Assembly (NCBI GenBank): GCA_965230925.1
Contig: OZ246403.1
Location: 330,455 to 394,454, forward strand
Source: an uncultured Candidatus Saccharibacteria bacterium
GTDB lineage: Bacteria; Patescibacteriota; Minisyncoccia; Phycocordibacterales; JACOZG01
Direction of reading: 5' to 3'
DNA: 64,000 bases
Below are positions 1 to 64,000 of this stretch, piece by piece. The notes beneath the pieces were generated by a model. It ran no database searches. It was not told the origin of the DNA and worked only from the letters and a program-made list of their open reading frames with translations. Position 1 is the first letter of the stretch, and every line of letters starts with the position of its first letter. A program made the position numbers and the translations under genes.

Positions 1-21
1 AACAGTTACTTGTTCTTCCAT
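1..21 (-). CDS. rplL: ribosomal protein L7/L12, 5' fragment (runs off the window edge)
   Basis: ATG sits 3 nt after the rplJ stop on the minus strand. Only 7 codons (MEEQVTV) are visible, so the call rests on the conserved rplJ-rplL order alone. Confidence 0.25.
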
Positions 22-24
22 AAT

Positions 25-528
25 TTAATTAGTTACCTCCCGCTTTTTGGCGATTTCGCTCAAAGCGACCGCCAAACCAGCAATAGGAGAATTGATAAGA
101 TTCACAAACTGACCATACAACACTTCGCGAGGGGGCACCGCCGCAATTTGGGCGATTTTCTCAGCATTCACGTATTCACCTTGGAAGATACCGCCGAGGA
201 TTTTGATCCCCTCTTTGACCTTCTTTTGGAATTCGTGCACCCCTTTTGCTGGAGCAATAAGATCAGCACCTGTCGCGAGCGCCACCTCACCGTCGAGACT
301 TGGAATTTCTCCTTTCAGTTTACTTGAAAGACCACCCAAAGCTCGGCGAATCAAGGTCTTCTTTGCCACAAGATAGCCCACCTTCATCGCCTCAAGCGAG
401 CGGCGTAATTCGTTTACCGCATTCACCGAAAGGCCGTGGAAGTTCACAAAAACCACGGTCTCTGCGGCCGCCAAGCGTTCATTCACTTTCTCTAAGATTA
501 CAACCTTTTTTTGTTTACTAATTGCCAT
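25..528 (-). CDS. rplJ: 50S ribosomal protein L10
   Basis: Translation MAISKQKKVVILEKVNERL...VFVNFHGLSVNAVNELRRSLEAMKVGYLVAKKTL is typical L10. The ORF track extends it upstream to 657 only because no stop intervenes. Start is assigned at the internal Met at 528. Confidence 0.85.
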   Translation of the reverse strand: MAISKQKKVVILEKVNERLAAAETVVFVNFHGLSVNAVNELRRSLEAMKVGYLVAKKTLIRRALGGLSSKLKGEIPSLDGEVALATGADLIAPAKGVHEFQKKVKEGIKILGGIFQGEYVNAEKIAQIAAVPPREVLYGQFVNLINSPIAGLAVALSEIAKKREVTN

Positions 529-657
529 AAAAACAAAATAAAAACGGCTAAAAGCCGGTTCGACCACCTCGGCAGGATTTATCCACCAATCCAATGGGCG
601 GACCTGCTGTCTTCGGCTTATGGTCAGAGAGTATATAAAACTTGTGCCAGAAGTCAA
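529..657 (-). promoter_or_regulatory. rplJ promoter (TTGACT-16 nt-TATACT, minus strand, about 630-657) plus ~100-nt structured leader
   Basis: Plus-strand 'agtcaa' (652-657) and 'agtata' (630-635) give, on the minus strand, TTGACT and TATACT separated by a 16-nt spacer. The leader is GC-rich with potential stems, like the autoregulatory L10 leader of other bacteria. Confidence 0.45.
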
Positions 658-787
658 CCTCTCGCCTAGAGAGCGTCGTACAAGCTAATTAAGTAAATCC
701 CCACGATACCCAGAATCACGATCAGAATAAATCCTGCCGTCATCCTCCAAAAATCGTTGTTGGGGTTAGAAATATTGTTCATAAAAA

Positions 788-1705
788 TTATCGGCCAAAT
801 AGCCAGCCCAAAAATCTTTGCCACCAACCCAGCTTCTTTGGTAACACGAGCGGCTCTGGTTCGACCTGTGGCAAGGCAGGAACTGTTTCCACCACTACCG
901 CCGCCTGAGTGGTTGCCTCAACCGTCAATTCTTCTACTTCCTTCTCTTTTTCTTTAGCTTTGGCCACAAGGAGCCTATCTTTCTCTGCCACTTCTGCCCG
1001 GAGGCGGTTCAACTCTTTCAACACCTCTGGTGTAATGGTCGGAACCGGAACAAGAGGTTGGGCAGGCACCGGGGGTGGTGTTACTGCAGCAATGGTGTTA
1101 AGTACAGGAGTTTTTGTCGTGGTCTTCGGTGTTTCTTTTTGTTTTTCCTTTTTCTTTACCTCCTTTTCGTCTTCATCCTCGTCATTTTCCTCCTCATCAG
1201 CCCCTTCCTCGTCCTCATCTTGGTCGTCGTCTACCTCCTCTTCTTCCTCATTCTCATCATCACCTTCCTCTTCGTCATCATCTTCTATCTCCTCCTCTGC
1301 TTCATCTTCTTCACCCACAGTAATGTCCTGTGAAGCTGACCAAGATTCACCTGTATCGCGAATCGTCACCGTCACCGTAATTTCATGTTCCCCTTCATCA
1401 CTGTCTCGGTAATAGAAATTACGTTTAGCCGAGTTCTTTGCCATTACAAGTGACACTGGGTTCCCCTGATCGTTTAGAAACTCCCCTGTGTCAGAATCAG
1501 AAGAAAATTCCACATCCGCCGTGCTGCCAATATTCTCCCCCGTACCCGCAGAATTCTGGGTCTGCACACTCATAATCTCCGAGAGTTGCCCCGCTTCCAC
1601 CGTTCTTTCTGGGGTCACAAACACCAAGTCATCAATATTTGCCGTTTCGGCGTAAGCAAGGCTAGCGAGGAGAAAAAGGCTGGTGAATAGAAACTTTTTA
1701 ATCAT
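788..1705 (-). CDS. secreted hypothetical protein with a ~90-aa poly-acidic (D/E) low-complexity tract
   Basis: N-terminal signal peptide MIKKFLFTSLFLLASLAYA, then a long EEDEAEEEIEDDDEEEGDDENEEEEE... tract, then a hydrophobic C-terminus. No recognised family. Confidence 0.5.
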   Translation of the reverse strand: MIKKFLFTSLFLLASLAYAETANIDDLVFVTPERTVEAGQLSEIMSVQTQNSAGTGENIGSTADVEFSSDSDTGEFLNDQGNPVSLVMAKNSAKRNFYYRDSDEGEHEITVTVTIRDTGESWSASQDITVGEEDEAEEEIEDDDEEEGDDENEEEEEVDDDQDEDEEGADEEENDEDEDEKEVKKKEKQKETPKTTTKTPVLNTIAAVTPPPVPAQPLVPVPTITPEVLKELNRLRAEVAEKDRLLVAKAKEKEKEVEELTVEATTQAAVVVETVPALPQVEPEPLVLPKKLGWWQRFLGWLFGR

Positions 1706-1708
1706 CGC

Positions 1709-2671
1709 TTAATAACTTAACTGATCAACAATTTTACCATTTTGATCATAAAGGGTGATAGTCTCTCGACTATCGTCCCACAATTCCCAACTTTGACCCA
1801 AGTAAACCCGCCACTCATCGGTATAGAAATCAGGATCAGCGTGGTGACGCAAGACACAGGCATTGTAGTTAAAAACCTCGGTCACAAATTCGCGACAAGC
1901 TCGCGGCACATCTTTTAATCCGCCAAAGTAGAGCTCATCATCGACTTCTTTCTCTTCTGGCAATTCACACCGACCAAGCCGACGAACAAAATCATAACAC
2001 TTATCGTCGAGCAAATTGAGATCAACCTCCGTTTCAGGGTTGGGGCAAGATCCTCTGAGTGCCGGTTTAAATTTATCTTGATAATGTTTTAGCTCGCCCA
2101 AATAACCACTACAACGATTAACCTGGAAGCTGGTAGAGATAGGGTACGGATTCCGCTCCGGCAAGCGGCCGGTTACCACAATCGCTTTACCCCGCGAGTC
2201 GAGCACAATGGGTTCTACAGGCCAATTATCTTCTCCACCAATGAAAAGCTTTTTCCCATAAGGAATATAAGCTGAGCCAGAGATCCAAGAAGCGGAGCGA
2301 CTGCTCGCCAATTGCCAATTGGTAATCGTCACCGGCTCATTGGCGCGAGAGGTAATGGTAATGTATTCAAAACCAGGCCGATACTCCGACGCCGCATTCC
2401 CTCGACCGAGTTCCACTTTTTCAGACCAGGGCGAATAAAACTCAGGATTCAATTCCGGGTCCGCATTAGTAGAGCGATTCAAATAGGTGCGATCTCGAAA
2501 GGAGGCACGCTCAGTCTCGCGAGAAGCTGGTTCATATGGGCGATTGAGAAAAAGGCTTCGATTTCCCCCATCTTGCAAACCGCCGGTCGCAAACCACAAG
2601 ACACCCAACACAACCACAATGGCCACCAGCCACAAGAAGTCCCCTTTGCCCGTACTTTCCCAAGACATCAC
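1709..2671 (-). CDS. membrane-anchored extracytoplasmic hypothetical protein
   Basis: Single N-terminal TM (FLWLVAIVVVLGVLWFA) and a Cys-containing extracellular domain. Start lies 4 nt after the upstream gene's stop. Confidence 0.45.
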   Translation of the reverse strand: MMSWESTGKGDFLWLVAIVVVLGVLWFATGGLQDGGNRSLFLNRPYEPASRETERASFRDRTYLNRSTNADPELNPEFYSPWSEKVELGRGNAASEYRPGFEYITITSRANEPVTITNWQLASSRSASWISGSAYIPYGKKLFIGGEDNWPVEPIVLDSRGKAIVVTGRLPERNPYPISTSFQVNRCSGYLGELKHYQDKFKPALRGSCPNPETEVDLNLLDDKCYDFVRRLGRCELPEEKEVDDELYFGGLKDVPRACREFVTEVFNYNACVLRHHADPDFYTDEWRVYLGQSWELWDDSRETITLYDQNGKIVDQLSY

Positions 2672-2765
2672 AATATTCTAACAATTTTTTAGACACACAA
2701 AAACTCCCCCAATTGGGGGAGTTTTTGTTAGCTATTCGCCGGTGGCGAACACAAGTTAGCTAAAT

Positions 2766-5015
2766 TTAGTTCTGGATCAAGCTAATGGTACTGGTCTTGA
2801 AGTCGCCCATATCGAAACGGTAAACCGTATCGTGGACATCTCCACTATCAGTATCCCAGCTAATACCACGCAAGCGAACACCCATTTGGATGTCTGCGCC
2901 AGCAGGACCAATGTTGATCTTCAGAGTACAACGACGAGTGTCATTCTCTGGGATCTCAAACGACTTGTTCGTAGAACTTGTCGTTACGTCGTTAGCCTCA
3001 ACACCAGCACACTCTAGAACCGTCAATGGCAAACTACCAGTGGTTGTGGTGGCGGTTGAATCGGTTGTAGTACCCCACAAAACACCCGAGTTTGCGGTTT
3101 CAGCTGTTGGTCCCGAAGAGAGAGCGCTAGCGGTAGTAGAAGCCACCACAGCACCGTCGATGAAGACATCATCACCGAATGAAGTAACGTCAAAGACGAT
3201 CTGGTAAATACCAGTGTCATCACCACCAGAGAACCCAGCGGCCTGACCATCAGTGTCGGCATCAGACGAAACGAATTCAACGTTAATACCAATATCATAC
3301 ACAGCATGAGCATCACTAGAAGTGTTGGCACTACCTGTAACACGGGTATCAGACAACACTTCACCAGACTCATCTTCTACGCTCCAACCAGCAGTGTCAT
3401 CGGTCGAATCTTCACTGATAAACACTGCGAGGGTAGCGCCTTCGAGAGCACCGTCGGCCACAGAGTTGAAGCTGACCTTAATCTCAGCGTCCACTTCTTC
3501 ACCAGCAGCCAAGTCGTAATCGATATCATCGAAGAGCCAACCCTTAGTGGTGGTATCGTCAGCGGAGGTAATAGTTTCACCAGTAGCCACTTCTGTACCA
3601 TCAATCCACAAAGTTATATCTTTTATCAGATCATCCACATCATCAACGGCTGTTCCGTTAGCAGCAACCGTGGAGCTAGCAGACATCCGCTCGATCACAA
3701 GATCTGAATCACCTTCCGCCTCAAGAGTGAAGGAAAGAACTGAAACATCATCAGTATCATCAGAGGCATGGATGTCAATAACATGAGGATCATTAATCTC
3801 ATCGTCACCCTCATCAATCTTCAGCTCTGCGTTAGCAGCAGAAGCAAAGGTGCCGAAATTAAACGATCGTGTATCACCAGAACCAATGTCGCCGGTTGAG
3901 GTGTCAGTTACAGAAGCGCCTTGAGCATCCTTAAAGCGAACACTTTCGGCTTGAACCAACCAGATATCATTGTCTTCATCCGAGCTAATGTTGTTAACAG
4001 CTGTAACAGCCACAACGAGCTCAGCATTCTCCTCACCAGCCTGGATTATGGCACCAGAATCGAGGGAAATGGTTCGGTCATAGTTGTTGTCATCATTGAA
4101 CTGATCAGCATCAATGCGGGCAACCTCTTCACCGTTAAACCAAATCGAAACCTCGGTGATGTAATCCTCTAGGTCAGAAGAACCAACACCAGTGCTTGGA
4201 TCGAAATCAAGACGAACTGCGGTAATTTCAAGATCTGACCCTTCGTCAGCATCGAGGTCCAGACCAAAGACTTCTACGTCTTCAGACCCCTCACCAACTT
4301 CTTCGCTGTTCAGGCCTGAAACGAAGTCAGCATCGTCAATCGAACCAGCGCCGCCTGTCAAAGTACCAGGGGTGGTGTTACCACCAGTCGTACCAGAAGG
4401 CATGCAGTTATTTGAGAGCAAATTGCCGTTCGGGCAAGTAGGACCAGAAGAGGAAACTGGCATACAGTTATTGGAGAGCGGATTGCCGTTCGGGCAAAGC
4501 GTTCCAGTACCTGTTGAAGGAGGCATCGTTGTGCCACCGCCAGTTGTTCCGCCAGCCATCGCGCTCAAATTAGCGCGGGTCAGAGGACCGAAGTAACCAG
4601 AAGCCGGGCTAATCCCCGCGCTCGCCTGGTACATCTTCAGAGCCGTTTCGGTCAAAGGACCGAAGGTCATAGTCTCCATACCCATGGAACCAGGGCCGGT
4701 TGCGGCTACTGGGAAGCCATGGCTATTGAGCCAAACCTGAAGACATTTCACATCCTCACCGGTTGAACCGATGGTGAGATCACGAGTAAAGGAGCAGCCG
4801 CCAGTCATTGCCGGCATGCCACCAGTGGTACCGGTACCACCAACCATCTGGAGTAACTGTTGCATCAATGCTGGATTGTTGGACAGAAGATTGAGCAAAG
4901 CAGTTGCATCCGGAACCTGAGCACTGACAGCACCCGGAAGGGTGAAGCCGATGACCAGAGCAAGCATCAGACCAAGAGCCACTTTCGCAGCTGTTTGGTT
5001 AAAGAATTTTATCAT
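2766..5015 (-). CDS. large secreted surface protein with a PG_binding_1-like domain, short Cys tandem repeats and a D/T/S-rich domain
   Basis: Signal peptide is present. Motif GEDVKCLQVWLNSHGFPV...TFGPLTETALKMYQASAGI...GYFGPLTRANL fits the peptidoglycan-binding-domain consensus. LCPNGNPLSNNCMP is repeated twice, followed by about 500 aa of acidic/Thr-rich beta-type sequence. Confidence 0.55.
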   Translation of the reverse strand: MIKFFNQTAAKVALGLMLALVIGFTLPGAVSAQVPDATALLNLLSNNPALMQQLLQMVGGTGTTGGMPAMTGGCSFTRDLTIGSTGEDVKCLQVWLNSHGFPVAATGPGSMGMETMTFGPLTETALKMYQASAGISPASGYFGPLTRANLSAMAGGTTGGGTTMPPSTGTGTLCPNGNPLSNNCMPVSSSGPTCPNGNLLSNNCMPSGTTGGNTTPGTLTGGAGSIDDADFVSGLNSEEVGEGSEDVEVFGLDLDADEGSDLEITAVRLDFDPSTGVGSSDLEDYITEVSIWFNGEEVARIDADQFNDDNNYDRTISLDSGAIIQAGEENAELVVAVTAVNNISSDEDNDIWLVQAESVRFKDAQGASVTDTSTGDIGSGDTRSFNFGTFASAANAELKIDEGDDEINDPHVIDIHASDDTDDVSVLSFTLEAEGDSDLVIERMSASSTVAANGTAVDDVDDLIKDITLWIDGTEVATGETITSADDTTTKGWLFDDIDYDLAAGEEVDAEIKVSFNSVADGALEGATLAVFISEDSTDDTAGWSVEDESGEVLSDTRVTGSANTSSDAHAVYDIGINVEFVSSDADTDGQAAGFSGGDDTGIYQIVFDVTSFGDDVFIDGAVVASTTASALSSGPTAETANSGVLWGTTTDSTATTTTGSLPLTVLECAGVEANDVTTSSTNKSFEIPENDTRRCTLKINIGPAGADIQMGVRLRGISWDTDSGDVHDTVYRFDMGDFKTSTISLIQN

Positions 5016-5351
5016 CTTAATTTTAATTATTACTAAACCTAACTAATATCTAATCTAGTAATTTATTCTGCAATTATTGATTGCCGGAACCTCGACAAAG
5101 CGCCGGCGATTGCAAAATGACTTACCGTTTTCTAAATTCCTTCCACTCCAAGTCAAGGAGCGGAAGGCCTTTAGCAAGTTAATGCCTCTGTATATCTATT
5201 TACTTGTCAAAGTTCGTTCATTCCACCAGTAAAGAATTACTGCGTCGCAACAAGTATATTATTTAGCGGTCGTAGCTGCAAAAACACCAATGTGGATAAG
5301 TAAATTCCACTTGTTGCGAGTCTACTTATATAGCGTATAGAGACCCCGAAG

Positions 5352-6158
5352 TCAACTTGACGCCTCATCTAAAATATAGCGGCTCCACCGCCGATCCCCT
5401 TCACGTTTTACCCTCCCTTTGGCCAAAAGAGCATTGAGTTCTCTTTGTACTGTTTTAGTACTCACGGTGGGTAAAGCCTGGGCAATTTCCTTAATAGAAA
5501 GCCAATCTTTACCGGTCATGGCTTGAACAATAGCGCTTTGCCGATCATCATTTTTTTGATTCTGACCCTGCTCTTTCTTGGGTGACTGAGAAAACATAAG
5601 AACCTCTCTTTTGAGCTCAACAAAATCACCCTTTTTACTCTCTTCTCGAGGAAGAAGTCCGGGATCCAAAGGTGCTTCTGGTAAAGCTAAAAAGGGAGTT
5701 TGCCCCCTCAATTGTTGGGCCAAATTCAAATACTCGTTTTTTAAAACCTCCAAATTCATGGAAGAAACTGCTGCCTGTGATCGACCAAGGTTTAGAAGAG
5801 TGGTTAGTTCTTCCAAAATTCTGAAAAACATCTCGGACACTACTGGCACCTGAACACCAGACTGATTGGACCAAGCACTAATCACAGAAAGGAGTTTAAG
5901 AGACAATTTACGAAGTCTCCACTTCAGCGGTTCATTATCGTTGAGTGAATTTGTTATTAAATAGAGGGCTGAAGTAAGCTTATCGGTCTTCAAAGAGACA
6001 AATTTTACTAGGTCATTCTTGTCTTTAATCACCTGTCCCTGACCCTGAAAATACTTGTCCTTAATGGACCTATCGGACATGAGTCTGATTATATATGGGA
6101 CAAAGCATATGTCTAGATATCTGCGCCATAATCGTGTGGTATAATCCGCTCGTGGCAA
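5352..6158 (-). CDS. putative winged-helix transcriptional regulator
   Basis: C-terminus DWLSIKEIAQALPTVSTKTVQRELNALLAKGRVKREG is HTH/wHTH-like. The true start is probably the internal MSDRS (about 6080), since the ORF as drawn overlaps the divergent ftsK ORF. Confidence 0.4.
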   Translation of the reverse strand: MPRADYTTRLWRRYLDICFVPYIIRLMSDRSIKDKYFQGQGQVIKDKNDLVKFVSLKTDKLTSALYLITNSLNDNEPLKWRLRKLSLKLLSVISAWSNQSGVQVPVVSEMFFRILEELTTLLNLGRSQAAVSSMNLEVLKNEYLNLAQQLRGQTPFLALPEAPLDPGLLPREESKKGDFVELKREVLMFSQSPKKEQGQNQKNDDRQSAIVQAMTGKDWLSIKEIAQALPTVSTKTVQRELNALLAKGRVKREGDRRWSRYILDEASS

Positions 6159-8335
6159 GAAAAACGGAGAAACAACCAGAAAAAGAGTCTGTGAGCTTTG
6201 TGGCCAATATTAAAGAAGAGACTAAGCACGGCGTTTTAGCAATTATCTTTTTTGCTCTCGCTCTGTTTTTTATCTTAGCGTGGCTTAACTATGCTGGTTT
6301 AGCCGGACGAATGATACATCAAGCCCTAAGCCGAGTAGTAGGAATTGGTTTCTTTCTCTTTCCTTTAATCACCGTTTTGTTCGGGGTCTCGTTTCTAAAG
6401 TCAATTCGGCCTAATTTTGTGAAAAGCCGCCTCGTAGGCGGCCTAGTCTTCTTCTTGGCCCTACTCGGTATTATTGGGGTTGTAACCACAGATAACGGCG
6501 GAGGAGGTTGGGCAGGAAAGGCAATTTCTGTGGTTTTTCTTAAAATTTTTGACTTCTACATTAGCCTCATTTTCCTGGCGGCCATTGGTTTAGCGGGTTT
6601 TCTAGTAATGTTTGATACTCGCTTCTCTCTTGAGCGTAGTTTCTTTGGTTGGAATCCGTTTAGGAAAAAAAGTGAAATGGCTCCAGGTGAGATACCTCAA
6701 GGATTAACCACGCCCCTTCCCTTACCCGAGGTGGTAGAAACAAAAGTCCCCGAACCAGCCCCCGCAGAGAAAAACGAGCGAACAAACGGGAACGTGGAAG
6801 AAAAACAAGCTGGCCTCAGTAAAGAAATTAATTGGGGTAGGGCGCGCAAACAACAAGCCTTCTCTCCGCCACCCCTATCTCTCCTAGAGAACGACCGCGG
6901 TAAACCTGCTGGCGGTGACATTAAGGCCAATGCCAATATCATCAAACGCACCTTGGCCAACTTTGGCATTGTGGTGGAAATGGACGAAGTTACTATTGGC
7001 CCCTCAATTACCCGCTATGCTCTCAAGCCAGCTGAAGGGGTTAAGCTTTCTCGCATTCTAGCTCTGCAAAATGATTTGTCTTTGGCCCTTGCGGCTCACC
7101 CTATCCGTATTGAAGCCCCAATCCCTGGAAAATCTTTGGTGGGCATTGAGATACCAAATAGTAGTAAGGCAACAGTCGGTCTTGCTTCTCTTGTCGGTAG
7201 TCAAGAATTTATTGAATCCCCTCACCCTCTCCTTGTTTCTCTGGGTCGAGGCATCACTGGAGCTGGCCAATTTGCCAACCTGGCCAAGTCCCCTCACATT
7301 CTGATTGCGGGAGCTACTGGGTCTGGAAAATCAGTGGTCATCCACACTTTCATCACCTCACTTCTGTATCGCAATCCGCCAGACCTTCTTCGTTTTCTCA
7401 TGATTGACCCAAAACGGGTTGAGCTCACGGTTTATAATCAAATTCCCCATCTTCTTACTCCCGTGGTCACCGAAGCCAAAAAAGCCATTATGGTTCTTCG
7501 CTGGGCGATTAAAGAAATGGAACGGCGGTACCAAGTGCTAGAGAAATCACAAGTGCGCGATATTGGCTCCTACCATCGCGGTCTCGCTGAAGGAGAAATT
7601 AAACCCGCCGAGGGTTCAGAGGCAGAAAAGATGCCCTACATTGTCATTATTATCGACGAATTGGCCGACATTATGTCGAGCTTCCCTCGCGAACTGGAGG
7701 CAGCCATTGTCCGCCTCGCCCAAATGTCCCGCGCCGTGGGTATTCACCTGGTACTCTCCACCCAACGGCCATCAGTGGAGGTCATTACAGGTATTATTAA
7801 AGCAAATGTCCCTTCTCGCTTAGCCCTACAAGTTGCCTCACAAATTGACTCTCGAACTATTATTGATATGGCTGGGGCAGAAAAACTACTTGGAGCTGGT
7901 GACTTATTGTACTTAGGGGGCGAAATGTCTAAACCCCTTCGTCTTCAATCCGCCTTTATCTCCGAATCCGAGGTAAAAAAGGTGGTTAGTTATCTCGCTA
8001 AAAAATACGAGGAAGAACTTGGGGAAGACCTTCTTCTAGCTGACGCAGAAAAAGAAAACCAAAATGGCGGCGTTGCTATTGATCTTACCGCCGGCGAGGA
8101 TGAGGAAAGCGATCCTCTATATGCTCAAGCCGTGGAAACTATTCGTCAAAGCGGCAAAGCCTCGACCACCTATCTTCAAAGAAAGCTGGGTGTCGGTTAT
8201 GCTCGCGCGGCACGCCTGATGGATCTCCTCGAAGAACGTGGGGTTGTGGGCCGTGGCGAAGGAGCCAAGGCACGAGAAATTTATTTAGCTGAATCTCCCA
8301 CAACACCAGAAAATAATAACAATGACGCGAGTTAA
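6095..8335 (+). CDS. ftsK: DNA translocase FtsK/SpoIIIE
   Basis: N-terminal TM segments, Walker A GATGSGKSVVIH, a motor domain, and a C-terminal gamma domain (TTYLQRKLGVGYARAARLMDLLEERGVVG). The exact start is uncertain; a GTG near 6152 is possible. Confidence 0.9.
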   Translation: MGQSICLDICAIIVWYNPLVARKTEKQPEKESVSFVANIKEETKHGVLAIIFFALALFFILAWLNYAGLAGRMIHQALSRVVGIGFFLFPLITVLFGVSFLKSIRPNFVKSRLVGGLVFFLALLGIIGVVTTDNGGGGWAGKAISVVFLKIFDFYISLIFLAAIGLAGFLVMFDTRFSLERSFFGWNPFRKKSEMAPGEIPQGLTTPLPLPEVVETKVPEPAPAEKNERTNGNVEEKQAGLSKEINWGRARKQQAFSPPPLSLLENDRGKPAGGDIKANANIIKRTLANFGIVVEMDEVTIGPSITRYALKPAEGVKLSRILALQNDLSLALAAHPIRIEAPIPGKSLVGIEIPNSSKATVGLASLVGSQEFIESPHPLLVSLGRGITGAGQFANLAKSPHILIAGATGSGKSVVIHTFITSLLYRNPPDLLRFLMIDPKRVELTVYNQIPHLLTPVVTEAKKAIMVLRWAIKEMERRYQVLEKSQVRDIGSYHRGLAEGEIKPAEGSEAEKMPYIVIIIDELADIMSSFPRELEAAIVRLAQMSRAVGIHLVLSTQRPSVEVITGIIKANVPSRLALQVASQIDSRTIIDMAGAEKLLGAGDLLYLGGEMSKPLRLQSAFISESEVKKVVSYLAKKYEEELGEDLLLADAEKENQNGGVAIDLTAGEDEESDPLYAQAVETIRQSGKASTTYLQRKLGVGYARAARLMDLLEERGVVGRGEGAKAREIYLAESPTTPENNNNDAS

Positions 8336-8663
8336 ACCACCCCGCTTTTGGCTAACCATTCTCTTCTTTGTCGGCCTTTTGGGCTATGGCGCTTACCAAG
8401 CTCGCAATGTGGCCCGAGGACCTCAGCTTCAAATTAATGAACCAGAAAATGGTCTTGTAGCTGAAGATGATTTAATTCACGTGCGCGGAAACGCCGCCAA
8501 TATTAGCCGTCTTTACCTCAACGGACGACAAATTTTCTCAGACAACATGGGTCGATTTGACGAAGAAGTGCTCCTCGCCTACGGTTACAATGTGTTGGAA
8601 GTCCGAGCTGAAGATCAGTTTGGTCGAGAGACACAAAAGTCGATTAGTCTAATATTAAAATAA
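8322..8663 (+). CDS. small membrane-anchored hypothetical protein
   Basis: Start overlaps the ftsK stop. One TM (FWLTILFFVGLLGYGAY) and a beta-rich C-terminal domain. Confidence 0.4.
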   Translation: MTRVKPPRFWLTILFFVGLLGYGAYQARNVARGPQLQINEPENGLVAEDDLIHVRGNAANISRLYLNGRQIFSDNMGRFDEEVLLAYGYNVLEVRAEDQFGRETQKSISLILK

Positions 8664-8675
8664 TATTTTTAATCT

Positions 8676-9701
8676 ATGGTCAAAAAAGTAAAGGAAGAAA
8701 AAATTTCTGGTAGCGGGATCGAAGACACGATTAAGTCGATTGAAAGTAAGTTTGGCGAAGGCTCAATTATGAAACTCGGCGAGAAGCCGAAGGTTGGCGT
8801 GGGCGCTATCCCCACCGGCTCCGTTGGTCTTGATCTAGCTCTCGGTATTGGCGGTATGCCTCGAGGCAGAATTATCGAAATTTACGGTCCGGAATCTTCT
8901 GGCAAGACCACGCTTGCCCTCCATGTGGTAGCTGGGGCTCAAGCGGCTGGGGGTATTTGCGCCTTCATTGACGCAGAACACGCTCTAGACCCTGATTATT
9001 CGCGTAAAATTGGGGTAAAAACTGAAGAATTGCTCATTTCCCAACCAGATTATGGCGAACAGGCGCTCGAAATCGCTGAAAGTCTTATCCGCTCAGGAAA
9101 AATCGACGTAATAGTTGTCGACTCGGTTGCGGCTCTTACCCCAAAAGATGAAATTGAGGGTGACGTGGGAGCTTATCATGTGGGCAAACAAGCGCGCCTC
9201 ATGAGCCAAGCTCTGCGAAAAATGACTGCAATTGTCGCCAAATCAAAAACCGTGGTGATCTTTATTAACCAAATTAGGATGCAAATTGGCGTGATGTTCG
9301 GTAACCCGGAAACCACACCAGGAGGCAAGGCACTCAAATTTTATTCATCTGTCCGGCTCGACATTCGCCGCATTGCCCAAATTAAAAAAGGTGAGGACGT
9401 GGTGGGCAGTCGCGTCCGCGTGAAAGTGGTAAAAAACAAAGTGGCCGCACCATTTAAGGTGGCCGAATTTGACGTTCTCTACAATGAAGGAATTTCTCCT
9501 GAGGGGGAAATTATTGCCCTCGCCGAAAAATACAAAATTATCACTAAGTCTGGTTCAGCTTACAGTTACGGTTCAGAAAAACTCGGCCGTGGTTACGACG
9601 CCACCCGCCAACTCCTTAAGGAAAAACCCGAGCTCAAAGAAGACCTCTTAGAGAAAATTAAAGAAAAAACCGCCGCTGAGGAAAGCGGGGTGGAAGAATA
9701 G
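8676..9701 (+). CDS. recA: recombinase RecA
   Basis: Canonical RecA sequence, including the [12 protein letters not shown] Walker A. Confidence 0.95.
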
Positions 9702-9702
9702 T

Positions 9703-10038
9703 TTACCCAAGCACTCGGCGATAAATTGAGAGAAAGCTGCGAATTCCGTCTCGGCCAAGCCACACACCAGCTATGGCCAAAGCGAGAACAAGACCTTGAA
9801 CAATAAGTTCTGTGTCCCAAAAAGCCCTTAAGGCGTAGGCTGAAGCGGGAACAAAATCATTCGGGATATTAACCCAAATAGCCTGAACCGAAACCAAGGT
9901 TAGCAGAAAACAAAAGGCGCCGGCCGAGAGACCGAGGCGCCATAGGGCTGGCTTCCACAGACGACGAAAAAACCAAATCAAGTAGACGCGTCGCATCACT
10001 CGCGAATTGATGCGACTAAGCAGAATAGACTGGTTCAT
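9703..10038 (-). CDS. membrane protein, candidate anti-sigma factor
   Basis: Three predicted TM helices. Its start overlaps the stop of the upstream ECF sigma gene by 23 nt, the classic sigma/anti-sigma coupling. Function is inferred from context only. Confidence 0.35.
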   Translation of the reverse strand: MNQSILLSRINSRVMRRVYLIWFFRRLWKPALWRLGLSAGAFCFLLTLVSVQAIWVNIPNDFVPASAYALRAFWDTELIVQGLVLALAIAGVWLGRDGIRSFLSIYRRVLG

Positions 10039-10600
10039 AATTTTTTTTAAACAAGGCTTTGGCGCGATGAATCCTCGTTTTAACCGCCGCCAAAGAAATA
10101 CCTTCTATTGCCGCAATTTCCTCTTGTGAACGATCCTCCAGGAAAAACAGTTTAAGTGGTCGGGCCAGAACCTCAGGCATCCTTCGTAAAGTTCTGGTCA
10201 CTAAATCCACCCAACCAATTCGATCTTCCAAATTTACTTGGGAACTGGGCAATTTTTCGACATCCAAAGCCTCGCTCGAGAGCTCATTCGCCTCTCGACG
10301 CTTCAGCTTCTGATAATACGAAAAGGTGGTATTGAGAAGAATTCGGTAGGCCCAAGACTTAAATGATGCCCCGGGTTGAGCTTGGAAATTGCGGCCATGG
10401 AGATAAATCTTCGTGAAGGTCTCTATCACCACGTCCACCACTTCCTCGCGATTACCGAGAATTCCCTTTACCTTACGAAGAAAAGCCGGTTCATAACGGT
10501 CGACGATGATTTTGAACATGGAGGGTGTCTTGTAGCTCAAGACTAAAACCTCTTCATCGGCAAGCGTTGTTTCCGGTTTTTCTTCTAAAAACAATGTCAT
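10016..10600 (-). CDS. RNA polymerase sigma-70 family ECF sigma factor
   Basis: Region 2 (FKSWAYRILLNTTFSYYQ) and region 4 HTH (EEIAAIEGISLAAVKTRIHRAKALF) are recognisable. Confidence 0.8.
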   Translation of the reverse strand: MTLFLEEKPETTLADEEVLVLSYKTPSMFKIIVDRYEPAFLRKVKGILGNREEVVDVVIETFTKIYLHGRNFQAQPGASFKSWAYRILLNTTFSYYQKLKRREANELSSEALDVEKLPSSQVNLEDRIGWVDLVTRTLRRMPEVLARPLKLFFLEDRSQEEIAAIEGISLAAVKTRIHRAKALFKKNYEPVYSA

Positions 10601-10657
10601 TTGGTTTTATAATAGCTCGACCTCCTGCCTATTACAACCGACCAACACCCGCTTGGG

Positions 10658-10686
10658 TTGCACAATTGTCTCTTTTCCCCTAAAAT
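10658..10686 (+). promoter_or_regulatory. sigma70-like promoter of efp (TTGCAC-17 nt-TAAAAT), leaderless-type architecture
   Basis: TTGCAC at 10658-10663, a 17-nt spacer, and TAAAAT at 10681-10686. The first ATG (10685) overlaps the -10; the second ATG (10694) lies where the transcription start is expected. Confidence 0.45.
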
Positions 10687-10693
10687 GGCTCAA

Positions 10694-11254
10694 ATGCTAG
10701 ACTATAATGAAATAAAGCCCCGAAAATTCATCGTTCTTGACGATGAACCGTACGAAGTCTTGGAATACCATGTCTTCCGCAAACAACAGCGCAAGCCCGT
10801 AAATGCCACCAAGTTAAGGAATCTCATTACCGGTTCGGTTCGAGAACACTCTTTCGCCGTGAGCGACAAGGTTGACGAGGCTGAGCTTGAAGAAAAGGAG
10901 GCCACTTATCTCTATAACAATAAAGGTGAATACTGGTTCTGCGACGCTAAAGACAAATCAAAACGCTTCAAACTTGAACCTGAGAAGGTGGCGGAGCAAA
11001 TTGTTTATATCAAGCCAAATACCAATGTTAAGTTACTAACCTTCGAGGAGCGCTTACTAGGAGTCAAAATTCCAATCAAAGTTGAACTTAAAGTAGTGGA
11101 AGCGGCGCCAGCCGTGAAGGGCAACACAGTCCAGGGCGGCTTGAAACAAGTAAAATTAGAGACGGGACTAACGATAAATGTCCCAATGTTTATTAACGAG
11201 GGCGACACTCTTAGAATCAATACGGATAGCGGCGAATACGTTGAGCGAGCCTAA
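10694..11254 (+). CDS. efp: elongation factor P
   Basis: MLDYNEIKPRKFIVLDDEPYEVL...KLRNLITGSV...VPMFINEGDTLRINTDSGEYVERA matches EF-P throughout. Alternative starts are ATG 10685 or TTG 10658 (the ORF-track start). Confidence 0.85.
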   Translation: MLDYNEIKPRKFIVLDDEPYEVLEYHVFRKQQRKPVNATKLRNLITGSVREHSFAVSDKVDEAELEEKEATYLYNNKGEYWFCDAKDKSKRFKLEPEKVAEQIVYIKPNTNVKLLTFEERLLGVKIPIKVELKVVEAAPAVKGNTVQGGLKQVKLETGLTINVPMFINEGDTLRINTDSGEYVERA

Positions 11255-11467
11255 TTATTTAGCGATAAAAGGCATCAAGGCCAAGAAACGAGCGTGCTTA
11301 ATAGCCTCGGTGAGTTTGCGTTGATGAGAACCACACACCCCTGAACGGCGATTGGCGACAATCCGACCATAAGTATCGGTGAAGCGCGTCAGAACCTCCA
11401 CATTCTTGTAATCTGGTTGCTTAATATTATTGGTGCAAAAATGACACTGTTTCATGTTTGAGTTCAT
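11255..11467 (-). CDS. rpsR: 30S ribosomal protein S18
   Basis: CHFCTNNIKQPDYKNVEVLTRF...GVCGSHQRKLTEAIKHARFLALMPF is the S18 signature. Confidence 0.9.
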   Translation of the reverse strand: MNSNMKQCHFCTNNIKQPDYKNVEVLTRFTDTYGRIVANRRSGVCGSHQRKLTEAIKHARFLALMPFIAK

Positions 11468-11470
11468 AAT

Positions 11471-11911
11471 TTAAAATGGAATGTCTTCTGGGTTAACCTC
11501 TTCTTCTGGATAATTAATCGTCCCCACCTCTTCCTTGGCTGGCCGCGTCTCACCACCACCCACTGTACCACTACCACCAGCACCAGCCTTAGGTCCAAAC
11601 TGCACGCGGTCGGCCACAATCTCGGTGCGATACTTCTTGGAACCATCTTGGGAATCCCAGCTCCGAGTCTGAATGCGACCCTCCACCATCGCCGACTGAC
11701 CTTTCTTAAGATATTGGGCTACGGTCTCGGCCTGGCTGCCAAAGACTACAATATTGTGATACTGAGTATCTTCTTGCTTGGCACCGGTCTTATCCTTCCA
11801 CACCGAGTTAGTAGCGAGACTAAAGCTGGTTACCTTGGTCCCAGAAGGCAAACTCTTCGCCTCAGGATCACGCGTAAGGTTCCCAATGATAATCGCCTTG
11901 TTAAGATACAT
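11471..11911 (-). CDS. ssb: single-stranded DNA-binding protein
   Basis: OB-fold N-terminus (AIIIGNLTRDPE...), a Gly-rich linker and the acidic C-terminal tip DIPF. Confidence 0.9.
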   Translation of the reverse strand: MYLNKAIIIGNLTRDPEAKSLPSGTKVTSFSLATNSVWKDKTGAKQEDTQYHNIVVFGSQAETVAQYLKKGQSAMVEGRIQTRSWDSQDGSKKYRTEIVADRVQFGPKAGAGGSGTVGGGETRPAKEEVGTINYPEEEVNPEDIPF

Positions 11912-12422
11912 GAGACTCAGCAGGAGTTAATAAATCAGCGATCTCGCGGTCAATGACAGCATCAATGGCCTTTTTATTCTCATCGGGGTTTACGGTCGCT
12001 ACCACTGGGTCACTAGCGGGCTCAGTAGGCACAGGTGACTCGCCGCTTGCCTCACCGCGCTTGATAAACTGAGCTTCTGGCACTTCTTTATAACTCTTAA
12101 TTACCAAAAAACGAACTATTTCCGCTGTCCCCTGCCAAATCTTCAAAAGAGCTGGAACAACTTCAGAAGCGGCTTCAAACTTGACGGCACCGAAGTGGGC
12201 ATCTTGAAAAACATTCTTTTTATTGTCTAAAACCTTCGCAATGGGATATGCGAGAGCAATCATCTTTGGCATCGTCTCTGACACCACCTCACCACCAGCT
12301 TTAGTGATGGCGGCCTTAATGAGCTGGTCCACGGTCTCCGGAATTTTTTCCTCCGGCAAAAACGGGGTCAGTAGGTAACCAATTTCGTAAATTTGGGCTT
12401 TTGTTTCCACGGCCGAGATCAT
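11901..12422 (-). CDS. rpsF: 30S ribosomal protein S6 with a C-terminal extension
   Basis: YEIGYLLTPFL...ALAYPIAKV...VIKSYKE fits S6, and it sits in the conserved rpsF-ssb-rpsR order. Confidence 0.7.
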   Translation of the reverse strand: MISAVETKAQIYEIGYLLTPFLPEEKIPETVDQLIKAAITKAGGEVVSETMPKMIALAYPIAKVLDNKKNVFQDAHFGAVKFEAASEVVPALLKIWQGTAEIVRFLVIKSYKEVPEAQFIKRGEASGESPVPTEPASDPVVATVNPDENKKAIDAVIDREIADLLTPAESHVS

Positions 12423-13183
12423 ACCAAATCGAGCCCAAAACGCAAGCGGGCAGTGGCCGTGGTGACCCGAGCCACCTCCTCAAGCGATATACCCTTGAGC
12501 GAAGCTACTCGCTTCGCCACCTCGACAACATAACTCGGTTCATTGCGCTTGCCACGGTAGACCGCTGGGGCCACGAAGGGGCAATCAGTCTCAATCATCA
12601 ACGACTCAAGTGGCATTTGCTTAATCACCTCGTCATAATTACTCGCAAACGTAATCGCGCCCGTAAACGAGAGGGTGAAGCCTAGATCAAAAAACTTTTT
12701 CGCCGTGGCCCAATCACCAGCAAAAAAATGCACATTACCCGTCACCCCTGGGAAGTTCTTCAACACAGCAAGCAAATCATCGTAGGCGTCTCGACAATGA
12801 ATCATCAACAGCTTCCCCACCTTTTGCGCCAAATCAATCTGTTGTTCAAAAAGTTTAGCTTGTTTCTTCCTTTCCGCCAGGTCTTTGACATGAAAATAAT
12901 CGAGGCCGCACTCGCCGATTGCCACAACTTGTTTATGCTTCGCCAATTCTTCGAGTTCTGGTAAAAAATCCCCCGTTGGTAAATCAGTGGGATGAATCCC
13001 CACCGTGGCCCACATCTCATTGGGATACTTTTCCACCAGTGCCACCACCTCCCGCGAGGTAGCCAAGTCCGTCCCCACATTAATCATTTTCACCCCAGCC
13101 TCCTTGGCACGCTTAACTACCTCCTCCCGATCCCCCTCAAACTGCGGGAAATTAATATGGGCGTGAATGTCGATTAGGTTCAT
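12419..13183 (-). CDS. tatD: TatD-family metal-dependent hydrolase/DNase
   Basis: MNLIDIHAHINFPQFEGDREEVV...GIHP...GECGLDYF...ETDCPFVAP are the TatD motifs. Confidence 0.85.
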   Translation of the reverse strand: MNLIDIHAHINFPQFEGDREEVVKRAKEAGVKMINVGTDLATSREVVALVEKYPNEMWATVGIHPTDLPTGDFLPELEELAKHKQVVAIGECGLDYFHVKDLAERKKQAKLFEQQIDLAQKVGKLLMIHCRDAYDDLLAVLKNFPGVTGNVHFFAGDWATAKKFFDLGFTLSFTGAITFASNYDEVIKQMPLESLMIETDCPFVAPAVYRGKRNEPSYVVEVAKRVASLKGISLEEVARVTTATARLRFGLDLV

Positions 13184-13186
13184 AAA

Positions 13187-13606
13187 CTAATCAATCAACC
13201 CCTTCTCTAGAAGAAACGGGATTACTTTCTTAAAAATCACTGAGCCCACTTCGGCTTCTGGCGGATGAGAATCAATCCAGCGTAAATCACCAATCTCGCT
13301 ACTGGCCACTGGTTCCCCTTCCCAATTCTTCACTAAGAACACATCCATTTTCAAAAGCAGGCTAGGATTCATCGAAGCCGGTTCTTCGAAGGAATCAACA
13401 AGCGTGGCATCTTCTGACTTCACAATCACATTCAATTCTTCCTGTAACTCTCGGCACAAGGCTTGAACCGGAGTTTCACCCGCTTCAATCTTCCCACCCG
13501 GCATCATAAAAATCGGATGCTTTTTCGACTTCGCAACTAAAAACTTCCTATCTTTAAGCAAAACCCCTCCCGCTTTATAAATATCAGGTTTACGTTGTTC
13601 CATCAC
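13187..13606 (-). CDS. NUDIX hydrolase
   Basis: Nudix box GGKIEAGETPVQALCRELQEELN. Confidence 0.8.
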   Translation of the reverse strand: MMEQRKPDIYKAGGVLLKDRKFLVAKSKKHPIFMMPGGKIEAGETPVQALCRELQEELNVIVKSEDATLVDSFEEPASMNPSLLLKMDVFLVKNWEGEPVASSEIGDLRWIDSHPPEAEVGSVIFKKVIPFLLEKGLID

Positions 13607-13812
13607 CCCAGTGTCGCAAGTTTTTGTGTAAAAGAAAAGGCCTCGTGATATTTCACGAAACCCGGTCCGAGGGTGGGGAAATCACCATGCAAGTGACGCC
13701 TGATTGCGGTTACACTCTCACATTTAAGGAAAGAAGCCCCGCGACGTCCGATGATATCCCACCCCCGAACTCAAAACAATAATACACAAAACTAAAGATA
13801 AGGCAATTCTAA

Positions 13813-15240
13813 CTACTTCCTCCCAAATAACGGCTCAATTGCTTTACCGACTTTGAGGGCAGCGGTAATTTTTTCGCTCGTCTCGGGTAAAATTGGTTGA
13901 AGAAGAAAAGCGATGTGAGAAAGTTCACTGACGAGATAAGTGATTTCGGTTTTGGCTTTCTCGGGATCGGATTTAATTAATTTATACGGTTCATTGACTT
14001 GAATGCGCCTATCTAGCTCACCAACTTTCTGCCAAATGAAGTCGGCGGCTTTATTAAATTCGTAGCGATCAAGCGCTTGGGAAAATTCGGTGGGAAATTC
14101 TTTGGCCGTAACAACCGGAGCAGAAATACCGCCGATTTCAGCCATTTTTAAGATCCGTGAGACAAGATTCCCCAATCCATTAGCCAAATTGGCATTATAC
14201 GCCTCGCGGAAAAGGTCGGGAGTAACATCAGAATCCTCAAACGGGTTAATATGACGTGCGAGGAAGTAGCGGACAGCATCGGTGCCGTATTCACTGACGA
14301 GATCGAAAGGATTAATGACGTTTCCTATTGATTTACTCATCTTCTGACCGCCAGAATTAATAAAGCCGTGATAGATTACCCGATCTGTTGACTTTAACTT
14401 GGCCGACATGAGCATCGCTTGCCACATAATGGATTGGAAGCGCACTTGATCTTTGCCCGCCACTTGAACCGGGTAACCACTGTTCCAAAATTTCTCAAAG
14501 TTACCTGACTCGTCGAGCCAATTTAAAGTAGAAATATAACTAGTGAGCGCGTCGAACCACACATACATCACCTGACTCTCATCGCCCGGCACCGGCACAC
14601 CCCAACTCATCCGCGCCTTCTCGCGCGAGATACTGAAGTCATCGAGACCGTTTTTTACAAAGTTAATCGCTTCTTGTCGCCGCCAATCGGGAAGAATTAC
14701 CCCTTCGCGGCTAAGATACTCCTCCAACTTTTTTTGGTAATTACTTAATTTGAAAAAATAATTCTCTTCTTCAATGACCACCGGCTCCACAGTAAGATGG
14801 TTTGGGCACTTGCCGTTCACCAAATCAGCTTCTTTCAAAAACATCTCATCGTTCACACAATAAAGACCTTTATACTTCTTTTTATAAATATCTCCCGCCT
14901 GATCGCATCGCCGCCAGAATTCTTGGGCCGCGACAATATGGTGCGGGTCGGTGGTACGAATGAAATGAAGTTCTGGATAGAGATTTAGTTTCTCTTTTAA
15001 ATTCCGAAACTTGGCCGCGTATTCGTCGACATAAGCCTGAACTTCTTTCTTCTCTTCCTGCGCTTTACGATAAATTTTTATCCCATGCTCATCCGTGCCG
15101 GTATTAAAAAACACCTCATCGCCCTTGAGCGCATGATACCGCGCCATAATGTCTGCCTGCACCATTTCTAAAGCGAAGCCGAGATGCGGATCGGCGTTCA
15201 CATACGGCAAAGTGGTGGTGAGGTAAAAAGGTTTAGACAT
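13813..15240 (-). CDS. metG: methionyl-tRNA synthetase (short form without the C-terminal dimerisation/tRNA-binding domain)
   Basis: Class I motifs PHLGF (HIGH-type) and KMSKS (QKMSKSIGN), with a Zn-knuckle insertion. Confidence 0.9.
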   Translation of the reverse strand: MSKPFYLTTTLPYVNADPHLGFALEMVQADIMARYHALKGDEVFFNTGTDEHGIKIYRKAQEEKKEVQAYVDEYAAKFRNLKEKLNLYPELHFIRTTDPHHIVAAQEFWRRCDQAGDIYKKKYKGLYCVNDEMFLKEADLVNGKCPNHLTVEPVVIEEENYFFKLSNYQKKLEEYLSREGVILPDWRRQEAINFVKNGLDDFSISREKARMSWGVPVPGDESQVMYVWFDALTSYISTLNWLDESGNFEKFWNSGYPVQVAGKDQVRFQSIMWQAMLMSAKLKSTDRVIYHGFINSGGQKMSKSIGNVINPFDLVSEYGTDAVRYFLARHINPFEDSDVTPDLFREAYNANLANGLGNLVSRILKMAEIGGISAPVVTAKEFPTEFSQALDRYEFNKAADFIWQKVGELDRRIQVNEPYKLIKSDPEKAKTEITYLVSELSHIAFLLQPILPETSEKITAALKVGKAIEPLFGRK

Positions 15241-16283
15241 TAGCCTTCGATCTCGGTCAGACTTTTCCGTCGCGACTCAATATCATTTACGAGTTCCATA
15301 AGAACAGTGGCCGCCGGCACCGCCAAAATTATTCCAATGAAACCAACAAGCTTGGCTCCGGCAAGAAGCGAGAGAATGACCACCAGTGATGGCACGCCCA
15401 CAATTTTCCGGACTACCATCGGGTAGAGCAAGTGATTCTCAAGTTGTTGAATAACCACATAGAGAAGTAGCGCCAAGACTCCAGTTGTTGGGCCGCTGGC
15501 AAAAGCAAGAAGAACACCGGGCACAGCCGAGAGAATTGGCCCAATAACGGGAATGAGCTCGAAAACAGCCGCAAGAATTGCCAGCACCAGCGCATACTCA
15601 ACTCCAAGAAGCCAAAGTCCAAGATAAACAAACAGTCCCACAATCAATCCAAGCAAGAGCTGACCCTGCATCCAGAAACCAATTTTGCGCTGGGAACGCC
15701 GCCAGAGATCAAGAATATATTTCTCATAACGCAAGGGTGCGACCAGACGAATAAAGTTCTCTACTCCATCTTGTTGCACCGCAAGATAAAAGGAAATGAC
15801 GATCACAATAAGCAAACTAGTAACACTGCCAAAAATGGTTATTACCACATTGCCACTGTGGACAAGACTCCCGATAAAAGAGAAAAAGGCTTGTTGCAAA
15901 GTCAGAATAAATTCCTGCGGACTGAGATTGCCTAAAATGATGGCGAAGTAGTCGCGCGCGGTGGTAAACCACGGCAAGGCCGCGAGCTTGGCCGGCAAAG
16001 TAACAGAAGCCCGAACTAGGTCCTCGAAAACTTGAAAAAGAAATAGCGGGAAAAGACTTAAGAAAGCGGCAATGGTTCCGAGATAAACCATAATCACCGC
16101 CGCGACTCGAGGAATACGCGCGCGCCCAAGGAAGCGCGTAATCGGCTCCGTCGCGGCGGCAATCACCACCGCTACCAAGACCAAGAGAACTAGGTCTCGC
16201 AAATAGTAGAGAGCCGCCAAGACCAGAAAAGAGAATACCAGCCGCCAAATCGTGCCGGTAGTAATTTGGAGTTGCGTCGTCAC
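15240..16283 (-). CDS. AI-2E family transporter (PerM/UPF0118)
   Basis: Eight TM helices and the characteristic C-terminal GIILAVPAATVL segment. Confidence 0.7.
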   Translation of the reverse strand: MTTQLQITTGTIWRLVFSFLVLAALYYLRDLVLLVLVAVVIAAATEPITRFLGRARIPRVAAVIMVYLGTIAAFLSLFPLFLFQVFEDLVRASVTLPAKLAALPWFTTARDYFAIILGNLSPQEFILTLQQAFFSFIGSLVHSGNVVITIFGSVTSLLIVIVISFYLAVQQDGVENFIRLVAPLRYEKYILDLWRRSQRKIGFWMQGQLLLGLIVGLFVYLGLWLLGVEYALVLAILAAVFELIPVIGPILSAVPGVLLAFASGPTTGVLALLLYVVIQQLENHLLYPMVVRKIVGVPSLVVILSLLAGAKLVGFIGIILAVPAATVLMELVNDIESRRKSLTEIEG

Positions 16284-16295
16284 CCTTTTACAATA

Positions 16296-17576
16296 CTAAA
16301 AATGGAGGATTTTGCCAAACTTCTCGGTGGCTTCCCCTTCGCTCGTTGGCCCCACCACGGCAAGATTAAGTTTAGCGTTTTGGAAAATTTCTTCGGCGAT
16401 TCGCCGGAGATCTTGGGCGTTTACGGCTTCAATCTTGGCTGCAAGGGCTGGCGCCGTCTCAAATTTATGCTTGAGTAGTTCTTGCAAACCACTGAAAGTG
16501 GCTTGAGAACTAGAAGTCTCAAGGCCCAAGTAAAGGTGGCCAATCATTGAGTCCTTCACCCGACGGAGCTCGGCTTCAGGCACGGTCTCGGTGGTCAACT
16601 TTTTGCATTCTTCAATCATGGCCACAACAGCCGGCTCAAGAAGGGTGTTGTTGACTCCTGCCGAAATCGCAAGATACCCGTGATCGGTGTATGAATCTTG
16701 ACTCGCCCGCACATAGTAAGCGGCTCCCATTTCCTCGCGAATGCGAACAAACAAACGAGAACTCATTCCCCCACCCAGAAGAGTAGCAAGGACTTCGAGC
16801 GTCATTTCATCCGCGCTCATTATCCCCGCCGAACGCACCCCGAGCACCACATGACTTTGGTCAGACTTTTTTGTTTTTACCCTGAAGGCTGGGTCACTTT
16901 GGTTTTCTCTCACGCCCAGTTTGTCGGCCTTCTCTCCTTTAGACATCGTGGCAAATAAATTATTTACACTCGCCAGGGCTTGATCAGGAGCAAAACGCCC
17001 CGACACTACCACGAGCGTGGCTTGAGGCAAGTAGTGAGCCGCGCGATATTTCAAAAGATCCGTTTGGGAAAAACTTCGCACCGTTTCTTTGGTCCCCGCA
17101 ATACCCCAGCCCGCGGGTTGATCGCCATAAAGTAGCTCCATAAAAAGATCGTGCACCTGGTGATGTGGCATGTCTTCATACATATTTATTTCCTCAATGA
17201 TCACACCTTTCTCACGTTCAATCTCTGGCTCAGGCAAGGTAGAGTGAAGATAAATATCGGCCACCAAATCAAGAGCTCGAGCGAAGTGTGGCGGCGCCAC
17301 CGTGGCATAATAACCAGTATATTCTTGAGCCGTAAAAGCATTGTACGCTGCTCCAAGTGAATCAAGCTCGGACGACAAATCAATTGGCTTCTTCCTTTGA
17401 TCGGTACCCTTAAAACACATGTGTTCGAGAAAGTGAGAGATGCCGGCAATGGGTGCGGTCTCATACTTAGAACCCGCGGCCACCAGCACCAAGGTGGTCA
17501 CACTCAACGCCTCCGGTTGCGGAATCGTAATCAATCGCAACCCGTTTGCCAAAACATGCTTCTCCGGGGTCATCAA
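16296..17576 (-). CDS. M16-family zinc peptidase (insulinase-like)
   Basis: Inverted zinc-binding motif HFLEHM...E. Confidence 0.8.
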   Translation of the reverse strand: MMTPEKHVLANGLRLITIPQPEALSVTTLVLVAAGSKYETAPIAGISHFLEHMCFKGTDQRKKPIDLSSELDSLGAAYNAFTAQEYTGYYATVAPPHFARALDLVADIYLHSTLPEPEIEREKGVIIEEINMYEDMPHHQVHDLFMELLYGDQPAGWGIAGTKETVRSFSQTDLLKYRAAHYLPQATLVVVSGRFAPDQALASVNNLFATMSKGEKADKLGVRENQSDPAFRVKTKKSDQSHVVLGVRSAGIMSADEMTLEVLATLLGGGMSSRLFVRIREEMGAAYYVRASQDSYTDHGYLAISAGVNNTLLEPAVVAMIEECKKLTTETVPEAELRRVKDSMIGHLYLGLETSSSQATFSGLQELLKHKFETAPALAAKIEAVNAQDLRRIAEEIFQNAKLNLAVVGPTSEGEATEKFGKILHF

Positions 17577-17582
17577 TTATTT

Positions 17583-18827
17583 TTACTTTACTGAAACTCG
17601 GTTAAGAATCTCGCTCACCGCAATTCTTTCCTGCTCGCCCGTATCCCGATCGCGGATAGTAACAGTATTGTCTTCAAGAGTCTGGAAGTCGATGGTGACG
17701 CAATACGGCGTGCCGATCTCGTCTTGGCGGCGGTAGCGCTTACCGATATTGCCATTATCGTCAAACATAATTTCGGGAATTTGCTGTTTTAAATTTTGAT
17801 ACACCTCGCGCGCTTTGGCGACCAAATCGGGTTTGTTTTTCAAAAGAGGAAAGATCGCGGCTTTAATGGGAGCCACAGCTGAATTTAGCTTGAGATATGT
17901 TCTCGGTTCACCACCGAGCTCGTCTTCGGTATAAGCATCAGACAGAATGGCTAAAACTGTCCGATCAACTCCAAAAGACGGTTCGATGACGTGGGGAATT
18001 AACTTAGTTTTGGTTTCTTCGTCTTGATAATCCAGCTTGTGGGCCAAGAGATCGTAGTCGGTACGATAAGCCAAGCCATAAAGTTCTTTGCGACCAAAAG
18101 GAAAATCGAATTCGAAGTCGATCGTGCGTTTAGAGTAATGAGCTCGATCCTCATCAGAAACTTCTAACTCATGCACATGGTCAGGCTGGAGACCGATGTC
18201 CTTCATCCACTCGTGCATCTCCCGACGAAATTCTTCGAAGGATTTCTCCCAATCTTCTGGACGAACAAAATACTCTATTTCCATTTGCTCCAGCTCGCGC
18301 AAGCGGAAAATGAAGTCGCGCGGCGCAATTTCATTACGAAAAGCCTTCCCAATTTGAGCTAAACCAAAAGGTAGTTTGGGGTGGAAAGAATCAACAATGT
18401 TTTTAAAATTAACAAACATCCCCTGTGCTGTTTCTGGACGGAGATAAGCAAGACCAGTATCAAACATCATATTAAACTGGCGACTCGCGCCGAGCTTCCC
18501 ACCACAATCTGGACAAGCGCCAGACTCATGATCAGCGCGAAATTGGTGGTGACATTTCTCACACTCCACCAGCGGATCAGCAAAGCCAGCCACATGACCG
18601 CTTGCTTCCCACACCTTTTTATTCATAAGAATAGCCGCATCTACCCCGTACATATCTTCGCGGCTGTTTACAAATCGCTTCCACCATAAATTCTTCACAT
18701 TGTTTTTCAGCGCGAGACCATGCGGACCCCAGTCGAAGGTCCCCGCGAGACCACCATAAATCTCAGAGCCGGGATAAATAAATCCGCGACGTTTAGCAAA
18801 ACTGGTTAATTGATCGAGGGTAGGCAT
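17583..18827 (-). CDS. glyQS: glycyl-tRNA synthetase, alpha2 (GlyQS) type
   Basis: N-terminus MPTLDQLTSFAKRRGFIYPGSEIYGGLAGTFDWGPHG and class II motifs. Confidence 0.9.
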   Translation of the reverse strand: MPTLDQLTSFAKRRGFIYPGSEIYGGLAGTFDWGPHGLALKNNVKNLWWKRFVNSREDMYGVDAAILMNKKVWEASGHVAGFADPLVECEKCHHQFRADHESGACPDCGGKLGASRQFNMMFDTGLAYLRPETAQGMFVNFKNIVDSFHPKLPFGLAQIGKAFRNEIAPRDFIFRLRELEQMEIEYFVRPEDWEKSFEEFRREMHEWMKDIGLQPDHVHELEVSDEDRAHYSKRTIDFEFDFPFGRKELYGLAYRTDYDLLAHKLDYQDEETKTKLIPHVIEPSFGVDRTVLAILSDAYTEDELGGEPRTYLKLNSAVAPIKAAIFPLLKNKPDLVAKAREVYQNLKQQIPEIMFDDNGNIGKRYRRQDEIGTPYCVTIDFQTLEDNTVTIRDRDTGEQERIAVSEILNRVSVK

Positions 18828-18836
18828 TTTTTTGAA

Positions 18837-20765
18837 TTAAGGATTAACTTTCTCATCACCGAGTTCAAAGTCGGGCTCACTGCGAAGTTCCGTATTCAAC
18901 GCCGGACGACTCGACTCTAAGCGCGCATTAGTAAAGATATCGGTTCCTGTTAGCTTGGCGGCGGAAACTACATTTGGCGCCGTACCAACCTGGCTCAAAC
19001 TCGGAAGTAATGTAACCTGGAAAGAAACTTGCCGCGGCGGGCTCGAGTAACCACGACCCGCTTTTACCAAGCCCAGGTCCCAAACCACTTCACCACCATT
19101 TGGATTGAAGGTAATTTTTTCTTCCGCCGGAGCGCTTACTCCCGCCCATTTGATATACGAAGGCAAAGTGGCTCGGACGAAAGCTTGATCAACATCACTC
19201 GCCGTATTGGCCACTGACCACACAACGGTGTACGTGGTGTCGCGACCAACACGAGGCGGAATTGGACCCCTTTCCTCGAAAGGACCACTACCGTGAAGGG
19301 CCTTGGTCGAGAGTTGCACCACTGAACTTAATTTCACCTTCTTACTCACCACGGTTTGCACCGTTGCGCTTCCCGAACCAGATTCCGTTTTCCGCGCGCG
19401 GAAGGTGGCTACCAGATTAATCGTTTGGCCATCCACACCGTAGAGCGATGTCCCCGCAAAGCTAAAGCTCAAGCGACCAGTCCCACCTGGTGGAATTACC
19501 GCAAGATCGCGATTTTCTATCTTGGTCCAGAGAACGCTATTGGTCAAAGAATTATAAAATCCTGGTGAGGCAACAACCGAGGTCGGCTTCAACGCTCGAC
19601 CAGAAAGTTTAATCTCAAGGGTGGCATCACGAATTTCAACCGGTAGATTGTTGAAGTAAGTGAGATCCGCCCGCACCACCTGATCACTAGCGGCCACCTG
19701 CTCCGCGCCACGGTTACCATCCAGAGAAAATTCCAGGGCAATCTCCGGCTTCTCTATTGTGGAAAGGGCAAAGAGTGAACCATAATTGAGCGCGATCGTA
19801 CCTTCTTCTTCCGGATCTTCCGTACCAACCAGTGCCCGGAAGGATCGGGTTTCCTCATTTTCCCCTTCCACCACACCGCGAATTTTTATTTCCCGCTTTG
19901 CTCCCGGAGCAAAGTCCCCAAGTCGCCACAAAGTCTCACCAGACACCGGCGCTGGCGTAGCTCGCTTGAAGGTAAAACCGGGTGGGTAGGTCATGAGAAG
20001 CAAAAGGTCGTGCAGTGGCGCAATGGCTGCTGATTCAAGACCAACCGTAAATTCAATTTCTTGCCCACTAATAACCGATTCCGGTAAATCGAAGGACAGA
20101 AGTAGTGGCGAAGAATTAATTGTCACCGGATAGGATTGTTTCCGATCAAAGATCGCTCCCGAGCCGGGCAAACGATACTCTACAGTAAACTTAATATCCT
20201 GAGTCGAATCCTTCTCACCAAAGATTCGAGCTTTCACCGATTGCGAAACTGATTCTCGTGGTTTGAGCGATTCTAACTTAAGAGTCTCTCGCAAAAGCTC
20301 CCGCTCGCCCGTAATGACCCTAGTCCCTGGTGGATATTCCACCACCAACTGCGCGCCTTCAAGTGGGACATTGTTTTTATTTGTCACCACCACTTGGAGA
20401 TCAAGCTCACCACCAGAGGCGAGGGTTGTTGGTCCCGCCACTTCCACCGTCACATTTTGCGCCTCAATGAAACTGCCTCCGCTGTAGAGACGAAAAAAGG
20501 CAAAGCCGATAGCGAGGATAAAGAAAAGCAACGCGCCAACAAACGCCCAGATAAGCCAAGATGACTTTTTCTTTGCCATTAATGTTTTTGGTTCTGGTGA
20601 CCAGGCGGTAGAAACGGAATCTGACTCGAGCGCCAGTGGCGTCCGTCGAGGCTCGGCCACTGCTCCCGGTTGATAGAGGCGCGAACGAAGCCGCTCAACG
20701 CCGCTCAGATTATCACCTTTCATTCCTCGTATCGTACCATCAAAGGTGGCTCGCGGCCAGAGCAT
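18837..20765 (-). CDS. membrane-anchored protein with repeated beta-sandwich (CARDB/DUF11-like) domains
   Basis: A TM helix after about 60 aa, then about 550 aa of repeated beta-rich modules. The likely start is the internal MKGDNLS (20723) or MAKKKSS (20579), because the ORF as drawn overlaps recO by 26 nt. Confidence 0.45.
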   Translation of the reverse strand: MLWPRATFDGTIRGMKGDNLSGVERLRSRLYQPGAVAEPRRTPLALESDSVSTAWSPEPKTLMAKKKSSWLIWAFVGALLFFILAIGFAFFRLYSGGSFIEAQNVTVEVAGPTTLASGGELDLQVVVTNKNNVPLEGAQLVVEYPPGTRVITGERELLRETLKLESLKPRESVSQSVKARIFGEKDSTQDIKFTVEYRLPGSGAIFDRKQSYPVTINSSPLLLSFDLPESVISGQEIEFTVGLESAAIAPLHDLLLLMTYPPGFTFKRATPAPVSGETLWRLGDFAPGAKREIKIRGVVEGENEETRSFRALVGTEDPEEEGTIALNYGSLFALSTIEKPEIALEFSLDGNRGAEQVAASDQVVRADLTYFNNLPVEIRDATLEIKLSGRALKPTSVVASPGFYNSLTNSVLWTKIENRDLAVIPPGGTGRLSFSFAGTSLYGVDGQTINLVATFRARKTESGSGSATVQTVVSKKVKLSSVVQLSTKALHGSGPFEERGPIPPRVGRDTTYTVVWSVANTASDVDQAFVRATLPSYIKWAGVSAPAEEKITFNPNGGEVVWDLGLVKAGRGYSSPPRQVSFQVTLLPSLSQVGTAPNVVSAAKLTGTDIFTNARLESSRPALNTELRSEPDFELGDEKVNP

Positions 20766-21309
20766 TGGTGACCTCCGTTACCAGATCGGCGCGCACAGGA
20801 GATGGAAGCGCAAGACTCTCGCGAGTCCACGGAAGCTCGAGCTCTGGGCGCTTCAAGTAACCTAGCGCCGCGAGGAGGCGCGCGCCCGCGAGAAGTGAAT
20901 AATTATTTAATTCTTCAGAAGAAAGCGGTGAGGTGAGAACCAAGTTCCAACCATCTTTCAAGTCATAGTAAGCGGCTTCAAGTGGGGCCTCGCCGTGGAC
21001 CAAACGTTGGGCGAGAGACAACACTCGGCCAAAAGCCCGCAATTTCGTAAGTAATTCGGCGCGTTCAGCCACCAATAAACGCTCAGCTGAAACGAGTCGC
21101 CAATATTCTTTACCGCGCACCAGACTCACCCTCACCACGGACCCATAACCAATATGTCCACGCAACTTCGACGTCACCTTCCGCACCCCTTGAGCAATCG
21201 CCGTCACGAGACCCAAGTCGGGCGTCAGAACATCAACCAAAAGGCTCGCTTCCCCGCGCAGACGCGTGCCTAAAACTATTCCTTCAGTCTGATAGAGTCG
21301 GTAAGCCAA
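20740..21309 (-). CDS. recO: DNA repair protein RecO (short form without the Zn finger)
   Basis: OB-fold N-terminus EGIVLGTRLRGEASLLVDVLTPDLGLVTAIAQGVRK and a helical C-terminus. It lies upstream of glyQS, as in many bacteria. Confidence 0.65.
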   Translation of the reverse strand: MAYRLYQTEGIVLGTRLRGEASLLVDVLTPDLGLVTAIAQGVRKVTSKLRGHIGYGSVVRVSLVRGKEYWRLVSAERLLVAERAELLTKLRAFGRVLSLAQRLVHGEAPLEAAYYDLKDGWNLVLTSPLSSEELNNYSLLAGARLLAALGYLKRPELELPWTRESLALPSPVRADLVTEVTNALAASHL

Positions 21310-23445
21310 TTAATTCGTCAACTGAAACACCCCACTACCACCATATATCGTTTGGCCATTTACCACGGCCTTAAGGCGGAAGTAATAAAAACCGGGTGGC
21401 ACTGTGGCCAGACTCATGGATTCGCTGAAGTCATTGCTGGTGGTAAAGGCGTTGAAGTTGGTGGCGGGTTGATTGGCGGCAGTAAACAGCTCCATGGTTA
21501 AGTTTTGACTCATACCTACGCCAGTGGTAGTCCAGGTTACGGTGTGGCCGGTTTGATTAGACCAATTGGCATTGTATGTTGGCGAGGTGATGGTGATAAC
21601 TGGGGTTGAACCTCCGCTCCCACCACCCGAATTTCCTCCTGATGTCGCTGTAACCGTGAACCACGAGCTCCAACCTCCAGTCTCTACTCCACCAATAGAG
21701 GCAAAGATCCGCAAACGATATTGGCCAGAAGTGAGGCTGTTAGGAAGCGTAAGTGTCCCGCTACCGGCACTGTTCGTTGCCGTTGTGCTATACATCACCG
21801 TACCCGATTGATCCAAAACCTTTACATTAAGTGTTTGCGCTCCCGCGAGACCACTCGACACCCAACTGTAAACCACACTCGAACCAGGCTGATAGGAACC
21901 ACCACTCGGGTTGGTAACGAAGAGTGAAGCTGTGGGATTGTTTGGTGGAGGAGGTGGGGGCGGCGGAGGTGGATTATTACCACCAGTGTCACCCGTCAAC
22001 TGAAACACCCCACTACCACCATATATCGTTTGGCCATTTACCACGGCCTTAAGGCGGAAGTAATAAAAACCGGGTGGCACTGTGGCCAGACTCATGGATT
22101 CGCTGAAGTCATTGCTGGTGGTAAAGGCGTTGAAGTTGGTGGCGGGTTGATTGGCGGCAGTAAACAGCTCCATGGTTAAGTTTTGACTCATACCTACGCC
22201 AGTGGTAGTCCAGGTTACGGTGTGGCCGGTTTGATTAGACCAATTGGCATTGTATGTTGGCGAGGTGATGGTGATTGAAGGAGTAAAGTTGTTTGAGCCA
22301 CTATTCGAGGAAGAGTTGTCGTCACCAGAATCATCATCGGAAGCTTCTTCGTTCACACTAAACCAAGAACTCCAGGCTTCGCGAGTTTGCCCACCAAGAA
22401 CGGCGGAAACTCTAAATCGGTATTGTCCATCATTGAGTGAATTAGAAAGATGGAAACTCTTAGAGTCATTAGTGCCACTATCACTCTCCGAATCTACCGC
22501 CGATCCAGAGTTGTTGAGTAGTTGGATAGAAATAGACGGGTTGCTGACCGGCGAATTACTAATCTGCCAAGAAACAGGAACATAATCTCCTGGCTCATAA
22601 CTTCCCCCCGTCGGACTGGTCACAAAAACGGTGGGGGTTGAAGATTGATTGTTACTAGAAGATCCGGCTTCTGGATTAAGCACTATTTTCAACAAATGCG
22701 TGTCGTTTCCCTGAGGGATCGCCACAGAAAGTTGATTATCTTGGGAACCTTGTCGAGTGGTAGTAAAGCTGTGGAGCTCGCCAGTCTTGAGCATCACAGC
22801 CCTAACATAGCCGTTAAAGTCAGTGCCATATGTACCAATTATCGTATTACCACGCTGAATCTTCACTAAAGCACCAGGAATTGGTGAATTATTACCGCCA
22901 GCACGCACAACCCAAACATCTACCGCCCTAAAACCAGTAGTATTATTTGGCGTAGTTACAGCGGGAGCGTTATTACACCCATACAGCTGATTCATCTTGG
23001 CGCGGGTTGAATTACCGAAATTACCCGTAGGGTTGGTTAAGCCATTGGGGGTTAATATTTCACTTCGGTATTTGTTTTGGAACCAGTTTATCGCGAAAGT
23101 AGTAGCCACATCATATGAAAAACGTAATTGAGGATTTAAAGTAGCAACACCATTGTAGCCCTCAAATTTTAGCGCTTGATGAAGCCTGGCCACCTCCGTC
23201 CCAAAATCACTTAAACTCAAATTATTGTTGAAGGTGTAGCACCAGCCACCAGAATTAGCGCTACCCGACCCAGAATTTCCTGAACCTGAGTTGGCTTGCT
23301 GATTTTGCAAATTCTGTAACTGACTTTGCAAAGACGTAATTTGCGCCTGAATATTCGCAATTTGTTCAGCCAAAGTCTCGGCCGAAACTCCAAGAGGCAA
23401 AAGAAGAAAAGCGACCAGTAAACCGGCTAAAAGTTTTTTAAACAT
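21310..23445 (-). CDS. secreted surface protein: coiled coil, PG_binding_1-like domain, Ig-like repeats and a poly-Pro linker
   Basis: Signal peptide, then the QIANIQAQITSLQSQLQNLQNQ heptads, the PG-binding-like segment EVARLHQALKFEGYNG...TRAKMNQLYG, a PPPPPPPPPPP linker, and a duplicated 94-aa C-terminal module. Confidence 0.55.
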   Translation of the reverse strand: MFKKLLAGLLVAFLLLPLGVSAETLAEQIANIQAQITSLQSQLQNLQNQQANSGSGNSGSGSANSGGWCYTFNNNLSLSDFGTEVARLHQALKFEGYNGVATLNPQLRFSYDVATTFAINWFQNKYRSEILTPNGLTNPTGNFGNSTRAKMNQLYGCNNAPAVTTPNNTTGFRAVDVWVVRAGGNNSPIPGALVKIQRGNTIIGTYGTDFNGYVRAVMLKTGELHSFTTTRQGSQDNQLSVAIPQGNDTHLLKIVLNPEAGSSSNNQSSTPTVFVTSPTGGSYEPGDYVPVSWQISNSPVSNPSISIQLLNNSGSAVDSESDSGTNDSKSFHLSNSLNDGQYRFRVSAVLGGQTREAWSSWFSVNEEASDDDSGDDNSSSNSGSNNFTPSITITSPTYNANWSNQTGHTVTWTTTGVGMSQNLTMELFTAANQPATNFNAFTTSNDFSESMSLATVPPGFYYFRLKAVVNGQTIYGGSGVFQLTGDTGGNNPPPPPPPPPPNNPTASLFVTNPSGGSYQPGSSVVYSWVSSGLAGAQTLNVKVLDQSGTVMYSTTATNSAGSGTLTLPNSLTSGQYRLRIFASIGGVETGGWSSWFTVTATSGGNSGGGSGGSTPVITITSPTYNANWSNQTGHTVTWTTTGVGMSQNLTMELFTAANQPATNFNAFTTSNDFSESMSLATVPPGFYYFRLKAVVNGQTIYGGSGVFQLTN
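21317..21597 (-). repeat. 281-bp perfect direct repeat, copy 1 (second copy at 21995-22275), inside the surface-protein gene
   Basis: Base-for-base identical sequence, checked over the full length, 678 bp apart. It encodes the module ITITSPTYNANWSNQTGHTVTWTTTGVGMSQNL...GGSGVFQLT twice. Confidence 0.9.
21995..22275 (-). repeat. 281-bp perfect direct repeat, copy 2
   Basis: Identical to 21317-21597. Confidence 0.9.
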
Positions 23446-23480
23446 TATTAAGTTTTTAATCGCAAACTAGTAATGCTGTA

Positions 23481-26400
23481 CTATACCACAATCTCGGGCG
23501 CATTTACTTCAGCAAAGTGGATAGCGCTTGACTTAGTGGCCTTTTTTAAGTCTTCAAGTAAAACAGTAGGAAAATTCTGGTAAACGCTCGGGAGAGTGGT
23601 CTGCACCACGTCTCCCGGCTTAAGACCCTTTTCTTTCCGTAAATCTTGAATTTCCCGAATCAGCTCGCGCAACTCCCCCTCTTGTTTGAGTTCTGGAGTA
23701 ATCGTGAGATCGAGCTCAACTTCTGTTGGTAAATTATCTACGAAAATTATTTCTTTTACATTTACTTCATCGCGAATGAGGGCGAGAAATTCTTCGGCCA
23801 AAGATTGTTTAATCTTGAGCGAAGCAAGCGGCTGACGAACTTTGATCCCTGCTTTCGTTCTGGCTTCAAGCGCGAGTGACACTAAGCGGCGCGTTTCAAT
23901 CATCATCGCGAGGATCGTTTGATCAAATTCTCTTGCAGTAGGCCAGTTAGACAAATGCACGCTTTCTTCATCGCTCAAAATTTTTACTTTCTGCCAAATG
24001 GTCTCGGCGAGGAAAGGCGTGAAAGGTGCCAAAACTTTTGAAAGTTTATGCAAGACATGGCCCAAAACCCGAATCGCATCAGCCTTGTCTTGCACATCAT
24101 CACCCTTAAAGCGCTCGCGCGAGCGACGCAAGTACCAGACTGAAAGATCGTCGACAAAGAGATCGAAGGGTCGAGCGGCAAGATCAAGGGTGTAATTATC
24201 GAGACCAGCTGTGACCTCTTGCCCCAGTTGCGCCAAGCGATTCAAGATCCAACGATCGAGCACATGTTTACACTCGCCAAGATCTTTCTCGTCCCCGCTC
24301 GCCTCGCCTTTATACAATTCATAAAAAGCAAGGACGTTCTCGAGGCGCATAATGACCCGACGCAAGACTTCTCCTAAACCTTTTTCGGAAAAGTTGAGAT
24401 CATCGCCGCGCATCGCCGGGGAAGCAAGCAGGTAAAGTCGCAAGGCATCAGCGCCATATTTATCGAGAGTCGGCTCAATTTCCGGATAATTCTTGAGTCG
24501 CTTCGACATTTTCTGACCATCTTCAGCCAAGATCAAACCGTTCACGATCACATTCTGAAACGCCGGTTTGTCGAAGAGCGCCACCGAGAGCACGGTGAGC
24601 ACATAGAACCAACCGCGTGTTTGGTCCAACCCTTCGCCAATGAAATTTGCCGGAAAATTGTGATCAAACCATTCTTTATTCTCAAACGGATAATGCGCTT
24701 GGCCATAAGGCATCGAGCCAGAGTCGTACCAAACGTCGAAGACTTCCGGCACCCGGATCATCTTCTCGCCGCTCTCATCCACCAGTTCTAAGTCGTCAAT
24801 ATATGGTCGATGAAGATCGAGCTCGAACTGCTCATTGTGTGGCAATGAAACAAAAGACAGCTCCCGCACTTCCGAATTCTTAATAAAATCTTCTGGCTTG
24901 TTGGCAATCGTCTGCTCATTAGTCCAGCCAAAAGCTCCGGACCACAACATCCAGGTTACATATTCATGCGTCGATATGAGAATCGTTTTGTTTTGATACT
25001 TCGTCTCGAGCTCATACATAAAGGCCATCGCGCGACGGCGCAAGTCGGCCAAATTTTCCCCACCTTCCGGCCGCTTCCACATCATTTCGATATAGGTCGA
25101 GAAAAAGTCGTGATACTCTCCCACCGTTTTACCATCAAATTCGCCAGTATGAATTTCTTCAATCCGCTCATCAAAGATAATTTTATCGAGCGGGTAACCA
25201 ATTTCCTTTGCCACAATCTCGCTTGTCTCTTTACCGCGAGTAAAGGGCGAAGAAAAGATTAGATCGATTTTTTCTCCCGCGAGTTTCTTAGCTGCCTCTT
25301 GGGTTTCCTTCACCCCACGTTCGGTCAGTTTGGCACCACTGTTTTGCTTACTACTTATAATCCCCGTCGCATTGTTTTCCCCATGACCATGACGCATCAC
25401 GAGGTAGCGATTGCCGGATTTCTTCACATGCTTTCGCAAATCTTCAACCGAGCCAATGACCACCACTTCACCGCTTGCTTTGCGCCAGACCGGTAGCGGC
25501 GTACCCCAGAATCGCGAGCGCGAGACGGCCCAATCGCGGGCACCCTCAAGCCATTTGCCGAAGCGACCATCTTTAATATGTTCAGGGACCCACTTAACAC
25601 TCGCATTATGCTTGAGCATTTTCTCCTTAAGCTCGGTAACTTTAATAAACCAAGAACTCGCCGCGTAATTGAGAAGCGGTGTCTCACAACGCCAACAATG
25701 CGGGTAGGAGTGAACAATCTTTTTCTTATCAAACAATAAATTCTTGGCCGCCAAATATTTGATAATCAAAATGTCGGTTGATTGATGATCATCCTTCGGC
25801 TTCACGTCAAGCCCCGCAAAATCCTTCGCTTCCGGTTTCATCTTGCCTTCCATGTCCACATGTTGAATAAACGGCAATTTATTCGCCTCGCCCAACTTCA
25901 TATCATCTTCACCAAAAGCAGGGGCAATATGCACAATCCCCGTCCCATCTTCTGTGGTCACAAAATCAGCCCCAAAAACTTCCCCTTCAGTGATGTAATA
26001 ATCAAAAAGGGTTTTGTATTTCTTACCGATTAGTTTTTCACCAGAAAATTCTTCAACAATCTCAAATTCTTTTTCTTTCAAAACGTCAGTAAGGCGCTCT
26101 TTGGCTAAAATATAATTTTCTTCGCCTATTTTTATTCGCACATAATTCGTACCAGTATTTACCGCGAGGGCCGCATTGCCGGGCAAAGTCCAAGGTGTGG
26201 TGGTCCAAGCAAGCAAATATTCCTTTGTTTCGGATTTCGAATTTAGAATTTCGAATTTTACATATACAGATATGTCAGTGATATCTTTGTAACCCTGATT
26301 CACCTCGAAGTTCGCGAGCGTCGTCCCACAACGTGGACACAAGTGCATCGATTTATAGCCTTCATAAACCAAACCTTTGTCCCAAAGAGTTTTGAAAACC

Positions 26401-26876
26401 CACCAACCGCTTTCCATGAAGCTCGGGTCCATCGTTTTGTAATCCCGCTCCATGTCGACGAAGCGACCGAGCCGCGGAATCACCCTCTTCCACTCATCAG
26501 CATAACGGAGCACACTCTCGCGCGCCTTCTCGTTGAAGGTCACAATACCTAGGTTCTCAATATCTTTTTTCGTCTTAAGGCCGAGTTCCTTCTCGATCAA
26601 ATTCTCAATCGGCAAACCGTGGCAGTCCCAACCCCAGCGCCGAAGCACGCGTTTACCCCGCATGGTCTGATAACGCGGGATCACATCCTTGAGCGTACTT
26701 GCGAGCAGGTGACCATAGTGAGGCGTGCCGGTAGCGTACGGTGGGCCGTCGTAAAACACGAAATCGCCGCTTTTTCCTTCAAGCGATTTCTCAAAAATTT
26801 TCTTGTCTTGCCAAAACTTCAGAATTTCTTCCTCTCGCTTGGCAACTTGAGACTTATTTATGTCCTTCTCAGTCAT
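23481..26876 (-). CDS. ileS: isoleucyl-tRNA synthetase (type 2) with an inserted histidine-phosphatase-like domain
   Basis: HIGH (PHYGHLLAS), the WCISR-like box (WAVSRSRFWGTPLP) and KMSKS (GQKMSKRL) are all present. About 195 extra residues between the WGTP box and the DVWYDSG segment carry histidine-phosphatase motifs. Confidence 0.9.
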   Translation of the reverse strand: MTEKDINKSQVAKREEEILKFWQDKKIFEKSLEGKSGDFVFYDGPPYATGTPHYGHLLASTLKDVIPRYQTMRGKRVLRRWGWDCHGLPIENLIEKELGLKTKKDIENLGIVTFNEKARESVLRYADEWKRVIPRLGRFVDMERDYKTMDPSFMESGWWVFKTLWDKGLVYEGYKSMHLCPRCGTTLANFEVNQGYKDITDISVYVKFEILNSKSETKEYLLAWTTTPWTLPGNAALAVNTGTNYVRIKIGEENYILAKERLTDVLKEKEFEIVEEFSGEKLIGKKYKTLFDYYITEGEVFGADFVTTEDGTGIVHIAPAFGEDDMKLGEANKLPFIQHVDMEGKMKPEAKDFAGLDVKPKDDHQSTDILIIKYLAAKNLLFDKKKIVHSYPHCWRCETPLLNYAASSWFIKVTELKEKMLKHNASVKWVPEHIKDGRFGKWLEGARDWAVSRSRFWGTPLPVWRKASGEVVVIGSVEDLRKHVKKSGNRYLVMRHGHGENNATGIISSKQNSGAKLTERGVKETQEAAKKLAGEKIDLIFSSPFTRGKETSEIVAKEIGYPLDKIIFDERIEEIHTGEFDGKTVGEYHDFFSTYIEMMWKRPEGGENLADLRRRAMAFMYELETKYQNKTILISTHEYVTWMLWSGAFGWTNEQTIANKPEDFIKNSEVRELSFVSLPHNEQFELDLHRPYIDDLELVDESGEKMIRVPEVFDVWYDSGSMPYGQAHYPFENKEWFDHNFPANFIGEGLDQTRGWFYVLTVLSVALFDKPAFQNVIVNGLILAEDGQKMSKRLKNYPEIEPTLDKYGADALRLYLLASPAMRGDDLNFSEKGLGEVLRRVIMRLENVLAFYELYKGEASGDEKDLGECKHVLDRWILNRLAQLGQEVTAGLDNYTLDLAARPFDLFVDDLSVWYLRRSRERFKGDDVQDKADAIRVLGHVLHKLSKVLAPFTPFLAETIWQKVKILSDEESVHLSNWPTAREFDQTILAMMIETRRLVSLALEARTKAGIKVRQPLASLKIKQSLAEEFLALIRDEVNVKEIIFVDNLPTEVELDLTITPELKQEGELRELIREIQDLRKEKGLKPGDVVQTTLPSVYQNFPTVLLEDLKKATKSSAIHFAEVNAPEIVV
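24822..25415 (-). other. histidine phosphatase (PGM/SixA-like, His_Phos_1-type) domain inserted in IleRS
   Basis: RYLVMRHGHGENN (RHG catalytic motif), FSSPFTRGKETSEIVA (SSPxxRAxQTA-like) and TILISTHEYV (second catalytic His). Corresponds to about residues 488-685 of the 1131-aa protein. Confidence 0.6.
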
Positions 26877-26905
26877 TCACCCTCAATCTTAGGCGTAAAA
26901 AGCTC

Positions 26906-28645
26906 TTAGGGCAAATTTGGATCGTAAAGATAAATATCGGGATCACTCAAGCCGTGGCGGAAATCTTGCCACACAATACGCTCGCCGCTCACCGATGGCT
27001 TCGTTTGACCAGCCGAATTAATTGTAATCTGGGTAACCACATCAGAATCTAAATTGAGTCGGAAAACATCTTCATTGTCTGAACCACCTGCAATGCCTGA
27101 CCAAACCACCTGATTGCCCGAGATTTGTGCGTGTGACTCAACCAAGCTATCACTAGTAATTGCTTGCCCTAAGGTGCCTGGCGGCGTGGAGGTGCTAAGA
27201 GTAATTAAATAGAGATTAAAACCATTATTATCGGCCCTCTTCCAAACCAACTTGTTGCCATCTAGAGCTGGCTCGCCCACCATGGTTCCACCACCAAGAG
27301 GTAAAGTGATTCCGGAGGTTAATTGTCGCGCCGTCATCGGTGCAGCATTTTCCACATTCTGATTAGACCACACTAGCCAAGAGTCAGAAATTTTTGGATT
27401 TATTTTGTCCCCCGGACCAGCCGTGGCCACAATAGCACTACCAGAAACCAGGTTTAGAAAATGGATATTCCAATTACCGTTCCGGTTGTCTTGCCAAGCA
27501 ATCCATTCGTTCGAAATTGTTGGATACTGTTGCTCAAAAGAATTATTCGTAACATTAATTTTACCGAGATCCGCAAACCAGGAGAAATAAACATAAACAT
27601 CAGTCTGCCCCTCACTTATCTCCTCCCAAACAACTACCCAACCCATTCCCAGCTCTGGTCCAGGATAATCGAAACTTGATATCTGTGGTCTGGCGCGCAA
27701 TTCAGGCCCTTCACTCAGCGGCGTGGTTGATCCGGTTTGCAAGTCCCGCACATAAATAGCGTGTAAACCATTGGAAATATCGTGCCAAGCTACAAAATTA
27801 CCCGAAATATCTGGATCAATTTGGCCGCCTTCGCTAGATAATTGCTGAACATGTTCTTCTTCTCCTGTAGGAATTTCTACTTCGATCTGTCGGGGTTCAG
27901 TATCCACAGCACCACAGTTGTCGGTAACTCTAAGCGTCGCGTTATATATCCCCGCTTCGGTGTAAATATGGTTTACCACCGGTGAAGTGGTGGACGTACC
28001 ATCTCCAAACTGCCAGAGATAGGAAACGATTGTGCCATTAGCATCGCTCGATCCAGAACCATCAAAAGGAACTATTTCTCCCGGCTGTGAGTCAAACCAA
28101 TCATCACCCGGATCAGCAACTGGCGGCACATTATTATCGCAGGGATTAATTGTGGCCACATTTACGGTGAAATTGAGTGGAGCTGACACGGCACCACACT
28201 CATCTCGCACGAGAAGTGTGGCTTGGAAATTGCCGGGTGAAGAGTAGCTATGGGTAACCGTGTGTGCCGTTTGCCAATCACTCGAAGCGCCATCGCCGAA
28301 GATCCAAGAGTAAGCCGTTACCGAACCATCGGAATCTGGATCAAAAGAAAGTGAACCATTAAAAACAATTGGCGTGCCCTGATCGCCAGAAGGAACAGGG
28401 TTCACCCGAGCAACAGGAGGTTGATTTACATTACAAGTATTGTAATGAGGGACTAAAGAAGGTTGTTCATCGAAGGGAATAACTTCTAGTGGCACTTGCT
28501 GTGTGCCGCCAGGCTTAGTGTCGGGGCCAGGATACGACTTACCAAAAAGACCGGTTGGTGAAGTTCTTGAAGACTGAACATAACCCACAGCTAGGAGAAG
28601 AATGACGAGAAGAAGAATAGCGGAGAAGCGGCTTTTATCAGACAT
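26906..28645 (-). CDS. secreted protein with tandem PKD domains and a TolB/PD40-like beta-propeller
   Basis: Signal peptide. PKD motifs VFNGSLSFDPDSDGSVTAYSWIFGDG and FDGSGSSDANGTIVSYLWQFGDGT. Repeated (I/V)(A/V)WxD..nGnw.IY blades. Confidence 0.6.
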   Translation of the reverse strand: MSDKSRFSAILLLVILLLAVGYVQSSRTSPTGLFGKSYPGPDTKPGGTQQVPLEVIPFDEQPSLVPHYNTCNVNQPPVARVNPVPSGDQGTPIVFNGSLSFDPDSDGSVTAYSWIFGDGASSDWQTAHTVTHSYSSPGNFQATLLVRDECGAVSAPLNFTVNVATINPCDNNVPPVADPGDDWFDSQPGEIVPFDGSGSSDANGTIVSYLWQFGDGTSTTSPVVNHIYTEAGIYNATLRVTDNCGAVDTEPRQIEVEIPTGEEEHVQQLSSEGGQIDPDISGNFVAWHDISNGLHAIYVRDLQTGSTTPLSEGPELRARPQISSFDYPGPELGMGWVVVWEEISEGQTDVYVYFSWFADLGKINVTNNSFEQQYPTISNEWIAWQDNRNGNWNIHFLNLVSGSAIVATAGPGDKINPKISDSWLVWSNQNVENAAPMTARQLTSGITLPLGGGTMVGEPALDGNKLVWKRADNNGFNLYLITLSTSTPPGTLGQAITSDSLVESHAQISGNQVVWSGIAGGSDNEDVFRLNLDSDVVTQITINSAGQTKPSVSGERIVWQDFRHGLSDPDIYLYDPNLP

Positions 28646-28648
28646 TCC

Positions 28649-30229
28649 CTACATTCTATCAAGAACGGGAATAGCAAGAAGAGCGAGACCAGTGGATAAC
28701 ACCCTGTCCACCGCCCGAGTAATAGTGAGTCGATAAGCTTCTTCAGCACTGCCAACAATTTGATTCTGGGCATAGAAGGCGTTGAAAGCGCTCGCCACCT
28801 CGGTGAGATAAGTTACGAGATGTTGCGGCGCAAGCTCTCGCGCGGCGCGAGAAACTACCTCAGGAAAGCGAATCAGTTTTCGTTCGAGATCGCCAATTTC
28901 CTCCACGGTAATATCCGCTTTTGTTTCAACATTACCTGCTTTTTCTAAAACCGAATGCGCCCGAGCGCGCGTGTATTGCAGATAGGGTCCGGAGTCACCC
29001 TCAAACGACAGGGATTTGTCGAAGTCGAAGATGATATCGCGACCGATTGCTTGTCGGAGAATGGAATATTTAATCGCCGCAATCGCCACTTTTTCCTGAA
29101 CTTCTGGATTATCTGATTTTTCTCTTAGCTTCTCTTTCGCTTCTTCAATCAATGCTTCAGCCGTAATCACCTTCCCCGTCCGCGATGACATCTTGCCAGT
29201 CGGTAAGCGCAACATGCCGTGACCAATGTGATGTGTTTTGGCCGCGAGGTCGGGGAAAATAAGTTCTAGTGCTTTGTGTAAGACACGGAAATAATCATTC
29301 ACTTCATTACCCGTGATAATTACTGACCGCTCGTACGGATAACGATCATATTTAATGTTAGCTAAACCTAATTCCTTCGCCTCGTACGTCGGCAAACCTT
29401 CAGAATTTAAGAAAACTCGGGTATGTAAACCGTATTGTTCGCCACGGAAAACTACTGCGCCATCACTCTTTTCAAAAACTTTACCGATACTTTCTTCCAC
29501 CAACTTTTTTCCAAACTCACCGGTCTCGCTCTCAAAAAAGTTAAAATCAAACTTCGTCCCGAGCTTGGCGTAAATTTTCTCAAACTCAGCGAGGGTTTCT
29601 TGCTTGCCTTGATCGTACAATTCATTAAGCGCCGCATCAGATCGCTCATAAACTTTCTTATTCAGAGCAATAATTTCTTGCTTCGCTGTCCCGCTTTCTT
29701 CATACGCCTTACTGCCGGCCACATAAGCTTTGCCCCAGTCATTTTCGCCCTGCTGCTTACCATAGAGCGCCTTCGCCACATGCAAACCCACATCGCCCTG
29801 ATAACAAGCGCGCTTCACTTCTGCGCCCACTGCTTCCGTTAACCCAGCGAGCGCTTCCCCAATCGTATTCGACATCAAGTGACCAATATGAAATTCTTTA
29901 AACGGATTCGGGTCTGTATACTCAAAAATTGTTTTCTGCTTCGCCGCGCTGGAGCTCTTCGCGATGGACGAAAGCGGGTTCTCGGTCAACCGCTTTACTT
30001 CAGCAGCAACAAATTCCGGTTTTAAAAAGAAGTTAATAAACCCCGGCCCAGCCACCGTGATTTTCTCAATAAACTCGGGTTTACTCTGCTCGAGTTCGGC
30101 CACAAGCTCGGCCGCCGGTCGGCCTGACTTCATCGCAAGATTCGTAGAATAATCACCATGCGCCGCGCTCTCCGGCACACTAAGTATCACCCCCTCCCCG
30201 AGCCAAGCCTTCAACTTTTCTTCAATCAC
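28649..30229 (-). CDS. argS: arginyl-tRNA synthetase
   Basis: HIGH (EFHIGHLMS) and the DALR anticodon-binding domain. Start is assigned to the GTG at 30229 (VIEEKLKAWL...), downstream of the terminator hairpin. The ORF track extends to 30307. Confidence 0.85.
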   Translation of the reverse strand: MIEEKLKAWLGEGVILSVPESAAHGDYSTNLAMKSGRPAAELVAELEQSKPEFIEKITVAGPGFINFFLKPEFVAAEVKRLTENPLSSIAKSSSAAKQKTIFEYTDPNPFKEFHIGHLMSNTIGEALAGLTEAVGAEVKRACYQGDVGLHVAKALYGKQQGENDWGKAYVAGSKAYEESGTAKQEIIALNKKVYERSDAALNELYDQGKQETLAEFEKIYAKLGTKFDFNFFESETGEFGKKLVEESIGKVFEKSDGAVVFRGEQYGLHTRVFLNSEGLPTYEAKELGLANIKYDRYPYERSVIITGNEVNDYFRVLHKALELIFPDLAAKTHHIGHGMLRLPTGKMSSRTGKVITAEALIEEAKEKLREKSDNPEVQEKVAIAAIKYSILRQAIGRDIIFDFDKSLSFEGDSGPYLQYTRARAHSVLEKAGNVETKADITVEEIGDLERKLIRFPEVVSRAARELAPQHLVTYLTEVASAFNAFYAQNQIVGSAEEAYRLTITRAVDRVLSTGLALLAIPVLDRM

Positions 30230-30240
30230 GAGAATTATCC

Positions 30241-30280
30241 TAACATAAAAACAGGGCCCGTCGCTTTCGCAACAGGCCCT
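30241..30280 (-). terminator. rho-independent terminator (AGGGCC...GGCCCT stem plus U-run)
   Basis: A 6-bp GC stem with a U-rich tail on the minus strand (GTTTTTATGTT), between the 112-aa ORF and the argS start. Confidence 0.4.
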
Positions 30281-30299
30281 CGCCATGGCAAGACCGAAA

Positions 30300-30638
30300 C
30301 TAAGCAATTGCTTTCATCTCGGCCTCACGAAAATCTTGGTAGCACACCTCTGCGGCAATGGGAATGGCTTTGATAAGCGATTCCTGTTCACTAGAAGTGA
30401 ACATTACCGACTCAAACTCAAGAGAAGCAAGCCACCTGTAGAATTCTGCTTCTTTCACCACCACCACGGAACCATCTCGACTGATTGTCTGAACTAAACC
30501 TGGACGATGGTCTTGTTCATAAATCTGTCGAATCCTTCTGGGACTGATGGGTCGTTCGAGAACCCGCCCAGAAATGTCTAACCAACCATTAGCCAAACGA
30601 CCAAGTGATCCGGTCAGAATCTTCGGTGATGATGACAT
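30300..30638 (-). CDS. hypothetical protein
   Basis: ORF only; no recognised motifs. Confidence 0.3.
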   Translation of the reverse strand: MSSSPKILTGSLGRLANGWLDISGRVLERPISPRRIRQIYEQDHRPGLVQTISRDGSVVVVKEAEFYRWLASLEFESVMFTSSEQESLIKAIPIAAEVCYQDFREAEMKAIA

Positions 30639-30743
30639 TGATACCCCTTTTACGGCGATACCTAGGTACTACCCCGAGCAAGGAATCCTTTCCTCTTACG
30701 CTCGACTGTCACCACAATAAACTATTAACAACAACCTGTCAAC

Positions 30744-31394
30744 TTACAAGTAATCAAAGAGTTTTAATTGCTCGTTCTTAAGCACGGAGTCAATCACGTT
30801 TTTCACATTCGTTTTCACTGTCTCGACTGGATCATGGCTTGAAATAATTACTTTAGAAAATTCTGGAGGCAAGTTGCGATAGGCATTGCGCACTCGGCGA
30901 TGGAAGTCCACATCTCGCTCGTCAAAGTGATTTTTTCCTTTCTTTCCCCTTTCATTGGTTCGTGCCACGGCAATATGCGGATTAACGTCAAGAATAATGT
31001 AAAGATCGGGCGCCGCAGAACCTAAACACACCTCTCGCATTTGCATAAATAGCGGCTCAAGAGAAAGTCTTTCTTGGCCATAAATTTGGAAGGCATAAGA
31101 AGAAGAGTCGAGGCGGTCAGAAATCACATGCTTTCCTGCTTCCAGCGCTGGACGAATTTTATGCTCAATATGATCAGCTCGCGCGGCCCAAAAGAGACCA
31201 AACTGAGTGAGGCCGGAGGCGTCCTTAGCGTCAGGACTAAGAATTATTTCGCGAATCTTCTCAGCAAAGGGCGAGCCGCCAGGCTCGCGGGTAAACAAAA
31301 AATTCTCGGTATACACCGAGCGCAAATATTCTATAATCGTCGTCTTACCACACCCATCAGCACCGTCAATAACGATAAATTTTCCGCGGCTCAT
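30744..31394 (-). CDS. tmk: thymidylate kinase
   Basis: P-loop IVIDGADGCGKTT and the dTMP kinase lid. Confidence 0.9.
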   Translation of the reverse strand: MSRGKFIVIDGADGCGKTTIIEYLRSVYTENFLFTREPGGSPFAEKIREIILSPDAKDASGLTQFGLFWAARADHIEHKIRPALEAGKHVISDRLDSSSYAFQIYGQERLSLEPLFMQMREVCLGSAAPDLYIILDVNPHIAVARTNERGKKGKNHFDERDVDFHRRVRNAYRNLPPEFSKVIISSHDPVETVKTNVKNVIDSVLKNEQLKLFDYL

Positions 31395-32614
31395 GACCGG
31401 AGAATTTTATCAATTTTCCGGGCGATTGCCACCATGTCCTTTTTCACCTTTCCACGTGTCGTTTCAGCCGGTGTACCAAGCCGAATTCCTGATGGATCCA
31501 CAGCACTGCGAGTATCAAACGGGATCATGTTTTTATTCACAATAATCCCGGCTTTCTCTAGCCGATTACTCGCCTCGGCACCGCCAACCCCTTTGCCTTC
31601 TAGCCAAGTGTCAACAAGAAGCAAATGCGAATCGGTTCCCCCACTCACCAAGCGCCAACCAAGTTTTTGTAGCTCATTCCCGAGCGCCTTTGCGTTCTTC
31701 ACAATCTGCTTGGCGTATTTTTTAAATTCTGGCCGCGCCGCTTCTGCAAGAGCAACAGCGACCCCGGCAATTTGATTCAAATGTGGACCCCCCTGCAAAC
31801 CTGGAAACACAGCTTTATCAATTTTTTTGTCTAATTCTCGTTTATCGTGCCGAGAAAAAATCAGCGCGCTTCTTGGTCCACGAAGAGTTTTGTGCGTGGT
31901 TGTCGTTACCACATCAGCGTACTTGAAAGGGCTCGGGTACACCCCACCAGCAACGAGTCCGGCAAAGTGCGACATATCAACCATCAGCAACGCGTCCACC
32001 GAATCAGCAATGTCTCGAAACTTTTCCCAATCAATAATTCTCGGATAAGCCGTGAAGCCAGCCACAATCACATCGGGCTTATTTTCTCGCGCAATCTTTT
32101 TCAATTCCTCATAATCAAGTGTCTCGGTCTCCTTACTCACCCCATACGGAATTTGTTGAAAAATCTTTCCCGTCATCGACACTTTGTGACCGTGTGTGAG
32201 ATGACCGCCATGATCGAGCGACATACCCATAATCTTGCCGTGCGGTGGCACCATCGCGTAATATACTGCCAAATTCGCCGGCGAACCCGAGAGCGCCTGC
32301 ACATTAACCGCCCATTCGTCAGAATTTAATTTAAAAAGTTTCAGTGCCCGTTTTTGACACAAACGTTCCACTTCATCCACCACCGCATTGCCACCATAAT
32401 AACGCTTGCCCGGATAACCTTCAGCATATTTATTATTCAGTTCCGAACCAAGTGCCGCCAAAACATCTTGAGAAATATAGTTTTCCGAGGGAATCAGATT
32501 AATCACCCGCTTCTGCCGCCCCTTCTCAGCCTTGATGAGTTGCTCGATTTGCTTATCTTTCACGAGCCACAGATTACCAAGTTTCCGCGACAAAAGGAAA
32601 GGCCGGCGGTCCAC
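31391..32614 (-). CDS. glyA: serine hydroxymethyltransferase
   Basis: LIPSENYISQDVLAALGS..NKYAEGYPGKRYYGG and the PLP-lysine region TTTTHKTLRGPR. The likely true start is the GTG at 32563 (MKDKQIEQLIKAE). Confidence 0.9.
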   Translation of the reverse strand: MDRRPFLLSRKLGNLWLVKDKQIEQLIKAEKGRQKRVINLIPSENYISQDVLAALGSELNNKYAEGYPGKRYYGGNAVVDEVERLCQKRALKLFKLNSDEWAVNVQALSGSPANLAVYYAMVPPHGKIMGMSLDHGGHLTHGHKVSMTGKIFQQIPYGVSKETETLDYEELKKIARENKPDVIVAGFTAYPRIIDWEKFRDIADSVDALLMVDMSHFAGLVAGGVYPSPFKYADVVTTTTHKTLRGPRSALIFSRHDKRELDKKIDKAVFPGLQGGPHLNQIAGVAVALAEAARPEFKKYAKQIVKNAKALGNELQKLGWRLVSGGTDSHLLLVDTWLEGKGVGGAEASNRLEKAGIIVNKNMIPFDTRSAVDPSGIRLGTPAETTRGKVKKDMVAIARKIDKILRS

Positions 32615-32650
32615 GAAGGACAGCCGGCCCGGAATCTGAAAGCTTGACTT

Positions 32651-33427
32651 TTATCGAGTTTCCACATCAAGCGTTAATGGACTATACGGACGGCGAGTAT
32701 ACTGTTGTTCTCGGAAAAAGCCACAGTCACACAAGAACTTACTGCACCGCTCGCAATCACCGCCGTAAATCTCGAGCAACGCCTCGCCCAGATTAATACC
32801 GAGCACATTTGCGACACTGAAGGTCCAAGCAAGCACGTCAGACAATTCAAGGGCACACTGCTTTCGTCTTTCTCCGACAGTGATACTGCTATCAGCCATA
32901 GCCGCCCGAATGATCTTGGCCGCTTCCCCAACTTCGGAACTCAGGCGCAAGAGACAAAACTGGATCCCCTGCTGCCGGTTGCTTTCACCGAACATGCGAT
33001 CGAGAAGTTCTTGCCACTGCAAAATCGTCTGACTACCAAATGGGTAAGAACTTGTGTCTTGCCAATCCGTAAGGTAAGCGGGTGATTCAGAAGAACTCCT
33101 CTGAAGTTTACAAGTGCACACCCTTTGACCGCAACCGAAACAGTGATTAGCTCCCCACTTCCTCCACAAAGCATATTCGAGTGGTAAATCGCCTTGATAC
33201 TCTACAAAAGCGACTGTCCAACCGAATACGTTTGCCAACGCCATTTCTGGAGTTCTCTCACCTCTCTGTCTGACCACTGACTCAAAAAGTTGATTCGCCG
33301 TTGCATCAATAAGATGCAGGCAAAGATCAGACACTGAAGGAATACAAAACCGATTAGCGATCCCGTATTTAAGACGAAATCGCTCTATCCAACCAGAGAG
33401 AGTTATGTCCGACGCTATTGTTGTCAC
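32651..33427 (-). CDS. fusion protein: unknown N-terminal domain + Cys4 zinc ribbon + MazG-like all-alpha NTP pyrophosphohydrolase
   Basis: CFGCGQRVCTC...CERCSKFLCDC form a Zn-ribbon. SSEVGEAAKIIRA...ALELSDVLAWTFSVANVLGINLGEALLEIY carries the MazG/HisE-like EExxE/D signature. GTG start. Confidence 0.45.
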   Translation of the reverse strand: MTTIASDITLSGWIERFRLKYGIANRFCIPSVSDLCLHLIDATANQLFESVVRQRGERTPEMALANVFGWTVAFVEYQGDLPLEYALWRKWGANHCFGCGQRVCTCKLQRSSSESPAYLTDWQDTSSYPFGSQTILQWQELLDRMFGESNRQQGIQFCLLRLSSEVGEAAKIIRAAMADSSITVGERRKQCALELSDVLAWTFSVANVLGINLGEALLEIYGGDCERCSKFLCDCGFFREQQYTRRPYSPLTLDVETR

Positions 33428-33500
33428 GCTTTATCTCCTCAAAGAACAATCTGTTCGTTTTGTCCAATTACACCAGCTTCCACCCTAACGCCGGGGCGGG

Positions 33501-33506
33501 TATAAT
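33501..33506 (+). promoter_or_regulatory. -10 element TATAAT overlapping the first ATG of the ThyX-like gene (leaderless-type)
   Basis: GGGTATAATGcaagccgaaATG has the same layout as the efp promoter: an ATG embedded in the -10 and a second ATG about 12 nt downstream. Confidence 0.4.
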
Positions 33507-33516
33507 GCAAGCCGAA

Positions 33517-34806
33517 ATGAAAATCATTGTTGTGGATGATGTGGCGCCGGAGGCGAATGCGATGTTGCAGGCGCTGTATTCCCGGAGTCCAAAAAGTGTG
33601 GTCGAGCACCTCGAGCAGGTGAAGAAAGTGGGCGCCGAGAAATTCATGGCCTCGTATTATGTGGGCTATGGCCACAAGTCGATTGGCGACTGCGGTACAA
33701 CAAGTCTGTTTATCGAAAATGTGAGCATGCTCGCGGCCAAAGCCGTGCAAGATTGGCCACTTTATAGCGGCCAAGAAGCGAGCACCCGCTACCTCGACAT
33801 GGCCGCGCAAGTGGTACTTGATCCGCTGGGTACACCGGAATCAAAGGCGATTCAAGATGAATGGATGAAATTTTATGCTCACGCTCTAGAAACTCTCGCA
33901 CCCGCATTGCAGGTGCGCTTCCCTCGCGCCGATGATCAAGATGAGAGGGTGTATCTGAAGGCGATCAAAGCGCGCGCCTTCGACATTGCCCGTGGCTTCT
34001 TACCCGCTGGCGTGACCACCTATGTGAGCTGGCACACCAATCTCCGCCAAGCGAGCGATCATCTCAAAGAACTCCGTCATCACCCTCTCCCCGAGATCCG
34101 CGAAGTGGCCAAAGAAATTGCCGGGGCCCTGCGAACTAAATACGCTTCGAGCTTTCTCCATAAAGAATATGAAACGGAAGAAAATTATCTAGAACAAAGT
34201 TTGAAGGAATTTGCCTACTTCAACGATCCAAGTATCAAAAACTTTTCTTACCAAGTGCGACTCGACTTAGAAGGCTTGAAGAAACACCAAAAGCTTTTAG
34301 AAACTCGCCCAGCCAAGACCGAACTTCACTCGCGCTTCCGCGAGTTTGGCGATATTCTCTTCCGCTTCCCGCTCGACTTTGGCTCCTATCGCGATCTCCA
34401 ACGACAGCGCAGCGCCGTGCAAGAGATGCCGCTACTCACCACCGCGCACGGCTTTCACTCTTGGTACTTAGAGCAACTCCCGGCTGATTTAAAAACTGAG
34501 GCTTTAGCGGTATTAAAAAATCAAGAAGCCAAACTAGAGAAACTCAAAACTTCGCCAGAAATTAAACAGTACTATACCGCGATGGGTTACCTCGTGACCG
34601 TGCAAATGAGTTGCCCTCTACCTTCTGCCGTTTATATCGCCGAGCTCCGTAGCGCCGACACCGTTCATCCTACGCTCCGCATTGAAGCACAACGCATGGG
34701 TGATGCAATCAAAGCAAGCGTCCCCGGCATTACGATGCATCATGACACCACCCCAGGCTCTTGGAATATTAAGCGCGGCGCCCAAGATATTGTGAAAGTG
34801 AATTAA
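33517..34806 (+). CDS. divergent tandem-domain Thy1 (flavin-dependent thymidylate synthase ThyX-like) protein
   Basis: The first Thy1 repeat (GYGHKSIGDCGTTSLFIENVSMLAAKAVQDWPLYSGQEASTRY, then TNLRQASDHLKELR...EIREVA) has SML in place of SRA and QDW in place of RHR. The C-terminal half looks like a second repeat (SYRDLQRQRSAVQ). The ORF track begins at 33418. Confidence 0.55.
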   Translation: MKIIVVDDVAPEANAMLQALYSRSPKSVVEHLEQVKKVGAEKFMASYYVGYGHKSIGDCGTTSLFIENVSMLAAKAVQDWPLYSGQEASTRYLDMAAQVVLDPLGTPESKAIQDEWMKFYAHALETLAPALQVRFPRADDQDERVYLKAIKARAFDIARGFLPAGVTTYVSWHTNLRQASDHLKELRHHPLPEIREVAKEIAGALRTKYASSFLHKEYETEENYLEQSLKEFAYFNDPSIKNFSYQVRLDLEGLKKHQKLLETRPAKTELHSRFREFGDILFRFPLDFGSYRDLQRQRSAVQEMPLLTTAHGFHSWYLEQLPADLKTEALAVLKNQEAKLEKLKTSPEIKQYYTAMGYLVTVQMSCPLPSAVYIAELRSADTVHPTLRIEAQRMGDAIKASVPGITMHHDTTPGSWNIKRGAQDIVKVN

Positions 34807-34807
34807 A

Positions 34808-35230
34808 TTATTTCCCCGTACTCCCAAAAGCCCTCTCGCCGCGCACTGAGTCACTCAAGTCTTTCACTTCTTCAAATTCCACTTCCTCAACTTTCTGAAT
34901 CAAAAGCTGAGCCACCTTATGTCCTTTTTCAAAGTTAAAAACTTTTTCAGAAAAATTCATTAAACTCACCTGCATTTCGCCGCGGAAGTTTGAGTCAACA
35001 ACTCCGCCAAAAGTTTTGAGTCCGTGCTTGTGCGAGAGTCCGCCTTTATCCCAAATAAGGCCAACATAACCACGCGGGATTTCAATAGCGAAGCCGAGCG
35101 GAATTGATTTCTGTTCGCCGGTTTCAATGGCGCACGCATCCGGCGTATACAGATCAACCCCAGCATCGCCAGCGAGGGCATGCTTTGGCACAATGGCGTC
35201 GGCGCGCAACTTTTTGTAACTTATTTTCAT
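34808..35230 (-). CDS. dut: dUTP diphosphatase
   Basis: dUTPase motifs AGDAGVDLY, GLIWDKGGLSHKHGL, GVVDSNFRGE and ERAFGSTG. Confidence 0.9.
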   Translation of the reverse strand: MKISYKKLRADAIVPKHALAGDAGVDLYTPDACAIETGEQKSIPLGFAIEIPRGYVGLIWDKGGLSHKHGLKTFGGVVDSNFRGEMQVSLMNFSEKVFNFEKGHKVAQLLIQKVEEVEFEEVKDLSDSVRGERAFGSTGK

Positions 35231-36342
35231 GCTTTGAATTTAAATTGTTTGGCCAAACGCGGCCCTGATTGCACCGTGTAATTAGAATCAAGATTGTCAT
35301 ACACCATACTTGGTGTCCCAGCCATTCGATCAAAACGAATTTTAGCAATTGGCTGATGGTGACGAACTATTAAGTCTTCAAACGGTCTCATCTCAAGCGT
35401 AAATGGCCGGCCCTTCGTCTCACCTCTCGCCCCCCAACCCCAACCTGGGTCAATGAAACCAGCGTAGTGAGAACGGAAATCGCCGCTCCGTTCATCCATC
35501 GGCACCATTTCACAAGCGAGATCCGGCGGTACCCGCACCGCCTCGGCGGTAGAGAGAATATAGAAGGCCCCGCGTTTCAAATACAAATAATCGCCTTTTT
35601 TCTTAATGGGTTTGAAAAATTTCGAAGAGTTATAATGCTTCACCTTCGCCAAGTCTACTGGCTCGTGATTACTCACACCTTCATAACCAAGCAGGTTTCC
35701 AACCACATTCAAGGTTAAAATAATCGATGAATCATTGTCTCGAATTTTGATATCACTAAAAGTATAGGGCGAGCTACCATCGGCGCGCCAAAGCAATTTA
35801 TAGCGCTTCATCGCGAGTTCAAGCTCCAAGTCACTTAGGCGAGTGTCGAGGTTAAAGAAACGCAATTGGTTTAAGCAAACCCCGGGATAAAGTTTGACCG
35901 GAAAAGTCTTTGGCATGAGAGAAACCCAGAGTTCCCCTTTCCCACCCGCGTGCACCGAGTCGTAGCGCGACACCCCATCGGCCAAGAGACGCACATGAAC
36001 ATCAAGGCGCCCGCTGGTTGACTTGGGATTACAGAAACCATACACCGACCCGGGTAAATCTAAAGATTCATTGAGACGGACCAAGTACATCTGGTCTTTC
36101 TTAAGAACCCGATCAAGACTATATGGCTTAGTTTTGAGCTTAGAAATAACGCTTCGAACATTCTCCCCATGTTTGGGTAAAAAAATACCCTCAATCTCAT
36201 AAATTTCTTCTGAGACCGAGAGATCGAGCGAAGCCGGGCGAATATTCTCTTCCTTGGCGCCCATCACACAACCAGACTGCACTAACTCAGTAATAACTTG
36301 AGTAGGCAAAGCGCCGCGTTTGTAATTGAGGTCAGCAGTCAT
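35227..36342 (-). CDS. dcd: 2'-deoxycytidine 5'-triphosphate deaminase, long DCD-family form
   Basis: A 371-aa protein with two dUTPase-like half-domains (GFIDPGWGWGARG...). Start overlaps the dut stop. Confidence 0.7.
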   Translation of the reverse strand: MTADLNYKRGALPTQVITELVQSGCVMGAKEENIRPASLDLSVSEEIYEIEGIFLPKHGENVRSVISKLKTKPYSLDRVLKKDQMYLVRLNESLDLPGSVYGFCNPKSTSGRLDVHVRLLADGVSRYDSVHAGGKGELWVSLMPKTFPVKLYPGVCLNQLRFFNLDTRLSDLELELAMKRYKLLWRADGSSPYTFSDIKIRDNDSSIILTLNVVGNLLGYEGVSNHEPVDLAKVKHYNSSKFFKPIKKKGDYLYLKRGAFYILSTAEAVRVPPDLACEMVPMDERSGDFRSHYAGFIDPGWGWGARGETKGRPFTLEMRPFEDLIVRHHQPIAKIRFDRMAGTPSMVYDNLDSNYTVQSGPRLAKQFKFKA

Positions 36343-36397
36343 TTACCTCATTATACAGAATCACAATTTTCGTAAAGTCTTGACTTAAAGATGATGA

Positions 36398-36423
36398 GAG
36401 CCCAGCGACTTGTCGCTGGGCTC
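36398..36423 (-). terminator. rho-independent terminator (perfect GAGCCCAGCGAC/GTCGCTGGGCTC hairpin)
   Basis: A 12-bp perfect inverted repeat 45 nt downstream of the 199-aa gene, followed on the minus strand by TCATCATCTTT. Confidence 0.6.
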
Positions 36424-36467
36424 TAAAATGTAATTATTACAAACCTGTTGGGTGGAACTGTGGTGGC

Positions 36468-37067
36468 CTACGCAGCCGCTACAGCTCTTGTTCTTCGTCC
36501 CTTCTGCGGCGACGGTGCGGCAGGAACAGGTAGCTGCAAACTCATTGCCCTAGCAAGTTCAGCAAGCTCGTTGCCGGCCGACCCCCAAGTCATCGCGGTG
36601 AACTTTGAGGGCAAGCGGTCGATCACTTCTGCGGGCGGTGAAATCGAATCGTGCACCCACATCAGTAACACAGGAAAATTGCGTCCCCGCGTTTGCTCTG
36701 CCAACCACGTCAAGTAAGCCTTAGCGTCGGCTGGGTCTGGTGGTAAATAGCCTATCACTGCCCCGACCTCATCTAGGCGCGAAGCGAACATCTCAGTTCT
36801 GATGTCCGACACACGAACGGTCGGAAAAAAGACCTGTTCCGAGCCTTCCAGCCTCGCCTTGAGAGTTGAGGCAACATTTATCGCTTTTGCCCTCACTTCC
36901 CTGTCCAATCCGTCACCATCCTTGAGAGTGCCTCCCTTGATTTCCTGCGTACTCAAGGGACCAATCTGCATGACCTTGACCATGGTCATAACCTCCGTGT
37001 TTCCTAAAAAGTGTGGATGCGTAGTGGCTCCCGAGACCGAGCGGTCCCAACAAATGTAAAGAGCCAT
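36468..37067 (-). CDS. hypothetical alpha/beta protein occupying the position expected for rplA
   Basis: Probable start is the internal MVKVMQIGPLS. No L1 similarity. Visibly higher GC than the neighbouring genes. A TIR-like/SLOG-like fold is a guess only. Confidence 0.35.
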   Translation of the reverse strand: MALYICWDRSVSGATTHPHFLGNTEVMTMVKVMQIGPLSTQEIKGGTLKDGDGLDREVRAKAINVASTLKARLEGSEQVFFPTVRVSDIRTEMFASRLDEVGAVIGYLPPDPADAKAYLTWLAEQTRGRNFPVLLMWVHDSISPPAEVIDRLPSKFTAMTWGSAGNELAELARAMSLQLPVPAAPSPQKGRRTRAVAAA

Positions 37068-37090
37068 TCCGAGCTTAGATAGTACCAGGC

Positions 37091-37516
37091 TTAGCCAGTA
37101 ACTTCAATACCCATTGAACGAGCGGTACCAGCAATAATTTTCACCGCTGATTCGAGTTTAGTTGCATTCAAATCTGGGAGTTTACGCTCCGCAATTTCCT
37201 TCACTTGCGCTTTAGTGACTTTACCTACTTTCTGGGTCGCGTTTTTCCCCGAACCTTTCTCAACTTTAGCGGCTTTTAAGAGAAGACTTGAAGCCGGAGG
37301 TGTTTTGAGAACGAAATCCCAAGAACGATCGCCATAAACCGAAATTTCTACTGGCACAATGTCGCCCACCATATCTTTGGTGGCATCATTGAACTTCTTT
37401 ACGAAGTCACCAATATTGATCCCCGCTTGACCAAGAGCCGGACCGAGTTGTTGACCCGGCACGGCTTTACCGCCAGGAACTTGGAGTTTTAGCTTCTTTT
37501 CTACCTTTTTTGCCAT
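37091..37516 (-). CDS. rplK: 50S ribosomal protein L11
   Basis: [35 protein letters not shown]... Confidence 0.95.
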
Positions 37517-37534
37517 AATATGATGCTAGCTTAC

Positions 37535-38080
37535 TTAGATTTTCTTAACTTGCAAGAAGTCGAGTTCAACAGGAGTCTCACGACCGAACATCGAGACGAA
37601 GACCTTGACCTTCCCCCGCTCGGTATCCACCTCACTCACCCGACCCTCAAATTCTTTGAACGGACCGTCAGTAATCTGAATCGCTTCGCCGGTGACGAGA
37701 TCAATCTTATGCTTCACCGTATCGCCGCCCATCGCCTTAAAGAGCGCCTCCACTTCCGACTTATCTAGCGGCACCGGTGTGGTTCCCGAGCCCACGAAAC
37801 CCGTGACTCTGGGTGTATTGCGCACCACATACCAAGAGCTATCGTCCACAATCATATCTACCAGCACATAACCCTGGTAAATTTTCTCCTCCACGGTCAC
37901 CCTTTTTCCACCCTTAATCTTGACCTTCTTCTCTACCGGCACGAGAACATTAAATATCTTGCCTTCCATCCCAAGCGACTCGATGCGCTGTTTAAGATTC
38001 CGCGCTACGGTGTTCTCGTAGCCAGAATAGGTGTGAACTGCGTACCAATTACGTTCTTGGGGTAATTCTTGCCGAGCCAT
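37535..38080 (-). CDS. nusG: transcription termination/antitermination factor NusG
   Basis: NGN domain (WYAVHTYSGYENTVARNL) and C-terminal KOW (GPFKEFEGRVSEVD). Confidence 0.9.
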   Translation of the reverse strand: MARQELPQERNWYAVHTYSGYENTVARNLKQRIESLGMEGKIFNVLVPVEKKVKIKGGKRVTVEEKIYQGYVLVDMIVDDSSWYVVRNTPRVTGFVGSGTTPVPLDKSEVEALFKAMGGDTVKHKIDLVTGEAIQITDGPFKEFEGRVSEVDTERGKVKVFVSMFGRETPVELDFLQVKKI

Positions 38081-38087
38081 AAATAGT

Positions 38088-38264
38088 TTAAACTACCAAT
38101 TTTAAGAGTGAGCTAAAAGCAAGGTCAGACACGCTCAAGACCACCGTCACAAGAAGGGAAATCCCAATCACAATGAGGGTATAATTAACCGTCTGACTCC
38201 GGGTCGGCCAGTTAACCTGCTTTAATTCACCTTTAGTTTCTTTTAAATAATTTGTTAGTCCCAT
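38088..38264 (-). CDS. secE: preprotein translocase subunit SecE (58 aa, below the ORF-track size cut-off)
   Basis: Manual translation: MGLTNYLKETKGELKQVNWPTRSQTVNYTLIVIGISLLVTVVLSVSDLAFSSLLKLVV. It has the conserved E.kkV.WPtr motif and a single TM, and sits immediately upstream of nusG. Confidence 0.7.
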   Translation of the reverse strand: MGLTNYLKETKGELKQVNWPTRSQTVNYTLIVIGISLLVTVVLSVSDLAFSSLLKLVV

Positions 38265-38276
38265 GTCATTAAAAAC

Positions 38277-38331
38277 AACTCCGGGCAGGAAGTTGTGCCA
38301 CCAGCTTACTCTCCTTTTTACCCATTGTCAA
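38277..38331 (-). promoter_or_regulatory. candidate promoter (TTGACA-17 nt-TAAGCT) and weak hairpin/U-run upstream of secE
   Basis: On the minus strand: TTGACAatgggtaaaaaggagagTAAGCT. Then CAACTTCC.TGCCC.GGAGTTG followed by TTTTTAA, 10 nt before the secE ATG. Confidence 0.3.
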
Positions 38332-38356
38332 ACCAGCGTCAAGCGCGGCGAGGCCA

Positions 38357-38914
38357 CTACTTCTGGCGGTGTGATTCTGGCGACACCTTCTCCGGCCCAC
38401 GATCCTTATACCGCGTAATGAAGCCACGCAAGCGGTCTAGACCATCCTGCCCCAGAGCTCCGTCGGTTAGGTCAAACTTATCCACTCGGGTCCAGGCCAC
38501 AATGGCAATATCTTTATCGTTCGCCGCTCGAGGGGTCACTATTAGCCAAGGTTCTTCAGCGCTAAGTGATTTCAGCTGGCTAATCACAGACTCAGACAAG
38601 GTGGGCCGATACGCGAGCCAAATTTCACCGTGCTCGAGGTTGTGAATAATTAATTCATCGGTAGGAGTGGTGTCGGTAGCATCATAGAAGCCGAGGCCAG
38701 CCGTCGTTTCTCCAATATGTGGCCCGGAAGATGGCGGGTTGGAATTATATGGTCCGTGCTCATCACCGAAGCCAATATGTTCCTGGCTCACTTGATCATA
38801 AGAAACGCTCAAGTCAGGAGAGTCCGGCAAACGATTCTGCACTCCCCGAACCAGAAGCCAACCTAAACCGACAATGATAACCAAAATTAGAACAATACTA
38901 ACAATTTTATTCAT
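38357..38914 (-). CDS. DUF3105-domain membrane-anchored protein
   Basis: Start at MNKIVSIVLILVIIVG. HNLEHGEIWLAYRP is the DUF3105 signature. It begins 4 nt after the upstream gene's stop, so it is in the same operon. Confidence 0.6.
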   Translation of the reverse strand: MNKIVSIVLILVIIVGLGWLLVRGVQNRLPDSPDLSVSYDQVSQEHIGFGDEHGPYNSNPPSSGPHIGETTAGLGFYDATDTTPTDELIIHNLEHGEIWLAYRPTLSESVISQLKSLSAEEPWLIVTPRAANDKDIAIVAWTRVDKFDLTDGALGQDGLDRLRGFITRYKDRGPEKVSPESHRQK

Positions 38915-38918
38915 TCTT

Positions 38919-40124
38919 CTATTCTGTAGGTTCAGGGGCCGGTTCGTCAACTGATTCTTCGGATGGTTCTTCCTCTACCTCCTCTTCTTCAGGCTCTTCT
39001 TCAACCTCCGTTTCCTCTTCTTCCTCTTCCGATGCTTCAACTACTTCCTCCTGCGGTTCTTCAGAAGGTTCTTCAACCTCTTCTTCTTCTTCTGTTTCTT
39101 CCTCTGCTACAACCTCCACCTCTTCAGTTTCTGGTTCAACAACTTCTTCCTCAAGTTCAGGCTGAATCTCTTCCATTTTTTCTTCTGGTGTTGTTTCAAG
39201 CTCATTCTCCGTATTACCAGCGCTTGAATCAATTTCTTTTGGCTTAACTTCTTCCACCCCTTCCGGCTCAAGTTTTTCTTCCGGTTCCTCTTTTTTCTCC
39301 TCAGTAATCTCTGGCTCTTCTTCTTTCACTTCATCCACTAGGTACGAGACATCGGCTGGAGTATCAAGAATCTCAACCCCCTCCCAATCAGATCGCTCAA
39401 AAATACATTCCGGCGCCTGAGGATTACGCTCTTCATAAAATTGATTGATCGATTTCCCCACAATCGCCGCGGCTACAAGCTCGCTCGGCGTCGGGTCAGA
39501 TAAAGTTAAAATTTCTTCAATTTCTTCTGCCGCTTCTTGAATAGTGGAGTAAACACCAAGACCAAGATGGTCGAAGGCGTCGCTACCCATATCGGCTCCC
39601 GCGAGCAAAGCATCTGGGTCGAGCCGACCAGAAACCAAATTTAACTCCAGCGCGAGACCATGAGCCTTAGCATAACAACGCGCGCCCTCCACCGTGTCGA
39701 CACTCGGGCATGGGAAAGAGGCGTGATCGTCAAACAAAACACAAATTTCATTACCCGAAATAGCGCCGAAGGCACCGGAAAAATTATTGCTTAAGATATT
39801 TACCTGACTCGCCCAAATATTTTCTCCTTTCCCACCGTCACAACCATCGTGATCTTGCCAAATTTTGGACGAACTGCTGACGCAAGCGCTCGCCTCCCGA
39901 TCAATCACCGCGGTCACATTGAGCACATGAGCCTCAAAAGCGGAAAGTTGGATGGAAGCGGCAAACACAATACCAAACGCCACCACCAGAGAAGGTAAGG
40001 TGAAGCGCCCTAAGATTATTTTTAAAATCGGGTTCGGAGCTGGCGCCACGTGAGGCAAAACGGTCGGAACAGAAACAATTTCTGTTTCCTTTTTCCTTAG
40101 AGCATCAACGTGTCGCCTGGTCAT
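38919..40124 (-). CDS. divergent TasA-like (SipW-cognate) secreted protein with a ~130-aa poly-acidic C-terminal tail
   Basis: Signal region ...AASIQLSAFEAHVLNVTAVIDRE shares the 'A.FEAHV.NVTA' motif of the four downstream paralogs. C-terminus is EEEPEITEEKKEEPEEK...EEEEVEEEPSEE. Confidence 0.5.
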   Translation of the reverse strand: MTRRHVDALRKKETEIVSVPTVLPHVAPAPNPILKIILGRFTLPSLVVAFGIVFAASIQLSAFEAHVLNVTAVIDREASACVSSSSKIWQDHDGCDGGKGENIWASQVNILSNNFSGAFGAISGNEICVLFDDHASFPCPSVDTVEGARCYAKAHGLALELNLVSGRLDPDALLAGADMGSDAFDHLGLGVYSTIQEAAEEIEEILTLSDPTPSELVAAAIVGKSINQFYEERNPQAPECIFERSDWEGVEILDTPADVSYLVDEVKEEEPEITEEKKEEPEEKLEPEGVEEVKPKEIDSSAGNTENELETTPEEKMEEIQPELEEEVVEPETEEVEVVAEEETEEEEEVEEPSEEPQEEVVEASEEEEEETEVEEEPEEEEVEEEPSEESVDEPAPEPTE

Positions 40125-40133
40125 AATTTATTT

Positions 40134-40568
40134 TTACTTTTCCTCGCGGAGGTTGTTGGCCGCCACCGTAATCGACCCCAAGTAAGGAATGTGAACCGGG
40201 TTCTTCCCCCAAGTAACGGCGCGACCCACCACGCTCTCATACTTCACCGGCGCATCGTTGTCGAAGTTGGCATCACCCTTGGTGGTCAACATTTTCTCAT
40301 CAAGCTCCACAATACGGTGAATGGTAAAGCCGGGTCCGCCCTCATTGCGAAACACAATTACATCACCAACCTTTAGCACTTCTCGCGGCACACCCTTAAT
40401 AAACACCAAGTCGCCTTCGTTCAACACCGGCCACATGGAGCCCGAAGTAATCGCCGCCATGGGGTAAGGCGTGTTTAAGCTCCAAGAAAGAAATTTAGGC
40501 AAGCCCCAAACAAGGCCGCCCACAATGACGATGTAAATGATTAAATTGAAAAGAAATTTTTTCATCAC
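40134..40568 (-). CDS. signal peptidase I, ER/archaeal (SipW-like) type
   Basis: N-terminal TM, then AITSGSMWPVLNEGDLVFIK (catalytic Ser box SGSMxP), then HRIVEL (His box). Small at 144 aa, as in SipW/Sec11-type enzymes. Confidence 0.7.
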   Translation of the reverse strand: MMKKFLFNLIIYIVIVGGLVWGLPKFLSWSLNTPYPMAAITSGSMWPVLNEGDLVFIKGVPREVLKVGDVIVFRNEGGPGFTIHRIVELDEKMLTTKGDANFDNDAPVKYESVVGRAVTWGKNPVHIPYLGSITVAANNLREEK

Positions 40569-41044
40569 AAGGTGGGAATCTTGAAGAGAAAGACTCGACC
40601 GTCGTAGGTATCGCCCACCACGGCGGAGGCAGGCATATAGGTGGTAAAGTTGATCTGAGCTTCTTCACGCGGAGCAAGGCGGAAATAATTTTTATCCGTT
40701 TTCATTAAGGTGCGGATACCGCCCGTCTTGAAGGTGATGATAAACATCGGAATTGGTGTGTCATTATCTATCGTTACTCGCCGCACGGCCGCTGTCCCCC
40801 GTGAGAGATCGCCGAAGTCGAGCGCCTCGTCGGTCGGATTAACCCCCACCTTCCCCTCGCCATCAATCACCTTCACCAAGGCTCGGTATTTATTGGCATC
40901 CAAGCTCACATAAGCGAGAAAAATGAGGACGATCACCAAGACCCAAAGAATAACCTTATCGAGAAGAGATAAGGGTCGGCCAGCTTGCCGCTCGAGCCAC
41001 TTGGTAATCTTCCACTTATTATTGATGATATTTTCTGTTTCCAT
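40565..41044 (-). CDS. membrane-anchored small beta-rich protein, candidate TapA-like accessory/anchor
   Basis: One TM (ILWVLVIVLIFLAYVSL) and an extracellular LDFGDLSRGTAAVRRVTIDNDT segment that resembles the LDFGTVFPQEH segment of the paralogs. Its stop overlaps the SipW start. Confidence 0.35.
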   Translation of the reverse strand: METENIINNKWKITKWLERQAGRPLSLLDKVILWVLVIVLIFLAYVSLDANKYRALVKVIDGEGKVGVNPTDEALDFGDLSRGTAAVRRVTIDNDTPIPMFIITFKTGGIRTLMKTDKNYFRLAPREEAQINFTTYMPASAVVGDTYDGRVFLFKIPTL

Positions 41045-41104
41045 AATTTAATTAATTGCTCTAACCTCCAGCCTACCACGCTTGGTAAGCCGGAGAAAGA
41101 ACAA

Positions 41105-41845
41105 TTAATGAATCCCCGTCACTTCAACCCACAAGTCGCAAGCGAAGGTCTCCCCCTCAAGCGCCGGCGGCAGTTGATACTGCACCGGATCACCAGCGTC
41201 AGGATTGAGGCCATGAACGAAGTCTGCCCAATCTTGAGCACACTCACCCGTGAAGCACGGCACCGCAAGATCCACATCCCAAGTATCAGATGGATCATTA
41301 CCAATCGTACTGCCACTCGAGCTGAACTTCACCATCTTCCCGGTCGCAAATTCAGTTTCCGGATCATGGAAGGGTGGTAAACCCACATCATTGTTCCTGT
41401 TCGCTCCGGTGCTCGGATGATTATCCGGATGCTTCGAGAGCGCCGAACACATCGTGGGATAACAATTGTCGTAGTACGGATCGCTTGGGTCATTGGCATC
41501 AGCTGGACTATTCAAGTGACACCAATCGCGCGCCGCTTCTGGTCCACCAAGGGTCGCAATCATGTTTTCCCTCGGGCGCGGCTTCTGCTTAATCACATAT
41601 TCCACCGTCCCCACTCGCGTCTGGTTAGTCGCCGAGAAAGATTCGCTGAAAGCGATGAAGAAGGACGTGAAAAGATGTTCCTGAGGGAAAACCGTGCCAA
41701 ACTGCAAAGATTGTGGGTGCACATAGAGCGCATTCTCAATCTTCGCGGTCACATTAATGACATGTGCCTCGAAGGCGGCGAAGAGTGGCGCGGTAATAAC
41801 CACCAGGGCTAGACTCAAGAAACCAACTAATAATTTTGTTTTCAT
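41105..41845 (-). CDS. TasA/camelysin-like SipW-cognate secreted protein, paralog D
   Basis: MKTKLLVGFLSLALVVITAPLFA|AFEAHVINVTAKIENALYV; C-terminus WDVDLAVPCFTGECAQDWADFVHGLNP...CDLWVEVTG. Confidence 0.55.
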   Translation of the reverse strand: MKTKLLVGFLSLALVVITAPLFAAFEAHVINVTAKIENALYVHPQSLQFGTVFPQEHLFTSFFIAFSESFSATNQTRVGTVEYVIKQKPRPRENMIATLGGPEAARDWCHLNSPADANDPSDPYYDNCYPTMCSALSKHPDNHPSTGANRNNDVGLPPFHDPETEFATGKMVKFSSSGSTIGNDPSDTWDVDLAVPCFTGECAQDWADFVHGLNPDAGDPVQYQLPPALEGETFACDLWVEVTGIH

Positions 41846-41861
41846 TAATTTAAGTTACTCA

Positions 41862-42692
41862 CTACACCGCATCAGTCGTAACTCCACTTACTTCTACCCA
41901 CAAGTCACAGCCCATAATCTTGCCGCGATTCTCTTGCGGCTGCACAAACTCGGCCGGAATTGCTTGCGGGTTAATACCGAGCACAAACTCTTCCCAATCT
42001 TGGGCGCACTGACCGCCGAAGCATGGTACGGCGAGGTCAATGGTCCAATTGTCTACCGTATCCTGCGGACTGTTCTTGGAAAGAATACCGTCGGCATCCT
42101 TCCAGCGAATCCAAGCTTCTTCCGTGATCCCTGGAGTGTTTGGGTTGTCGCCACCGAAGATCTTCCAAGGATGATGGAAGGAAGGCAAGGTCTCGTCATT
42201 GTTTGGCGTATTGTCATCCTCTTTGGAAATATATTCACAAAGTGATGGCAATACTCCCCAAGTCTCGTTCTCACCGAGTTCTCGCGGCGCCTCGCCGCAA
42301 TCGATACGATAATGCGTCTCGTCTTCGATCTCCGGCGTGCCAGGATCATCACCCAGAATAATGTGGCCAGTCGCGGTGTTCTGCGAATCAAACTGGGTAC
42401 CCTCTTCTGAAGTAATGGCGCACTTCGGCTTCTGACGAATGAAGTATTCTACATTGTCTACTCGAGTCTGACCGGCGTCTAAGAATGATTCAGACAAGCT
42501 AACGGCCATTGGTTTATCGAGATGCTCCTGCGGAAACACTGTCCCAAAATCAAGGGAATTAGTGTTTACCGAAAGGGCATTCTCAATCTTGGCTGTCACA
42601 TTAATGACATGGGCCTCGAAGGCGGCGAAGGCCGGCAAGAAGACCACCGCAATGGCTAAGCTCAAGAATCCCAGAAATATTTTGCCTTTCAT
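41862..42692 (-). CDS. TasA/camelysin-like SipW-cognate secreted protein, paralog C
   Basis: ...FLPAFA|AFEAHVINVTAKIENALSVNTNSLDFGTVFPQEHL...WTIDLAVPCFGGQCAQDW...GCDLWVEVSG. Confidence 0.55.
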   Translation of the reverse strand: MKGKIFLGFLSLAIAVVFLPAFAAFEAHVINVTAKIENALSVNTNSLDFGTVFPQEHLDKPMAVSLSESFLDAGQTRVDNVEYFIRQKPKCAITSEEGTQFDSQNTATGHIILGDDPGTPEIEDETHYRIDCGEAPRELGENETWGVLPSLCEYISKEDDNTPNNDETLPSFHHPWKIFGGDNPNTPGITEEAWIRWKDADGILSKNSPQDTVDNWTIDLAVPCFGGQCAQDWEEFVLGINPQAIPAEFVQPQENRGKIMGCDLWVEVSGVTTDAV

Positions 42693-42738
42693 GTTATTCG
42701 GTTATTACGGAATTTAAGGTAATTGAATCAACCAAGAG

Positions 42739-43569
42739 TTACGGGGCGGGTGTTGGATTAACTTCTTCTTCAACCTCATTCACGCCAGTGACTTCAAACC
42801 ACAAGTCACAACCAAACACTTTGTGTTCATTGTTTTTGTCCTGAACATAATCATCTGGATTGGCTTGTGGGTTAATTCCGTGGACGAAATCAGCCCAATC
42901 TTGAGCGCAGTAGCCACCAAAGCAAGGCACAGCAAGATCAATGGTCCAGCTATCAGTTTGGTCGCTCGGCTTGCTCATCATTCCGTTCACCTCCGTCCAA
43001 ACAATGTTCCCATCTTGATCAATCTCAAACGGTTGGTGGAATGAGGCAAGTGCACCATCTTCCCAAGCAATCGGCTCATCGGTTTCTTCATCCCAGTCAG
43101 TTGCTTCTGAATGCTTAGAGATGTATTCACACAAAGAAGGAAGAACTCCCCAATTAGCATTCTCTGGCACACCCTCGGGGCGAGTCTCCGGCTCTTCACC
43201 ACAATCAATGGTGTAATCACCTTCCGGAGTGCTGGTGTTTACAACTACGTGACCGGTAACGGTCGAGCTTTGATCAAAGCTCTCACCACCATCCCAAGTC
43301 CAAGCACACTTAGGCTTCTGGCGGATCATGTATTCCACACTCTCGACCCGATCCTCAGCCAAAAAAGAATCTGATAAAGTAATGTCTAACTTCTTATCCA
43401 AGTGTTCTTGAGGGAAAACTGTTCCGAAGTCTAAAGGATCAACTGGCACGCTCATGGCGTTCTCAATCTTGGCGGTCACGTTGATCACGTGCGCCTCGAA
43501 GGCGGCAAACATCGGCAGAACGGTAAATACCGCCGCAAGAGTGAGAAAGCCGACTAAAATCTTTTTCAT
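42739..43569 (-). CDS. TasA/camelysin-like SipW-cognate secreted protein, paralog B
   Basis: Same N- and C-terminal motifs, with a variable central region. Confidence 0.55.
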   Translation of the reverse strand: MKKILVGFLTLAAVFTVLPMFAAFEAHVINVTAKIENAMSVPVDPLDFGTVFPQEHLDKKLDITLSDSFLAEDRVESVEYMIRQKPKCAWTWDGGESFDQSSTVTGHVVVNTSTPEGDYTIDCGEEPETRPEGVPENANWGVLPSLCEYISKHSEATDWDEETDEPIAWEDGALASFHQPFEIDQDGNIVWTEVNGMMSKPSDQTDSWTIDLAVPCFGGYCAQDWADFVHGINPQANPDDYVQDKNNEHKVFGCDLWFEVTGVNEVEEEVNPTPAP

Positions 43570-43600
43570 TTGTAATTATTTTTAACTAACTAATAAGGAA

Positions 43601-45508
43601 CTAAATTGCGAAACCAGTTAACTCAATACCGTCTACGCGGAAGTACTCTGAATTAGCGTTGGAATCGTTATAGAACCGCAAAAGGAACGTGGTGTTTTCA
43701 AGTGCATCAGGCAAAGTCTCAGTATGAGAACTCCAGGCAGTGTCATCGGTTAGGTCGTGCGCCTCGAGTTCCATTGGACCACCCGTTGGTGCTGCACATG
43801 TTCCTCCAGTAAAATACTGCACTCTTCCTCGTTCTGGCCCACCAGCATCAGCATCTCCCCGCCAGTAGTAAGAGAGTTCGAGGTTTTCATAACCCGTTGT
43901 GTCTACCTGACGGCAAATCCAACCATCAACCCCATCATTTGGATTTTGATCTTCAGCAATCTTAACGAAGCGACCACCGTCAGGACTCACTGTATCTTCG
44001 CCACTCATCGTTGGGTTTACCCGAGTGGTCCCGATTTCATGCTTATTCCACCCAGGAACGGTTGCCGGATCACCGTCAGTGCCAAAGCTCTCATCGAGTA
44101 AAGTCTCTTCTACTGGGTCTTGTGGTGGCGGGTCGCCCTCACCACCCATGCCGTCACCATTCTCACAATTAGCAATCGCATCGAGCACAGTTTCCAAGTC
44201 GTCGAAGTCGGCCGCTGAGTAATAATGATCCGCTCCGCTCGCAATATTATCGCGGAGATAAGCGGCGGTGGTGTCATTAATACCATCGCCTACACCGACC
44301 ACGAAGATTTCTATCCCTGCGGCCTTAGCAGCCGTTGCGGCGGCAATACCAGCCGCTTGAGCTGCCGCCTCGCCACCAGGAGTATTCGGTTGACCATCAG
44401 TAATAATCACCATGAAGTCTGGTGACTCACCGTCTGGTCGGTCATGCATATCACCAGGATTAGCGAGTTCTCCGGTTGCGAGAGTAATTCCCTCAGCCAG
44501 ATTGGTGCTACCATCGCTATCCAAAGCGTTAATAGCGGCATTGATCATCGTTTCATCACTGGTCAAGTGAGTGTCCAAACTGCCACTAGTCGAGAAACTA
44601 CTCTGACCAATGTGCACACCATCCATTTCCGGATTAAGCGCTGTCACGAATCCTAGAGCCGCATCCTTAAGCGTTTGGAGATCGCCGCCAATACTCCCCG
44701 AGCGATCGAGAACAAGCATCACATCGGCTTTACCGGCACAGCCCACGCCGCCACCAGGCAAACTAATGCCACCCACCTCGAACCACAAGTTACAACCAAA
44801 AATCTTGTGTTCATTCTCAATCGGTTGAGTGTATTCATCAGGATCAGTAACAGTAGGATTGATGCCTGTTACGAAATCGTGCCAATCCTGCGCGCAGTGA
44901 TTGCCGAAGCAAGGCACCGCAAGATCAATGGTCCAATTATCCTCGGTGTCATTGGCTGATTTAGCCAAGTAACCAGGGGTATCGTTCCAATCGATCAACC
45001 CATTCTCGCCAATCGTCCAAGGCTTGTGGAAGGAAGCGAGTGAGCCATCATTGTCTGGAGTTTGATCATCTTCTTTAGAGATATATTCACAAAGTGAAGG
45101 GAGAAGGTAATCGGGACCTTCCTGTACACCGTCGGGCCGGTCAGCATCACAATCGATGTGGTAACCTTGCTCACTCTCATCAACGACCACATGCCCAGTC
45201 CAAGTCTCGCCCACCAAGGTCTCGCCATTATCTGTGGTTACTCCACACTTTGGCTTCTGCCGAATGAAGTACTCCACATCGTCTACGCGGTCTTCCGCCA
45301 TGAAGGAGTCAGAAAGAGCCACACGTACCGGCAAATTCAGATGCTCCTGGGGAAAGACCGTGCCGAAATCGAGAAGATCGGTGCTCACCGAGAGGGCGTT
45401 CTCAATTTTGGCTGTGACATTAATCACATGGGCCTCGAAGGCGGCAAACATTGGTGCAAAAAAGACCAAAGCAGCCACCCCAAGCAAACCAGCAAAAATT
45501 TTCTTCAT
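43601..45508 (-). CDS. TasA-like SipW-cognate secreted protein fused to a vWA domain and a C-terminal beta domain, paralog A (candidate adhesin)
   Basis: Residues 1-250 are colinear with paralogs B and C. Residues ~258-445 form a vWA domain with the MIDAS motif (VLDRSGSIGG ... T ... ITDGQPN). About 190 more residues follow. Confidence 0.6.
   Translation of the reverse strand: MKKIFAGLLGVAALVFFAPMFAAFEAHVINVTAKIENALSVSTDLLDFGTVFPQEHLNLPVRVALSDSFMAEDRVDDVEYFIRQKPKCGVTTDNGETLVGETWTGHVVVDESEQGYHIDCDADRPDGVQEGPDYLLPSLCEYISKEDDQTPDNDGSLASFHKPWTIGENGLIDWNDTPGYLAKSANDTEDNWTIDLAVPCFGNHCAQDWHDFVTGINPTVTDPDEYTQPIENEHKIFGCNLWFEVGGISLPGGGVGCAGKADVMLVLDRSGSIGGDLQTLKDAALGFVTALNPEMDGVHIGQSSFSTSGSLDTHLTSDETMINAAINALDSDGSTNLAEGITLATGELANPGDMHDRPDGESPDFMVIITDGQPNTPGGEAAAQAAGIAAATAAKAAGIEIFVVGVGDGINDTTAAYLRDNIASGADHYYSAADFDDLETVLDAIANCENGDGMGGEGDPPPQDPVEETLLDESFGTDGDPATVPGWNKHEIGTTRVNPTMSGEDTVSPDGGRFVKIAEDQNPNDGVDGWICRQVDTTGYENLELSYYWRGDADAGGPERGRVQYFTGGTCAAPTGGPMELEAHDLTDDTAWSSHTETLPDALENTTFLLRFYNDSNANSEYFRVDGIELTGFAI
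44174..44737 (-). other. von Willebrand factor type A (vWA) domain within paralog A
   Basis: DxSxS (DRSGS), a downstream Thr, and the DG...P motif typical of MIDAS. Confidence 0.6.
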
Positions 45509-45578
45509 ATTTTTTAATTATTAATATTTTAAATTTTAATCACTCGACCTTTTACCGGCTCTTCTTTAAACAGCCGAA

Positions 45579-45620
45579 CAAAAAAGCCCAAAGTCAATTA
45601 AGACCTTGGGCTTTTTTGTT
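45579..45620 (-). terminator. bidirectional rho-independent terminator (A-run, hairpin, T-run)
   Basis: aaaaaaGCCCAAAGTCaattaaGACCTTGGGCtttttt. Confidence 0.6.
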
Positions 45621-45763
45621 GAACTACCAAAGTTGCTGGCGGAGTAATCGTTGTAATCATTGCTTGGCCAACAACCGATTCCCCGCGGTTGTTACCCCAG
45701 ATTATAGGGGTGAGAAAAATGGTGTCAAAAGAGTTTTGGGCATTACCTGTGGATAACAAAAAT

Positions 45764-45921
45764 CCGGGTAGGGACGCTGGTCGGGGGAAAGATTTTGTCT
45801 TGTTAAAGGACAAAATTCCGAACAACGTCCCTACCCGAATTTCTAGGTTCAAACTGTGTCCTTTGTAAGTCCTTTACGACAATTTGTCCGATAAAGACAG
45901 GATCGGACACAAGCTTGTCCT
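45764..45921 (-). promoter_or_regulatory. dyad-symmetry-rich structured region (nested 12-bp and 8-bp stems, repeated GACAA/TTGTC palindromes)
   Basis: CGGGTAGGGACG...CGTCCCTACCCG, ATTTTGTC...GACAAAAT, GACAATTTGTC, TGTCCGAT...ATCGGACA and GGACACAAGCTTGTCC, between the Gmad2 gene and the terminator. Confidence 0.4.
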
Positions 45922-45956
45922 AGAACCAATACTAAGCGCCGCCCTTCTTTTGTCAA

Positions 45957-46379
45957 TCAGTTTGCGAAACGAATTGGCAAAGAGAAGGAATCGTCGTTTT
46001 CGGGAAGACCAGATGGATTGTCTTTTTCTAGAACCAGAAAACCTTTCTCACTCGCCGGTGGAGTAAAGGTAAGCTGGACGCTGAAAGGGACAAATTCTTC
46101 CGTCATCCACTCGCCTTGCGCTTGCGCTGGAGCAATAGCGAGAACATTCCCCGCCTCGTCGGTTAACTTTACCGGAAAAGAAGCTTCGAAATACCAAGTC
46201 CCTCTGGCTTCACCGGTAACCGTTAAGGGGCTAGTGATCTTCTCCCCCGCCACTGGACTGATTACCCTAATCAAAGGGTGGGTCGGACTCACTACCGATT
46301 GGGTTGAGAACCAATATACCCCCGCAACAACCAAAACAATGAACAATAAAATTAATTTCTTCATTACCTTATAGTACAC
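45957..46379 (-). CDS. Gmad2 immunoglobulin-like domain protein, membrane-anchored
   Basis: GEARGTWYFEASFPVKLTDEAGNVLA matches the Gmad2 (PF10648) core. GTG start at 46379; ATG MKKLILLF at 46364 is the alternative. Confidence 0.55.
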   Translation of the reverse strand: MYYKVMKKLILLFIVLVVAGVYWFSTQSVVSPTHPLIRVISPVAGEKITSPLTVTGEARGTWYFEASFPVKLTDEAGNVLAIAPAQAQGEWMTEEFVPFSVQLTFTPPASEKGFLVLEKDNPSGLPENDDSFSLPIRFAN

Positions 46380-46392
46380 ACATAATGAAAGT

Positions 46393-46433
46393 TATAAAAA
46401 GGTGCCGCGAGCTCAAGCTCGCGGCGAATCACC
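46393..46433 (-). terminator. rho-independent terminator (GC-rich hairpin plus UUUUU)
   Basis: GGTGATTCGCCGCGAGCTTGAGCTCGCGGCACC followed by TTTTTAT on the minus strand. Confidence 0.65.
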
Positions 46434-46443
46434 TCAACGTCGC

Positions 46444-46626
46444 TCACCACCAATTCTTCGGAGGAGGAGCCGGTGGCTGATCTTTCAGACACACGCTACC
46501 CCCACAATGAGGAACTTTGCTTTTGTTTTGCCCGGGCTGAATCGCAACGTCTCTGTGGCACCTGGGACAGGCTACCACAAGGTGACCATGACCCTTTTTC
46601 CTTCCGTTTCTACCTAGTTGCGACAT
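46444..46626 (-). CDS. small (60-aa) basic zinc-ribbon-like protein with a consensus Shine-Dalgarno
   Basis: AGGAGGatgtcatATG precedes the start. Protein is MSQLGRNGRKKGHGHLVVACPRCHRD...VPHCGGSVC. Bracketed by two hairpin terminators. Confidence 0.4.
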   Translation of the reverse strand: MSQLGRNGRKKGHGHLVVACPRCHRDVAIQPGQNKSKVPHCGGSVCLKDQPPAPPPKNWW

Positions 46627-46716
46627 ATGACATCCTCCTGAATGTATGACACAAACCCTGACACCTAACCGGACGATCCGGTTACTACTCTAAAAGGGAA
46701 TCTTAGCAAAAACCGA

Positions 46717-47334
46717 TTAATTTTTCAAAAAAGGCTTTGTCACGGTAATTTCTCCAGCCTTCACCAGCGCCTTAGGTAAATTTTTAAAGGCTTCGCGTAA
46801 TTCTTCGAGTGTACCAGTGGAGCGCAAAGCGGCCGCAGGGTGAAAGAGGGGGTAAATAAAGTATTTGCCAGTGCGAAATAATTTTCCTTGATCGCGACTA
46901 ATCTTGGCTAGGGGCAAAAAGTAATTCATCGAGAAGCGGCCGAGAGGGGCAATTACTTTGGGATCGATCAGATCAATTTGCCTCGCGAGATAAGGCTTAT
47001 ACGCCTCAATTTCTGAGGGCAGTGGATCGCGGTTATCTGGCGGGCGACGCTTTACAATGTTTGTAATATACACATCGGCGCGCTTCCAACCCACTTCCCC
47101 AATTAATTTATCGAGCAGTTGACCCGAACGACCCACGAAAGGCCGCTTGAGCTCATCTTCTCTCTGACCCGGCGCCTCGCCAATGAAGAGCACGGGCGTA
47201 TCAATATTCCCCTCCCCAAACACCAAGTTTGCCTCACACAAAGGCAAGTTCTCATCCGCCGCCATTTCTTGTTCGAGTTTTTTTAATTCTTCGGCCTTAC
47301 TCATTCTGAAAAAGCTCTTTGTTCCGACCTTCAA
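46717..47334 (-). CDS. uracil-DNA glycosylase, family 4
   Basis: GEGNIDTPVLFIGEAPGQREDELKRPFVGRSGQLL. Probable start is MSKAEEL at 47304. Confidence 0.85.
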   Translation of the reverse strand: MKVGTKSFFRMSKAEELKKLEQEMAADENLPLCEANLVFGEGNIDTPVLFIGEAPGQREDELKRPFVGRSGQLLDKLIGEVGWKRADVYITNIVKRRPPDNRDPLPSEIEAYKPYLARQIDLIDPKVIAPLGRFSMNYFLPLAKISRDQGKLFRTGKYFIYPLFHPAAALRSTGTLEELREAFKNLPKALVKAGEITVTKPFLKN

Positions 47335-47497
47335 TCAATTGTTTAACGGCTTCGGCCTGATCTTTGGCTTCAAAGCCCGCTTCAATAGAAGTTTGGCCTT
47401 CTTTACCAGAACCGGTAAACCATTTCGCACCACTAATAATGAAAGCGATTAGAGCTACAGCGATAAGCAAGGCAATGAGGCCAAAACCACGGTTCAT
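47297..47497 (-). CDS. small single-TM membrane protein
   Basis: MNRGFGLIALLIAVALIAFII is pilin-like but lacks the Glu at +5. Confidence 0.3.
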   Translation of the reverse strand: MNRGFGLIALLIAVALIAFIISGAKWFTGSGKEGQTSIEAGFEAKDQAEAVKQLIEGRNKELFQNE

Positions 47498-48105
47498 ACT
47501 TTAATTCTTGGTCGATAATAGCAATGGATAAAAATGGTGGCCACAATAGCTCCGAGAAGGTTAAAGACTAGGTCGAGAGCGGTGTTGAAATAACCACCCA
47601 CACCCGTCTGACTAAAGAAGGCTACCGCCATAAATTCTAAAACCTCATTGAGCGCGCCGAAGCCCGTACCACCAAGGACGATAAGGAAATATACCACGGA
47701 CCAATTCACCTTCTCGCTCAAGTACGGCCGCAAAAGATGAAAGAACACGAGCGTGGCCACACCGAAGCCAAAGAAGTGAACGAGTTGGTCAAACTTGAAA
47801 ACCAGAGAATCGCCACTACCCCAGAGATGAATGAGGGACAATTTATAGAGCACTGATTCACCAACCCGAAGACCACCACCCGCCATATGAGCAAGACCCC
47901 AAAGCGAGAGTCCGCCAAGAATCACATTATCGAAGCGCGTTCTAGGTAAAGTGAGTAAAAGGAGTACAAAGAAAAAGAGCAGAATCCCAACATACCACAA
48001 GAATTCATAATTCTTGATCGAGAGATAATAGAGCGCGAAAACCGCGATATATAAAAAGTTGAAGGAGGCAATCAGTCTCTGGCCAAAAGTCAGACGCTGG
48101 AGCAT
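47494..48105 (-). CDS. polytopic membrane protein (DUF2238-like)
   Basis: Six predicted TM helices. Confidence 0.45.
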   Translation of the reverse strand: MLQRLTFGQRLIASFNFLYIAVFALYYLSIKNYEFLWYVGILLFFFVLLLLTLPRTRFDNVILGGLSLWGLAHMAGGGLRVGESVLYKLSLIHLWGSGDSLVFKFDQLVHFFGFGVATLVFFHLLRPYLSEKVNWSVVYFLIVLGGTGFGALNEVLEFMAVAFFSQTGVGGYFNTALDLVFNLLGAIVATIFIHCYYRPRIKV

Positions 48106-48130
48106 AGGGAAATTATACTAGAGATAGAAG

Positions 48131-48171
48131 ACAAAAAGAAAGCACGGGAGGTGAAACACCGCTCGTGCTTT
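48131..48171 (-). terminator. rho-independent terminator
   Basis: AAAGCACG...CGTGCTTT stem followed by a CTTTTTGTCTTC tail on the minus strand. Confidence 0.5.
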
Positions 48172-48291
48172 CCGGAGGGGAAAGAAGCCAGAAACTTCTG
48201 GAATTTCCTCCGTATAATATCTTGATGATCAATGTATCTGGAATTCAATTCTGCTCCTAATAATCTGGAAAGTAAACTATCTGAGTGGATA

Positions 48292-48327
48292 ACTAGGGAA
48301 AAGTAGCTCGGCCGCGCTGGGCCGAGC
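48292..48327 (-). terminator. rho-independent terminator (GCTCGGCC/GGCCGAGC 8-bp stem)
   Basis: A perfect 8-bp GC stem 35 nt downstream of the 89-aa gene, followed by TACTTTTCCC. Confidence 0.5.
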
Positions 48328-48361
48328 ATGCAATTCCTGATTGGGTTAAAACCAACGAGAA

Positions 48362-48631
48362 CTAATCGTGAAAACGCTTCTTATCAGCAGTAGGAGCGCA
48401 GAACAAGTGGTATGTGTTACTGCCAATTGTTATCTGCGGATCAACTTCTGTAACCACGGTCTGACATTCGCGGTTAGCACAAATAACTCGATCCTCAACT
48501 CCAATACTTCTGACCTCTGCTGTTCTCACAACCTCCGCCGATCCTTCCATGATTTCCTCCCTGTTCTTAACCAAGAACCTTACCTTTTTGGCGCCCCTAT
48601 TTTCGGGGCAAGATCCAACCTGGATACTCAT
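48362..48631 (-). CDS. small Cys-containing hypothetical protein with a consensus Shine-Dalgarno
   Basis: GCAGGAGGaaaATG start. C..RECQ...C pairs suggest metal binding. The antisense ORF 48368-48652 is rejected. Confidence 0.45.
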   Translation of the reverse strand: MSIQVGSCPENRGAKKVRFLVKNREEIMEGSAEVVRTAEVRSIGVEDRVICANRECQTVVTEVDPQITIGSNTYHLFCAPTADKKRFHD

Positions 48632-48669
48632 TTTCCTCCTGCGGCTCTCTAATGTAAAGGTGGATAACT

Positions 48670-50115
48670 TTAACCTTCTTCTGCTTCACCAAATAAACCA
48701 AAGGGGTTAAAGAGCTTAAGCGCTTCTTGGAATGGCATCGCCGCCTCAGGGATAGGCACGACTAGTGGTTCATTAATATTTTCGAATCTTGAAGTAAGAG
48801 TGATGAGTAACTGCTTATCGCTAAGTTGCGTTGCCGTATCGGGCGGCACCAAGCGCAAGCGATATTCCACCTGACGCGCAAGCCCCGCCTCGTCAGCCCA
48901 AACAAAAAGTCCGGTATTATCCATGAAGTACTTATAGGCCTCAATAAAGTCTTCACTCTCAAGATATTGCACGGTCTTCATTAACCCCGCGCTATACTTG
49001 GCTTGAGTTTCGCTCGGTTGCTTATTAAATTCTTCTGCCAGCTTCTTCAAGTAACGCACGCCTGCCTCTCGATCAATCACTAGCTGGTAGCGATACAAAC
49101 GCTCACCAGCCACCTTCTCCATGGTAGGTCGCCCAAGAATCTGGAAAAATTTTTCTTCTAAGGCAAGTTGGGTCATCAGTTCAAAATCTTTCACCCCCTC
49201 CTCTCGACGTTTGGCATATTCTGCTTCTAGCTGAGACAGCTTCTCTCCCCCGCCGAAGAAAGAAATGCTCGAACGACTAGTGGTCGCGGTAAGATCTTCT
49301 GGTGTAACGTGCACCCATTTACCTTTAATTGGCGAAAACAGTGAAAGGAAGAAAAAGCTCGGGAATTTATTTACGATAAAGTAATAATCGTCTGCCACAT
49401 GCCGAGCCTCAAGCTCCGCCTCAAAGTTGAAGTCATCGAAGGTGCCGTTGAAAGTTACTCCCGTTTGCCAATCACTAGAGAGCAAACCGTCGCCTCGCTT
49501 AAAGGATGAGGTGAAAGAAGTGCCGAAGTTTAGATTCTGTGGCGCGAGCCGCAAGAGTTGCCCCAACTCAACGAGAAGCGGTCGCCGACCGGGAGCGCTG
49601 GTAACCTTGGGAACAAAAGGCTTGGCTCCAGGGTCGCGAGGGACCAAGTTGAGATTAACATTCACAACTTGCTTGGCCGTCTGAATAGACTTAAAACCAG
49701 CGGCAATCTTGGGGACAATATTTTCTTCCGTATAGGGTGCCTGGCCAAAAGGCGGCATCCCCTGGAAATAGGCATAGGCTAAATACCCACCACCGAGCAA
49801 AACAATAACAAGCAAAATAAGTCCGAAAATCAAGCCACCTCGGTGAGGACGGAGTGAGATAACGGGCGGAGTAGAAAAGTTGGGACTTGGCTTGACTTCA
49901 GCCGGAGCCACAGAAGGCGCGGCAGCGGGACTAGGGGTAAAGGGACTCGAGGGAGCCTCGCGCCAAGAACCGGCGCGGAAAAAAGCCGTCGCAAGGGGTA
50001 AATCAATTTCAGCGATCCCAGCCGAGAGCAGAGCCTGACGCAATTCATCGTCGCTAGTCTCAAGCGTTAAAGCATTGGAGCGAAAAAAGTTAGCAAGATA
50101 ACCAGTATCAACCAT
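48670..50115 (-). CDS. bitopic membrane protein with cytoplasmic N-terminus, Pro-rich linker and a large extracytoplasmic domain
   Basis: One TM (LIFGLILLVIVLLGGGYLAYAYF). No recognised family. Confidence 0.4.
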   Translation of the reverse strand: MVDTGYLANFFRSNALTLETSDDELRQALLSAGIAEIDLPLATAFFRAGSWREAPSSPFTPSPAAAPSVAPAEVKPSPNFSTPPVISLRPHRGGLIFGLILLVIVLLGGGYLAYAYFQGMPPFGQAPYTEENIVPKIAAGFKSIQTAKQVVNVNLNLVPRDPGAKPFVPKVTSAPGRRPLLVELGQLLRLAPQNLNFGTSFTSSFKRGDGLLSSDWQTGVTFNGTFDDFNFEAELEARHVADDYYFIVNKFPSFFFLSLFSPIKGKWVHVTPEDLTATTSRSSISFFGGGEKLSQLEAEYAKRREEGVKDFELMTQLALEEKFFQILGRPTMEKVAGERLYRYQLVIDREAGVRYLKKLAEEFNKQPSETQAKYSAGLMKTVQYLESEDFIEAYKYFMDNTGLFVWADEAGLARQVEYRLRLVPPDTATQLSDKQLLITLTSRFENINEPLVVPIPEAAMPFQEALKLFNPFGLFGEAEEG

Positions 50116-50170
50116 AATTCGTACTCACTAGTGTAGCAACAATTCCCGCAAAAGTTTTCCCCAGAAAATT

Positions 50171-50710
50171 TTATGACTCAAACGCCGACAGCTCCATTTC
50201 CATCTCTGGAATATATGCCCCACTTTTCATTCTGTGGCGCTCTTCAGTAAACCTTTTACCATTATCGACAAATCCAAGTTTCTGATAGAAATTAATCGCC
50301 TTAGAGTTGTAGGTTGCCACATGCACAATTGTTTTCTTGGTCGTATCAATTAATTTCTGCGCCTCCAACCACAACCGAGTCCCTAGACCCTGTCTCTGAT
50401 ATTCAGGCAAAAGATAAATTGCCCGCAGTTGATTGTAGCCATCATACTTTTTTACCCTGCAAGCGCCGACAATTTTTTCCCCATCCTTGGCAATCAGGTG
50501 ACCAGTTCTGGCTTCGATATTGGTAATGCTTTTAATATACTTGGCTAACTTTTCTTCAGTTAAAACAGTCTTAAAACGCTCTTCAATATTTTCTCGAGTA
50601 ATGCCATACTCCTCATTCGGATATGTGTCGAGCCACGACAATTTAATCATTTCCATTAATCCCAAAGCGTCTTGGGGCTCAGCAAAACTAATTTTTATTT
50701 CTTGAACCAT
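50171..50710 (-). CDS. GNAT-family N-acetyltransferase
   Basis: Motif A: RVKKYDGYNQLRAIYLLPEYQRQGLGTRLW. Confidence 0.8.
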   Translation of the reverse strand: MVQEIKISFAEPQDALGLMEMIKLSWLDTYPNEEYGITRENIEERFKTVLTEEKLAKYIKSITNIEARTGHLIAKDGEKIVGACRVKKYDGYNQLRAIYLLPEYQRQGLGTRLWLEAQKLIDTTKKTIVHVATYNSKAINFYQKLGFVDNGKRFTEERHRMKSGAYIPEMEMELSAFES

Positions 50711-50714
50711 GGTC

Positions 50715-51038
50715 TTAATACCGATCTTTGTCGCGGGAAGAGACTTTGTCTAAACTTTTGCGAATAGCACGATCGAGGTCGAGGTTCTGAGAATTCGCGA
50801 GAGAAATGAGCGTATAGAGAATGTCTCCCACCTCGTCCTCCAGATCTTGCTCGACCTCGGTACTCTTTTTCTTCTTCGGGCCAAATTGATGATTCACCAG
50901 CCGCGCCAGTTCCCCCGCTTCTTCCATCAGGCGAACCAAAATTTCATGCGGCGTCCAATAAGCCCAACCTTTCTCCTTAAACCACCGCGCCATTTCTTCT
51001 TGATACTGCTTCATGATTTTTTCGGTTGTTGTTGCCAC
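50715..51038 (-). CDS. MazG-like nucleotide pyrophosphohydrolase (single-domain)
   Basis: EEAGELARLV...EVGDILYTLISLANSQNLDLDRAIRKSLDK. Confidence 0.7.
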   Translation of the reverse strand: MATTTEKIMKQYQEEMARWFKEKGWAYWTPHEILVRLMEEAGELARLVNHQFGPKKKKSTEVEQDLEDEVGDILYTLISLANSQNLDLDRAIRKSLDKVSSRDKDRY

Positions 51039-51526
51039 CGTTCTAAAATACTCGACTCGTCAATATCCGTACGACCAAACTTTTTAGCCTGTTCTTTCAT
51101 CCGCGGGATCAGAAATTCCGGCGTTTGCCACTCAATCGTACTTTTGTTTTCAATATCTTCATTTCCCCTTCTCGCAAGATCTTGATCAAGTAAGCGCACG
51201 AGAAAGTAGAGCGTGGTCTTCTCTATCTCCACATTGCGATGTTTGAAGTGACTTTGAATTGAGCCAAGATAATCAACAATTTCTCCCGTCGCCCCAAACT
51301 CTTCTTGCAAACCTCGATGAAGCGTGGCCTCCAAACTCTCTCCCGGCTCTACCGTCTCGCGCATCAAGATAAAAAAATCATCAATTCCCTCCTCGGACCA
51401 ATAACCCTTAAGATCCTTGGTAAGAAAATGATGCGCGCACACTTCCCCATTCTTGTTCACCAACACCGCCCCCACCGACACATGCTGCGGGTGTAAATAA
51501 TTCCCTTGAAAATAGGTTGGTTTCAT
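51011..51526 (-). CDS. NUDIX hydrolase
   Basis: Nudix box RETVEPGESLEATLHRGLQEEFGA. Confidence 0.75.
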   Translation of the reverse strand: MKPTYFQGNYLHPQHVSVGAVLVNKNGEVCAHHFLTKDLKGYWSEEGIDDFFILMRETVEPGESLEATLHRGLQEEFGATGEIVDYLGSIQSHFKHRNVEIEKTTLYFLVRLLDQDLARRGNEDIENKSTIEWQTPEFLIPRMKEQAKKFGRTDIDESSILERWQQQPKKS

Positions 51527-51560
51527 AAGTCCAGCTTACTCTTGATTACAAAAATTTTCA

Positions 51561-51586
51561 AAGAAAAAGCCCCAAATGCGGGGCTT
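51561..51586 (-). terminator. rho-independent terminator
   Basis: AAGCCCCgcatttGGGGCTT followed by TTTTCTTTG on the minus strand, downstream of the 113-aa gene. Confidence 0.6.
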
Positions 51587-51616
51587 ATGAGGACTTCGTT
51601 GACTTGACCGAGAAGC

Positions 51617-51958
51617 TTAGGCTGGTTCGGCCACTGTTTCGACTTTACGGAAAAAGGCAAAGACCGCGGCGTTGAACATCACACTGTCGAAGCTCATGGG
51701 AACCTCGAAAATGTTTTCTTGTCCGACCACCAAAACTTCTCCTTGGTCTCCTATTGGTCGAATGAACAGATAATGCCTATCATAGCGACACTGACAACTC
51801 GCAAAGTAATTTGACCTGTCGAAAACAACAAGGTCGGCCTCTTTGGCATTACTGATATGCCAGGAAGACCCGGGGTCAGTAAGTATTTCTGTTTGACTCA
51901 GACACTGTCTAAACAGCCTCCTCGCTTCTTCATTTGCCATGTCGATGAACAGGTTCAT
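51617..51958 (-). CDS. hypothetical protein
   Basis: ORF with its own terminator; no recognised motifs. Confidence 0.35.
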   Translation of the reverse strand: MNLFIDMANEEARRLFRQCLSQTEILTDPGSSWHISNAKEADLVVFDRSNYFASCQCRYDRHYLFIRPIGDQGEVLVVGQENIFEVPMSFDSVMFNAAVFAFFRKVETVAEPA

Positions 51959-52032
51959 GTGTTTCTTCCTCCGTAAACAAAGGCCATCGGAACAATTTCA
52001 GATTTGAATATTACCGCAAAAACTTTTACTGT

Positions 52033-52905
52033 CTAGGGAATCATCGCCTCAATTTGTTCTCGGTTTTTGAGCACCCACTTCACTCTCTCCCAACGCTTGG
52101 CTGTATCGCCGTAAATAATATACATCAGGGCAAAAAAGAGACTCGCAGAAAACAGGGTTTGTTTTTCTTCTTTGCTTATTCCCCGCCTCATCAAGTAACT
52201 TTCATAGAAAGCCCGAGACAACTCTGGTTTCAATTCTAAATCTTCCGTCGTGAACTGCGAAAGCAAGGGGTAACCCAAATCAAGCACCGTCGGTCCAACA
52301 CCCACATCATCCCAATCAATAAGAACCAAAGAACCGTCAGTTCTCTCCACCGTATTTCTCGGAGCAATCTCGGTGTGAATAAGGGCTTGGGGAGAAACAC
52401 TAAAGTCAGGCAAAGTCGCAGCGATTTTCAAATATTCTTCACCAAAAGCTAATTTTTTGGCATTCTCGGGAAAATTGGTAGCAATAATTACTTTAGGATC
52501 AAAGTCAGTTTTGTATGGATAATTTTTTACTGAATGTAACTCAGCCACAATCGCACCGAGCTTCTGATAGGTTTCGACGGTCGCTTCTGGATTCTTCCCC
52601 TCAACGTATTCCATGAGATAGACAAACCGACCATCTATTTCTGCAAACTTTTTCCCCTCTTTGGTCGGCAAAAGTTTGGGAATGTGTGAAAAATTTTGCT
52701 CATTCAGAAAGTCAAAAACCACGGTGTCTTTCTCCAGCGCTTCCGCGTTTTTCCACGGGCTCGCCACCTTGGCCACCAATTTTCCCCTATCGGAATTGAG
52801 AAGAACCACCAAGCGATCGGTGTTTTCTTGCAACACCTTTTCTTGGGTTACATTTCCCAGATCCCAAACTTCTTCTATCTTCTTTAAGTCGAAAGAGTAA
52901 CTCAC
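52033..52905 (-). CDS. aminoglycoside/choline-kinase-like phosphotransferase (APH fold)
   Basis: Brenner motif IHTEIAPRN and the LIDWDDVGVGP metal-binding loop. Confidence 0.7.
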   Translation of the reverse strand: MSYSFDLKKIEEVWDLGNVTQEKVLQENTDRLVVLLNSDRGKLVAKVASPWKNAEALEKDTVVFDFLNEQNFSHIPKLLPTKEGKKFAEIDGRFVYLMEYVEGKNPEATVETYQKLGAIVAELHSVKNYPYKTDFDPKVIIATNFPENAKKLAFGEEYLKIAATLPDFSVSPQALIHTEIAPRNTVERTDGSLVLIDWDDVGVGPTVLDLGYPLLSQFTTEDLELKPELSRAFYESYLMRRGISKEEKQTLFSASLFFALMYIIYGDTAKRWERVKWVLKNREQIEAMIP

Positions 52906-52907
52906 AA

Positions 52908-53489
52908 CTAATTCCCCAAATGTTTGTAGGCTTGCATGCCGAGAATGCCGCCGATCACCGGGCCAAGCACATACATGAGACCGAAGGAGTGGAGCGAGAA
53001 GGCCACGGCCGGATTCAAGATTCCGCTCGCACCAAGCAAGGTGGAGAAAGTAACTCCGAGAAGTAAAGAACCTCCAACCACGAGGCCAGAAGCGGCGTGC
53101 TGGGTTTTGCCATAGATCACGGAAGCGATACCGAAGGTGAGAAAGAAGGTTCCGAGAAGTTCGGCAAGGCCGATAAGCGTTGATTCACCAATACTCATGG
53201 CGGGAACTTCTACTAATTGGGAGACGAGAAGCAAGGCAATTGAGGCGCCGATAAATTGCGAGACGATGTAACTCACCGCCTCCGTTGGCGAGATCTTCTT
53301 AATAGACCAAGCCCCAATCGTTACCGCCGGGTTAAAGTGCGCTCCCGACACATGGGCCGTGGTGTAGACAAAAAGTCCTACTACTAAGGCCGCCAAAACC
53401 GGCGTCATGACGGGAAAACTCACCCCCGCGAGTCCCACAGCTAAAGCCAGCGAAAACGTCCCCAACGCTTCGACAATGTATTTTTTCAT
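52908..53489 (-). CDS. aquaporin/MIP-family channel
   Basis: Two NPA boxes (HFNPAVTIG and ILNPAVAF) and six TM helices. Confidence 0.85.
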   Translation of the reverse strand: MKKYIVEALGTFSLALAVGLAGVSFPVMTPVLAALVVGLFVYTTAHVSGAHFNPAVTIGAWSIKKISPTEAVSYIVSQFIGASIALLLVSQLVEVPAMSIGESTLIGLAELLGTFFLTFGIASVIYGKTQHAASGLVVGGSLLLGVTFSTLLGASGILNPAVAFSLHSFGLMYVLGPVIGGILGMQAYKHLGN

Positions 53490-53529
53490 AGGTTAACTAT
53501 AGCAAAACCTCTAACTTCAGCCACTTAAA

Positions 53530-53751
53530 CTAATTCCCCATCAACCAACCAAAACAGAGGCTTTTGCCTGGTGCGTCGGCGGCAACCTCCATCGCATTGG
53601 TGAGGTGGCCATAGCCAAGGCACTTCTTGGCTGTCTCGTTAAACTGCCCCATCCCTTCCTCGGTCACAAAGCCGGGCGAAGAAACATACGGCTTCGGCCA
53701 GAAAAACCCAACCACCACAACGATCACAATCAAAACAATAATTTTTTTCAT
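53530..53751 (-). CDS. small secreted/membrane hypothetical protein
   Basis: MKKIIVLIVIVVVVGFFW signal/anchor with Cys pairs. ORF-track start is 53784. Confidence 0.35.
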   Translation of the reverse strand: MKKIIVLIVIVVVVGFFWPKPYVSSPGFVTEEGMGQFNETAKKCLGYGHLTNAMEVAADAPGKSLCFGWLMGN

Positions 53752-53767
53752 GCGGGTATTATAACAA

Positions 53768-54499
53768 TTATTGGAGCCTGACAATTTCCTTCTTGAGTTC
53801 TATAACCTCAATTGGACAACCTTCCCAATCATGTTCCCAACAAATAATAACATCACAACCAGTAAGTGGGTGCTTGTGCGCAAGATAATTACTAGACCGA
53901 AACTCAAATTCACCCAGACACTGACTAAATGTCCCTTTGTGGTTTTTTCTTCGTAGTAATGCATCAGGAAATTTTGAACGAACACCGAGTAATTCGAAAC
54001 CGAGGTCAACAAGCATGGCAATAAATAAAGTAATGACACCTTGTTCATTAGTGGGGGCAAAAACGATGCCACGAAAATTAATCGTTTCCCCTGTCTCATG
54101 TGGTCGACTCAATTGAACGAAAGCCTCTTCTGGATCATTTTCTGTTTCGGCAACAACCGAATCTACACCTTCAAAAGGCGCCTTGCCATCATCCGGATCT
54201 TTCCCTGTTAGATCATACTCTTCCAACCGCTTCTCGCCGGCGGGCAAAATTTTCCAAACACCCTTAACAGAGCCGTCCAACTGTTCTTTGTGCTTTAGAT
54301 ATTCTCTCGCCCACCTGGTTTTGTTTTTCCAAACAAGTTCCGCGTTCTTATACACGCTAAGCTCCTCAGGATGATTAATGAAACGAGATTTCATTTGATC
54401 CTCAACGAGAGGATAAACATCTTTTACCTGAGCAGAGCCGCCCAATTGTTTGAGCGATTTCAACACCGGAATTTCATAATCAAAAAAGGGAATTGCCAT
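53768..54499 (-). CDS. Mrr_N-like winged-helix protein with a C-terminal putative nuclease-like domain
   Basis: N-terminus IPFFDYEIPVLKSLKQLGGSAQVKDVYPLVEDQ...VWKNKTRWAREYLK resembles the Mrr N-terminal wHTH. The C-terminal domain is not assignable. Confidence 0.35.
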   Translation of the reverse strand: MAIPFFDYEIPVLKSLKQLGGSAQVKDVYPLVEDQMKSRFINHPEELSVYKNAELVWKNKTRWAREYLKHKEQLDGSVKGVWKILPAGEKRLEEYDLTGKDPDDGKAPFEGVDSVVAETENDPEEAFVQLSRPHETGETINFRGIVFAPTNEQGVITLFIAMLVDLGFELLGVRSKFPDALLRRKNHKGTFSQCLGEFEFRSSNYLAHKHPLTGCDVIICWEHDWEGCPIEVIELKKEIVRLQ

Positions 54500-54526
54500 A
54501 ATCTTTGTTTTACTCGTTTGATACTG

Positions 54527-54598
54527 GGGTGTCTATCGGGTTCTGCCCCCGAGCTGCGGCTTCCACAGAGCCGAGTGCTACTGCTACACCATAGACAC
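54527..54598 (-). ncRNA. structured intergenic element closed by a 9-bp inverted repeat (GGTGTCTAT...ATAGACACC)
   Basis: A 72-nt GC-rich region between the adenosyltransferase stop and the Mrr-like start. Not tRNA-like on inspection. Candidate attenuator or small RNA. Confidence 0.25.
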
Positions 54599-54607
54599 CA
54601 TCAAGGC

Positions 54608-55147
54608 CTAGTTGTAGCTAGGCACTTCCTCAGTTATACCAGACTTATGATTCATCAGTCTAGCAAGCGCGTAGAGAAGTGAAGAGAGACGGTTGAGATA
54701 CGCGAGAGAAAATTCCCCGATACGGCGATTGCCGAGCGGACCGCTTTCTTCCGCCACAGCTACTACTCGCCGCTCGGCTCGTCTTGCCACCGTTCGCGCA
54801 TAATCAAACATCGCCGAGAGTTCATCACCACCCGGGACGAAAAAGGATTTGATCGGCGGTAATTCTTTCTCGATGTCATCCACGATTTTCTCAACTTCTT
54901 TCACCTTGCTTTCGGCAATAGTTTTCGGCGCACCAGCGAGCTCTGCTTGGATAATAAAGAGGTTTTGCTGAACTGTATTGAGAATTTCTTTCTCTGCTTG
55001 GGCTGACTTTGACTTCACGAAGCCAAGCAAAGAATTGATTTCGTCGAGCGAGCCGAGAGCCTCCGCGGTGGCGGAACTTTTAGAGATTCTTTGATCGCAG
55101 GCGAATAATTTAGTTGTTCCCCCGTCGCCTTTGCGGGTATAGAGCAT
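54608..55147 (-). CDS. ATP:cob(I)alamin adenosyltransferase, PduO-type
   Basis: N-terminal MLYTRKGDGGTT (the M.YT..GD.G.T signature) and a helical bundle. Confidence 0.8.
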   Translation of the reverse strand: MLYTRKGDGGTTKLFACDQRISKSSATAEALGSLDEINSLLGFVKSKSAQAEKEILNTVQQNLFIIQAELAGAPKTIAESKVKEVEKIVDDIEKELPPIKSFFVPGGDELSAMFDYARTVARRAERRVVAVAEESGPLGNRRIGEFSLAYLNRLSSLLYALARLMNHKSGITEEVPSYN

Positions 55148-55633
55148 TTAGCGGGTCACTTCGATTGGTGTCACGCTTTCGGCATCACAAGATCCAACTG
55201 TGACAGAACCATTGGTGTTCTTCATAAGGTAATACCCCGTGCGAGAGGTGGTCCAAGTGCCAGAACCATTAGGATTCACTGGAACTCTCCCAAGATACCC
55301 TTCGGTTATCAAACCACTGAGGTTAACGCAGGCAGAAGTTGAAGTAGCATAGGAACAATTGGTATTACAATTCGTATTAGTTGTATCTCCACTGATCTGA
55401 TAGGTCGTACTCGCAAAAGCGCTAGTAATAGAAGTGAGATACGACCCCCGATTATCCACTTGATCAACCTTAATTGCCGAGAGGATAGCCGTTACATCAG
55501 TGATCCGAGCCGCGTCACGCGCGTCACGGAAGCGCGAGAGTGGATCAAGAGAAACAAACACCACGCCGGCCAAGATAGCAATTACGGCGATCACGATGAG
55601 TAATTCGATGAGAGTAAAACCCTTATTTTTCAT
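55148..55633 (-). CDS. type IV pilin
   Basis: Class III leader plus NMePhe motif MKNKG|FTLIELLIVIAVIAILAG, and C-terminal Cys. Confidence 0.85.
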   Translation of the reverse strand: MKNKGFTLIELLIVIAVIAILAGVVFVSLDPLSRFRDARDAARITDVTAILSAIKVDQVDNRGSYLTSITSAFASTTYQISGDTTNTNCNTNCSYATSTSACVNLSGLITEGYLGRVPVNPNGSGTWTTSRTGYYLMKNTNGSVTVGSCDAESVTPIEVTR

Positions 55634-55669
55634 AAAAATTTAGTGGTCAGTGATAATGAGTGATTATAC

Positions 55670-56761
55670 CTAAAAATGGGCCGGTAAGGCGAGATGACTG
55701 GTGGATAAGCCAAAAGTGGTCAGGGCAAGCCCGGCGGCTTCGAGATAAAGACCATTGGTCGCATTAACCGCCGGAGAAACGGTGAGACTTGAAGTAAGTT
55801 CGCCGTGGCGGACCGGAACCTTGAGATTGCGGGCGAAGTAGTCGGTGAGACCAGGGAGCAAGCTCCCCCCACCCACCAACACCACTTCGGCCAATTCTTG
55901 ATGAAATTGACTCCGCAAGTAACGCTCGAGTTTGCCCAGCTCATCGAGCGTGGGTCGCAAGGCCTTAGTAAGGAGAAGCGCGAGATTCTGATCTTTGTCA
56001 GAAAGCCCATTAAGGACTTTCCGATCCTCGGCCGCGGCCAGACCAAGGTCGAAAGTTTTGGCAACTTCCGCGGTCAATGCCTCACCACCTTCATTGAGAC
56101 TATAAGAATAAAAAATCCCGAGATGATTAAAGAGAGAGATGGTGGTGGTTACGGCACCAATATCAATCATCGCGGTGAGCGGCGTAACTCCGCGCGGGAA
56201 AAGCGCTTGGAAGGTAGCGAGAGTCTCCAGTTCAAAATGTTTTACCGCAATCCCTGCTTCCTTCATCGCTTCGCGCCACTCGGTAACCACCTCGCGCGTG
56301 GCTGCCGCGGCCGCCACTTGATACATCTCGGGCGACTCGGACTGAATAACAGAATTCCAAACGAGTTCCTCGAGCGGGAAGGGAAATGTTTTTTGCACCT
56401 CGGCGCGGATCTCGGCCGGAAGATCTTGATGTTCCCCTTTCTTCGGAATAGAGAAGGTGTGGAGATACGTCTGACTCTCTGGGAGCGCCACGTGTACACC
56501 ACGCTCGAGAGTGATCGGCGCAGGCTTGGCTTCCGCCGCAAGCTTCTTAATAATCGCCGCGAGTTTATAAGGGTCCTGGATCCGGCCGCGCGCCACAATA
56601 CCCTTCTCTAGAGGCGCGCGGCCGCAAGCCGTAACCGTGAGCGACTTACCGCGCTTGCGCACCTCCACTAGCTCGACACTGCGGTCGGAGATATCAAGGC
56701 CCAAGGACTTGGTACCAAAAATACTTAAAATCTTTGAGAAATTAATGTTAAGTTTTTGCAT
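55670..56761 (-). CDS. pilM: type IV pilus assembly protein PilM
   Basis: Actin-like ATPase fold; LGLDISDRSVELVEV N-terminus. Confidence 0.75.
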   Translation of the reverse strand: MQKLNINFSKILSIFGTKSLGLDISDRSVELVEVRKRGKSLTVTACGRAPLEKGIVARGRIQDPYKLAAIIKKLAAEAKPAPITLERGVHVALPESQTYLHTFSIPKKGEHQDLPAEIRAEVQKTFPFPLEELVWNSVIQSESPEMYQVAAAAATREVVTEWREAMKEAGIAVKHFELETLATFQALFPRGVTPLTAMIDIGAVTTTISLFNHLGIFYSYSLNEGGEALTAEVAKTFDLGLAAAEDRKVLNGLSDKDQNLALLLTKALRPTLDELGKLERYLRSQFHQELAEVVLVGGGSLLPGLTDYFARNLKVPVRHGELTSSLTVSPAVNATNGLYLEAAGLALTTFGLSTSHLALPAHF

Positions 56762-57145
56762 TTAATTACTGAGTTCTTCCCAAATGATTGGCTGGTTGAT
56801 CACATTACCGGTTAAGGTTACGCTGGCGCGAAGCACCTTGCTCACATTCCCCACCGTAGAAGTGGCCGTAATCACCTTAGGACTAACGCCCGACACCGTG
56901 ATTATACAAGATGCGTCACCAAAATTCAGGTTCTGACCCACAACGGTGTAACTCGGAGTAATTCTCAAACGCCGCAAAGTCTCGTCGAGACAACCATCGG
57001 CCGCAACTAATGCTTGACCAGCTTTAGCATCTAAAGTACTCATCTCGAGTTCGGAGAGGCCAAGTGAGGACGAAGCAAGCGCGAGCAACAAGGCCCCACC
57101 ACCGAGGACCAATACCGCCATTAATGCCATAAAGCCTTTGTTCAT
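56762..57145 (-). CDS. pilus-associated small protein (minor pilin-like, no Glu5)
   Basis: MNKGFMALMAVLVLGG hydrophobic N-terminus; operon position between the pseudopilin and pilM. Confidence 0.35.
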   Translation of the reverse strand: MNKGFMALMAVLVLGGGALLLALASSSLGLSELEMSTLDAKAGQALVAADGCLDETLRRLRITPSYTVVGQNLNFGDASCIITVSGVSPKVITATSTVGNVSKVLRASVTLTGNVINQPIIWEELSN

Positions 57146-57672
57146 TTTCTGCGGCTCACTGCCGTGCGCACACTAGTAGTATAAGCGAGTTCTGGGGAAC
57201 TTAGTCCGCCAGCTGGCGGACGGGTACTAAGCGTAAACCTAATCCCAATATTCGACCGCTCGCCGGAGGGAGCGAAATTATTAAAAACTAAATTAGTCAC
57301 TTGCAAATTACTGCTCGTAAGCTGGGTCACCGTGCTCGGCGCTTCGGTGACTTGGAGGTTGCCGCTGCCGTCGAGATTAAAAGTGAGATCAACCGCCGGA
57401 CTCGGCATATCGAGAACCAAAGTTGCACCACTCGCCCCAGAAACCGGCGTTGTTACCGCATTCGCCTCGCGCACTTTAGCTGCTATAAAGTTGAGGACAA
57501 AGCGCGCTTCATTATTCACTTGAGTAACAATCACCGACTTCTCACTACCGCCACTAGTGTTGAGGGCGAAATATACAAAGCTCGTCACAATCCCCGCCGT
57601 AATCGCGAGGTAAATCAAGAGTTCAATCAGGGTAAATCCGGAGCTTTTAGCTTTTAGCTTGGTTAGCTTCAT
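57142..57672 (-). CDS. prepilin-type N-terminal cleavage/methylation domain protein (pseudopilin)
   Basis: SSG|FTLIELLIYLAITAG. Confidence 0.8.
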   Translation of the reverse strand: MKLTKLKAKSSGFTLIELLIYLAITAGIVTSFVYFALNTSGGSEKSVIVTQVNNEARFVLNFIAAKVREANAVTTPVSGASGATLVLDMPSPAVDLTFNLDGSGNLQVTEAPSTVTQLTSSNLQVTNLVFNNFAPSGERSNIGIRFTLSTRPPAGGLSSPELAYTTSVRTAVSRRK

Positions 57673-59378
57673 TATTTGTAGTTAATTCTCACTTCTTGCA
57701 ACACGGGCGTTGTGTTACCAGGACCAGTAAGCGACGTCTCATATTGAACCCACCTTCGCCCGTTGAGTAATGTCGGCAACATTGCCACGACTGGATCAGT
57801 AAACCACCCAGACCAAATCCATGGCCCACCAGAATTAGCACTGGTGCCCACGCGCACCTGGATATCGCAACTCCCACAACCAGTTTCATCCCAATCTAAT
57901 ACCTGCACCGGGGAATTATCGCTCATATCGAAGGCGGGAGAAATGAGCGAACCACTGGTTTGGAAGCCACCACCAGCATAGCGGAAAATATTACCCGAAG
58001 CCCCGGGGGCAAAACACGGATTCGAACCCACACAATATAAACCATTGAGAGCCACGTCGGGCAAACTAGAAATAGACAAACGTGGCAGTGACGTTCCATT
58101 CCAAGACAAAATTACTTCCCCACTCTGGGTATTGGCCACCGCCCAACCCGTGGTTCCAGAAGTGAGATATAGCCCGTTAATGTTGGATGCTGTCCCGGTA
58201 GTCACGGCTGTGTTCCAATTACCGCTCACCAATCGTCGAGCAAGCCCACCATTGCCAACCACCACACCATCGGTATCACTAAGCATAAAAATATCATTCC
58301 AAGTTTGAGAACCGGTATCTTGAAAAAGGGTCCAACTACTACCACTTGACCATCGAGTAATCACTCCCGACCCGCCAGCGGCCCAGCAATTAGCCGCGGC
58401 AAAACAAAAAACAGTGTTTAGGGCTTGAGTAGTGCCAGATGTCATTGAGGTGTTCCAATTACCGCCAGCAAATCTCCTAACCTGACCACCGCTACCAACC
58501 ACCACAGCATCTCCGAGAGAAAAAACTCGAATATCATTCCAAGTTTGAGATCCGGTGTCTTGAAAGAGAGACCAACTTGTTCCGTTCGTTGTGCGCACAA
58601 TCACCCCCGAGGCCCCCGCTGCAAAACAGTGCGTTGCTGATGAGCAATGAATAGTATTTAAATTTTGTGCTGTGCCAGAGGAAATAACGTTCCATACATT
58701 TGGATTGGGATTATTCCACCGCCTAATACTACCGCCCGAACCGACCACAAAGCCGTCAGTAGCACTAAACATATACACATCGTTCCAAGTCTGAGAACCG
58801 GTGTTTGTGGTAGTGGCCCACGCCGCCGCACCACCCGCGAGGGTCAATTGACCAGCAACACTCACATCAACATTCGTTCCGGTAAGTCCCGTCCAGTCGG
58901 TGTGGGACCATTCGAGTGAATCCCAATTGGTGAGATAAGCTTCGCGCTTCACTTCTTGAGTGACGCCGGAAGCGGATTGCCAAGTTACCGTGGTGCTCGC
59001 GAGTTTAGAGTGGAGATCGGTGGAACTGCTCGGGCACGGCGCAACGTTTTGCGATCCATCGCGACACACATTGGCAAAAGTGAGGGTGCGCGTAAATTTG
59101 CCAATTATTTCACTCGCGCCATTATTTAAAGTCCATTGACCAGTCGTACTCGTGGCTACCGCCGGACTCACAATAAATTCATTCCAAGCCCCATCGCGCA
59201 CTGAGCGCGCGGCTTCGATCGCCTCATCGGCGAGGGCCGAAGCTTCAAGATAATCGCCGCCATAACCAAGACCTTGATAGCCACCGATCGTCATAGAGGC
59301 CAAAGCACTCGCAATGAGCGCAAAGATCGCGAGGGCGAGAATGGCTTCGAGAAGACTTTGACCTCGATTAGTTTTCAT
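57672..59378 (-). CDS. large pilin-like protein with a triplicated beta-propeller-like repeat (candidate tip adhesin/minor pilin)
   Basis: Start at MKTNRG|QSLLEAILALAIFALIA (prepilin motif with Glu5). Three ~60-aa repeats: GSQTWNDI..S..D.VVVGSGG..RR...GNWNT...GT.Q.LN. Confidence 0.6.
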   Translation of the reverse strand: MKTNRGQSLLEAILALAIFALIASALASMTIGGYQGLGYGGDYLEASALADEAIEAARSVRDGAWNEFIVSPAVATSTTGQWTLNNGASEIIGKFTRTLTFANVCRDGSQNVAPCPSSSTDLHSKLASTTVTWQSASGVTQEVKREAYLTNWDSLEWSHTDWTGLTGTNVDVSVAGQLTLAGGAAAWATTTNTGSQTWNDVYMFSATDGFVVGSGGSIRRWNNPNPNVWNVISSGTAQNLNTIHCSSATHCFAAGASGVIVRTTNGTSWSLFQDTGSQTWNDIRVFSLGDAVVVGSGGQVRRFAGGNWNTSMTSGTTQALNTVFCFAAANCWAAGGSGVITRWSSGSSWTLFQDTGSQTWNDIFMLSDTDGVVVGNGGLARRLVSGNWNTAVTTGTASNINGLYLTSGTTGWAVANTQSGEVILSWNGTSLPRLSISSLPDVALNGLYCVGSNPCFAPGASGNIFRYAGGGFQTSGSLISPAFDMSDNSPVQVLDWDETGCGSCDIQVRVGTSANSGGPWIWSGWFTDPVVAMLPTLLNGRRWVQYETSLTGPGNTTPVLQEVRINYK

Positions 59379-59823
59379 AAATGCCGCCAAATTTATTAAT
59401 CGTAATTTGCCGCGAGCCTTGCGCGGGTTGCGTGATGGTAATCGTGGTGGCCGTGACGGGTAGTGCTTGACCAGCAGGGAAATTAAAATCGCTCGCACCG
59501 CTTACTGCAAGCGTGTAGCCAGCCGGAAGTGTGGTTACAAAATCATAACTAGTATCGCGCACGGCATAGCTCGCCCCTTGATAGAGCGTGTAACGCGGGG
59601 GCGCCGCCGATGGCTCGAAGTTCACACCATGCGCGGCGGCATTTACCCGCGCGAAGGATCGTGTGCGAGCGTAGCGCAAGGTGGTAAGTAAATTATTACT
59701 CTCCTGCTCCAAGCTCGACGAAGTATAAAAATTCCCCGCCACCGGCAATACCACCGCGCCCAGCGCGAGAAAAATCGCGACGGTAATCAACAATTCGATC
59801 AAAGAAAAACCTCGTGATCTCAC
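59368..59823 (-). CDS. prepilin-type pseudopilin
   Basis: (V)RSRG|FSLIELLITVAIFLALG, with a GTG start. Confidence 0.8.
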   Translation of the reverse strand: MRSRGFSLIELLITVAIFLALGAVVLPVAGNFYTSSSLEQESNNLLTTLRYARTRSFARVNAAAHGVNFEPSAAPPRYTLYQGASYAVRDTSYDFVTTLPAGYTLAVSGASDFNFPAGQALPVTATTITITQPAQGSRQITINKFGGIYEN

Positions 59824-59845
59824 GAGGGAAATTATAGCAAATCTC
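59808..59845 (-). promoter_or_regulatory. extended -10 promoter (TGcTATAAT) and a start-codon-spanning hairpin (CCTCGTGAgaTCACGAGG)
   Basis: Minus strand reads tttgcTATAATttccctcGTGagatcacgagg. The palindrome includes the GTG start of the prepilin gene. Confidence 0.35.
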
Positions 59846-59864
59846 GTTTCAATTGATTTTTAGA

Positions 59865-59898
59865 CAAAAGAAAACCCCGTCGCCTTGCGGTCGGGGGG
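59865..59898 (-). terminator. rho-independent terminator
   Basis: CCCCG...CGGGG stem followed by TTTTCTTTTG on the minus strand, immediately upstream of the promoter. Confidence 0.45.
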
Positions 59899-60461
59899 TT
59901 GTTGGATCAACATCCTAACGTTTCCAGTATTCGCAATATGTGATCCCTGTTCTTGCGAATCCCAAGAGATTGGCTTAACAAATTTGTTTCATCGATCAGA
60001 TCGTTCCGGTAACAATCTCTTGTAACTAACCGGACAAACCTGAAAGACCAAGGATGATTGGACTAGTGAATCCTACCTAATTAACTTTTGGTGCTGTTGC
60101 GAAGAATCAACCAAACTTCGCAAGAGGCATGAGGTTCGCAAACGCATCCCTCGTTACCATTCTTGCAGATATTACCTCATCACAATTCCCTGCAAGAAAT
60201 TTCGGCAACGATTCGCCAGAGACTTCAGAAAACTAAACGAAATTGAAGAACTAATTCGGAGCTTTAGTCTTTTGGATCATTTACTGGATGATGACCGCCA
60301 GACCTCACTCCTTTTCAACATGGACCCGGGCCCCATTGCCCTGCTTTGCTTTGCCCACTTGAATTGCCACTAGTATACATGAATCATTATTCTTGTCAAG
60401 TGTTTTAAACTAACCTAAAGCGAAAATCAATATAAATGGCCCTGTTGAGCCATATTTTGAC

Positions 60462-61538
60462 CTAGCGTTTGATATTCCCCGTCAGTTCGTAGATGGGCGT
60501 AATAATAGAAAGGGCGAAGACGGCGACGATGAGGCCAATGAAGAGGAGGAGGGCTGGTTCGAGGGTGGTGGAGACGTTTTTGGCGGTTTTATCAACTTCC
60601 GCTTCGTAGAATTCGGCGATATAAGCTAGAGTTTCTTCAAATTTTCCTGATTCCTCACCCACGCGCACGAGATCCGTGGAGAGTGATGGAAAGAGCTTCG
60701 GATATGCGGCAAGCGACGCTGCGAGCTTAGCCCCGCGCTTCACATTCTCCCCCACTTCTACTAATGCATTTTTAAAATAAAAATTACCGGCAGTATCACT
60801 TGCAATCTTGAGCGCCTCGTCCACCGGCACACCGCTCTTGAGAAGCATGGCGAGAGTGCCGGCGAAGCGCGAGACATTGCTCTCGCGCACGAGAGACTTA
60901 GCGAGCGGAATGGCGAGCAGAATTTTATGGGTAATTGGCTGAAGTGCGCGCAATCGCCAGGCGAAAACAAGGAGAAAAATAATAGTGAGAATCAGCGGGA
61001 AAGCAATCACCCCCCAAGCATCGGCGAAGTGGGCGAAAGAAATTAAAGCGCGCGTGGTAGCCGGCAACTCGATATTTAAACCTTCAAAGAGTCGCGTAAT
61101 TTTAGGCAAGACGGTAAAAGCGAGAACTGTTCCGAGCACAAGCGTTGCAACCAAAACAATAGTTGGGTAAATAAGCGCGCCTTTGACCTTGCTCACAATT
61201 GCCCGCTCTTTCTCTAGTGCCACCGCCACGTTCTTCAGATTGTCCGCTAGTGTGCCCGACGATTCACCAGCGTACACGGAACTCGAGAAAAGACCGCCAA
61301 AAATCTTGGGGTAATCACCAAGTGCGGCGGCGAGCGGCCGGCCACTTTCTACGGCCTCTCGCACCTCGCCGAGCACTTGCTTAAGTTTACCTCGCGAAGA
61401 ATTCTGCGCTGTCCCGAGCGCCTCGCTTAAGGTGAGGCCGGACTGCAACATCACCGCCAGCTGCCGCGCCAGCACAGCCTTTTGCTCTAAGTTTACGCCA
61501 CCAAAAGTGATTTCTTTCTTCAGAAGTTTTTCTGCCAC
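60462..61538 (-). CDS. pilC: type IV pilus assembly platform protein PilC (GspF family)
   Basis: Two GspF repeats and three TM helices. Confidence 0.85.
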   Translation of the reverse strand: MAEKLLKKEITFGGVNLEQKAVLARQLAVMLQSGLTLSEALGTAQNSSRGKLKQVLGEVREAVESGRPLAAALGDYPKIFGGLFSSSVYAGESSGTLADNLKNVAVALEKERAIVSKVKGALIYPTIVLVATLVLGTVLAFTVLPKITRLFEGLNIELPATTRALISFAHFADAWGVIAFPLILTIIFLLVFAWRLRALQPITHKILLAIPLAKSLVRESNVSRFAGTLAMLLKSGVPVDEALKIASDTAGNFYFKNALVEVGENVKRGAKLAASLAAYPKLFPSLSTDLVRVGEESGKFEETLAYIAEFYEAEVDKTAKNVSTTLEPALLLFIGLIVAVFALSIITPIYELTGNIKR

Positions 61539-61545
61539 ACAATTA

Positions 61546-63234
61546 TTATACCTTAATCACTCTCAAAATTTCAGGCAGGGTGGTGATACCGGCGAGAACT
61601 TTCTCGACACCATCTTCGAGCATAGTGGTCATACCCCCGGTTTTGGCCGCCCCAAGGATCTCGGCCGACGGTGCGCGAGCCACAATGAGCTTCTTCACCG
61701 GCTCCGTCATAAGAAGAACTTCGAAGATACCGACGCGACCCAAGAAGCCCGTGCCACCACAAATTTTGCAGCCGGCACCGCGGAAAATGGTTAGCTTCTT
61801 CAATTCCTTGTGGCCCTTATCCCGCAAAATGTTTTGAACATTCGGCTCATGTTCGATCATCGCAATTTCATCCGGCGCGGCGGAGTAAGAGAAGCGGCAC
61901 TTCTCGCAAATACGTCGCACGAGCCTTTGCGCAACGACCACATTAACGGTCGAGGCAACAAGAAATGGTTCCACGCCCATATCGAGCAAGCGCGGCAAAG
62001 TGGTGGGCGCATCATTGGCGTGGAGCGTAGAGAGAACTAGGTGCCCCGTGAGCGCCGAGTTCACGGCAATGTCAGCCGTTTCTTCATCACGAATCTCGCC
62101 AACCATAATAATGTCGGGATCTTGGCGCACAATGGAGCGAAGACCGGTGGCGAAGGTCAAACCAGTTTTGGTATTAACCTGAATTTGGCTCACGCCTTCA
62201 ATCGTATATTCCACCGGATCCTCGATAGTTGAGATGTGCACGTCGCGCTTATTCAAGAGCTTGAGCATGCCGTAAACGGTTGTCGTCTTGCCTGAACCTG
62301 TGGGTCCCGTCACTAAGATCATGCCATGCGGATTCTCGATGGCACGCTTAACCTTGGCGAGATCTGCCTCAAGCAAACCAATATCGGTGAGACTAAAGCG
62401 CCGCGATTCTTCCGAGAGCAAGCGCATCACCACATTTTCCCCTTCCGTCACGGGCACAATCGAGACACGCACGTCGACCGGCCGATCTTGATAATTAAAT
62501 TGGAGTTTACCGTCTTGCGCCGCGCGGTGTTCATCGGTGCGGAGCTTGGCGAGAATCTTGATCCGCGTGAGCAAGAGATCGGTGAGGGGCTTGGGCAAAT
62601 CGAGAATATCGTGCATCACGCCGTCAATGCGGAAGCGCACCAAAAGTTTCTCCCGATACGGCTCGAGGTGAATATCCGAGGCTTTATTCTCCTCGCCATA
62701 AGCCAGCACACTATCAACCAATTTTACTGATGCCTCATTGCGTTTCTCTTTGTCTATTTCTTTGTCAATTAATTCCTTCGCCAATTTCTCCACTTCCTCC
62801 TTCAATGTCCCACGATAATAATTCATCGCCTGGGCCGCAAGACGCGGGGTGGTGTAGAAAACGTGAACGGCTTTCCCTGTTTTCTTCTCAAGCAGTCTCG
62901 CCAATTCTAAATTTTCTGGATCCGTGAGGGCGAGTTTGAGACTATCTTTATCTTCCGCAAACACAATCGCCTCTTGCGCCCGCGCCACAATTTCGGGTAA
63001 ACGCCGAATCGCTGTTTCATCAATCTTCTCTTGTTTGAGATCAAAGAACTTCACATTAAGCGCCTCGGCCACCAAGTGCCCCAAATTTTCATCAGTAATA
63101 AAATCACGACCCACGAGTACGTCCGCGAGCGGCTTCTTCTCCCCCTCACTCTCGGCCACGGCTGCAACAAAGTCCGCCTCCGACACATGACCCGGCGGCA
63201 CGAGTAACCCTTTGAGTTGTTCGGTACTAAGCAT
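61546..63234 (-). CDS. pilB: type IV pilus assembly ATPase PilB (GspE family)
   Basis: N1 GSPII domain, Walker A GPTGSGKTTT, Asp/His boxes and the tetracysteine CEKCR...CKICGGTG. Confidence 0.9.
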   Translation of the reverse strand: MLSTEQLKGLLVPPGHVSEADFVAAVAESEGEKKPLADVLVGRDFITDENLGHLVAEALNVKFFDLKQEKIDETAIRRLPEIVARAQEAIVFAEDKDSLKLALTDPENLELARLLEKKTGKAVHVFYTTPRLAAQAMNYYRGTLKEEVEKLAKELIDKEIDKEKRNEASVKLVDSVLAYGEENKASDIHLEPYREKLLVRFRIDGVMHDILDLPKPLTDLLLTRIKILAKLRTDEHRAAQDGKLQFNYQDRPVDVRVSIVPVTEGENVVMRLLSEESRRFSLTDIGLLEADLAKVKRAIENPHGMILVTGPTGSGKTTTVYGMLKLLNKRDVHISTIEDPVEYTIEGVSQIQVNTKTGLTFATGLRSIVRQDPDIIMVGEIRDEETADIAVNSALTGHLVLSTLHANDAPTTLPRLLDMGVEPFLVASTVNVVVAQRLVRRICEKCRFSYSAAPDEIAMIEHEPNVQNILRDKGHKELKKLTIFRGAGCKICGGTGFLGRVGIFEVLLMTEPVKKLIVARAPSAEILGAAKTGGMTTMLEDGVEKVLAGITTLPEILRVIKV

Positions 63235-63595
63235 TTACGTGCAAAAATTCTTTGACCCGCGCGGCAATCACCTTAAGTTCCGTCTCCGATTTAATCCAAT
63301 AATCCCGCGCGCCGAGCGACTTCGCCTTTTCCATATCGCTCTCTTGACCAAGATTGGAGAGAACAACGGTAGGCACGGAACCCTTGAGTTCCTCGAGCAC
63401 TTCAAAGCCGTTTTTCTGCGGCATGATGAGGTCAAGGAGGAGAAGATCGGGTGCTTCCGCTCGCGCCACGGCAATAGCATCAACGCCATTCGTCACTTTA
63501 ATCACGGTAAAACCCTCGCGCTCGAGCTTGTCGGCGAGGGCTGTAGAAAGAAACTTCTCATCCTCGGCAATGAGGATCTTTTTCCCATTAGGCAT
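63227..63595 (-). CDS. stand-alone response-regulator receiver (CheY-like), PilH-like by context
   Basis: KILIAEDEKFL...DLLLLDLIMPQKNGFEVL...K. Start is assigned at MPNGKK. The stop overlaps the pilB start. Confidence 0.75.
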   Translation of the reverse strand: MPNGKKILIAEDEKFLSTALADKLEREGFTVIKVTNGVDAIAVARAEAPDLLLLDLIMPQKNGFEVLEELKGSVPTVVLSNLGQESDMEKAKSLGARDYWIKSETELKVIAARVKEFLHVNA

Positions 63596-63602
63596 TCGCC
63601 TA

Positions 63603-64000
63603 TTATGGCAGAACTTGGAAAGGGAGGGAATTGGTGACGGTGCCGTAAACGTAAACATTCACATCATACGTTCCTGGTGGCGTGGGCACCTGGCAATCAC
63701 AGGCACTATTATTAATAAGCGTCGGGATTGTAAAGAGAAGGGAGGTTCCCTCAGGATCAGCAAAAACAACCTTGCTGGCATAATAAGTTCCTTGAGATAA
63801 AGAGATGGAATTGTAGCTCCCTGGATTAAAGTACTGCCCAGTAATTTCTACCGTGGTACCAGGAGTGGCACTTGAGGGTGAGATCTGATTAATCACCGGG
63901 GTCGGCAAAGCCCAGACTGAACGAACTTGCTCATTTACGGCTCCAGTTTGATCATGGGTAACGCGAGCAGCAAGTTCATACGGACCAGGAATTATGCTGG
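63603..64000 (-). CDS. IPT/TIG-like Ig-fold surface protein, 3' part (5' end beyond the window)
   Basis: The reading frame stays open to the window edge: ...ELAARVTHDQTGAVNEQVRSVWALPTPVINQISPSSATPGTTVEITGQYFNPGSY. Confidence 0.4.
   Translation of the reverse strand, partial: SIIPGPYELAARVTHDQTGAVNEQVRSVWALPTPVINQISPSSATPGTTVEITGQYFNPGSYNSISLSQGTYYASKVVFADPEGTSLLFTIPTLINNSACDCQVPTPPGTYDVNVYVYGTVTNSLPFQVLP

Follow-up and report, generated by a model that had tools for sequence, protein, structure and literature searches.

A PhoE/PspA-like histidine phosphatase domain at the tip of CP3 in isoleucyl-tRNA synthetases of Patescibacteria

The ileS gene of the window, as the whole 64-kb stretch of DNA analysed here is called, encodes an isoleucyl-tRNA synthetase (IleRS) into which a branch-1 histidine phosphatase domain is inserted. 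The product is probably a bifunctional protein, in which a type 2 IleRS carries at the tip of CP3 a complete PhoE/PspA-like phosphatase that acts as its dedicated partner. An essential synthetase would thereby hold, in the insertions of its Rossmann fold, a second, unrelated catalytic domain of predicted phosphoryl-transfer type, which bears on the way symbionts with reduced genomes load essential genes with further functions.

Class I synthetases accept large insertions in the connective peptides of the Rossmann fold, and the accessory domains of aminoacyl-tRNA synthetases (aaRSs) include the CP1 editing domain and, in eukaryotes, WHEP, GST, and EMAPII. To our knowledge, the connective-peptide insertions of bacteria serve in editing or in RNA/zinc binding; the literature searched yielded no case in which such an insert is a phosphoryl-transfer enzyme.

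The host synthetase

The features of the gene and of its synthetase part are as follows.

23481..26876, minus strand: ileS, coding for a complete 1131-aa type 2 IleRS with the inserted phosphatase domain (ORF, TIGR00392, Pfam, AF2)
26709..26720, minus strand: HIGH signature, H53-Y-G-H56 (in 61 homologs, H53 and G55 are invariant and H56 is conserved to at least 90%)
25677..26279, minus strand: CP1 editing domain, approximately residues 200-400, with WTTTPWT at 224-230 and GTGIVHIAPAFGEDD at 311-325 (conserved motifs)
25503..25541, minus strand: CP2-CP3 linker ARDWAVSRSRFWG, residues 446-458 (sequence, homology to ScIleRS)
25416..25502, minus strand: N-terminal half of CP3, residues 459-487, TPLPVWRKASGEVVVIGSVEDLRKHVKKS (alignment with insert-less IleRS)
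24741..24821, minus strand: C-terminal half of CP3, residues 686-712, LDLHRPYIDDLELVDESGEKMIRVPEV (direct alignment to DLHRPYID... in insert-less IleRS)
24717..24737, minus strand: DVWYDSG, residues 714-720, where the second half of the Rossmann fold begins (D714, W716, S719, and G720 invariant)
24498..24512, minus strand: KMSKR signature, residues 789-793 (K789 and K792 invariant)
23826..24257, minus strand: anticodon-binding domain, residues 874-1017 (PF08264, E = 2e-32)

The reading frame (23481-26876, minus strand) contains no internal stop over its 1131 aa, and the IleRS landmarks HYGH (53-56), DWAVSRSRFWG (448-458), DVWYDSG, and KMSKR, together with the editing motifs WTTTPWT and GEDD (322-325), all lie at columns that are invariant or nearly so among 61 homologs, which bears out the initial annotation of an uninterrupted enzyme with every class I landmark. 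The TIGR00392 ileS model scores 889.5 bits, above its equivalog cut-off of 621.4, with the match split in two by the insert, and the Pfam domains are tRNA-synt_1, Anticodon_1, and DUF5915 (PF19302). In the CP1 editing domain, which has a mean pairwise identity of 65%, W224, T225-T227, W229, T230, H316, and D325 are invariant in the 61 homologs. With all its synthetic and editing motifs conserved, the enzyme is predicted to carry out both aminoacylation and CP1 editing.

The AF2 model of the full-length protein (pLDDT 89, pTM 0.82) is closest among PDB structures to Priestia megaterium IleRS2 (8C8U, TMt 0.82), and the 8C8U, yeast, Candida, and Thermus enzymes rank above type 1 enzymes. The modelled fold, including the C-terminal region (PF19302 and the structural matches), thus places the protein in type 2. 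It shares the fold of the type 2 enzymes of 8C8U, S. cerevisiae, and C. albicans and of T. thermophilus IleRS, which are of the eukaryote-like, mupirocin-resistant type, and also their HIGH/KMSK and editing motifs and their domain order of Rossmann fold, CP core, CP1, CP2, CP3, anticodon-binding domain, and C-terminal DUF5915. The difference lies in CP3, which is at most approximately 60-70 residues long in solved IleRSs, whereas here it houses an enzyme domain of 198 residues. CP3 was delimited as in two structural studies (PMC7191050; PMC7955072), and the yeast counterpart of the linker that precedes it, 453-ARDWNVSRNRYWG-465, lines the tRNA 3'-end/reveromycin pocket (PMC7955072). A search of the window for RNA elements near ileS gave no tRNA or Rfam hit anywhere in it.

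The inserted phosphatase domain

The insert and its catalytic residues occupy the following positions.

24822..25415, minus strand: inserted branch-1 histidine phosphatase domain, residues 488-685 (PF00300, AF2, Foldseek, sequence match to PhoE)
25386..25394, minus strand: RHG motif R495-H496-G497, with H496 the predicted phospho-accepting nucleophile (R and H in 203/203 inserted copies and 61/61 full-length proteins)
25236..25238, minus strand: R547, phosphate-binding Arg of SSPFTRGKET (203/203 inserted copies, 119/119 stand-alone proteins)
25155..25157, minus strand: E574, predicted general acid, in EEIHTGE (61/61 full-length proteins; 201 E and 2 D among 203)
24966..24968, minus strand: H637, second catalytic His, in ILISTHEY (203/203 inserted copies, 119/119 stand-alone proteins)

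Alignment with insert-less relatives delimits a clean insertion of approximately 195 residues between IGSVEDLRKHV and ELDLHRPYIDD, at a site where those enzymes have a loop of approximately eight residues (e.g., ...ELEE-LSGKKIT-DLHK...). W464 and D714 are consequently 249 residues apart, compared with approximately 55-60 in relatives, so that the extent first proposed for the extra segment (approximately 195 residues at 24822-25415) and the spacing from WGTPLPVW to DVWYDSG (approximately 250 residues against approximately 60) both hold. The location in the catalytic core that was proposed with them does not: the phosphatase sits at the tip of CP3, where it replaces only a short loop, and CP3 is a peripheral subdomain whose fold varies among IleRSs (PMC7191050).

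Pfam His_Phos_1 (PF00300) matches residues 492-655 of the full-length protein with E = 8.3e-31 and 107.6 bits, against a gathering cut-off of 21.7, and matches the insert alone with E = 2.7e-32 and 112.5 bits. The profile score, the catalytic core, and the alpha/beta fold all place the insert in branch 1 of the histidine phosphatases, as do the three hallmark motifs already recognized in the initial annotation, LVMRHGHGENN, FSSPFTRGKETSEIVA, and ILISTHEY, which hold R495/H496, R547, and H637, respectively. The AF2 model of the insert alone (pLDDT 96.5, pTM 0.92) predicts a domain that folds independently, and in this model the cap helices or cap region of small-molecule phosphatases are present and a short C-terminal extension of a helix plus a strand (model residues 168-188), found also in free relatives from Parcubacteria, closes the domain. 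With a mean net charge of -3.8, the insert is mildly acidic. The junction linkers are short and conserved (KSGNxY and PHNxxYELDLHRP), which, together with the full-length pTM of 0.82, suggests that in the common site-A form the modelled domain may be held at a fixed orientation.

The insert is closest to small phosphatases of the PhoE/PspA/GpgP/CobC type, without passing the cut-offs of their families (CobC 71 vs. 162.9; PspA 63 vs. 350; PRK13463 55 vs. 277) or of any other substrate-specific equivalog in NCBIfam. Foldseek aligns it with PspA, PhoE, and GpgP at TM 0.75-0.79 and probability 1.00, PhoE is matched by sequence at E = 4e-14, and the best 50 structural matches are superfamily enzymes that act on small substrates, namely PspA, PhoE, GpgP, TIGAR, CobC, and a riboflavin HFP, with the cofactor-dependent phosphoglycerate mutases (dPGMs) lower down and SixA, Sts, and PGAM5 absent from these 50. 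Fold, size, cap, and the catalytic R-H...R...E...H set are shared with PhoE (G. stearothermophilus YhfR, 1EBB/1H2E), the metal-independent phosphoserine phosphatase PspA (4IJ5), GpgP (Rv2419c, 4QIH), and CobC, at an identity of 25-26% to PhoE and PspA and approximately 18-21% to GpgP and CobC. These enzymes are free-standing and have a known or broad substrate, whereas the insert is embedded in IleRS or genetically coupled to it.

Of the earlier designation "PGM/SixA-like" histidine phosphatase, only the branch-1 part survives. Membership in the dPGMs was rejected on their cut-offs (dPGM_arch 75-79 vs. 225, pgm_1 29 vs. 81.7, PRK01295 42 vs. 316), and the dPGM motif after the catalytic Glu is E-R-H-Y-G, where the insert reads E-I-H-T-G at 574-578. 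SixA is a compact enzyme without a cap; the cap helices of the insert model, together with a TIGR00249 match of 35 bits (cut-off 74.5) that covers only the first ~68 residues, led us to reject that assignment as well.

Conservation of the catalytic site

N489, R495, H496, N502, R547, E574, E607, and H637 are invariant in the 61 full-length proteins. The catalytic set R495, H496, N502, R547, and H637 is kept in all 203 inserted copies, with E574 as E or D, and it is likewise kept in the stand-alone proteins described below (two of the 119 are gapped at R495/H496) and in copies within valyl-tRNA synthetase (ValRS). The insert has a mean pairwise identity of 46%, against 65-67% for the IleRS core; a domain that evolves faster than its host and yet keeps its catalytic residues constant appears, on these alignments, to be under selection for catalysis. 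The insert would then be an active phosphomonoesterase, in which the phosphoryl group of the substrate would pass to H496, while R495, R547, N502, and H637 would bind the phosphate and E574 would serve as the general acid.

Occurrence across genomes

A scan for the inserted architecture returned at least 185 matches and at least 80 species-representative genomes. In 80 of 80 species-representative genomes examined, one ORF reads through the insert in frame, with products of approximately 1,100-1,340 aa wherever the contig holds the whole gene, and PF00300 is present in all 120 best full-length homologs of the window protein. The carriers in both sets are Patescibacteria of the Paceibacteria type, in line with the CPR (Patescibacteria) host and the otherwise intact IleRS first suggested. 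The closest relatives of the domain are embedded at approximately residues 480-715 of proteins of approximately 1,150 aa in many 50%-identity clusters; the long proteins checked among them were all IleRS or ValRS, and dozens of junction-spanning fragments with 40-51% identity occur in public databases. The mean identity of 46% across this large clade shows the insertion to be ancient. No published description of a phosphatase within IleRS was found in the full-text literature searched, so the claim in the initial annotation that no such IleRS was known holds for the papers searched; for sequences it fails, as public databases contain many such proteins and the architecture is the usual one in a large clade.

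An identical IleRS protein with the same neighbors was recovered in three independent assemblies/runs, and this, with the 80 in-frame species loci, rules out the assembly chimera against which the initial annotation had cautioned. An intein or mobile insertion is likewise ruled out, as the insertion is ancient, the fold is that of a histidine phosphatase, there is no Hint-domain Pfam hit, and splice-junction residues are absent: the residue after HN in the conserved P-H-N of the C-terminal junction is E/Q/G/R/A/K and only occasionally S.

Rarer forms of IleRS carry two to four phosphatase copies, other insertion sites, or added GNAT or kinase-like domains, and in some variants the phosphatase domain lies within ValRS. 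The variant sites include some far from the acceptor end, and one copy is in the anticodon-domain region; the phosphatase copies of multi-copy and multi-site variants all retain the catalytic motifs. GNAT-bearing IleRSs among the relatives include P0082 and P0320. The kinase-like domain of P0338, observed in a single cluster, has a generic P-loop kinase similarity (AAA_18/AAA_33) with weak matches to APS and shikimate kinases, Pnkp1, Zeta, and CPT, and a substrate inference from it was dropped because this similarity is too generic.

Two known arrangements are comparable. In NCBIfam, ileS_w_GNAT (NF040702) is a curator-recognized precedent for a whole enzyme domain inside a bacterial IleRS, although the enzyme is a different one and so is the site in the GNAT examples examined; the window protein scores 319 bits against its cut-off of 1999 and has no acetyltransferase Pfam hit. 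The bifunctional RNase H/acid phosphatase of the Mycobacterium Rv2228c type (NF005567) joins a CobC/PhoE-like phosphatase to a nucleic-acid enzyme and ranks second among the NCBIfam matches to the insert (74 bits, far under the cut-off of 326), but it is an end-to-end fusion with another partner, not a domain insertion.

A free ortholog beside insert-less ileS

Two neighbors of ileS in the window are shared with loci at which the phosphatase is a separate gene.

28649..30307, minus strand: argS, upstream syntenic neighbor of ileS (Pfam Arg_tRNA_synt_N/tRNA-synt_1d/DALR_1)
20740..21309, minus strand: recO, downstream syntenic neighbor of ileS (PF11967, RecO_N)

In Nealsonbacteria/Minisyncoccales, a free ortholog of the domain, 198 aa long, is encoded directly upstream of an insert-less ileS for seven of the seven stand-alone proteins looked up (nine loci), at a spacing of -10 to +58 nt and often overlapping. 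The adjoining ileS is the ortholog of the fused one (43-48% identity) and has nothing at the insertion site. The gene order at these loci is argS-HP-ileS-x-recO, and recO also lies downstream of the fused ileS in 65 of 80 loci, so that argS-ileS-recO synteny is common to both arrangements, with the free phosphatase gene of the sister lineages placed between argS and ileS. A relic of that gene between argS and the fused ileS was sought with hmmsearch --max (E <= 10) and was not detected; the argS-ileS gaps of fused loci measure 3-1,594 nt and their content is not conserved. No free phosphatase copy occurs in the fused loci, and no second His_Phos copy of the insert family lies elsewhere in the 64-kb window. 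Neighbor joining (NJ) with PhoE/PspA as outgroups places the stand-alone proteins in a well-supported clade (97/100) near the inserted copies, and on fusion versus fission the deeper nodes have only 12-20% support.

A domain that is fused to ileS in some lineages, and whose free ortholog adjoins ileS in others, argues for a real functional partnership. The roles put forward in the initial annotation would be a new editing function, regulation, or a nucleotide phosphatase activity. The conserved adjacency with an insert-less ileS supports, at the level of gene order, a functional link without saying which one, and an active site maintained across at least 80 species genomes, with the coupling to ileS kept when unfused, is a strong comparative-genomic signal of such a link.

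Possible roles of the phosphatase

We favor a phosphatase that would be a dedicated partner of IleRS, tethered or co-translated, and not a random passenger. Its substrate may, tentatively, be a small phosphorylated metabolite or nucleotide and not a protein or tRNA, because the cap region is kept, the domain is mildly acidic, and several sites or copies are possible; the latter also argues against the domain having to keep one precise spatial relation to the aminoacylation site.

It is possible, though we consider it rather unlikely, that the domain is a housekeeping metabolic phosphatase, such as a phosphoserine, sugar-phosphate, or nucleotide phosphatase, that rides on ileS for co-expression in a genome with few regulators and is mechanistically unconnected with aminoacylation. 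In its favor, metabolic phosphatases are the closest structures, the window holds a cluster of housekeeping genes, and adjacency within a housekeeping aaRS cluster could mean only co-expression. The copies at several sites, in tandem, and alongside unrelated GNAT or kinase-like domains further make the loops of IleRS look like general landing pads. However, the association with ileS persists in two genetic arrangements among lineages that diverged deeply, as a fusion (36-50% identity) and as a neighboring gene (7/7 looked up). In addition, no essential protein other than IleRS or ValRS turned up when long proteins among the domain's nearest relatives were checked, and the linkers are short and conserved.

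A bolder proposal, which we hold to be a minority possibility, is that the phosphatase is a new accessory activity of class Ia synthetases that serves the reaction cycle of the synthetase itself. It might reverse an inhibitory phosphorylation of IleRS, as an antidote to Hip-like kinase toxins or as a growth switch; it might heal phosphorylated 3' ends of tRNA-Ile; or it might act at the active site to break down a phosphorylated inhibitor or by-product. If so, the fixed position in CP3, right after the linker of the tRNA A76 pocket, would be functional, and with this domain aaRSs would have a third type of catalytic module in addition to those for synthesis and editing.

The first of these roles, a protein phosphatase acting in cis, would strip IleRS of an inhibitory phosphate that a regulatory kinase, or a toxin kinase of the HipA/HipT type, had placed on it, and so make the synthetase self-protecting or switchable. 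HipA/HipT-like kinases target GltX and TrpS, and the histidine phosphatase superfamily does include the protein phosphatases SixA, Sts-1, and PGAM5. Such a role would explain why the attachment to the target is tight and conserved, and the fixed orientation suggested by the linkers would fit a geometry-dependent role in cis; one variant has a P-loop kinase-like domain in a neighboring loop, and the insertions in ValRS, a paralog, are consistent with a threat to class Ia as a whole. We nevertheless regard it as unlikely, given that no protein phosphatase is found in the best 50 structural matches and the cap is of the small-molecule type, that neither a PADLOC match indicating a defense-system link nor a kinase partner within the window was found, and that the kinase-like domain of P0338 is generic and was seen in one cluster only.

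End-healing of tRNA, in which the insert would remove a 3'-phosphate (or 2'-phosphate) from damaged CCA ends of tRNA-Ile to render them chargeable, seems more doubtful still. Phosphoesterase activities of the HD domain of the bacterial CCA-adding enzyme are tied to tRNA 3'-end repair, and the rank of the RNase H/acid phosphatase family among the NCBIfam matches speaks in the same direction; we know of no histidine phosphatase that acts on RNA ends. CP3 does come directly after the linker that lines the tRNA A76 pocket (PMC7955072), but the IleRS-tRNA structure literature examined describes no contact of CP3 with tRNA. The average acidity of the insert and the variant copies remote from the acceptor end, the one in the anticodon-domain region among them, also count against this role.

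A glycolytic cofactor-dependent phosphoglycerate mutase fused to IleRS, possibly as the sole PGM of the cell, is highly improbable: dPGM_arch is the best NCBIfam name of the insert and S. pombe PGM is among its top matches, but both dPGM_arch and pgm_1 fall far below their cut-offs as given above, E-I-H-T-G replaces the dPGM motif, and true dPGMs rank under phosphatases with TMt ~0.6. That the locus is an assembly chimera, or that the insert elaborates CP3 structurally and is catalytically dead, is scarcely credible, for the variable structure of CP3 among IleRSs (PMC7191050) would suit the latter, but the catalytic residues are kept although the domain outpaces the core, and the recurrence in assemblies and species loci contradicts the former.

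Whichever substrate the IleRS-partner phosphatase has, its presence bears on the annotation of these proteins, whose current database names are "class I tRNA ligase family protein" or "hypothetical protein", and it points to CP3 and a second loop as sites at which engineered synthetases may tolerate inserted domains.

IleRS with an embedded histidine phosphatase domain

The ileS gene of the window encodes a 1131-aa protein interrupted by a branch-1 histidine phosphatase (His_Phos) domain.

23481-26876, minus strand: ileS, single unbroken ORF, 1131 aa
24822-25415, minus strand: inserted His_Phos domain, IleRS residues 488-685

Judged by its sequence, the product is an isoleucyl-tRNA synthetase, scoring 889.5 bits against TIGR00392 (curated cut-off 621.4) in an NCBIfam profile search; the match falls in two stretches, the first of which stops at residue 491, and Pfam recognizes tRNA-synt_1 (split), Anticodon_1, and DUF5915. 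The scaffold is that of a type 2 enzyme. The full-length AF2 model (pLDDT 89, pTM 0.82) is closest to P. megaterium IleRS2 (8C8U, TMt 0.82), followed by the yeast, Candida, and Thermus enzymes, and none of these structural matches covers the insert region. In an alignment of 61 homologs, the columns of HIGH, KMSKR, and the CP1 editing motifs are invariant or nearly so, and the IleRS part would work as a normal synthetase.

Between the two IleRS halves, Pfam places His_Phos_1 at residues 492-655 (E = 8.3e-31, 107.6 bits vs. the cut-off of 21.7), as the initial annotation had proposed from motifs that are all found in the translated ORF; its nucleotide coordinates for the domain correspond exactly to residues 488-685. 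When the protein is aligned with relatives that lack the insert, ~195 extra residues stand out cleanly, bounded by IGSVEDLRKHV and ELDLHRPYIDD, where other enzymes have ~8; modeled alone, the insert is predicted with very high confidence to fold independently (AF2 pLDDT 96.5, pTM 0.92).

The phosphatase and IleRS each belong to a well-known family, and their combination is abundant in sequence databases. The earlier statement that no IleRS with such an insertion is known agrees with full-text literature searches, which found no description of the architecture, but does not hold for sequence databases. Dozens of IleRS fragments that span the junctions matched a query made of the insert and its two junctions; their identities are only 40-51%, and they belong to Paceibacterota, Nomura-, Uhr-, Kaiser-, Niyogi-, and Vogelbacteria. 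PF00300 is present in all of the best 120 full-length matches (about 1100-1350 aa). When 1.84 billion cluster representatives were searched exhaustively, the great majority of the closest relatives of the insert lay within ~1150-aa proteins, at about residues 480-715. Among the 600 pattern matches listed for GTDB species representatives, at least 185 encode the insert. In 80/80 loci retrieved from these representatives, a single ORF carries the domain in frame (about 1100-1340 aa for genes not cut by a contig end). The architecture is real, ancient, and widespread.

Family and conservation of the insert

The insert superposes at TM 0.75-0.79 on small phosphatases, namely, PspA phosphoserine phosphatase, PhoE, GpgP (Rv2419c), TIGAR, a riboflavin-pathway phosphatase, and CobC; its best solved relative by sequence is PhoE (E = 4e-14). 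It stays under every substrate-specific NCBIfam cut-off (dPGM_arch 79 vs. 225, CobC 71 vs. 162.9, PspA 63 vs. 350, SixA 35 vs. 74.5). Because fold and sequence lie nearest to PhoE/PspA and all of these cut-offs failed, it is a member of the histidine phosphatase superfamily that resembles PhoE/PspA-type phosphatases and stands outside the named substrate families; of the original label "PGM/SixA-like", the superfamily is retained, but neither PGM nor SixA identity is. The insert evolves faster than its host, with a mean pairwise identity of 46% compared with 65-67% in the N-terminal core, CP1, and the second Rossmann half. N489, R495, H496, N502, G521, S543, R547, E574, E607, and H637 are nonetheless kept in 61/61 full-length proteins and the catalytic set in 203/203 inserted copies examined, a pattern of conservation despite divergence that reads as the signature of an active enzyme, not of structural filler. 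The insert is mildly acidic (mean net charge -3.8; window copy -6).

Insertion site in CP3

The host subdomain, CP3, begins after the CP2-3 linker (ARDWAVSRSRFWG in the window protein vs. ARDWNVSRNRYWG in yeast) and ends before the second Rossmann-fold half. In ScIleRS it comprises residues 459-526 and in CaIleRS 473-534 (PMC7955072, PMC7191050). Its fold varies among IleRSs: Candida has beta-beta-alpha-alpha, Thermus has beta-alpha-alpha-beta-beta with zinc, and S. aureus has three helices (PMC7191050). The family consensus flanks the insertion with a CxxC...CxCGG zinc-knuckle (PVWxCxxC ... LxCxCGG), reminiscent of the zinc-bearing CP3 of Thermus; the window IleRS lacks all four cysteines, reading RKASGEV (464-470, approx. 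25467-25487) and VDESGEK (697-703, approx. 24768-24788).

In the common inserted form, the linkers are short and conserved (KSGNxY; PHNxxYELDLHRP), which, together with the high model pTM, would fit a fixed, meaningful orientation and counts against a purely trans role. A nearly invariant P-H-N (residues 679-681, 24834-24842) just before the C-terminal junction probably serves to pack the insert against CP3. It resembles a His-Asn intein end only superficially; an intein was rejected, as Cys, Ser, or Thr does not as a rule follow the motif and the domain does not have a Hint fold.

Stand-alone phosphatase genes beside ileS

The closest free relatives form a well-populated ~198-aa family in Nealsonbacteria and Minisyncoccales (311 matches at E < 1e-10) with the same catalytic residues and C-terminal strand as the insert. 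In 7/7 members looked up (nine loci), the free gene lies directly upstream of an insert-less ileS (about 944-964 aa) on the same strand, at spacings from a 10-nt overlap to 58 nt, and most of these loci have the order argS, phosphatase, ileS, small ORF, recO. The insert-less ileS is orthologous to that of the window, with 43-48% identity and an empty CP3 site. The window and the fused loci share this synteny (argS upstream in 50/80, recO downstream in 65/80), and the fused loci examined have neither a free copy nor a detectable relic in the argS/ileS gap. Each state thus complements the other, as in a classic fusion/neighbor ("Rosetta stone") pair, which argues that the phosphatase and IleRS cooperate or at least need joint production. 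This is a strong genomic hint of a functional link. In a rooted NJ tree, the stand-alone family has a bootstrap of 97/100; the nodes that would place it as sister to, or nested among, the inserted domains have only 12-20% support, and the tree would fit fusion as well as fission.

At L082:1313-2819, in a genome with the stand-alone phosphatase, the place of the upstream argS is taken by a 1015-aa protein and by bAvd paired with a reverse transcriptase, a combination that resembles a diversity-generating retroelement. At L090:5604-8419, in another stand-alone-type locus, ileS is called as two overlapping ORFs of 725 and 213 aa (catalytic and anticodon parts); the gene may truly be split, or a frameshift or sequencing error may be the cause.

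Additional copies, sites, and domains

Variant synthetases with further inserted domains
P0382, P0349, P0372: at least two phosphatase copies each
P0382: further sites inside the second CP3 hairpin, between HYPFxN and FPADFIAEG, and in the anticodon-domain region
P0320: GNAT in the second loop; CP1 stretch resembling an IS200-like Y1 transposase
P0338: generic P-loop kinase-like domain in the second loop
P0258: ValRS in which two sites carry at least four His_Phos_1 copies, catalytically intact

All readable copies keep RHG...R...E...H, and some cluster with outgroups in the tree, which suggests separate acquisitions. P0258 is scored best by valS models (380-410 bits), and one of its sites, located after WGHRIPVWY, is topologically equivalent to the CP3 site of IleRS, so this domain family has also colonized a paralogous synthetase. 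The second permissive IleRS loop, between HYPFEN and FPADFIAEG in the second Rossmann half, hosts kinase-like (P0338), GNAT (P0320), and His_Phos (P0382) domains, and NCBIfam holds an exception model for GNAT-carrying IleRS. Given these multi-copy, multi-site, and GNAT or kinase-like variants and the NCBIfam model, class Ia synthetases in these bacteria have permissive loops that repeatedly captured enzyme domains, foremost this phosphatase.

Predicted role of the inserted phosphatase

The architecture, its conservation, and the genetic coupling with ileS are direct observations. The insert is a putative phosphomonoesterase in which H496 would accept the phosphoryl group, R495, N502, R547, and H637 would bind phosphate, and E574 is the predicted general acid. 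Its partnership with IleRS would be a dedicated one. The substrate may be a small phospho-metabolite or nucleotide, as hinted by the cap region, the closest structures, the acidic surface, and the tolerance of multiple sites and copies. The architecture is of interest to aaRS specialists, and its predicted mechanism is open to direct test.

That the phosphatase is a passenger enzyme on IleRS is possible if unlikely; the occurrence of the domain at several sites speaks for it, and the short conserved linkers and the place of the free gene beside ileS speak against it. A cis-acting protein phosphatase that undoes synthetase phosphorylation is improbable: tethering to the synthetase would suit such a role, but protein phosphatases (SixA, Sts, PGAM5) are absent from the best 50 structural matches of the insert. 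Healing of the tRNA 3'-end is more doubtful still; in its favor, the linker directly before CP3 lines the tRNA 3'-end pocket, which is also the reveromycin pocket (PMC7955072), and against it, the insert is acidic on average and one variant copy sits in the anticodon-domain region. A dPGM is highly improbable given the failed dPGM_arch score; true dPGMs also rank below the small phosphatases in the structural matches. Mutases have E-R-H-Y-G after the catalytic Glu, and the insert has E-I-H-T-G instead. An artefact or dead module is scarcely credible: the identical 1131-aa protein with the same neighbors in three independent sequencing runs rules out misassembly, and the catalytic set is invariant.

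Genomic neighborhood and annotation

Four aaRS genes (MetRS, a class II HGTP-type enzyme, IleRS, and ArgRS) lie within 17 kb on one strand (13813-30307, minus strand), a region that also encodes recO, an M16 peptidase, and an AI-2E transporter; the other three synthetases carry no extra domain. Two large secreted or surface-type proteins flank ileS (21310-23445 and 26906-28645, both minus strand), occupying the ileS/recO and argS/ileS gaps, which in sister lineages contain only short spacers or small ORFs. The first of 579 aa has PKD repeats; the second, of 711 aa, is of low complexity, with a PPPPPPPPPPP run and a ~100-residue stretch (ITITSPTYNANW...GVFQLT) present as two near-identical repeats.

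Database entries for the fused IleRS mostly bear the name "class I tRNA ligase family protein" or "hypothetical protein", and JGI has given the free phosphatase P0491 the name "isoleucyl-tRNA synthetase". A bulk project labeled many Paceibacteria-type MAGs among the fused loci (L002-L081) "uncultured Candidatus Saccharibacteria", and single ones carry the labels Spirochaetia, Nanoarchaeota, or Methylomirabilis.

Follow-up and report, generated by a model that had tools for sequence, protein, structure and literature searches.

A long two-domain ThyX, widespread in Paceibacteria, predicted to be a fused pseudo-heterodimeric thymidylate synthase

The long thyX gene of the window (the whole 64-kb stretch of DNA that was analyzed, from a genome of 716 kb) encodes a protein of 433 amino acids that is predicted to be a working flavin-dependent thymidylate synthase (ThyX/FDTS), probably as a fused pseudo-heterodimer. 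Two ThyX domains would have been joined through an ancient duplication, after which each may have lost those parts of the active site that the other retained. Homologues of the long ThyX number more than 4,000, mostly from Paceibacteria; thousands of sequences of this very large uncultured group have it as the standard form, it appears to be the usual thymidylate synthase there, and it is also present in jumbo phages. Its function appears to be ordinary, and its split architecture appears to be undescribed: literature searches returned nothing on tandem or duplicated ThyX, and neither a paper describing the architecture nor biochemical data on any long ThyX were found. The earlier note on this DNA had suggested an unusual pseudo-dimeric ThyX; the pseudo-dimeric nature is favored by the complementary invariant residues and the dTMP neighborhood presented below, while the thousands of Paceibacteria sequences speak against an oddity of one genome.

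Table 1. Features of the thyX region. Positions are those of the window; residues are numbered within each protein.
Feature	Position	Strand	Basis
tmk (thymidylate kinase)	30744..31394	-	PF02223, 129.1 bits; 4-nt overlap with glyA
glyA (serine hydroxymethyltransferase, SHMT)	31391..32614	-	PF00464, 546.9 bits
Tandem MazG-like protein, 258 aa, GTG start	32651..33427	-	ORF and public gene call
Repeat 2, residues 134-238, predicted catalytic MazG-like unit	32714..33028	-	PF03819 and PDB profile matches
Cys cluster 2 (C225, C228, C233, C235)	32723-32755	-	Repeat 2
E194-x-x-D197	32837-32848	-	Repeat 2, invariant
E165-x-x-E168	32924-32935	-	Repeat 2, invariant
Repeat 1, residues 8-108, degenerate MazG-like unit without ExxE/ExxD	33104..33406	-	hhalign
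Cys cluster 1 (C96, C99, C104, C106), end of repeat 1	33110-33142	-	Alignment
Spacer between the divergent mazG-like and thyX starts, 77 bp	33428..33504	.	
Long (tandem) thyX, 433 aa plus stop	33505..34806	+	Public-assembly gene call
N-half ThyX domain, residues 1-221	33505..34167	+	Pfam PF02511 (Thy1), 57.7 bits (cut-off 24.8)
D83-W84-P85, at the positions of T. maritima ThyX R78-H79-R80	33751..33759	+	hhalign and homologues
S93-T94-R95-Y96, equivalent of the catalytic Ser88/Arg90/Tyr91 loop	33781..33792	+	Invariant
C-half ThyX-fold domain, residues 222-433	34168..34803	+	AlphaFold/Foldseek and transitive Pfam link
R300-Q301-R302, equivalent of the RHR (ThyX) motif	34402..34410	+	Conservation
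R382, assigned equivalent of T. maritima R174 / M. tuberculosis R199	34648..34650	+	Manual motif alignment
dut (trimeric-type dUTPase), 140 aa	34808..35230	-	PF00692, 99.7 bits; TIGR00576, 125.8 bits
Long two-domain dCTP deaminase (DCD_N + DCD_C), 371 aa	35227..36342	-	PF06559, PF22569 and PF22769 (2 stretches); PRK07559, 267 bits; 4-nt overlap with dut

The start of thyX was placed at ATG 33505 according to database gene calls and the lengths of homologues, which range from 388 to 508 aa and are nearly all 425 to 442 aa (120 among the matches listed). A second candidate start, ATG 33517 ('MKIIVVDD'), would give 429 aa and fits many homologues equally well in the alignment. The length of 462 aa given previously corresponds to the maximal open reading frame 33418-34806 (+) from a TTG codon, an over-extension that overlaps the start of the neighboring gene; the sequence strings quoted with it are all present in this frame. 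Members of the family are named FAD-dependent thymidylate synthase or ThyX by both PGAP and JGI, and the long ThyX scores far below the cut-off of the NCBIfam equivalog TIGR02170 (21.5 against 87.9 bits).

When each half was searched separately, the PF02511 profile matched the N-half above its cut-off, which bore out the proposed Thy1 homology. This half keeps H57/S59, E91, S93-T94-R95-Y96, D160/R163 and N179/R181 and is devoid of RHR, which was found at the D83-W84-P85 positions in 0 of 175 homologues. The loss of RHR from the first repeat, as claimed by the earlier note, was thus upheld, and the 'QDW' given there as its replacement has to be moved by one residue according to hhalign. Residues S88, R90 and Y91 of T. 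maritima ThyX are kept as S93, R95 and Y96, whose roles in the Ser/Arg/Tyr loop have been described (PMC11940539, PMC6514825). These equivalences come from a global hhalign alignment to T. maritima ThyX of low confidence (Prob 0.8%, E 0.032), with which a manual motif alignment agrees, and the homology of the N-half to ThyX is therefore taken from the Pfam Thy1 hit. In the region of T. maritima R174, the alignment is ambiguous between E189 and R191.

The C-half alone gave no Pfam match and no PDB sequence match, and its assignment to the ThyX fold came from structure prediction. The AlphaFold model of this half (pLDDT 88.7) had 121 Foldseek matches in the PDB at E ≤ 1e-3, and all 50 of those listed were ThyX or PolB, with TM scores of about 0.5-0.6. 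In addition, the C-half of gp50 from phage Tunturi_5 has its own Pfam Thy1 match (48.4 bits) and aligns with the C-half of the present ThyX (BLASTP 3e-8). Both the fold model and this phage Pfam link agree with the C-terminal Thy1-like repeat recognized earlier, in which the R-Q-R of 'SYRDLQRQRS' is the equivalent of the RHR motif. The residues R296, R300-Q301-R302, R382 and H388 are kept in the C-half, where L310/T312 stand in place of the Ser/Arg/Tyr loop and equivalents of R147 and R165 are missing. R300 and R302 are each present in 175 of 175 homologues, and residue 301 is Q in 93 and H, making a true RHR, in 82. No usable hhalign alignment of the C-half to T. maritima ThyX was obtained, and for this reason its residue equivalences rest on motif and secondary-structure alignment; R382, conserved in 174 of 174 sequences, was assigned by manual alignment of 'AELRS..HP' with 'LNLRADSH'. 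The corresponding T. maritima R174 and M. tuberculosis R199 are the uracil-binding arginine, which lies in the same subunit as RHR (PMC6514825).

The model of the full-length protein (pLDDT 89.6, pTM 0.89) predicted a single compact unit, in which both halves have an identical order of secondary-structure elements, and matched M. tuberculosis ThyX (E 9e-5). Profiles of the N-half and the C-half gave no significant match to each other, whether they were built from 21-22 sequences or from 195 that included phage proteins. The case for the duplication thus rests on structure and on the transitive Pfam link rather than on direct sequence similarity. Sequence searches of the PDB with the whole protein, the N-half profile and the C-half profile returned no ThyX. 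Conservation was evaluated in 175 distinct homologues (48-100% identity, CPR-dominated), and S59, S93, R95, Y96, R163 and R181 of the N-half and R296, R300, R302 and R382 of the C-half were invariant across the sample. The canonical residues never occurred at the RHR positions of the N-half nor at the Ser/Arg positions of the C-half. The ThyX motif RHRxxxxxxxS(xR) is complete in neither half and is present only as split over both, and when the two halves are pooled, all FAD- and dUMP-contacting residues are present and invariant.

The active site of canonical ThyX is composed of residues from three subunits, of which A provides RHR and the uracil-binding Arg, B provides a Ser/Thr and an Arg holding the FAD phosphates, and C provides the Ser/Arg/Tyr loop (PMC6514825, PMC11940539). 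In the long ThyX, the C-half would give only residues of the A role (R296, R300-Q/H-R302, R382 and H388), and the N-half would give those of the C role (E91, S93, R95, Y96 and R163) and of the B role (S59 and R181). With RHR and the uracil Arg confined to the C-half and the loop confined to the N-half, no more than two of the four sites could be complete. Two fused chains would then form a pseudo-tetramer around one true two-fold axis, in which two FAD/dUMP sites are complete and the other two are dead. Homology reasoning suggests that the RQR and R382 of the C-half face S93, R95 and Y96 of the N-half, and likewise that the chains dimerize.

Alternatively, the fused chain could be a thymidylate synthase that works as a pseudo-dimer by itself, each monomer having a single site and forming no higher assembly, or that assembles in some other non-canonical way. 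The arginine of the B role, R181, is absent in phage BONAISHI, which suggests that the B-role part of the assembly may not be essential and that a third subunit is perhaps dispensable, and the full-length monomer was predicted as compact with high confidence (pTM 0.89). However, S59 and R181 are conserved in 175 of 175 sequences of the CPR-dominated set, which argues for a retained third-subunit role, and the canonical ThyX site lies at an interface of three subunits (PMC5954106, PMC6514825). On balance, such an arrangement is considered rather unlikely.

Analysis of the gene neighborhood is consistent with the fused thymidylate synthase serving the dTMP route. The enzyme would receive dUMP through the products of the adjacent dcd and dut genes and CH2-THF, which is regenerated by serine hydroxymethyltransferase, through that of the adjacent glyA, and would pass dTMP on to the product of the adjacent tmk. 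Among 33 long-thyX loci whose two flanks each covered 3 kb or more, the neighbors included tmk in 25, SHMT in 19, dut in 15, dCMP deaminase in 14 and DCD in 11. No thyA or second thyX was found in the window or in the flanks of the homologous loci, and neither an Rfam family, riboswitches included, nor a tRNA was detected in the window. The promoter that thyX was said to share with the divergent gene found no support in the spacer, where 3 promoter-like matches against 2.4 expected from shuffled sequence gave no signal above chance; a TATAAT at 33501-33506 overlaps the ATG at 33505.

These data also bear on a reading of the protein as a ThyX paralogue without catalytic activity, acting as a regulator or nucleotide binder, in which case dTMP would come from salvage or from a thyA located elsewhere in the genome. 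In favor of it, both halves have an incomplete ThyX motif, the score lies below the TIGR02170 cut-off, CPR bacteria depend to a large extent on salvage, and some Patescibacteria are reported to have gained a thyA by horizontal gene transfer (PMC12455944). Against this, each catalytic residue is invariant in one of the halves over 48-100% identity, about half of the family has a true RHR, a conserved linkage ties the gene to tmk, glyA, dut and dcd, and neither the window nor any flank holds a thyA or another thyX, so that a dead paralogue is judged extremely improbable.

The divergent open reading frame of the earlier note is real and starts 77 bp from thyX. Its description as an N-terminal domain of unknown type, one Cys4 zinc ribbon and a MazG domain had to be replaced, as the protein consists of two units, each a MazG-like region followed by CxxCx4CxC, and thus has two Cys4 clusters. 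The two repeats matched each other by hhalign with a probability of 99.6% (E 8.6e-24). In the family alignment, the eight cysteines are conserved and ExxE…ExxD is invariant in repeat 2 only. The whole protein scored 21.2 against the PF03819 gathering threshold of 22 and is thus borderline, while the C-terminal half alone reached 22.9 bits; a Pfam MazG match was found in 9 of 39 family members, and in one of them, from Ardenticatenaceae, it reached 60.7 bits over two stretches. The family profile matched 1vmg in the PDB at 8e-16, and also iMazG, YpjD and DCTPP1, and NCBIfam models matched neither the protein nor any of the 39 members. Full HMMER yielded at least 500 representatives of the family (clusters at 50% identity), mostly of 220-270 aa among those listed; a word-indexed search returned only the protein itself and its profile version four proteins. 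A scan of genome contigs with an alignment of the family gave only two loci.

This neighbor would be a second fused pseudo-dimer, built of two all-alpha units that are each capped by a CxxCx4CxC knuckle, which probably binds zinc. As only repeat 2 keeps ExxE…ExxD, each chain is predicted to have one site, converting a (d)NTP to (d)NMP and PPi. Gene context points to a pyrimidine dNTP of the same pathway, dUTP or dCTP, as the most likely substrate.

The pairing of MazG and ThyX suggested earlier holds for a subset of loci and does not extend to long thyX in general. Four distinct loci (the window, L009, L010 and L012) have the tandem MazG next to long thyX, with 33-45% identity and in two orientations, and it was found beside long thyX in 0 of 80 other (metagenome) loci; other family members adjoin purine or pyrimidine biosynthesis genes. 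A 249-aa gene upstream of thyX in L005 was considered as a MazG relative and rejected as not related. DCD was present in 3 of 3 assessable MazG-bearing loci versus 10 of 32 other loci (Fisher p = 0.044), and dCMP deaminase in 0 of the 3, an exclusion that was not significant (p = 0.20).

The second proposal of the earlier note was a modified-pyrimidine pathway. In such a hypermodification reading, the long ThyX would make a modified pyrimidine or methylate another substrate (UMP, dCMP) and form a nucleotide-modification or exclusion pathway together with MazG. ThyX-fold enzymes with other substrates do exist, and PolB is among the fold matches; a MazG-like gene adjoins thyX here, jumbo phages carry the same tandem architecture, and phage MazG-like and thymidylate synthase-like enzymes can serve DNA modification (PMC7824862). 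The neighbors here and across the 33 loci are those of the dTMP route, however, with no adjacent modification genes of the glycosyl-, amino-acyl- or kinase-type; all dUMP-contacting residues of canonical ThyX are kept, the authors of the BONAISHI study found no DNA-modification genes, and MazG is absent from most long-thyX loci. The proposal thus found no support in the neighborhood, and it is regarded as very unlikely. A more speculative extension of the fused thymidylate synthase, decidedly unlikely as well, is that the enzyme is obligately asymmetric, with dead sites reused (e.g., for NADPH, folate or an allosteric nucleotide) and with the Cys4-MazG as a dedicated partner setting dUTP/dCTP flux in lineages of the dCTP-deaminase route; if true, nature would here have a half-of-the-sites FDTS whose domains divide the labor.

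ThyX is an antibacterial target, and its mechanism is a puzzle: because the three subunits that make up its active site are identical, a mutation affects every role simultaneously. The fusion would put the role of RHR and uracil-Arg and that of the Ser/Arg/Tyr loop and FAD-phosphate binding on separately mutable domains, and each contribution could therefore be tested on its own; a natural fusion of this type would also show that half of the sites suffice in vivo. As the architecture is common to Paceibacteria and jumbo phages, it bears on gene flow between phages and CPR. Regarding annotation, the curated ThyX equivalog model misses the long-ThyX family and Pfam detects one of the two domains. 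No curated NCBIfam model covers the tandem Cys4-MazG family, which occurs repeatedly in linkage with genes of nucleotide synthesis, and its Pfam MazG matches are weak and partial.

Comparison with known systems showed that repeat 2 of the MazG-like protein is homologous to SSO3215 (1VMG), iMazG (2Q5Z/2Q73), YpjD (2GTA) and DCTPP1/RS21-C6 (2OIE/6SQW), with E values from 8e-16 to 0.01, and shares the ExxE…ExxD metal ligands of these small MazG-like NTP pyrophosphohydrolases. Such enzymes have about 95-170 aa and work as homo-oligomers, whereas here two units are fused and the first has no metal ligands; the matches to relatives of solved structure stop short of the CxxCx4CxC knuckle and do not align it. 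The E. coli-type MazG, of about 263 aa, has two tandem MazG domains of which only one is needed for activity, and we take the tandem Cys4-MazG to resemble it in its similar length and in having two MazG domains of unequal catalytic importance; it differs in the missing NCBIfam MazG match, in the borderline Pfam match on one half and in the Cys4 knuckles, which are specific to the family.

For the long ThyX, the fold of both halves is that of the canonical homotetrameric ThyX (T. maritima TM0449, PDB 1O26; M. tuberculosis, PDB 2AF6/3GWC), with the same overall set of FAD/dUMP-contacting residues and the same pathway context (SHMT, tmk). Unlike it, the long ThyX is one chain of two diverged domains, with RHR and the uracil Arg only in the C-half and the Ser/Arg/Tyr loop and the equivalents of R147 and R165 only in the N-half. 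The UMP/dUMP methylase PolB (PDB 4P5A) shares the ThyX fold and the flavin/folate chemistry, but is a single-domain homo-oligomer from the context of polyoxin secondary metabolism and not from a dTMP gene cluster. The ThyX of Chlamydia (CT632), of about 530 aa, is likewise long and the sole thymidylate synthase of a reduced genome, a likeness by description and not by sequence; it is enzymatically active according to literature cited in PMC3498832. The phage proteins, annotated as 'thymidylate synthase(-like)' or hypothetical only, have 22-33% identity and extra insertions. Microcystis phage Ma-LMM01 TS (491 aa) and phage vB_VmeM-Yong resemble the long ThyX at the level of length only, with full-length structural matches (TM 0.61 and 0.79, respectively) and, for vB_VmeM-Yong, a tblastn match over 95% of the query. 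The same tandem architecture is found in ORF269 of Vibrio phage BONAISHI (480 aa), which has no R181 equivalent, and in gp50 of Tunturiibacter phage Tunturi_5 (518 aa): in both, the N-half has '...STRY' without RHR and the C-half has 'RHR' without the Ser/Arg loop, and the BONAISHI paper itself gives Parcubacteria as the best match.

The long thyX, which encodes a protein with a Thy1 domain, is part of a gene cluster for pyrimidine deoxynucleotides, and genes for ribosomal protein L11 and NusG come after the dCTP deaminase gene. GC content is approximately 48%, and the best homologues of the long ThyX carry the names Paceibacterota, Parcubacteria or Taylorbacteria, with one identical copy on a 716-kb contig; the window accordingly belongs to a CPR/Patescibacteria genome. 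No tRNA genes, and no Rfam families at the gathering threshold, were detected in the 64-kb window. GC skew was negative in 30 of its 32 two-kb windows, and the cumulative skew therefore drops almost steadily.

Genes of the thyX region and a second MazG-like gene in the window
Gene	Position	Strand	Product or domains
tmk	30744-31394	-	
glyA/SHMT	31391-32614	-	
MazG-like (tandem)	32651-33427	-	258 aa
long thyX (Thy1 domain)	33505-34806	+	433 aa
dut	34808-35230	-	
dCTP deaminase, long two-domain	35227-36342	-	DCD_N + DCD_C; two Pfam DCD stretches
ORF	36468-37067	-	~200 aa; no Pfam match
second MazG-like	50718-51059	-	114 aa, single-domain; PF03819, 50.7 bits

The ORF of about 200 aa has a counterpart in the same slot, between the L11 gene and the deaminase gene or thyX, in two other loci (L002, 6955-7545, -; L012, 2928-3548, +), the homology of the three being uncertain because pairwise identity is just 24-28%. 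The dCTP deaminase, ThyX and the tandem MazG-like protein are all internally duplicated fusions of enzymes whose usual versions are homo-oligomers.

Every sequence string quoted for ThyX in the earlier note was found, and its length of 462 aa proved to be that of the maximal open reading frame; ATG 33505 is the start according to the gene calls of public assemblies and approximately 120 homologues (427-442 aa). With the start so corrected, thyX and the divergent mazG begin 77 bp apart, and promoter-like matches in this region were no commoner than in shuffled sequence. The annotated ATG lies partly within a perfect TATAAT (33501-33506), and the in-frame ATG 33517, a possible alternative start, corresponds to the N-terminus of many homologues ('MKIIIVDD'), which raises the possibility of a thyX transcript that is leaderless, or has a very short leader, from this second ATG.

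The Pfam Thy1 profile (PF02511), proposed for use on each half separately, matched the N-half (residues 1-221) alone (57.7 bits; cut-off 24.8), while the C-half (residues 222-433) gave neither a Pfam nor a PDB sequence match. The 433-aa protein scored 21.5 bits with the NCBIfam ThyX equivalog, far under its threshold of 87.9. Homology of the N-half to ThyX rests on the Pfam match; global alignment with Thermotoga maritima ThyX (Tm; query confirmed against PDB 1KQ4) was insignificant (probability 0.8%, E 0.032), although a manual motif alignment agreed with it. In this low-confidence global alignment, Tm H53/T55 correspond to H57/S59, R78-H79-R80 to D83-W84-P85, E86/S88/R90/Y91 to E91/S93/R95/Y96, E144/R147 to D160/R163, and N163/R165 to N179/R181. 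Based on these equivalences, RHR is absent from the N-half, as had been claimed, with the site one residue away from the 'QDW' first proposed, and the catalytic Ser/Arg/Tyr loop is intact.

Profile comparison revealed no detectable similarity between the two halves. Three lines of evidence, structural models among them, nevertheless show that the C-half is a ThyX domain. Strands and helices follow one another identically in the two halves of the AlphaFold model of the full-length protein (pLDDT 89.6, pTM 0.89), and the C-half modelled alone (pLDDT 88.7) gave 121 Foldseek matches in the PDB at E<=1e-3, the best 50 of which were all ThyX or PolB, a methylase of the ThyX fold. In addition, Pfam recognises Thy1 twice in the ThyX of Tunturiibacter phage Tunturi_5; the C-half of this phage protein scores 48.4 bits on its own and aligns with the C-half studied here (BLASTP 3e-8). 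The second Thy1-like repeat with an R-Q-R triad was thus borne out, the triad being R300-Q301-R302. Motif and secondary-structure alignment placed this triad at Tm R78-H79-R80, R296 at R74, R382 at R174 and H388 at H178; L310 and T312 occupy the positions of Ser88 and Arg90, and equivalents of R147 and R165 are missing.

The homologue list and 80 metagenome loci together yielded 175 distinct sequences of long ThyX (48-100% identity), in which conservation was analyzed. In the N-half, H57, S59, S93, R95, Y96, D160, R163 and R181 were present in 175/175, whereas the residues replacing RHR vary (D in 160, W in 140 and P in 132), and none of the 175 has RHR there. In the C-half, R296, R300 and R302 were likewise invariant (175/175), as were R382 and H388 (174/174). 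At residue 301, 93 sequences have Gln and 82 have His; nearly half of the family thus carries a literal RHR in the C-half. Each catalytic residue is therefore strictly constrained, in exactly one half.

In canonical ThyX, a homotetramer according to reviews (PMC5954106), each site is made up by three subunits (PMC6514825): subunit A contributes RHR to the phosphates, ribityl and isoalloxazine of FAD, and its first Arg together with Arg199 (M. tuberculosis numbering, Mtb; Tm R174) to dUMP; subunit B contributes Ser71 and Arg190 (Mtb), which serve the phosphates of FAD; and subunit C contributes Ser105/Arg107/Tyr108 (Mtb; Tm S88/R90/Y91). Ser88 and Tyr91 are catalytically critical at this three-subunit interface (PMC11940539, PMC5954106). 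Mapped on these roles, the conserved residues would make the C-half an 'A-only' and the N-half a 'B + C' subunit. A D2 tetramer ABCD would form its site A from A, B and C and its site D from D, C and B; with C-halves as A and D and N-halves as B and C, sites A and D would be complete, sites B and C dead, and one true two-fold axis would be left. Fused chains are predicted to assemble in pairs that have two active sites, each chain binding one FAD.

The gene context bears on the two functions put forward earlier, dTMP supply by a pseudo-dimeric ThyX and a modified-pyrimidine (hypermodification) pathway. Long thyX adjoins tmk in five of five individually inspected loci, glyA in three, and dut, dcd or dCMP deaminase in four. 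When 33 loci flanked by 3 kb or more on each side were counted, the neighbours were tmk (25), SHMT (19), dut (15), dCMP deaminase (14) and DCD (11), and neither thyA nor canonical thyX occurred in any flank of long-thyX loci or in the 64-kb window. This neighbourhood is that expected for the cell's thymidylate synthase; the route would run dCTP -> dUTP -> dUMP -> dTMP -> dTDP, with folate recharged by SHMT. Nothing in the gene context points to hypermodification, and a pseudo-dimeric ThyX with fewer sites is the reading best supported by the split residues, their conservation and the dTMP gene context. Synthesis of dTMP would be its ordinary function, as already annotated by homology. In one locus (L005, 1-11284), the gene for a 427-aa long ThyX is surrounded by those for a PDDEXK nuclease and a DEAD/ResIII helicase, by tmk and by numerous small genes without annotation. 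All of these share a strand, and the setting resembles that of a phage or mobile element more than the usual chromosomal block.

A word-indexed homologue search with the tandem MazG-like protein returned only itself, while full HMMER placed it in a family with at least 500 members used as representatives, most of those among the matches listed having 220-270 aa; NCBIfam has no model covering this family. The alignment showed two repeats ('…W…YG..NR…L.RL…A.ELAD.LAW…AN.L.IDLE.A…YG..C..C….C.C'), each closed by a CxxCx4CxC cluster, and the two halves matched in hhalign (probability 99.6%, E 8.6e-24). Of the two repeats, only the second retains the metal ligands of MazG (E165-x-x-E168 and E194-x-x-D197), all of them invariant; its match to Pfam MazG is borderline (22.9 bits). 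In a Chloroflexi member of the family, Pfam detects MazG twice. The N-terminal domain, earlier described as unknown, is therefore a degenerate MazG unit that has lost its metal ligands, and the protein would be a fused pseudo-dimer with one predicted catalytic site, paralleling the adjoining ThyX. The second MazG-like gene in the window, whose product matches the tandem-MazG family HMM (E 9e-10), would bring the MazG-type pyrophosphohydrolases of this genome to at least two.

The three closest tandem-MazG relatives with retrievable context (P0122, P0123 and P0125; 33-45% identity) are each encoded immediately downstream of a long thyX, yet the gene was found in none of the 80 metagenome long-thyX loci; the pairing is therefore real and limited to a sub-lineage. 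Locus L012 (thyX-mazG-glyA-tmk-dut-argS) has the gene set of the window with thyX in the opposite orientation. All 3 assessable MazG-bearing loci have DCD and not dCMP deaminase, compared with 10/32 others that have DCD (Fisher p = 0.044, small sample), and the most economical guess for the tandem MazG substrate is a pyrimidine dNTP (dUTP or dCTP). In L010, a NUDIX hydrolase gene (4350-4778, +) directly follows thyX and tandem mazG, placing two pyrophosphohydrolase types side by side. More distant members lie beside purine/pyrimidine biosynthesis genes or in unrelated contexts; those of L011 (605-1333), L014 (5001-5735) and L015 (3667-4401) are near dihydroorotate dehydrogenase and purine genes (PurM-like AIRS, SAICAR synthase, FGAR amidotransferase), which suggests that the family is generally tied to nucleotide synthesis.

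The long ThyX family comprises more than 4,205 clusters at 90% identity, named FAD-dependent thymidylate synthase/ThyX in databases. The tandem with the same motif split is present in two isolated jumbo phages, Vibrio phage BONAISHI (ORF269, 480 aa), for which a Parcubacteria protein was the best match (PMC6207643), and Tunturi_5 (gp50, 518 aa, adjoining dCMP deaminase). For vB_VmeM-Yong phages, matching over 95% of the query, the likeness is at the level of length only, and for a 461-aa viral protein (TM 0.79) and the 491-aa thymidylate synthase of Microcystis phage Ma-LMM01 (TM 0.61) it is whole-structure similarity only. Several IMG/VR 'viral' contigs of 80-210 kb with long thyX (L097, L098, L099) share lengths and ranges with independently found metagenome loci (L063, L074, L083); they may represent huge phages, or else fragments of CPR genomes that were classified as viral.

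No description of the tandem architecture or the split motif was found in the literature. Chlamydia ThyX is likewise long, at approximately 530 aa, and is enzymatically active. The novelty appears to lie in the architecture, an ancient and widespread fused ThyX whose two specialised domains divide the three-subunit site between them. The uncharacterised tandem Cys4-MazG, which goes with it in a few lineages, belongs to a family whose profile matches the solved MazG-like enzymes SSO3215 (1VMG, 8e-16), iMazG, YpjD and DCTPP1.
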